From the NCBI GenBank assembly GCA_018304465.1, contig JAGVWC010000007.1:1-22285 (forward strand): a stretch of 22,285 bases of DNA, in the 5' to 3' direction. Each line of letters opens with the position of its first letter. Position 1 is the stretch's first letter. The notes below the pieces were generated by a model. That model was given only the letters and a program-made list of their open reading frames with translations. It did no database searches and had not been told where the DNA came from. Of this stretch, positions 1 to 22,285 are shown piece by piece. This DNA is from Candidatus Iainarchaeum sp. GTDB taxonomy: Archaea; Iainarchaeota; Iainarchaeia; Iainarchaeales; JAGVWC01. The position numbers and the translations under genes are program-made.

Positions 1-1407
1 CGTATTAGAATCACTCGGAGAAAGCACCTGCACGTAAGGTGCGTTTTGGTCGTAGTGGTATCCGATGTCGATGGTTTGCGTGTCAAGCTTGTTGTTTAGC
101 TGAGTGGTTCTCAAATTGAAGAAATTGTTGATATCCACTCCGTTGGAATCCTGATCGCCTGTATTCACAAGCAGTGCACCGCCGTTTGAAAGAGAATTGA
201 GCAAAAAGTTTCGGTCTGATGCATCTCCTGTAAATGGTGATGCTCCTAAATAAACAGACTCGGCTCCTTCCGTATATCCGCTTCCGTTGGCATCGTTTCC
301 CCAAAAGGCATTGAAATTGGAGACGATGCTTCCGTTGGCATCGCGATTAACGACCGCAGTCCCGGTGTTAAATGCAAAAATATTGTTTCGAGCATTCGTA
401 ATCTGCCCACAAAGACCATTATAAACCGCGCCACCACCCACAGAATTGGCATTATTATCAAAAAAAGTGTTATTAGAAAGCGTGGAAATAGTCACTCTTC
501 CGGTGCACGAGTTAATGGGAGATCCCTGGAAAGTCCCTGTAGTGTAAATCGCGCCCCCTTGTGAACGAGAATTATTCTTGAATAAATTATTATAAATACT
601 GGCAGTAATCTCTCCACTCGGACCTGCAATTAAATAAATCCCATTCCGAGCACCAGTTGCACTGTTAGAAAAAACATTGTTGTAAATGTTGATTGGCCCA
701 GTGACTTGAACGACTGCATGACTATTATATGTTGAATCACTGTGAAGAAAAGTATTGTTGAACATGTTATAAATCACCCCCCCATTACAATACACCGTAT
801 CACCAATATTATCCTCAAACAAATTATCATACACACTCGTAATCGTTCCATAACAATAAACCCCAGACCCCATACCAGACCCAACATTATTATCATGAAA
901 AACCGAATCATGAACCGAATACATATTCCCAATCCCAAGCGCAGTCTTCGCATACCCAATATTCAAATCAAACAAATCATTAGTATCCACCAACCTCAAC
1001 GAACCACCAGCAAAATTAATTGCCTTAGAATAATCCGCTTTTTGGGGAACACCGTCGCTTTCGGCGACCGAAGCTCCAACCGAATTATCATCGCGGCTTG
1101 TGAAAATGATTTTACTATCCGAAGAACCCTGGGCTTTTAGAATGCCGTTCGTCGTGACATTGATATACGTGGTTCCACCGGTCTTGAATTTGACCACAAC
1201 CCCCGGCTGGATGGTGAGCATGCATCCTTTGACGTCCACATTATTGTCAACATTCAGATAATAGGTGGTTCCCGTAAGCCACACGACATTTGCATCACCG
1301 GGATGACAAACTTTCGCAGTGTACGTCTCCAGTGTGCCAAAACCAAAACCACTTGCCGAGAAAACCCCGACAAGAAACAGAAAAACAATTACCCGCAAAA
1401 GCCACAT
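1..1407 (-). CDS. Secreted right-handed parallel beta-helix (pectin lyase-like) surface protein / putative adhesin; 3' end runs off the window
   Basis: Not in the ORF track because it has no stop inside the window. Hand translation from ATG at 1407 is open for 469 codons to position 1. It shows a hydrophobic signal peptide (MWLLRVIVFLFLVGVFSASGFG), an LTIQPGVVVKF...GILKAQG...IIFTS block, repeated NNxF/FxxN turns, GGAIY and GGGAVY motifs, and DIGYHY. A TATA-like AATATATT lies about 25-30 nt upstream. Confidence 0.85.
   Translation of the reverse strand, partial: MWLLRVIVFLFLVGVFSASGFGFGTLETYTAKVCHPGDANVVWLTGTTYYLNVDNNVDVKGCMLTIQPGVVVKFKTGGTTYINVTTNGILKAQGSSDSKIIFTSRDDNSVGASVAESDGVPQKADYSKAINFAGGSLRLVDTNDLFDLNIGYAKTALGIGNMYSVHDSVFHDNNVGSGMGSGVYCYGTITSVYDNLFEDNIGDTVYCNGGVIYNMFNNTFLHSDSTYNSHAVVQVTGPINIYNNVFSNSATGARNGIYLIAGPSGEITASIYNNLFKNNSRSQGGAIYTTGTFQGSPINSCTGRVTISTLSNNTFFDNNANSVGGGAVYNGLCGQITNARNNIFAFNTGTAVVNRDANGSIVSNFNAFWGNDANGSGYTEGAESVYLGASPFTGDASDRNFLLNSLSNGGALLVNTGDQDSNGVDINNFFNLRTTQLNNKLDTQTIDIGYHYDQNAPYVQVLSPSDSNT
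280..343. repeat. 16-bp direct repeat (GCTTCCGTTGGCATCG at 280-295 and 328-343) inside the beta-helix gene, encoding DANGS twice
   Basis: Exact copies 48 nt (16 codons) apart, read directly from the sequence. Confidence 0.85.
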
Positions 1408-1469
1408 AAAAATAGAGAGGAAATTGGAAAATATATTCTTTTGGGTGTTGAAAAAGCCAAAAAAAGCAT

Positions 1470-2195
1470 TCAGAGAATCATGTGCGCGAGATAAAACTGA
1501 ATCGGAGTTTCCCCAATCGAAAACGACACTTTCATGGGCGCGTCGGTTTTGAGTTCCAAGGTAACGCGTTTTTCATTCTCGGCTTCCTTGATCACGTTTT
1601 GCAAAAACGTCAAATTGAATTTTCCCACGGTTTCCGCCATACTCTTCACGGACACGACACTGGTCTGGCTCGCGACGCTTCGCAAAATCCCCGCGTGTCC
1701 CTTCGACTCCACGGCAAACGAACCGTCCTTGACTTTTAACACGACGGAATTCCCAAACAACGCCGCGTCTTTTAACGCTTCTTTTAACACGCGTGCGTTC
1801 ACCTGAACAATCGCGTCAAACTTCGGCGTCGGAACCGCGGGCTCGTCTTTCATCACGTCAATCAAAGGCAAATGAAACTTTCGCGCCAAATCGCCTTCAA
1901 ACTCAAGAATCAATTCCGAATCCTGCAAATCCATCCGCAGCAAATCATTGGCTTGGCCGCGCTGCAAAATCCGGTTCAATTCCGGAATATCGAGCCCCAC
2001 AAACGCGGGTTCCACCGCGAACTTCTGAAAAAAACCCTTGGCCAGAAAAAAATCCACCAACACGATCTGACTCGGATCCGTTTCCTTGAAAAAAATCCCC
2101 TGGGAATTGAAACGGACATTTCCTTCCGAAACAAACGTGGCAATGGCGCCAATCGCGCGCTGCAAGAGAACAATATTTCTGGTTTCAATCGACAT
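1470..2195 (-). CDS. pcn: DNA polymerase sliding clamp (PCNA), divergent paralog
   Basis: About 241 aa with PCNA motifs TDPSQIVLVDF, VGLD, FHLPLID, LKDA and DAPMKVSF. Aligns over its full length with the PCNA at 19105-19854, but ends FYLAHMIL instead of LAPRI. Start placed at ATG 2195 by alignment; the track start is TTG 2213. Confidence 0.88.
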   Translation of the reverse strand: MSIETRNIVLLQRAIGAIATFVSEGNVRFNSQGIFFKETDPSQIVLVDFFLAKGFFQKFAVEPAFVGLDIPELNRILQRGQANDLLRMDLQDSELILEFEGDLARKFHLPLIDVMKDEPAVPTPKFDAIVQVNARVLKEALKDAALFGNSVVLKVKDGSFAVESKGHAGILRSVASQTSVVSVKSMAETVGKFNLTFLQNVIKEAENEKRVTLELKTDAPMKVSFSIGETPIQFYLAHMIL

Positions 2196-2249
2196 TAAGA
2201 TCCAACAGAACAACTATAGAAAAACAAATTAAAACCAGCCGGTCAAGGT

Positions 2250-2663
2250 TTAAACGCGTATTCCGGAAATTGCCGTTTTTGCCGGGTTTTTTTGGTATTG
2301 CCGCAAGCCTTCTTTTAACAGCACCAACGCCAAAGTCGCGCATTTGATGCGGGTCTGAATGATTCCGCCCAATTCGTCAAACATCTGGTGTGGAGTGATT
2401 TCCAGGACCTCGATAATGGTTTTTCCCTTGACCATTTCCGTCAAAAGCGAAGCCGCCGCGGTAGAAATCGCGCACCCGACGTTTTCAAACGACGCGTCCA
2501 CCACGGTGTTTCCCTCAAGTTTCAAAAAAATCGTGGCTTTGTCCCCGCAAATCGGGTTTCCACCCGACACTTCCAAAGACGGGACATTCAGTTTTCCCCG
2601 GTTCTGCGGATTCTTGTACAATTCCAGAATCACTTCCGAAAACAATTCGTTTGAATCCGTCAT
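2250..2663 (-). CDS. sufU: U-type Fe-S scaffold / sulfur-transfer protein (SufU/IscU family)
   Basis: ILELYKNPQNRG, NPICGD, GCAISTAAAS and RIKCATL supply three conserved Cys plus Asp. ATGA overlap with sufS. Confidence 0.92.
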   Translation of the reverse strand: MTDSNELFSEVILELYKNPQNRGKLNVPSLEVSGGNPICGDKATIFLKLEGNTVVDASFENVGCAISTAAASLLTEMVKGKTIIEVLEITPHQMFDELGGIIQTRIKCATLALVLLKEGLRQYQKNPAKTAISGIRV

Positions 2664-3895
2664 TTTTTCCCGACCTTGAAAATTCTCTGGGTTTTTTCGA
2701 TTCCTTCCACGAGCTTGTCCACTTCGTCAAACGAATTGTAAAAATAAAAACTCGCCCGGCACACCGCGTCAAAACCCAAATCGCGAAGCAATGGCTGCGC
2801 GCAATGATTACCCGAACGAATCGCAATTCCGTCCGAATCCAATACCGTGGCCACGTCATGCGGATGCACGCCATCCACCGTAAACGAAAAAATCGACACT
2901 TTTTTTTCCGGTTTTGGACCCAGAACTTTTACTCCGGGCAATTGCGAAAGCGCTTTATGCGCAGCGCGCCCCAAATTCGAATCGCGTTTCGAAATCTCGT
3001 CAAAACCGATTCCCTGCAAAAATTCCACGGCCGCGCCAAACCCCACCATGCCCGCGATATCCATGGTTCCCGCCTCAAAACGCCACGGAAGCGAATTATA
3101 CGTGGCGCGATCCCAAAAAACCTCAGAAATCATTTCGCCCCCGGTTAAAAACGGCGGCAAAGACGACAAAACATCCTGACGCCCCCACAGCAACCCCACC
3201 CCTGTGGGACCGCACATCTTGTGGCTTGACCACGTCAAAAAATCGCACCCGATTTTCCGAACGTCCACCGGAAAATGCGGAACGGACTGGCAGGCATCCA
3301 CCAGACACAAGCCCCCGTAATCATGTGCAAGACGCGACAATTGCCGCACGTCATTAATAGTACCCAACACATTGGACGCGTGCGACACCGCAACCAAACG
3401 CGTTTTTTTCGAAATCATTTTCTCGGCCGCATCCAAATCCAATTCCATCGAAGACGACAGCGGGATTACTTTTAGTTTCAAATCCAATTCTTCGGCAAGC
3501 ACGATCCACGGCACGAGATTCGCATGATGCTCCATTCCAGAAACCAGTATCTCGTCTCCTTTTTTGAAAAACCCTTTTTTCTTCAAACCAAACGAAACCA
3601 AATTAATCGCCTCGGTCGCGTTTCGCGTCAAGACGATTTCCTGCATCGAATACGCATTCACCAGATCCGCAGCCAATTCATGTCCTTCGTCGAACAGGTT
3701 CGACGCTTCCTCGCTTAACGTATGCTTGGCGCGGTGCACATTGGCATTGTGATTACAATAAAAATCAGCAATTGCGTCGATCACGACCCGGGGCTTTTGA
3801 CTCGTGGCCGCGCTGTCAAGATACACCAACGGCTTTTTGTTCACCTGCCGGCGCAGAATCGGAAACTCTTTTCGGATTTTTTCCCAGTTGACCAT
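2660..3895 (-). CDS. sufS: Cysteine desulfurase, class II (SufS)
   Basis: YLDSAATSQKP, EHHANLVPW, DACQSVPH, PLP-lysine motif SSHKMCGPTGVG, FEAGT, and catalytic-Cys motif VHPHDVATVLD...RSGNHCAQP. Confidence 0.97.
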   Translation of the reverse strand: MVNWEKIRKEFPILRRQVNKKPLVYLDSAATSQKPRVVIDAIADFYCNHNANVHRAKHTLSEEASNLFDEGHELAADLVNAYSMQEIVLTRNATEAINLVSFGLKKKGFFKKGDEILVSGMEHHANLVPWIVLAEELDLKLKVIPLSSSMELDLDAAEKMISKKTRLVAVSHASNVLGTINDVRQLSRLAHDYGGLCLVDACQSVPHFPVDVRKIGCDFLTWSSHKMCGPTGVGLLWGRQDVLSSLPPFLTGGEMISEVFWDRATYNSLPWRFEAGTMDIAGMVGFGAAVEFLQGIGFDEISKRDSNLGRAAHKALSQLPGVKVLGPKPEKKVSIFSFTVDGVHPHDVATVLDSDGIAIRSGNHCAQPLLRDLGFDAVCRASFYFYNSFDEVDKLVEGIEKTQRIFKVGKK

Positions 3896-3899
3896 GCGA

Positions 3900-5036
3900 T
3901 TACTCCAAACGAGCAGCGATTTTTTCTTCCAGCAACCCGAGCACCCGTTCTCGAAGCAGCGGAGACAATTCGTTCGCGACGCTTTCCAAAAAACCGGATA
4001 CGATCATTTTTTCGCATTCCTGACGCGGAATTCCTTTGGACTCCAAGTAAAAAATCGCGTCTTCGTCCACGTGCGCCACGGATGCGGAATGCGTCGCTTT
4101 CACGTCATCCGCCAAAATCTCAAGGCCCGGAATCATGTTCGCGGTCGCGGACTTTGAAAGCAGCATTCCGTGGCATTCCAGCAACGCGTCCGACTGCTGC
4201 GCATTGGGAAAAATCCGGATCATCCCGTCAAACGCCGCGTTAGACGCATCCAGAAAAACCCCTTTGAAAACGCAACGGCTAAAACAATTTCCGACACGAT
4301 GATTATTCGAAAACAACACGTCAAAACCCGCTTTGCCCGAACCAAAACACACGTCACGCTGGGAAACCTTTCCCCCGCTATTGGTCAAGTGGTTGGCCAC
4401 AGAACATTTTAATTCCCGGGCATTTAAAAAACCGTTCGAAGGCGAGAGCGACGCGTCTTTTCCGATAAACGACTGCAATGAAACAAACCCGTCGGCATTC
4501 ACGTCGAACAACCGGACAAACGACGCGTTCGCGTTGTCTTCGAGAACGATGGACTGAAAATAACCGCCTTCAAAATTGCCTTTCAAATGCTCGATCCAGG
4601 CGACGCCCGAAACGCTTTCTTTGACTACGATCAAAACCTTGTACGCGACATCCTTTTTTCCCGAAAAAGTCCACTCAAGCGGAGCGGAAACATCGGTTTT
4701 ATTGTCGATGACCAGAACAAAACCCGCGTTAAAAAACGCGTTCACGAACCATTCGAACTCCGCCTGCGGCGATTCTTTTTCAAGCAACGATTTTACGTCC
4801 AGAGACTTGTCGTTAAAAGCCTGTTCCCAGGACAACACCCGCACGCCTTTTTTTTCCAGTTCAACCGGCGCGCGCGCATCACTTCCTCCCGGAGAAAAAT
4901 CCACCCATTTCTTTTTTGGCGAAAAAAAATACGGTTTTTTCGCAGTGGAAAACGACTCGAACCCGGTTTTGTTCTTTTGCCGGTAACCGGAAAACCACTT
5001 GGGCTCGCCGGTCACGCTCAACGTACTAGACCCCAT
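3900..5036 (-). CDS. sufD: Fe-S cluster assembly protein SufD
   Basis: C-terminal FKGVFLD...FDGMIRIFPNAQQSDA...PGLEILADDVKATHSASV...IFYLESKGI. GGTGA RBS 4 nt before the ATG. Lies between sufB and sufS. Confidence 0.93.
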   Translation of the reverse strand: MGSSTLSVTGEPKWFSGYRQKNKTGFESFSTAKKPYFFSPKKKWVDFSPGGSDARAPVELEKKGVRVLSWEQAFNDKSLDVKSLLEKESPQAEFEWFVNAFFNAGFVLVIDNKTDVSAPLEWTFSGKKDVAYKVLIVVKESVSGVAWIEHLKGNFEGGYFQSIVLEDNANASFVRLFDVNADGFVSLQSFIGKDASLSPSNGFLNARELKCSVANHLTNSGGKVSQRDVCFGSGKAGFDVLFSNNHRVGNCFSRCVFKGVFLDASNAAFDGMIRIFPNAQQSDALLECHGMLLSKSATANMIPGLEILADDVKATHSASVAHVDEDAIFYLESKGIPRQECEKMIVSGFLESVANELSPLLRERVLGLLEEKIAARLE

Positions 5037-5048
5037 TTTTTCACCCAG

Positions 5049-6467
5049 TTACCCGATGGTTCCTTCCATTTCCATTTCAATCAGGCGGTTCAATTCCACG
5101 GCGTACTCCATGGGCAACGATTTGGTGAACGGCTGGATGAAACCCAATACGATCAACGTCAACGCTTCGGTTTCGGTCAATCCTCTGGAGGTCAAATAAA
5201 AAATCTGGTCTTCCCCGATTTTTCCGACTTTGGCTTCGTGCGCGATTGTTGCCGTCGGTTCGTTGATTTCAATCGTCGGATACGTATCGCTTCGCGAATA
5301 ATCATCCAGGAGCAACGCGTCGCACACCACGTTGCTTTTCACGTTTTTCATTCCTTTGGCCACGCGCACCAATCCCCGATACGACGCGCGGCCACCGTCT
5401 TTGGAAATGCTTTTCGAGGTAATGCGGCTCGTGGTGTTCGAGGCCAAATGCACGACTTTTGCGCCGGCGTCCTGATGCTGTCCTTTGGCGGCCAGCGCGA
5501 CGGAAAGAATCTCGGCTTTCGAGCCTTCGCCGAGCAAAAAAACCGCCGGATACTTCATCGTGACCTTCGAACCCAAGTTTCCGTCCACCCATTCCACGGT
5601 CGCGTTTTTGTGCGCCACCGCGCGCTTGGTCACGAGATTGTAAATATTGTTCGACCAGTTCTGAATCGTTGTGTACCGCACATGCGCGCTGTCTTTGGCC
5701 ACGACTTCAACGACCGCCGAATGCAACGCCTGCGACGAATACTTCGGAGCCGTGCAACCCTCGACATAATGAATTTGACTTTCCGGTTCCGCCACGATCA
5801 ACGTGCGCTCGAACTGACCCATGTTTTCCGCGTTAATCCGAAAATACGCCTGCAGGGGAATCTCGACTTTCACGCCTTTTGGAACAAAAACGAACGATCC
5901 GCCGCTCCACACCGCGCTGTTTAACGCCGCGAACTTGTTGTCGGAATACGGAATCGTTTTTCCGAAATGCGCTTTCACGATTTCGGGATACTCCAACAAA
6001 CCCTGGTCCATGGACAAAAACAAGACTCCGAGTTTTTCCAAATCTTTCCGGATGCTGTGATACACGATTTCGGAATCATACTGCGCGCCAACGCCGCCCA
6101 AAAACTTTTTTTCGGCATCCGGAAGCCCGAGCCGGTCAAACGTATTCTTGATGTACTCCGGAACGTCCTCCCATTTTTCGCGGTTGGCTTCGGACGCGCG
6201 CATGTAATACACGATGTCATTAAACTTGATGCCATTCAAATCCGCGCCCCATTGCGGCATGGGCTTTGCTTCAAAGGCTTTGAGCGCCTTGAGGCGATAC
6301 TCGAGCATCCATTGCGGTTCGTTCTTGATCGCGGAAATTTCCTTGACGGTTCTTTCGGAAAGCCCCTTGTTGAGAATGACTTCATAGCTTTCCGTACCCG
6401 TCTTGAAATCGTAACGCGAATAATCCAGGCTCGCAAGCTGGCGTTCCTTGGACAAGTCCTTGGCCAT
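5049..6467 (-). CDS. sufB: Fe-S cluster assembly protein SufB
   Basis: GVGAQYDSE, DNKFAALNSAVWSGGSF, PLQAYFRIN, GQFERTLI, HYVEGCTAP, TIQNWS, NLVTKRA, GSKVTMKYP, CDALL, HEAKVGKI, LPMEYAVELNRLI. Confidence 0.98.
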   Translation of the reverse strand: MAKDLSKERQLASLDYSRYDFKTGTESYEVILNKGLSERTVKEISAIKNEPQWMLEYRLKALKAFEAKPMPQWGADLNGIKFNDIVYYMRASEANREKWEDVPEYIKNTFDRLGLPDAEKKFLGGVGAQYDSEIVYHSIRKDLEKLGVLFLSMDQGLLEYPEIVKAHFGKTIPYSDNKFAALNSAVWSGGSFVFVPKGVKVEIPLQAYFRINAENMGQFERTLIVAEPESQIHYVEGCTAPKYSSQALHSAVVEVVAKDSAHVRYTTIQNWSNNIYNLVTKRAVAHKNATVEWVDGNLGSKVTMKYPAVFLLGEGSKAEILSVALAAKGQHQDAGAKVVHLASNTTSRITSKSISKDGGRASYRGLVRVAKGMKNVKSNVVCDALLLDDYSRSDTYPTIEINEPTATIAHEAKVGKIGEDQIFYLTSRGLTETEALTLIVLGFIQPFTKSLPMEYAVELNRLIEMEMEGTIG

Positions 6468-7234
6468 TATTTTTCAGCTCCACGGCCCATCGCGCTTTTT
6501 TGCAGCACGGTTTTGTAACCGTTTGCTTCCAGTTCGTCCGCCAAAGACATGTCGCCGGACGCGACGATCCGGCCTTCGCTTAACACGTGCACCACGTCGG
6601 GCTTGAGGTAATTCAGGATGCGTTTGTAGTGCGTGATCACGATTGCCGAAAAATCCGGTCCGCGCAGCCGGTTCACGGATTCCGCCACCAGTTTTAAGGA
6701 ATCGATGTCAAGACCCGAATCGGTTTCATCCAAAATCGCAAGCTTTGGCTCGAGCATCATCAACTGCAGGATTTCCGCGCGTTTTTTTTCCCCGCCGGAA
6801 AAACCAACATTAAGCTCGCGCTTGGTGAACTCGGGAGTCATGTGCAGGGCCTCGGCCTTGCTTTTAAGCAATTTTTGAAAATCAAGCACGGAAATTTTTT
6901 TGTTCGGAAAACGCGCCTTGTACGCGGAAAACAAAAACTTGGAAAACCCGAGGCCTTGAACCTCAAACGGATACTGAAAACTCAAAAACAAACCAAGACG
7001 GCTACGCTTGTCCGGCGAAAGTTCCAGCACATCTTTTCCTTCAAACGAAATCGATCCTTTCGTCACCACGAATTTGGGGTGCCCCATGATCACGTTGGAC
7101 AACGTGGATTTTCCGCTTCCATTCGGACCCATGATCGCGTGCACTTCGCCTTTCTTGACGGACAAATCGATTCCGTTGAGTATGTTTTTCCCGTCAATTT
7201 GGGCATGCAGATCTTTCACCGAAAGCAAATCCAT
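6467..7234 (-). CDS. sufC: Fe-S cluster assembly ATPase SufC
   Basis: Walker A GPNGSGKST, Q-loop FQYP, signature FSGGEKKR, Walker B ILDETDSGLDID, ITHYKRIL. GGAGG RBS 7 nt before the ATG. Confidence 0.98.
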   Translation of the reverse strand: MDLLSVKDLHAQIDGKNILNGIDLSVKKGEVHAIMGPNGSGKSTLSNVIMGHPKFVVTKGSISFEGKDVLELSPDKRSRLGLFLSFQYPFEVQGLGFSKFLFSAYKARFPNKKISVLDFQKLLKSKAEALHMTPEFTKRELNVGFSGGEKKRAEILQLMMLEPKLAILDETDSGLDIDSLKLVAESVNRLRGPDFSAIVITHYKRILNYLKPDVVHVLSEGRIVASGDMSLADELEANGYKTVLQKSAMGRGAEK

Positions 7235-7246
7235 TCGTTTTCCTCC

Positions 7247-7585
7247 TTACTGAATCTGCGTCAACTTGTTGCAATGATTTTGGCACGCCAACGCGATATG
7301 CGAATCCATATATTCGAAAATACTTGATTTTCCTTTTTCCATGGAAACGCCTTGTTTAATCACCGGGTTCAAATCGTAAATCCGCTGTTTTCCCTGGGTT
7401 CTCACGGTGACATAATTGCACAGGCGAAGCATCGAAAGCGAATGACTCAAACGCGATTGCTCGGTGGAAAGCGACTTGGCCAAATCGTTTACGGAACGCG
7501 GTTTTTCCGCCAATTCCTTTAGGATTTTCAATCGCAAATCATTGGACAAGGTTTCAAAACACAGATTATATGGCTTTTCCTTCAT
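7247..7585 (-). CDS. ArsR/SmtB-family transcriptional regulator with a Cys-containing C-terminal tail; first gene of the suf operon
   Basis: FETLSNDLRLKIL...RSVNDLAKSL...QSRLSHSLSMLR...V..RTQGKQRIY is the ArsR winged-HTH pattern. C-terminal HIALACQNHC. Start placed at ATG 7585, 26 nt below the TTTAAA box; the track start is 7597. Confidence 0.88.
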   Translation of the reverse strand: MKEKPYNLCFETLSNDLRLKILKELAEKPRSVNDLAKSLSTEQSRLSHSLSMLRLCNYVTVRTQGKQRIYDLNPVIKQGVSMEKGKSSIFEYMDSHIALACQNHCNKLTQIQ

Positions 7586-7602
7586 ATGAAATATCATTCA
7601 TA
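7585..7602. promoter_or_regulatory. Putative ArsR/SmtB operator TATGAA-N6-TTCATA
   Basis: Perfect 6-6-6 inverted repeat. Its core TGAA-N6-TTCA matches the SmtB/CzrA operator core. It lies between the TATA box and the arsR start codon. Confidence 0.7.
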
Positions 7603-7610
7603 CATCTCGA

Positions 7611-7616
7611 TTTAAA
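7611..7616. promoter_or_regulatory. Palindromic archaeal TATA box (TTTAAA), possibly shared by the divergent arsR-suf and sufT transcripts
   Basis: About 26 nt from the arsR ATG (7585) and about 25-30 nt from the sufT ATG (7641). An A-rich BRE-like tract precedes it on the minus strand. Confidence 0.55.
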
Positions 7617-7640
7617 GGTTTTGGTGCGAAAAAATCCTAT

Positions 7641-7943
7641 ATGATCACCACGGAAAAACTCGTCGAAGCCCTAAAACAAGTATTCGACCCCGAAATCCCG
7701 ATTAACGTCTACGACCTGGGACTCATTTACGAACACCGCGTCAACCCCGACGACTCGATTTACATCAAAGCCACGATGACGAGCCCAGCCTGCCCTTACG
7801 CCGGAATACTGCTCGCCGACCTCAAATCCAAAGTGAAACAACTCACCGGGGCCACCCAAGTGGACGTCGAACTCACGTTTTCTCCGCTTTGGACCACGGA
7901 CAAAATGACCGAAGAAGGAAAAGCCCAATTCGAAGTCTTTTGA
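7641..7943 (+). CDS. sufT: SufT / DUF59 (MIP18/FAM96-like) Fe-S maturation factor
   Basis: DUF59 motifs VFDPEIPINVYDLGLIY, MTSPACP and PLWTTDKMTEEGK. Divergent from the suf operon. Confidence 0.93.
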   Translation: MITTEKLVEALKQVFDPEIPINVYDLGLIYEHRVNPDDSIYIKATMTSPACPYAGILLADLKSKVKQLTGATQVDVELTFSPLWTTDKMTEEGKAQFEVF

Positions 7944-7944
7944 A

Positions 7945-8745
7945 TCAACGCGTTGTTTTTCGCTTTTTTTGCCCGGATTCACCCGCGTTTTTTTGGAACC
8001 GGGCAAGACGATTTCGAACCGCTTTTTTTGCCCGCGCCAACCGCATCACGTTTAGCGGAAACCGGGAACGCTTTTCACGAATGCCATCCACGACCAACCG
8101 TTGCTGTTCAACCGCCCGACGCAACGCCTCTGAATCTTTTTTGCGTTGGGCCAAGTCCGCGGACGCCAACCGAAACCATTTGTTTCGACGACTCAATTCT
8201 GGTTCCAAAAGCCCATCTTCTTGCAACTTGGTTTTGGCCAATTCCAACAGTTTCACGGCTTTTGCCTCGCCCGCCACCACTTTTTTTAATTCGCGTTGCA
8301 ATTCAAACAACCGCGTGGTCTTTGCACCCAACCGGATCCGAAGCGGATCCATATTCCGCAGTTTGTAATTTTTCCGATGACGAATCCGATCGCGTTTTTC
8401 CGACGGAAGCGAAATCCAGCGCAACGCCATCACGGGAAGCGACAACCGAGACCGCTTGGCCCGCTCAAGATCCGCGTTCTTTCTGATTTTTTCCTTTCGA
8501 TTTTCGGCATACTTTCGACGCAGCGGCTTTAACCGACGCGACCATTTCCGATGCGCACGCACCGCTTTTTCAAGCACCCGCGGATCCCCATCAATGCCAA
8601 GCCGCAAAATCCGCAACTCCAAGTTTTTGACCCGATTCTTGGCTTCTTTCTTTTTTTCAAAAAAAGCCGTTGCACGGACTTCCGCCAACCGCGTTTCCTT
8701 TGAAAGGCGGGACACCCGCGACCGAAAACTACCCGTTCTTGCCAT
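7945..8745 (-). CDS. Hypothetical highly basic, probably helical/coiled-coil protein
   Basis: 266-aa ORF that fills the gap between neighbours. GGTGA RBS 4 nt before the ATG, the same spacing as sufD. About 31% Lys+Arg by hand count. No recognised domain. Confidence 0.7.
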   Translation of the reverse strand: MARTGSFRSRVSRLSKETRLAEVRATAFFEKKKEAKNRVKNLELRILRLGIDGDPRVLEKAVRAHRKWSRRLKPLRRKYAENRKEKIRKNADLERAKRSRLSLPVMALRWISLPSEKRDRIRHRKNYKLRNMDPLRIRLGAKTTRLFELQRELKKVVAGEAKAVKLLELAKTKLQEDGLLEPELSRRNKWFRLASADLAQRKKDSEALRRAVEQQRLVVDGIREKRSRFPLNVMRLARAKKAVRNRLARFQKNAGESGQKKRKTTR

Positions 8746-8760
8746 TCTTTCACCATCGAT

Positions 8761-9462
8761 TCATTCGCGATTAAAAAAAATCCAAAAATAACGCGAACCC
8801 GCGATTTTTTTAAAACCCGCTTTTCGAGCCGCGGCATAAAACTGGCGGCGAGAACCATCCAACGCTTCCAGATCCAATCCTTTCGATCGAAAATAACCTT
8901 CGGACAACGACGGATTGTGTTCGGGCCGCAGCAACGCCACCGCTTCCAATCCTTCGCGGCGAGCAAACGCCACGAATTCCTTTAACACAAAATTCTGCCA
9001 CGGTTCCTTCACGACACGGTTCATTTCATTCACCAACCGCGTTGGAGACGCATACTTTCTCTTCGAAGGCCCCTGCAGACCCATAATCGCCAAAACGGCA
9101 TCCGGACGGAAACGATCAATCGGATGCGAAAACTCGGGTTCGATCGAAGACGTCAACGCGAACTTGATCCGAAACGGATTACGCGGAAACCCCCGGGTCC
9201 AACGCGTCACCGAAAACATCACATTGCCTTCATGGCTGGCTTTTCGCATCGCCAATTTGAACTTCCCGACGGAAAAAGGCTTAAAATCCGCGATAAACTT
9301 CCGATAAAAACGCGGCGGCGCCACGGAGTCGATTCCATACAAGTAACGATACGAATCCGCAATACGCGGCCAATGCCGACGCGTTCTACGCGCCAATAAC
9401 GCCGCGTGCGGAAGCCTCAAAACACGGCCTACCTTTTGCTTAAACGTTTTCGAAGAAGCCAT
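8761..9462 (-). CDS. Hypothetical basic protein; C-terminal half weakly reminiscent of a VirK/YbjX or GNAT-like fold
   Basis: Long ORF. ATG 9462 sits about 27 nt below a TTTTAAAT box; the track start is 9501. Motifs LAIMGLQG, PWQNFVLKEFVAFARREG and FYAAARKAGF. The fold assignment is speculative. Confidence 0.65.
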   Translation of the reverse strand: MASSKTFKQKVGRVLRLPHAALLARRTRRHWPRIADSYRYLYGIDSVAPPRFYRKFIADFKPFSVGKFKLAMRKASHEGNVMFSVTRWTRGFPRNPFRIKFALTSSIEPEFSHPIDRFRPDAVLAIMGLQGPSKRKYASPTRLVNEMNRVVKEPWQNFVLKEFVAFARREGLEAVALLRPEHNPSLSEGYFRSKGLDLEALDGSRRQFYAAARKAGFKKIAGSRYFWIFFNRE

Positions 9463-9535
9463 CCAACCGCATAAAACAACGGCTTCGGATTTAAAAAACA
9501 TTCAACACGACAATACATAACAACCCCTGATTTTC

Positions 9536-10606
9536 ATGAAACCCCCCAAAATCAACCGGTACGGATCGTTTGCCCTGGGTCCCAAGCGAGACGCCTGCAT
9601 CGACTGTCTACAAGGCAAAAAAATGGTCATTTTTATTACAGGTATATGCAACAAACACTGTTTTTACTGCCCCGTGTCCGACGAAAAAATGCGCCGCGAC
9701 AACCCGTTTGCCAACGAACGCCCCTTACGAAACGGACACGAAATCGAAGACCTGCGAGATGAAGCGCATGCGATGAACGCAACCGGTGCCAGCATCACCG
9801 GCGGAGACCCCCTCACCAAAATCGACCGATGCGTCGAATACATCACCGCGCTCAAAAAAGAATTCGGACCCACATTCCACATTCATTTGTACACTTGGGG
9901 CACCTTTGCCACACCTGAAAACGTCAAAAAACTCGAAAAAGCCGGACTTGACGAAATCCGGTTCCACTTATTCAAAGACCCTGATTTCGATCGCATTTTG
10001 CCCGCGCTCAAAACCAAAATGCAAGTAACAGTCGAAGTACCGTGTATTCCGACCAAAGAAAACGAAAAAGAATTATTCGAAATGGTGGAGTACATGAAAC
10101 ACCACAGACTCAAATACTTGAACTTGAACGAACTCGAATTCTCCGACGCGAACTTCGACCGACTGCTTGACACGGGATTCAAACAAGCCAATGACATCGA
10201 ATACCGCGCCAAAGGAAGCCTACAACTCGCGTTTCGCGTCGCGGACCGCTGTCGACCCGAAATCAACGTGAATTTCTGCTCGAGCGCGAACAAATCGTTT
10301 TTACAAATCGGACAACGCATGAAACGCCGCGCCGAAAACACGAAAAAACCATTCGAAAACGTCAACTCCGACGGAATGATCGAAAAATATGCGGTCGAAG
10401 GACCCGGTCTCACCCAGGCGTTGGCTGAAAAAATCGTTTCCCAATACGGAAAAATGATCCGCTACAACCCCGTCAAAAAAAGACTCGAAACCAACGAACA
10501 AAACGCCAAAAAAATCGCCAAAAAATACCATCTGCTGGTCGCGTTCATCCTTGAAATGCCGGCATTCGAACCATGGGACGTCGAAAAAATCCCGCTAAAC
10601 GCATAA
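9536..10606 (+). CDS. Radical SAM protein (conserved archaeal family, COG2108-like)
   Basis: ACIDCLQGKKMVIFITGICNKHCFYCP contains the CxxxCxxC SAM-cluster motif plus an upstream CxxC. Also GASITGGDP, FHIHLYT, GLDEIRFH and LNLNELEFS. Confidence 0.92.
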   Translation: MKPPKINRYGSFALGPKRDACIDCLQGKKMVIFITGICNKHCFYCPVSDEKMRRDNPFANERPLRNGHEIEDLRDEAHAMNATGASITGGDPLTKIDRCVEYITALKKEFGPTFHIHLYTWGTFATPENVKKLEKAGLDEIRFHLFKDPDFDRILPALKTKMQVTVEVPCIPTKENEKELFEMVEYMKHHRLKYLNLNELEFSDANFDRLLDTGFKQANDIEYRAKGSLQLAFRVADRCRPEINVNFCSSANKSFLQIGQRMKRRAENTKKPFENVNSDGMIEKYAVEGPGLTQALAEKIVSQYGKMIRYNPVKKRLETNEQNAKKIAKKYHLLVAFILEMPAFEPWDVEKIPLNA

Positions 10607-10638
10607 AGCCACCAAAACGCGTGTTCAACCGGAAATTA

Positions 10639-11673
10639 TTACAGGACCGCCAATTTTTGCTGTAGTTTTGTCAATGGCAACGCGTCTTGCTCGGCTTTTG
10701 AAAAAAAAACCGCTTGTTTTTCGCCGCTCACCAGCACCCCGTCAAACAACACCGCGATCTGCCGAAAATGCGTATAATCATGACGCACCGATCCGATTTC
10801 TTTGCTCAATTTCACCCGCACCCCGAATTTTTCGAAAAACTTTTCTTCAATCACCTGCTTTGAATCCGAAAGCGGCGCGTATTCCACCAACGGAAACGAA
10901 TAAAGACCCTTCAAAAGCCCTTTTTCATTGGACGCAAGCCACCACCGACCGCCTTGAAAAACACGGATGACCGCAAACGAACGCACGGGACGCGCCGGTT
11001 TCTTGGACGACACCGGCAACTCGGATTGACGGCCTTCCAAAAACGCGATGCAACCCGACTTAATCGGACACTGGGCGCACAACGGAACCTCGGGAACACA
11101 AATCAACGCCCCTAATTCCATCAACGCCTGATTAAACATCCGCGCGCGACCAACGGGAAGAATCGAATCCGCAATCGACTGGAATTTTTTCCGCGAAGAC
11201 GGTTGACGAATATCAACGGCGACCCCGAATACCCGGGCCAACACCCGGAACACGTTTCCATCCAAAACCGCATGATCTTGGTTGAAAGCGATGCTTGACA
11301 CCGCGGCCGCGACATACGGGCCGATTCCCGGCAACTCCAACAACTCAAAATAACCCGACGGAAGAACGCCACCATGTTTTTTCGCCACGATTTTCGCGGC
11401 TTTGTGCAGGTTTCGCGCGCGCGAATAATACCCCAACCCCTCCCAGTACTTGAGCACTTCTTGCTCGGACGCTTTTCCAAGCGCGTTTACCGAAGGAAAT
11501 CGTGTAATAAAACGATCGAAAAACGGCAGGGCCTGATCCACGCGCGTCTGCTGCAACATGATTTCGGAAATCCACACCCAATACGGATCATAGGTTTTTC
11601 GCCAGGGAAGCGGACGCTGGTTTTTTTCAAACCACAAAAGCAATTCATCCGAAGAAAAAACCGTTTGAGTCAT
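10639..11673 (-). CDS. mutY: A/G-specific adenine DNA glycosylase MutY
   Basis: RPLPWR, PYWVWISEIMLQQTRV, WEGLGYYSRARNL, HhH motif LPGIGPY, LDGNVFRVLAR, FNQALMELGALIC, [4Fe-4S] motif CX6CX2CX5C, and a C-terminal NUDIX-like domain with HDYTHF. Start ATG 11673 follows a GGTGG RBS; the track start is 11709. Confidence 0.96.
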   Translation of the reverse strand: MTQTVFSSDELLLWFEKNQRPLPWRKTYDPYWVWISEIMLQQTRVDQALPFFDRFITRFPSVNALGKASEQEVLKYWEGLGYYSRARNLHKAAKIVAKKHGGVLPSGYFELLELPGIGPYVAAAVSSIAFNQDHAVLDGNVFRVLARVFGVAVDIRQPSSRKKFQSIADSILPVGRARMFNQALMELGALICVPEVPLCAQCPIKSGCIAFLEGRQSELPVSSKKPARPVRSFAVIRVFQGGRWWLASNEKGLLKGLYSFPLVEYAPLSDSKQVIEEKFFEKFGVRVKLSKEIGSVRHDYTHFRQIAVLFDGVLVSGEKQAVFFSKAEQDALPLTKLQQKLAVL

Positions 11674-11690
11674 GCAAGCCACCAAAAAAA

Positions 11691-12338
11691 TTAACGATTG
11701 AAAATCCACTCCACGATTTTTGGGATTAGCTCCGGTTGACCATCCAACAACGCGGTCGCATGGCCCCCGGTCTTAAGACGAACGAATTCTTTTTCGGATG
11801 TGACGACTCCGACCAATTCTTTGCTGGAAGAAAACGAATACGGATCATCCGCGCTTGAAATAACCAACAACGGAACCCGGGTTTTGGCAGCGTCGGCTTT
11901 CGGTTTTAAGCCTTTGAAATCAAGCCCCGGCGACAACGCCACAGAACCAAAAAAACCCGGATGACGCGCAGGATACATGATCGCCCAATTCGCGCCGATC
12001 GATCCGCCGACCAAAAAAAAAGCTTCGAATCCTTTTTCCCTTAAAAAAGCGACCGCCGCGTCAAGATCTTTTTCCATATTCAAAAAATCGTTTGGCAAAA
12101 GCGATTGCGGATTGGCCAGAAAACCTTGAGCGCGCGACTCGCCGTGACCACGCCAATCAAACGAGAGGACGGAAAAACCATTGGCCACGAGGGCACGTGT
12201 TAAGGCCCCAAAAACCGATCGGTCGCGGTTAAACGGATGAACCAAAATCACGACTTTTTTCGGATTCACCGGAAAAAAATCGCCTTTGAGAACCACGTGA
12301 TCGGACGTCGTCAACACAACCGGTTCTTGGTTCATCAC
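11691..12338 (-). CDS. Alpha/beta-fold hydrolase
   Basis: VILVHP, FDWRGHGES, nucleophile elbow GGSIG, acid residue in SSADD, His in GGHAT. Confidence 0.9.
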   Translation of the reverse strand: MMNQEPVVLTTSDHVVLKGDFFPVNPKKVVILVHPFNRDRSVFGALTRALVANGFSVLSFDWRGHGESRAQGFLANPQSLLPNDFLNMEKDLDAAVAFLREKGFEAFFLVGGSIGANWAIMYPARHPGFFGSVALSPGLDFKGLKPKADAAKTRVPLLVISSADDPYSFSSSKELVGVVTSEKEFVRLKTGGHATALLDGQPELIPKIVEWIFNR

Positions 12339-12362
12339 ACAAAAAAGCCAGACGTTTTTTTA

Positions 12363-12401
12363 GGGAGTATGGTGCCGGAAAAGCATCCGGCCACCGCTCC
12401 C
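12363..12401. other. GC-rich imperfect hairpin in the intergenic region (terminator or structured RNA element)
   Basis: GGGAG...GGT-GCCGGA-(AAAGCA)-TCCGGC..ACC..CTCCC. Adjacent to C-tracts (G-tracts on the minus strand) and near a 12-bp palindrome GAAAGGCCTTTC at 12443-12454. Confidence 0.5.
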
Positions 12402-12500
12402 CCATCCCCCAATTCCTCCCGCAACCAGCCAATTAGATGTGCGAAAGGCCTTTCTATCCGTGAATGAAACCGCCGTACATAATGGGTCAAACGACGGGAA

Positions 12501-12812
12501 TTACGGGTATGAAAAGCGCAACATGGTCTGGTCGACCGAATTCTTAAGATCGGTCAGGGAATGCTCGACGCCATCCTGAAAATCCTCCCAGGAACGCTCA
12601 CCCGAATTCTTGAGTTCTTCGTAGCGCAGTTGAGCGCGTTCTTGTTTAAACCGCAGATGGGACACCCACTGATGGTATTCAATCTGCAAATAGGCTTCCG
12701 CTTGGGTCGCTTGCTGTGAAAGCTCGTCGACTTTTCCCCGTAATTGCGACAATTGGCTTTCGATTCTCTTTTGGTACACCTCTTTTAACGTAATAAAATC
12801 ACCCCAGGTCAA
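12501..12812 (-). CDS. Small coiled-coil protein resembling the bacterial sll1863-like stress-response family; true start possibly ATT at 12794
   Basis: KEVYQKRIESQL..L..KVDEL...A.QAEA..QIEY...L..KQE.A..RYEELKNSGE.SWEDFQDGVE matches my recollection of this family's pattern. A TATA-like TTTATAAT lies at about 12831-12838 on the minus strand. Confidence 0.7.
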   Translation of the reverse strand: MTWGDFITLKEVYQKRIESQLSQLRGKVDELSQQATQAEAYLQIEYHQWVSHLRFKQERAQLRYEELKNSGERSWEDFQDGVEHSLTDLKNSVDQTMLRFSYP

Positions 12813-12901
12813 AATATTAGAACAAACATATTATAAATTTTATGAATGAGTTATAGACTGTGGGTATTCCCATTGGCCCCATTTCCGCCTAAACCGACCG
12901 A

Positions 12902-13627
12902 TTAGGAACTAAAAAACCGAAAACCGATCCAAATCAATCCGACCAAAACCGGCTGATGAACCAAATACAACACCAACGAATGGCGCCCCAAAAACCCCAA
13001 TAATCGGACCGGGCGCCCAGAAACCCACCCAAACACCCGTGTTTTTTGGCCTTTTGGAAAAAAACGATCCGCGGCCGCAATCCCCAGCAAAAACACGCCA
13101 AACCAGGGAAACAACGGAAAATAATCAAACGTCTGAAACGAAAACGGAAACAACACGATCCAATCCGGAACCCACGTGCCGTTTTGCGAAAACACGATTC
13201 CCGCCGCCACCACTGCGATCCCGGCCCAAAACGAAAACCGAGGACGCGAAACGAACGGAATCGAAAGCATTGTCGCGACCCCCAGCAAATGCAACACCCC
13301 AAACCAAATCACGTAATCCGGAAAAAAAACCAAGGTGAACAAGGTAATCAAAAAACCGATGCCGAGCAAAAACAATCCCCGCGAAACAAAATCCGCGATC
13401 AACCCATAACCATCCAGATTCCGGCGAAACACCCGCACATACAGCGACAACCCCGCGACAAACACGAACAAAAACGCGGCCACGCGGCCCAACCAAAAAA
13501 ACACGCCCGAATACACGTCAAAACGCGGCCCGACGAAAAAATTGTAATCAAACAAAAAATGAAAAAGAATCATGGCCACGATGGCGATTCCGCGCAACGC
13601 ATCGATTTCAATCCAACGCGCGGACAC
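12902..13627 (-). CDS. DUF1624 / heparan-alpha-glucosaminide N-acetyltransferase-like polytopic membrane protein
   Basis: RWIEIDALRGIAIVAMILFHFLFD, FVFVAGLS, FGVLHLLG, DYFPLFPWFG and LGRHSLVLYLVHQP, with multiple TM segments. Confidence 0.9.
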   Translation of the reverse strand: MSARWIEIDALRGIAIVAMILFHFLFDYNFFVGPRFDVYSGVFFWLGRVAAFLFVFVAGLSLYVRVFRRNLDGYGLIADFVSRGLFLLGIGFLITLFTLVFFPDYVIWFGVLHLLGVATMLSIPFVSRPRFSFWAGIAVVAAGIVFSQNGTWVPDWIVLFPFSFQTFDYFPLFPWFGVFLLGIAAADRFFPKGQKTRVFGWVSGRPVRLLGFLGRHSLVLYLVHQPVLVGLIWIGFRFFSS

Positions 13628-13645
13628 AAAAAAAACCTTTCTTCG

Positions 13646-13972
13646 TCAACCAAACGCAGGCAGGAAAAAACGCCACCATAACAAAAGCATCGCCGCAAGC
13701 ATCAAAACCGCGACTTCAAGTTCAAGCGAAACCGTCAAATAATTCGAAAAAGGTTTTTCCGAAACCGATTCGGTTTTTTTCCACCTGGAAAAAAAACGCT
13801 TTTGGCTCGACAATAACAAACCCAAGCTCAAAAACATCAGCAACAGCATCGCACCGGCAATCATGACCAGAAAAACCGAGAAAAGAAATCCCACGACCGC
13901 AAGCAAAAGCCCGGCCAAGGAAAAAATCAATAACACCGGATTCAAAAAACCCGTGAGGCGGTTGGATACCAT
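13646..13972 (-). CDS. Small hypothetical membrane protein (about 3 TM segments)
   Basis: Hydrophobic segments. ATG 13972 lies about 26-30 nt below a TTTAAAAA box; the track start is 14011. Confidence 0.65.
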   Translation of the reverse strand: MVSNRLTGFLNPVLLIFSLAGLLLAVVGFLFSVFLVMIAGAMLLLMFLSLGLLLSSQKRFFSRWKKTESVSEKPFSNYLTVSLELEVAVLMLAAMLLLWWRFFLPAFG

Positions 13973-14046
13973 ATAGTGTTTCAAAGGACAAAAACAATTT
14001 TTAAAGACCACCGAACCGCAAACCCGAAAAAAGAAAGAAAACGGGT

Positions 14047-14280
14047 TTACTTCAAACCCAGGGCTTTCTTAATGGCTTCGCGATTAAAACCAACGATGAT
14101 TTTTCCGTTAATGTCAAGCACGGGCACGCCGGTTTGACCCGATTTCTGGATCATTTCCTCGGCTTTGTCATAATCATCGTCGACGAACACATCGTTAAAC
14201 GAAACCTTGCTTTGTTTGAGATAGTCTTTTGCCATGATGCAATACGGACACGTATGCGTCGAATACACGGTAACAGCCAT
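14047..14280 (-). CDS. Glutaredoxin-like protein (NrdH/YruB type)
   Basis: VTVYSTHTCPYC, SGQTGVPV, INGKIIVGFN. GGAGG RBS upstream. Confidence 0.95.
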   Translation of the reverse strand: MAVTVYSTHTCPYCIMAKDYLKQSKVSFNDVFVDDDYDKAEEMIQKSGQTGVPVLDINGKIIVGFNREAIKKALGLK

Positions 14281-14364
14281 AGTGAGAAAACCTCCTTTGG
14301 AAAAAAATTCTCCGATTGACTACAAAAAATGTGAAACCGCAGGTTTAAAAAAAACTGCCCTGAC

Positions 14365-14384
14365 AATTCAAAAAGATTTGAATT
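14365..14384. promoter_or_regulatory. Perfect 8-4-8 inverted repeat AATTCAAA-AAGA-TTTGAATT; candidate operator between the divergent glutaredoxin and regulator genes
   Basis: Read directly from the sequence. Lies between a minus-strand TATA-like box (about 14344-14352) and a plus-strand ATTAAAAA box (14401-14408). Confidence 0.6.
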
Positions 14385-14444
14385 AACCCCCACCAGCGCA
14401 ATTAAAAATCAGTTTCTACCCCAAACAATAGTTACGGAAAAAAC

Positions 14445-15158
14445 ATGGAACTCGCATTCATTCTCATCGCCCCGTTCAGCAAAGACGCCACAAACATTAT
14501 TCAAAATCAATCCCGCAATTCCATCGTCAAAACATACTTGCTCGCGCCAAAAAACGCGCTTTCGTTCACCCAAGCCGCGGAAGCCGCGTTCAAAAAAAAC
14601 AAAATTCCACTCGAAATCCTCGACGTGGACCAGCCCGACCAGATCGATTCAGTGCACGAACTCCTCGGACAACTCAAACAACGAGAAAGCCAACACCCCA
14701 TGATATTCGACTTAAGCGACGCCTCCGAACCATTGGGCCGGATTGTGTTGTCGTTCGCGCACCTGCACGGACTGCAGGTAACGGAACAACGCAACCACAA
14801 AACCATGGAGTATCCGGTTCCACAACAAGCGTATTTCGAAACACTTTCCGACAAAAAAGTCCAGGTACTCGCGATTTTGGCCAAAAAAGACTGCTGTGAT
14901 TCGCTTGACGACTTGTCGAAAAAACTCAACCTTTCGCCAAGCCTGATCAGCTATCATGTGAACGGAACCGACAAAAACCCCGGGCTTTGGGAACTCGGAC
15001 TCGTGGAACACGTTCGAAAAAACGGAAAAATCGTGCTCAAATTAACAGACCTGGGCCGCTTGCTCGTCAAAGACCCCGATTTGATGGAAAAAGCCAGGTC
15101 ATTAACCCGAAAAGAAAACGAAGACCCGTCGCTGACCAAACCATTCTGGAAAAAATAA
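14445..15158 (+). CDS. Transcriptional regulator with an N-terminal CARF-like Rossmann domain and a C-terminal winged HTH (Csa3/DUF6293-like architecture)
   Basis: N-terminal alternating beta/alpha pattern with IFDLS...LSFAHLHG at the CARF strand-4/helix position. C-terminal LSDKKVQVL...SLDDLSKKLNLSPSLISYHV...GLWELGLVE...LKLTDLGRLL is a winged HTH. A vicinal CC precedes the HTH. Confidence 0.75.
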   Translation: MELAFILIAPFSKDATNIIQNQSRNSIVKTYLLAPKNALSFTQAAEAAFKKNKIPLEILDVDQPDQIDSVHELLGQLKQRESQHPMIFDLSDASEPLGRIVLSFAHLHGLQVTEQRNHKTMEYPVPQQAYFETLSDKKVQVLAILAKKDCCDSLDDLSKKLNLSPSLISYHVNGTDKNPGLWELGLVEHVRKNGKIVLKLTDLGRLLVKDPDLMEKARSLTRKENEDPSLTKPFWKK

Positions 15159-15177
15159 AAAACAAAAAAAAACACGC

Positions 15178-15840
15178 TTATTGTTTAAGCGCGTCTTCGA
15201 CGGCACGTTCGATTTCGGACTGATTAAACCCGTCGATTCTTTTTCCGTTCACGAAAAAACTCGGAGTCGAATACACGCCGAACCGAACCGCGTCATCCAT
15301 GTCTTTTTGGATTTTCGGAACAAACTTTCGAGACGCAATACACGCATCAAATTTTTCCATATCCAAACCAATCGACTCGGCCTGGTTCCGAATCGCGTCT
15401 CTTCCGATCGGAGACCACGTCGACTGATTCAAAAACAAAGCGTCGTGCATTTCCCAAAACTTTCCCTGTTCATTCGCGCATTCGGACGCTTCGGCCGCAG
15501 CCACGGCGAACGGGTGGGTTCCAACGAGCGGAAAATGCCGATACACAAATTTGATTTCCGTATTATACCGCTCTACTAAATCCTGGATCGGACGAAACGC
15601 GGTGCCACACGCGGGACATTGGAAATCCGAAAACTCGACCACCACGACTTTCGCATCCGGATTGGCTTTCACGTGCCCCTGGAACGAAAGTTCTTCGTTC
15701 GAAAAAGTGGTGTCAGACGGAGGCGCGTTTGGGGCCAGCACGATCGCGCCGATGATTCCCAACACCACCAAAACAACGCCGATCCCAAGATACAAACCCC
15801 AGTTGCTTTCCTTTTTCCGGGCCTCTTGCGACTGCTTCAA
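15178..15840 (-). CDS. dsbA: Membrane-anchored DsbA-family thiol-disulfide oxidoreductase; true start possibly ATA at 15855
   Basis: N-terminal TM, VVEFSDFQCPACG, YRHFPL, AAEASECANEQGKFWEMHDALF, and cis-Pro loop GVYSTPSFFVNG. Confidence 0.92.
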   Translation of the reverse strand: MKQSQEARKKESNWGLYLGIGVVLVVLGIIGAIVLAPNAPPSDTTFSNEELSFQGHVKANPDAKVVVVEFSDFQCPACGTAFRPIQDLVERYNTEIKFVYRHFPLVGTHPFAVAAAEASECANEQGKFWEMHDALFLNQSTWSPIGRDAIRNQAESIGLDMEKFDACIASRKFVPKIQKDMDDAVRFGVYSTPSFFVNGKRIDGFNQSEIERAVEDALKQ

Positions 15841-15851
15841 GGTTTTCTTGC

Positions 15852-17015
15852 TTATGACGATCCCTCCGCATCAATTCCCGCGACCATTTGGTTGCTGTTC
15901 AAATCGAAAAAATTGAAATCCGATCCGATGGCCGAAAGATTCCGGAACACGAATCTTCCATCCGAAGCAACCGTTCCAAAATCACTCCACGCTGCCAAAA
16001 GACCCGGATAAGCGTTCGTATCCCCGCTTAACAGAATCGTGGGAACGAGGAAAACGTTGTAATCGGCCAATAGTTTTTTTCCTTCCGCAGACGCGACATC
16101 CACATAGGTTCGGGTCGCGACTTCAAGCCCGAAAACCTGGGACAAAAGCCCCGTATGAAGATTCACGTCGTAACACGAAGCACACGCGTTCATGCCCAAA
16201 AAAATCGCGTGAACGATCCCGACTTTCTTGCCGGAATTCAAATCCAAATACACCGGCGGAAACTGCCGAAACACGAAATTTCCATCAGACTCTTTGGACC
16301 CATAATTCGAAATCCCTGCGAAAAACTCACTGTACAACTCGACGTCCCGCGAAAAAATAATCGACGGAAGACGTTGCAGTTTGTAATCGGCCGCCACCGC
16401 TTGCCCTTCAAGCGACGAAGACGCGAGTGTACGGTACTGTCCGAGCTTGAAACCCGATTGGGCCATTTGTTCTTCGGAAGGCACTTGGCGGCACTCCGAA
16501 CAATTCAAATCGAAAACAACCGTGACATCCACGATTCCGCGTTCGCGGTTTTCCTGCAAATCGAAAAAAACCGGCGGAACGTTTCCGACCACAAACACGT
16601 AATCCCCCATGTCCAGACGACGCACAGGAGCAATCGCTTCAGACAACTGATCCGTGGCCGCCTGATTGGCAAACAACAGGATCGAAGGAACGCGATTCAA
16701 ATCGAAATCATCCACGACTCCGAGGCCCTCGGAAGAATCAAACTCGATGGACCGCTCTTCGGTAACGGAAAAACCCTGGGCTTCCAACTCGCTTTTGAAA
16801 CCCGCAAGCGGAGTGCAATCCACGCAATCCGAATTCACGACATACAACAACCGAAGCTTTGGGGTTTCTGCCGCGGGGTTGCCGGTGTTTTGATCGTTGT
16901 TTGCAGCCGGAGGCAGCAAATTGAAAGAACCCACGTTAAACAACAAGGCCACGTTCACCAACAGCACCAAAGCGACCGCCGCGATCAGCACGATTTCGAG
17001 TTTTCCCAGTTTCAA
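15852..17015 (-). CDS. Membrane-anchored protein with three tandem thioredoxin-like CxxC repeats
   Basis: N-terminal TM, then three roughly 105-115-aa repeats, each with CxxC (CVDC, CSEC, CASC), an SxEG motif and a cis-Pro-like VPS/LPS/VPT loop, ending in DL. TTG start 8 nt after GGAGG. Confidence 0.85.
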   Translation of the reverse strand: MKLGKLEIVLIAAVALVLLVNVALLFNVGSFNLLPPAANNDQNTGNPAAETPKLRLLYVVNSDCVDCTPLAGFKSELEAQGFSVTEERSIEFDSSEGLGVVDDFDLNRVPSILLFANQAATDQLSEAIAPVRRLDMGDYVFVVGNVPPVFFDLQENRERGIVDVTVVFDLNCSECRQVPSEEQMAQSGFKLGQYRTLASSSLEGQAVAADYKLQRLPSIIFSRDVELYSEFFAGISNYGSKESDGNFVFRQFPPVYLDLNSGKKVGIVHAIFLGMNACASCYDVNLHTGLLSQVFGLEVATRTYVDVASAEGKKLLADYNVFLVPTILLSGDTNAYPGLLAAWSDFGTVASDGRFVFRNLSAIGSDFNFFDLNSNQMVAGIDAEGSS

Positions 17016-17030
17016 AGTTTTCTCCTCCCA

Positions 17031-17948
17031 TCACGATTTTTTGGCCAATTCAGATTCAATGACCGATTTTAATTGGTCATACGACTGCGGACCCACCAAA
17101 ACAGTGTCCCCAATAAAAAAAGTCGGAGTGCCATAAATACCCATGCGTTTGCCTTCGTCGGAAGTGGTGTTCACAACATCCGAATATTTTCCGGATCCAA
17201 GACACTGCGCAAAACTGTTTTGATCCAATCCGACTTCGCGAGCGATGCTGTTAAACACAGGCATTCCTTCGTCGCGAAACAACAACTGGTTATCGAAAAG
17301 ACGGCCCTTGTATTCCGCGAACTTTCCTTGTTCCGCCGCACACGCGACTGACAACGCGGCTTCCGAACTATACTGATGACTTGGCAAGGGAAAATACTTC
17401 CACAACAAATTCACTTGACCGTCGTAATCCGAAAGAATTTTTTGCACCGCAGGCTCCGATTGCTTGGTAAACGGACACGAAAAACACCCGAACTCGACAA
17501 TCGTCAAAGACGCATTCCGGCCACCCTGCCACTGACCCGAAACCAAATCCGGTTTTCCCTTGATGTCGGACGGAGAAAGCTTGGACGGATCCTGACCCGA
17601 AAAAGTGTTATAAATGCAAAACTCGCTTGAATTCGGACCGTTACAGTTCCCGAAAGCCCACCAATTATAGACGCCGATCACGCTTAACACGAGACTTGCG
17701 ACCGTCAACACCGTCAAAACCCAGGACAAACCTTCGAAATACTTGAAAACAAAACCACCCAACGCCTTGTTTTGCTTTAACAAACCCGTGGAAATCCGGG
17801 TTTTCATTTTCGTGTCAAAACCCGTGGTGCACTTTCGAAACGTGACGCGCCGAAAAACACAATCAAAAGCCTCGGTCGCCAATTGGCGATGCGACGCGCT
17901 AAAAATCCCCATGATTCCGAACACGATGAGCGCAATAAAACAAATCAA
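17031..17948 (-). CDS. DsbA-family protein with an N-terminal Cys-rich membrane domain and an atypical CFSCPFT active site
   Basis: C-terminal DsbA fold: TIVEFGCFSCPFT, WKYFPL, CAAEQGKF, GIYGTPTFFIG. The N-terminal ~110 aa has two TM segments and five Cys. Start placed at TTG 17948, 7 nt after GGTGA; the track start is 17966. Confidence 0.85.
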   Translation of the reverse strand: MICFIALIVFGIMGIFSASHRQLATEAFDCVFRRVTFRKCTTGFDTKMKTRISTGLLKQNKALGGFVFKYFEGLSWVLTVLTVASLVLSVIGVYNWWAFGNCNGPNSSEFCIYNTFSGQDPSKLSPSDIKGKPDLVSGQWQGGRNASLTIVEFGCFSCPFTKQSEPAVQKILSDYDGQVNLLWKYFPLPSHQYSSEAALSVACAAEQGKFAEYKGRLFDNQLLFRDEGMPVFNSIAREVGLDQNSFAQCLGSGKYSDVVNTTSDEGKRMGIYGTPTFFIGDTVLVGPQSYDQLKSVIESELAKKS

Positions 17949-18008
17949 AACATCGTCACCAGACAAAAAGAAACGATTTCAATAGACTTTAACCTTGAAA
18001 CGGTTTTT

Positions 18009-18046
18009 AAAAAAAGCGGTTGGGTTCGGAAAACCCCGAACCACCG
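18009..18046 (-). terminator. Hairpin plus oligo-T putative terminator; the T-tract overlaps a TATA-like box for the downstream thioredoxin operon
   Basis: On the plus strand CGGT-TG-GGTTCGG-(AAAACC)-CCGAACC-ACCG lies immediately after the stop of 18047-19027. On the minus strand it is followed by T7 and then AAAAA. Confidence 0.55.
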
Positions 18047-19027
18047 TTAATCGACGCCAACAGGCAAATCCTGCGAAACAACCGGGGCTGACACCGGCGG
18101 CTTTGAAGCGACTTTCGCAGGACGCAAAAACATCAAATAACCAAACACCGCCAAAAAAACCACGGCCAAACCAAAAAACACCATGGCCCACTGGTTAATT
18201 CCCGTGGTCCACGCGGACACGTACACGGTCACCGCCGACACCAATGACGCAGACGAAACCACGGACTTAGCCGCCGAAAACTGACTCAAAAAAGACGCGC
18301 CCAAGGACTGCGATTCGACTGACACCACGGCACCAAGGCCCCCTAACACCAAACCGGCGACCAAAAACGATACTCCCAAACAAAGAAACACGAATCGGTT
18401 ACGCAAAATCAAAACCAGCAAAACCGAAAAAACAATCGCGATCAAACCGAACAACAAGGAAAGAACCGGCAACTGATTCAATACGTCGCGACCCTGACTA
18501 AGCGACGCCATCATCGTTTCCCGCTGACTTGGCGGGATTTGTTGCAGGACATCGATCGAATCAGGAACCAGGGAAAAATCCACGTACTCGGCCACCGAAG
18601 AACCCAATGGCCCCGAAAAACGCTGGTCCAAAAAAAATTCCGCCCGCTGTTTTGGGCTGGCCAAGGAAACCGAAAGCGACAACGTCGACGCGTTACCGTT
18701 CAAAAAACCAAAAACGTTATCCACCAAGCCGTTTACCTGGGAATCAAACCACGCTTGATCGACGCTTGCCGACACCAATTCGCTCGAAAAATTCGGTCCC
18801 ACGGTTTGACGCAGCGGAAACGGAATCTGGGAATCCACGTACGATTCCAACTGGGAAGACACCGCGGGAAACAGATTCAGCGCGGCAATGGCTTTTTTCG
18901 CGTTATTGGGATCCGTTACGACGTGATCCGAAACGGAAACGATTCCAAAACCCACCACGGCCACGACGAGCAAAAAACACAAGCAGGCGCAAAGACCGAC
19001 TCTCAAAAAGACCAAAGGTTTTGTCAT
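18047..19027 (-). CDS. Hypothetical membrane protein (N-terminal TM, large soluble loop, three C-terminal TMs)
   Basis: 326-aa ORF with clear hydrophobic segments. TTTATATA box about 29 nt upstream. Confidence 0.8.
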   Translation of the reverse strand: MTKPLVFLRVGLCACLCFLLVVAVVGFGIVSVSDHVVTDPNNAKKAIAALNLFPAVSSQLESYVDSQIPFPLRQTVGPNFSSELVSASVDQAWFDSQVNGLVDNVFGFLNGNASTLSLSVSLASPKQRAEFFLDQRFSGPLGSSVAEYVDFSLVPDSIDVLQQIPPSQRETMMASLSQGRDVLNQLPVLSLLFGLIAIVFSVLLVLILRNRFVFLCLGVSFLVAGLVLGGLGAVVSVESQSLGASFLSQFSAAKSVVSSASLVSAVTVYVSAWTTGINQWAMVFFGLAVVFLAVFGYLMFLRPAKVASKPPVSAPVVSQDLPVGVD

Positions 19028-19104
19028 GAACGCCTACCATAATGGGCACTAGTACTATATAAAAGTTAAGCAAAAAAAAAGCGGAAAAAAAACGGAAAGA
19101 TTTT

Positions 19105-19854
19105 TTAGTCGCTTTCGATGCGCGGCGCCAAAAAATACGTCAAATCCGCCTGACCGATCTTGTAATTGATCTTTACCGGCGCGTTCGAGCGGATGAACAA
19201 ATTCACTTCGGTATCGCTTGACGCGGCTTTTAGCATGTCCGACAAATAATCCAGCGGAAACATGGCCTGGCAATCATTACGCGATTTCAAACTCAACAAT
19301 CCTTTTTCTTCTTTCGAAGTTTCGGACTTCAATTCGCCTTTGGACGAACTTGCGCGCAACGAAAAACGCTCGCCTTTGACTCCGACCATGACATGCGTGG
19401 AAATCAACAACGCGTCTTTTAATCCGTCCTGCAAAACGCCCGCCGCCATTTTCAATTCGGCTTCAAAATCAAGCTTTGGCGTCGGCAAATCCGCGGAAGA
19501 AACGTCAATCAATGGAATCGAAAAACTGCGTTTGGACGCGCCTTTAAAACCGGCTAGCAAACGCGAATTTTCCTCGTCAAGTTCCAACGACAACTCGTCG
19601 CTTGACTTGGAACGCGCCATGACTTGCGCCAAATAATCCAAATCCAAACCAATCTTGGCCACGCCATCGGCTTTAAAGGATTTGAACGCGGTTTTTGGCA
19701 AGGAAAAATCAACCATTGAAATCTGGGACGGGTCCGTTGCCTTTAACGACAACCCGTTTTCATCTACCACAAATTCGGCTTCGTCAATCAAAACCGCAAT
19801 CGCGTCAATACACCGCTTAAACTCCGCTGCATTATCCAAAACCAGTGAAATCAC
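19105..19854 (-). CDS. pcn: DNA polymerase sliding clamp (PCNA), canonical copy
   Basis: 249 aa with LIDEAEF, LKATDPSQISMVDF, IGLDL, FSIPLID, FPLDYL and C-terminal YFLAPRIE. Confidence 0.96.
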   Translation of the reverse strand: MISLVLDNAAEFKRCIDAIAVLIDEAEFVVDENGLSLKATDPSQISMVDFSLPKTAFKSFKADGVAKIGLDLDYLAQVMARSKSSDELSLELDEENSRLLAGFKGASKRSFSIPLIDVSSADLPTPKLDFEAELKMAAGVLQDGLKDALLISTHVMVGVKGERFSLRASSSKGELKSETSKEEKGLLSLKSRNDCQAMFPLDYLSDMLKAASSDTEVNLFIRSNAPVKINYKIGQADLTYFLAPRIESD

Positions 19855-19918
19855 GAAAAAAACCCCTTTTTTGAATATTATACCTAATGGCCCAACTAGG
19901 TTTTAAAAAAAGAACCTG

Positions 19919-20698
19919 TTAGGAACGCCCCCCAACCGCAGTCCAATACGCGCAATACTCGCCTTGAACCGAAACGTTTCTTGGACAGCCCGCCAACAAT
20001 TCAATGACATCATCCCAAATCAACAACTTGACATACCCCAACACCGGAATCTTAAACCACTGTTTTCCAATCACGGCTTTCGAATCGATTCCGTACGGCG
20101 TAATACACCCAAATTGCGGCCGACCCAACACGATCCGACCGCAATCCTGGTCAAACGTAGGGTTCGCGTCGCCTTTGGTCAAAATAAACGTTCCGTTCTG
20201 AGTCACAATTTTCAAAACCGCCCGATGAATCACCGGAATCCTCGAAAACTCGGAAAAATACACGATCGTATCCCCGTTCAAATCAAACCGGATTTCTTTT
20301 CCCGAAATTTCCACCGCATAAAACGCCAAATTTCCTTCGGAATCGATCACGCGCCTTACTTTTCCGAATTCTTCAAACCCCCGGTTCTTCAATGCGCCAT
20401 TAAACGCGACTTCCTGGGCCTTGACCGACGAAGCGGAAGCGCCTTGCAACACGACAATATCGCCGCGATGCAACACGGGCTCCATCGAACCCGACACCAC
20501 GATCACGATCGGCATGGCAGTGCCCAGCAAAAAACCCAAGGCCACATACAACACGTACGCGGACAAAAACGCGGTCACGACTTCGACAAAAAAACGAAAC
20601 ATGGGAACTTCATCCATTCCCAAGCGCTTGACCAACAAATCCGAATACGTGAACGGATCCAGCCACTTTAAGCGTTCCTTAAATTCTACCCAGTCCAT
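19919..20698 (-). CDS. sec11: Signal peptidase I, archaeal/ER (Sec11, S26B) type
   Basis: TM followed by VVSGSMEPVLHRGDIV (catalytic Ser), VIHRAV (His), TKGDAN, and VIGK...IPVLGY. Start placed at ATG 20698 because the track start (20821) overlaps the upstream gene. Confidence 0.93.
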   Translation of the reverse strand: MDWVEFKERLKWLDPFTYSDLLVKRLGMDEVPMFRFFVEVVTAFLSAYVLYVALGFLLGTAMPIVIVVSGSMEPVLHRGDIVVLQGASASSVKAQEVAFNGALKNRGFEEFGKVRRVIDSEGNLAFYAVEISGKEIRFDLNGDTIVYFSEFSRIPVIHRAVLKIVTQNGTFILTKGDANPTFDQDCGRIVLGRPQFGCITPYGIDSKAVIGKQWFKIPVLGYVKLLIWDDVIELLAGCPRNVSVQGEYCAYWTAVGGRS

Positions 20699-20754
20699 AA
20701 CCCGCAATCCTATACCAGTAAACACCAAAAGAATAAAAAAGCACGAACAAAGGA

Positions 20755-22284
20755 CTACTTTTTGAAATACTCGTAACCAATCGCGCCCAACGCCAATACG
20801 ATCACTGCGACCGACACCCACAGAATCGGATCGGATTCATCCATGGGATTCTGCGAAGAAGCGACTTTGATGCACACGCCTGCCTTGCATACACTGCCGA
20901 CATCACACGGTTCTCCATCCGGAAACTTGATCGCGTAACAAGAGCCTTTCACGCAACGACTGGCCACACAAGCGCTTGACGACGCACAATCAGAAGTCAA
21001 AACACACTGGTTCGACCGGACCTCCATGTCCGTCGAACTCGTTGCCGCCACCGCAAACGGATATACAAACAATAACACGTCTTCGCTGGTCAAAGCGACA
21101 GGAAAAACATATTCGATCACGACGGTTTGTTGCGAAAGCAGCCCTGGCACCGTAAACGAAATCGCAGTTGAACCTGCAATCCGGTCAAAAGGAATATCCG
21201 AACGCGCCAGATCCGCGAATTTTTCCGGAAGAACCTCGTACACCACTACGTTTTTCAACGCCGAACCCGAAACATTGGTCAACTCTAAAATTACCCGTGA
21301 CTGCTCCACCACTTTGCCGCCCGTCCGAATCGATTCCACCACCACGCTTCGCTTGACGGAAACAAAACCCAACGCGGACTGAACCCCTTGGATTGAAAGA
21401 CCAAACAAACCCGGCAAATCGGACAATTCAGAAACGTTCCCGGGGGACACTTTGGTTTCGCCGATCAACCGTCTTGAAACGACTTCGGATCCGCCGCAAT
21501 CCGCGGGACACGAAATCACGGATTCAGACGCTTCGCATACCCGGTTCCCGCAACCCAAGGCACAATCCACCGGACAAGACAAGTTATTTTCGGTTCCCGT
21601 GCAGGCACGATCGCCACACCACGCTGGACAGTCGTTTGGACACGTAATCGCGGATTCGGTTTTTTCACAAAAGTTGTTCCCGCAGTGATCCAGCGGAACA
21701 CCGCTTGCGGACTCAAACGTAACGGGAAAACTATTCGCCGCGGTGTTGACGTCCGCGTTGTTTTGGGCTTTGATGTACACGCGTTTTGTGTGGGGTAATG
21801 AAACTGCGGAAGAAATCGAAAAAGAATAGGTCGTGTTTACTCCATTGTCGGCAAACGAATCCCCGTTGTCGGTTGAAATCCAGTATTTTTTGATCCCGCT
21901 GGTTGCGGACGCCGTGTAACTGAAACTTGCGGTTAAACCGGTGACGGTTAAACGCGTGATCGTTAAGAACAAGCTTGGCAGCGATTTGTCCACGAGCACG
22001 TAAATGCGGTTCGTGGTTTCGCGGTTGCTTCGGATATCGGTTGAATTAAAATCGATCGCATAATTTCCGTCAGATGTAATCAAGATATTTTGATCAAAGG
22101 TTTGCCAACCACCCATCGAAACCACGTCACTTGAATCCGAATCCAAGCGAAACTGCGTTAACAAACAACCGGACGCATCGGAACACGTCAACACCACATT
22201 CGCATCCACATTCTGCCACGCATTATTATAATCCGAAGACGTAACAGGCGGAGAAGAATCATTTGCAACCGCAAAGTTATTGTC
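20755..22284 (-). CDS. C-terminal part of a large Cys-rich, C-terminally membrane-anchored surface protein; 5' end lies outside the window
   Basis: The frame stays open from 22284 (DNNFAVANDSSPPVTSSDYNNAWQNV...) to TAG at 20755. It has Ser/Thr-rich beta-sandwich-like segments, three CGxxxC-x8-CPxDC repeats, a DUF11/Ig-like domain (LELTNVSG..LKNVVVYEVLP), an 8-Cys domain, and a C-terminal TM followed by KK. Confidence 0.88.
   Translation of the reverse strand, partial: DNNFAVANDSSPPVTSSDYNNAWQNVDANVVLTCSDASGCLLTQFRLDSDSSDVVSMGGWQTFDQNILITSDGNYAIDFNSTDIRSNRETTNRIYVLVDKSLPSLFLTITRLTVTGLTASFSYTASATSGIKKYWISTDNGDSFADNGVNTTYSFSISSAVSLPHTKRVYIKAQNNADVNTAANSFPVTFESASGVPLDHCGNNFCEKTESAITCPNDCPAWCGDRACTGTENNLSCPVDCALGCGNRVCEASESVISCPADCGGSEVVSRRLIGETKVSPGNVSELSDLPGLFGLSIQGVQSALGFVSVKRSVVVESIRTGGKVVEQSRVILELTNVSGSALKNVVVYEVLPEKFADLARSDIPFDRIAGSTAISFTVPGLLSQQTVVIEYVFPVALTSEDVLLFVYPFAVAATSSTDMEVRSNQCVLTSDCASSSACVASRCVKGSCYAIKFPDGEPCDVGSVCKAGVCIKVASSQNPMDESDPILWVSVAVIVLALGAIGYEYFKK
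21496..21684 (-). repeat. Three tandem Cys-rich repeats with a 22-aa period (CGNNFCEKTESAITCPNDC / CGDRACTGTENNLSCPVDC / CGNRVCEASESVISCPADC)
   Basis: Read from the translation. The period is 66 nt with four invariant Cys per unit. Confidence 0.92.
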
Positions 22285-22285
22285 A

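Follow-up and report, generated by a model that had tools for sequence, protein, structure and literature searches.

Architecture of the locus

The window, which is the whole stretch of 22,285 nt analysed here, carries a tight minus-strand operon (15178-17948) of three thioredoxin-fold genes, converging on a regulator gene that is itself divergent from a gene for a CPYC glutaredoxin (Table 1). In ORF coordinates the gaps inside the operon are 15 nt and 11 nt, the convergent stops of operon and regulator lie 19 nt apart, and the divergent spacer is 164 nt. The ORFs confirm this arrangement as given in the initial annotation, and the signal peptidase and Cys-rich surface protein that it placed nearby are also found. 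The surface protein has repeated CP.DC...CG...C motifs in its translation and is a candidate substrate. The source organism is a tiny symbiotic archaeon, equipped with exported disulfide-bond enzymes.

Table 1. Features of the window in order of position
Feature	Position	Strand	Remarks
Complete suf operon	2250-7597	-	NCBIfam matches; same strand as the module, 9.4 kb downstream of it
SufU	2250-2663	-	NCBIfam SufU, 8.2e-29
SufS	2660-3895	-	NCBIfam sufS, 2e-164
SufD	3900-5036	-	NCBIfam sufD, 4.3e-47
SufB	5049-6467	-	NCBIfam sufB, 3.3e-209
SufC	6467-7234	-	NCBIfam sufC, 1e-102
ArsR	7247-7597	-	In suf operon
Glutaredoxin	14047-14280	-	77 aa; CPYC
wHTH regulator	14445-15158	+	237 aa; orphan
Plain DsbA	15178-15840	-	220 aa; CPAC
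Triple-Trx protein	15852-17015	-	387 aa; exactly six Cys
Fusion gene, ORF	17031-17966	-	TTG start at 17948 fits homologues, giving MICFIAL..., 305 aa; stop codon 17031-17033
Linker and DsbA-type thioredoxin domain of fusion	17031-17585	-	CFSC active site; T-P-T cis-proline motif
Two-helix five-Cys membrane domain of fusion	17586-17948	-	Residues 1-121 from TTG start
Archaeal signal peptidase I	19919-20821	-	TIGR02228, E 8.8e-20
Surface protein, C-terminally anchored	20755-22284	-	22 Cys in 510 aa; 5' end open

The glutaredoxin matches the Glutaredoxin family above cut-off (E 9.9e-18) and comes close to the YruB family (TIGR02196, 85.3 bits, cut-off 88.55); it is small and, having no hydrophobic segment, should be cytoplasmic. 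A homologue on the same strand ends the cluster in three further genomes (G133, G002 and G048). The regulator does contain the CC reported for it (KKDCCDS in the translation), but the CARF domain that it was also said to have was not recovered, as only the C-terminal wHTH was matched, and that weakly, under the cut-off (HTH_5, E 1.4e-3); the match to the Csa3 model is likewise confined to the HTH part (positions 137-202; E 7.5e-4; 18.9 bits, cut-off 60.2). Its N-terminal 130 residues gave no match in profile or homologue searches, a word-index search returned the protein itself as the sole homologue, and tblastn found a relative in one of 80 loci (L033, 33% identity). The regulator is also missing from the otherwise collinear G133 cluster.

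The thioredoxin-fold proteins

All three operon products have a single N-terminal hydrophobic anchor, to which the fusion adds a second helix. The DsbA domain of the fusion (residues 144-304 of the ORF) matches two families above cut-off, Thioredoxin_4 (E 6.9e-24) and DSBA (E 1.5e-17), and is modelled with an AF2 pLDDT of 92-98; homologue alignments show C161 and C164 to be invariant and T280-P281-T282 near-invariant. The plain DsbA, anchored by residues 12-42, matches the same two families (E 1.7e-28 and 1.9e-19), has 7784 homologues at E<=1e-10 among 8000 scored, and keeps C75, P76, C78, T192 and P193 invariant across 40 sequences. The middle gene encodes three thioredoxin-like repeats; each has a [VL]P[ST]I motif and one CxxC (CVDC, CSEC and CASC), and they align pairwise with local-alignment z of 9.1 to 23.2 against 200 shuffles. 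The match of this triple-Trx protein to Thioredoxin is weak (E 5e-3, below cut-off), while Atlas clusters of DPANN 'thioredoxin domain-containing' proteins of ~370 aa score 0.96 and 0.93.

The five-Cys membrane domain

The N-terminal part of the fusion (the N-domain) appears from sequence comparison to be an undescribed DPANN-wide family, no published description of which was found in the literature. Homologues number 354 at E<=1e-3 among 465 candidates, a search of 1.84 billion proteins gave 353 cluster representatives at the same threshold, and the domain lies at the N-terminus in every case. Its five cysteines, C3, C30, C40, C102 and C111 in TTG numbering (C9, C36, C46, C108 and C117 of the 311-aa ORF), are invariant in three alignments of 25, 84 and 75 sequences, and in the best 150 of the 353 representatives they are retained in 146/147, 150/150, 150/150, 149/149 and 145/145, respectively. 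Helices are predicted at ORF residues 3-21 and 77-105. The loop between them holds C30 and C40 within DCVFRRxTxRKC, where basic residues flank both cysteines, and averages 12.6 K+R against 3.9 D+E over 75 species, with 0.3 K+R after helix 2. This strongly basic loop therefore places C30/C40 inside and the DsbA domain outside in the predicted topology.

The N-domain is better conserved than the enzyme it carries, with a mean pairwise identity of 56.7%, where the DsbA domain attached to it reaches 34.6%; in 99.7% of 3486 pairs the N-domain has the higher value. A DsbA-like domain is fused to it in 93 of the best 150 representatives, and a PF00085 thioredoxin is fused in other proteins (P0187, P0230, P0235 and P0244). 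It also occurs as a stand-alone gene, and at 12 of 20 such loci a thioredoxin-fold gene is next to it or fused with it (GILT/DSBA-like at 8; also L105, L094, L095 and the L104 fusion); many stand-alone forms have Cys-rich tails (6-9 Cys) and lack a thioredoxin-fold neighbour. Triple-Trx homologues adjoin the N-domain gene at 13 of 80 loci and at L094, L095, L109 and L110.

Searches for relatives of known function were negative. The domain has no Pfam family match, no likeness in sequence to DsbB, VKOR, MauE or DsbD and no match to a known sulfur-carrier or Fe-S motif or family, and fold comparison produced no outstanding match (only helical hairpins, best Z 6.4). With only two helices, no CxxC or CXC and no mid-membrane Cys, it therefore offers no evident route across the bilayer. 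It might be read as a dimerising membrane anchor in which the outer cysteines form a structural disulfide and the inner pair binds zinc, the DsbA being re-oxidised by small-molecule oxidants, the host or some other protein, and the gene order with SufS described below being inherited synteny. Sequence and structure searches, in which neither a catalytic motif nor a cofactor site nor a known fold emerged, agree with this, as does one family (f6) in which 19 of 20 genomes have Thioredoxin_4 and both N-domain and VKOR are absent, leaving DsbA with no known partner. We nevertheless consider it improbable, as an anchor would not be expected to outdo its enzyme in conservation, to hold five cysteines invariant over 150 representatives, to turn up repeatedly as a gene of its own next to thioredoxin-fold genes of different classes, or to be depleted where VKOR is present (see below). 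The conservation of the N-domain and its ties to thioredoxin folds, by fusion and by gene order, support its being far more than an anchor.

Conserved gene neighbours

The five-gene module recurs in close relatives only, and co-conservation of its families does not extend across DPANN. Of 80 loci, 13 have the triple-Trx protein no more than 8 kb from the fused gene, 2-3 a second DsbA, 3 the glutaredoxin and 1 the regulator. The glutaredoxin, which the initial annotation suggested as the cytoplasmic end of the module, ends the cluster in a number of lineages from the same order but is seldom linked at the distant loci. The conserved neighbour that predominates, a SufS-type cysteine desulfurase, was overlooked in that annotation.

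The widespread partner of the fused gene is this solitary desulfurase. At 49/80 loci (47/71 of those with room) the fused gene is followed on its own strand, at a distance of -3 to +146 nt, by the start of a SufS-family gene, with SufB, SufC or SufU nearby in just one of the 80, and a SufS-family gene also abuts stand-alone N-domain forms (L098, L099, L103, L106 and L108). At least two SufS copies are found in 18/26 genomes with the fusion against 6/121 without the domain, and the 5 of 21 genomes of family f13 with the N-domain (G076, G098, G121, G125 and G168) are the same 5 that have SufS. In the source genome the pair is split: in a quick tree the SufS of the window groups with another suf-operon SufS, apart from the N-domain-paired type, and a gene of the paired type lies unlinked to the fusion on another contig (C7).

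From this association it could be argued that the paired desulfurase has its dedicated acceptor in the cytoplasmic CX9C loop. The module would then process persulfide sulfur or bind an Fe-S cluster, for example as a dimer with four cysteines, and would deliver sulfur or electrons at the cell surface rather than re-oxidise DsbA. The solitary gene, its extra copy alongside the fusion, its attachment to stand-alone forms, the f13 pattern, the basic residues around both loop cysteines and the Cys-rich tails are all consistent with such a role. We judge it unlikely, though with a real chance of being correct, since the known sulfur-carrier and Fe-S families were unmatched, the commonest architecture is fusion to DsbA, a thiol-disulfide enzyme, and, besides the split pair of the source genome, G048 has an operon of domain, triple-Trx protein, DsbA and glutaredoxin but no SufS match at E<=1e-60.

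Known recycling partners and the distribution of VKOR

DsbB, VKOR and CcdA are absent from the window, as first noted. Extending the search to the genome, which is 91.9% complete, gave no match at E<=1 for VKOR, DsbB, Erv1/Alr or MauE, but one DsbD_2/DsbD_TM-family protein is present, an HMA-DsbD_2 fusion beside an ArsR gene (contig C2); its context is of a metal type, and it may conceivably act as a reductant conduit. A TrxR-like gene lies on C7 (E 7.1e-90, below the equivalog cut-off).

DsbB is unmatched in all 201 genomes of the window's phylum. The N-domain is rarer in VKOR-bearing genomes, a negative association seen in both phyla sampled: counted over genomes that are phylogenetically non-independent, it occurs in 0/13 VKOR-positive genomes against 80/188 others in the window's phylum, and in 12/84 against 39/117 in the second (odds ratio 0.33). 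The two thus occur together in 12/201 genomes of the second phylum, and they do so in 2/4 hand-picked genomes, 1.2 kb apart in one (G343).

Invariant cytoplasmic cysteines typify reductive conduits and are not known as a feature of DsbB or VKOR, and CcdA and DsbD use mid-membrane cysteines. A reductive module comparable to DsbD or CcdA would have a cytoplasmic glutaredoxin or thioredoxin, together with the TrxR-like enzyme, reduce C30/C40, so that the DsbA-like domain outside, and the triple-Trx protein with it, stay reduced and act as isomerases or reductases. The invariant inner pair, the glutaredoxin ending the cluster here and in three other genomes, the TrxR-like gene and the 12 genomes with both domain and VKOR, as expected of coexisting oxidising and reducing pathways, fit this arrangement. 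It is nonetheless a doubtful proposition, for a reductive branch should accompany the oxidase whereas the VKOR association is negative in both phyla, the N-domain has no mid-membrane Cys, and in distant loci the glutaredoxin is seldom linked, the widespread partner being a desulfurase and not a reductase.

A possible route to disulfide formation

We tentatively favour a recycling module similar in role to DsbB and VKOR, with a cytoplasmic thiol or persulfide link, to which we would give somewhat less than an even chance. In its favour are the conservation of the domain and its cysteines, the repeated ties to thioredoxin folds, the unmatched known partners in the source genome, the negative association with VKOR, the basic loop, and the SufS and glutaredoxin neighbours. 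Weighing against it are the missing route across the bilayer, the lack of likeness to known partners, the genomes with both VKOR and N-domain, the f6 genomes with neither, the stand-alone forms with Cys-rich tails and no thioredoxin-fold neighbour, G048, the split SufS pair of the source genome and the DsbD_2 protein on C2. The three outward-facing, anchored proteins of the operon would introduce and rearrange disulfides in Cys-rich proteins that are secreted, and the N-domain would take the recycling role held elsewhere by DsbB, VKOR or MauE. The CxxC of the tethered DsbA domain would exchange with the N-domain's outer-face cysteines C3, C102 and C111, which might do the same with the free DsbA and the triple-Trx protein, whereas C30/C40 would make the connection to a thiol or persulfide protein in the cytoplasm. 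For most DPANN this would be the dedicated solitary SufS-type desulfurase; in the source lineage it may be the YruB-like glutaredoxin. The domain, its invariant cysteines, its fusions and gene neighbours and the unmatched known partners are observed and its topology is predicted, whereas redox transport by the N-domain, its oxidising direction and the crossing of the membrane are what we infer. The suggestion that the N-domain of 17031-17948 is a missing relay is carried part of the way: a conserved five-Cys family tied to thioredoxins stands behind it, and the relay role is putative. Overall, the initial observation is partly confirmed and its interpretation partly supported.

Comparison with known systems

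Group II cysteine desulfurases work with dedicated acceptors, in the pairs SufS-SufE, SufS-SufU and CsdA-CsdE. Here too a SufS-family gene adjoins a small Cys-bearing partner away from a SufBCD scaffold, but the N-domain is unmatched to the SufE, SufU, CsdE and TusA families, and the partner is predicted to be integral to the membrane and belongs to a fusion with an exported DsbA. The N-domain resembles DsbD, CcdA and DsbD_2 (PF02683, PF13386) in its cytoplasmic-side cysteines and its possible connection to glutaredoxin or thioredoxin, and differs in lacking a match to them, in having two helices where they have at least six, and in having no intramembrane Cys pair.

Bacterial and archaeal VKOR homologues (PF07884) are fused to or paired with thioredoxin-like or DsbA proteins. 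The N-domain is likewise fused N-terminally to an outward thioredoxin-fold domain or encoded separately beside such proteins, has loop cysteines at the outer face, and shows a distribution partly complementary to that of VKOR. Unlike VKOR it has no PF07884 sequence match, no CxxC and no sign of a quinone site, bears two invariant cytoplasmic cysteines, and has two helices in place of the four-helix bundle given for VKOR in a preprint on MauE (bioRxiv 10.64898/2026.03.05.709764). With DsbB (PF02600) it would share the role of a membrane protein that re-oxidises DsbA via outer-face cysteines, although it is non-homologous, has another helix count and lacks CxxC.

The same preprint, whose main text makes no mention of archaea, proposes MauE as a DsbB substitute, a non-DsbB membrane route that fills 'gaps' in the disulfide pathway, with its active site at a CXC motif and predicted ubiquinone binding, and 20.1% of its bacterial species lack DsbB, VKOR and MauE (bioRxiv 10.64898/2026.03.05.709764). 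MauE (PF07291) is unmatched in the source genome and the N-domain has no CXC; a five-Cys membrane domain fused to DsbA may represent a new way of protein disulfide formation.

Gene content of the locus

The conserved unit at this locus is a five-cysteine membrane domain, not the five-gene cluster of which it forms part. The window corresponds to contig C10 in an archaeal genome of 1.25 Mb (G000; 15 contigs, completeness estimate 91.9%), and the genes that the initial annotation had assembled into a disulfide module were all found in it.

Features of the window and of other contigs and loci discussed in the text
Feature	Contig or locus	Position	Strand	Remarks
Fused gene (N-domain and DsbA domain)	C10	17031-17966	-	operon gene 1; 15 nt to gene 2
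Triple-Trx gene	C10	15852-17015	-	operon gene 2; 11 nt to gene 3
Free DsbA gene	C10	15178-15840	-	operon gene 3
Regulator gene	C10	14445-15158	+	237 aa; convergent with operon
Glutaredoxin gene	C10	14047-14280	-	77 aa, CPYC; divergent from regulator gene, spacer 164 nt
Membrane-protein gene	C10	12902-14011	-	
Membrane-protein gene	C10	18047-19027	-	326 aa, no family; directly upstream of fused gene
PCNA gene	C10	1470-2213	-	
PCNA gene	C10	19105-19854	-	
suf operon	C10	2250-7597	-	
SufS of suf operon	C10	2660-3895		
Surface protein	C10	20755-22284	-	C-terminally anchored
SufS paralogue	C7	146865-148085		adjoins PHP gene
Surface-protein paralogue	C7	151192-151707	-	171 aa
HMA-DsbD_2 protein	C2 (locus L001)	979-2502	-	507 aa; adjoins ArsR gene
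N-domain reading frame with stop codon	L053	8001-8399		
One-strand cluster with VKOR	L108 (G343, contig C6)	2321-7430	-	

The first and third genes of the operon encode DsbA/Thioredoxin_4 proteins that well exceed the curated Pfam cut-offs. Against PF01323 and PF13462 (cut-offs 23.2 and 25.6 bits) the C-terminal domain of the fused protein scores 85.3 and 64.5 bits and the free DsbA 100.3 and 70.7 bits; the former has a CFSC active site and a near-invariant T-P-T cis-proline loop, the latter a CPAC active site and an invariant T192-P193. The middle gene encodes a protein with exactly six cysteines, arranged as CVDC, CSEC and CASC within three internal repeats (z 9.1 to 23.2 relative to shuffled sequences) and with a [VL]P[ST]I motif after each CxxC, which we refer to as triple-Trx. 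Its match to Pfam Thioredoxin is weak and under the cut-off (E 5e-3); in the ESM Atlas it groups with clusters of DPANN 'thioredoxin domain-containing' proteins of about 370 aa (scores 0.96 and 0.93), in which Thioredoxin_3/Thioredoxin is found in 41-59% of members. An N-terminal hydrophobic anchor is predicted in each of the three operon proteins and, together with positive-inside charge counts, predicts an extracytoplasmic location for the DsbA proteins. The glutaredoxin scores 64.5 bits against PF00462 (cut-off 22.9) and, at 85.3 bits, falls slightly below the cut-off of 88.55 for the YruB equivalog TIGR02196.

The regulator had been described as a CARF-wHTH protein, a label that is not sustained. 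Only positions 137-202 of the Csa3-like model TIGR01884, its HTH part, match the protein, giving a weak C-terminal wHTH match of 18.9 bits against a cut-off of 60.2, and assignment to that family is therefore rejected. The N-terminal half, where a CARF domain would lie, matched nothing in profile, homologue or PDB searches. A search of 5.8 billion proteins returned only the regulator itself, and the PDB held no relative at E<=0.35.

Several other features of the window can be recorded. Besides an archaeal signal peptidase I, it holds two PCNA (sliding clamp) genes within 22 kb of a 1.25-Mb genome (NF002219, E 1.5e-41; PCNA_N/PCNA_C, E 1e-14 and 1e-9). A full suf operon, in which an ArsR/SmtB regulator leads SufC, SufB, SufD, SufS and SufU, shares the strand of the thiol cluster and is located 9.4 kb downstream of it. 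The membrane protein whose gene immediately precedes the fused gene, in the same orientation, has no relatives in 80 loci from other species; that gene and the other membrane-protein gene of the table overlap stretches of very high AT skew (0.41 at 18001-19000 and 0.51 at 13001-14000). DPANN archaea rely on surface proteins for host attachment. The Cys-rich surface protein of the window carries repeated CP.DC...CG...C motifs; its short paralogue on contig C7 has the same motifs and the same C-terminal anchor.

The N-terminal membrane domain

Homologues of the fused protein begin with MIC, which places the start at the TTG codon at 17948 and gives a protein of 305 aa; residues are numbered here from this start, with 6 to be added for the 311-aa open reading frame. 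With residues 1-140 of that frame as query, 354 of 465 candidates reached E<=1e-3, at identities of 45-86%. Almost all of these proteins contain a DsbA domain, and their annotations are Micrarchaeota, Diapherotrites, Woesearchaeota or Nanoarchaeota, with Patescibacteria given for one of them. A profile of the N-domain alone (residues 1-121), built from the window and 74 of 75 planned other loci, was then compared with 1.84 billion proteins and recovered 353 cluster representatives at E<=1e-3, always with the domain at the protein N-terminus. Among the best 150 of these the five cysteines (C3, C30, C40, C102 and C111) were retained in 146/147, 150/150, 150/150, 149/149 and 145/145. By tblastn against a species-representative genome collection, a relative is encoded in at least 410 of 600 pattern-matched stretches. 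The locus left out of the profile, L053, has one in-frame stop codon within the N-domain reading frame, which could reflect a pseudogene, a sequencing error or recoding.

AlphaFold2 models (pLDDT 88.6 for the full fusion, 76.4 for the N-domain by itself) show a first helix, a 54-residue loop with three short helices and a long second helix. Across 75 species the loop averages 12.6 Lys+Arg against 3.9 Asp+Glu, and the 22 residues after helix 2 hold 0.3 Lys+Arg. From this basic loop the positive-inside rule predicts that C30 and C40 (DCVFRRxTxRKC) are cytoplasmic, and that C3, C102 and C111 (GNCNGPxSxxFC) lie outside together with the DsbA domain. Mean pairwise identity is 56.7% for the membrane domain against 34.6% for the DsbA domain, the former being higher in 99.7% of 3486 pairs. 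A domain of two helices might be a mere structural anchor, but we consider this improbable: invariant cysteines at both predicted membrane faces, and conservation exceeding that of the domain's own enzyme partner, speak for a function in thiol chemistry.

No Pfam or NCBIfam model matches the N-domain; when 75 N-domain sequences were compared with Pfam at E<=1, no family was hit by more than 6/75 members, and the best E-value of that family was 0.027. Fold searches used the model of the N-domain by itself (pLDDT 76.4). Foldseek found nothing in the PDB at E<=0.001; with VIA-align, the highest Z among 48,161 chains was 6.4, and all matches were helical hairpins. No VKOR entry was listed by either search, but these results neither establish the fold as new nor set the N-domain apart from VKOR or DsbB. 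Complex prediction for the N-domain with residues 45-220 of the free DsbA, using family alignments for both and run without controls, gave a score of 0.00, which speaks neither for nor against an interaction.

Gene neighbourhoods and stand-alone forms

The initial annotation had suggested testing the synteny of the five families across DPANN genomes. Among 80 loci of other species, triple-Trx lies no more than 8 kb from the fused gene in 13/80, the glutaredoxin in 3/80, the regulator in 1/80 and a second DsbA in 2/80 by script, plus locus L068, and the five-gene module was accordingly rejected as a DPANN-wide unit. Close relatives do repeat it in varied form. On a single strand G133, of the same family, has the fusion, triple-Trx, DsbA, the glutaredoxin and HGSNAT, without the regulator; G144 has the fusion followed by triple-Trx; G002 has DsbA, the fusion and the glutaredoxin; and G048 has a stand-alone N-domain, triple-Trx, two DsbA genes and the glutaredoxin.

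In the window's phylum the N-domain occurs in 80/201 sampled genomes, about one third of the proteins being fusions of ~310-350 aa and the rest proteins of ~145-225 aa or fragments. All five cysteines are kept in 20/20 stand-alone loci, and a thioredoxin-fold gene is adjacent or fused in 12/20. Eight of the 20 have as neighbour a ~350-aa anchored GILT/DSBA-like protein with the motif CPYG, that is, a single cysteine at the active-site position (L088, L089, L090, L091, L096, L100, L101 and L102), often next to a DUF1405 membrane protein, which follows it in L089, L091, L100, L101 and L102. L105 has two DsbA-like genes; L094 and L095 each have triple-Trx together with DsbA. In L104 the N-domain is fused to a small CPHC thioredoxin, and further representatives are PF00085 thioredoxin fusions. 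Such recurrent linkage, by fusion or as a neighbouring gene, to three or more thioredoxin-fold classes is again what would be expected of a domain active in thiol chemistry rather than of an anchor. Many stand-alone forms (P0125, P0162, P0240 and others; L092-L099, L105-L107) end in short extracellular tails with 6-9 extra cysteines, for example C.C....C...CEGNC.C.

Association with a cysteine desulfurase

The dominant neighbour of the fused gene is a SufS-family cysteine desulfurase. In 49/80 loci its start lies -3 to +146 nt beyond the end of the fused gene, in the same orientation; counting only the 71 loci in which 1.2 kb or more of sequence follows, it is directly downstream in 47, and it is present anywhere in the locus in 64/80; SufB, SufC and SufU are near the fused gene in only 1/80. 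It also abuts stand-alone N-domains in L098, L099, L103, L106 and, in a second phylum, L108. Family assignment followed TIGR01979 (cut-off 475.1 bits), which is exceeded by the proteins of L099 (489.1) and L002 (508.0), the C7 paralogue of G000 (506.7) and the SufS of the window operon (547.3); those of L003 (426.5) and L108 (395.7) fall below it, yet this is their best-matching family. Two or more SufS-family copies occur in 18/26 genomes with the fusion, 9/54 with other N-domain forms and 6/121 without the N-domain, and in family f13 the five genomes with the N-domain are the same five that have SufS.

In G000 the pair is split, and the paired type of SufS is not found at the window locus. 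In a quick tree the SufS of the window operon groups with another suf-operon SufS (SH-aLRT 92), and the C7 paralogue falls in a clade with the paired type of same-order relatives (SH-aLRT 98); it adjoins a PHP gene, as does the pair in L099. The 171-aa surface-protein paralogue is encoded 3 kb from this C7 SufS paralogue.

The N-domain might serve in a sulfur relay or in handling a cofactor, which we regard as unlikely. Every relay model, including the one that we prefer below, has as its main weakness that the membrane-embedded part shows neither a cysteine nor a cofactor site.

Distribution relative to known membrane partners

VKOR is over the cut-off in 13/201 genomes of the window's phylum, and the N-domain is found in 0/13 of these and in 80/188 of the others; DsbB was found in 0/201. 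Among 201 genomes of the second phylum, that of L003, 51 have the N-domain, 84 have VKOR and 12 have both (odds ratio 0.33, Fisher p 0.003, relatedness ignored). These tests disregard relatedness throughout, and the signal in the first phylum comes from about three lineages. Strict mutual exclusion is rejected by the 12 genomes with both; depletion of the N-domain in VKOR-bearing genomes nevertheless favours a thiol role over anchoring. In G343 a distance of 1.2 kb separates the N-domain and VKOR genes. Their one-strand cluster encodes a SufS-like protein, the N-domain as a stand-alone form that ends in a Cys-rich tail, a 183-aa CC-motif membrane protein (no Pfam match), VKOR, a pair of small membrane proteins and a Pyr_redox_2 flavoprotein. 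A further counter-example is family f6, in which Thioredoxin_4 occurs in 19/20 genomes with neither N-domain nor VKOR.

Six-frame searches of the whole 91.9%-complete G000 genome gave no match to VKOR, DsbB, Erv1/Alr or MauE at E<=1. The only DsbD-family match in the genome (DsbD_TM/DsbD_2, E 6e-45) is to an HMA-DsbD_2 fusion with a Gly/Cys-rich tail on contig C2, set aside as a classic CcdA on account of this architecture and the adjoining ArsR gene; the protein looks metal-related but might still be a reductant conduit. The genome further encodes a TrxR-like protein on C7 (E 7e-90) and a third anchored DsbA-like protein on C15. A reductive, DsbD-like role for the N-domain seems to us a poor prospect, and the DsbD/CcdA profiles (PF02683, PF13386) find no match on the fused protein. 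That G000 has no match to a known partner is a last point in favour of thiol chemistry.

Proposed role

Our preferred, still tentative, reading is that the N-domain is a DsbB/VKOR-like recycler of the attached DsbA, with the cytoplasmic cysteine pair as its link to the desulfurase or the glutaredoxin. DPANN archaea are not known to have a respiratory quinone pool of their own, and a more speculative extension, which we think has little chance of being correct as a whole, is a quinone-free disulfide machine. In this scheme the five-cysteine module would carry electrons from the DsbA domain of the fusion to a persulfide, which the dedicated SufS-type desulfurase would generate out of free cysteine. 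Oxidative protein folding would then have cysteine sulfur (S0 to H2S) as its terminal electron acceptor; in certain lineages, G000 among them, the cytoplasmic part would fall to a glutaredoxin. A functional desulfurase link would couple oxidative protein folding to the chemistry of cysteine sulfur.

Comparison with known disulfide-generating systems

Which membrane component supports disulfide formation in organisms with DsbA-like proteins but without DsbB or VKOR has been a long-standing question since such 'gaps' were first listed. Full-text literature searches, judged by titles and abstract openings, returned no description of the N-domain or of a DsbA-desulfurase pairing in archaea. Even with MauE added, 20.1% of bacterial species surveyed are without DsbB, VKOR and MauE, according to a recent preprint, whose main text makes no mention of archaea (bioRxiv 10.64898/2026.03.05.709764).

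DsbB (PF02600) has four helices, a CxxC and a second outer cysteine pair, and VKOR (PF07884) is a four-helix bundle with a CxxC in its last core helix and a cysteine pair in a loop, whereas the N-domain has two helices, no CxxC and no match to either profile. MauE (PF07291) is described in the same preprint as having a CXC active site (bioRxiv 10.64898/2026.03.05.709764), a motif that the N-domain does not contain. The family is widespread, sharply defined and small enough for testing in E. coli and, if the N-domain does recycle DsbA, it would add an unrelated class to the disulfide-generating partners DsbB, VKOR and MauE.
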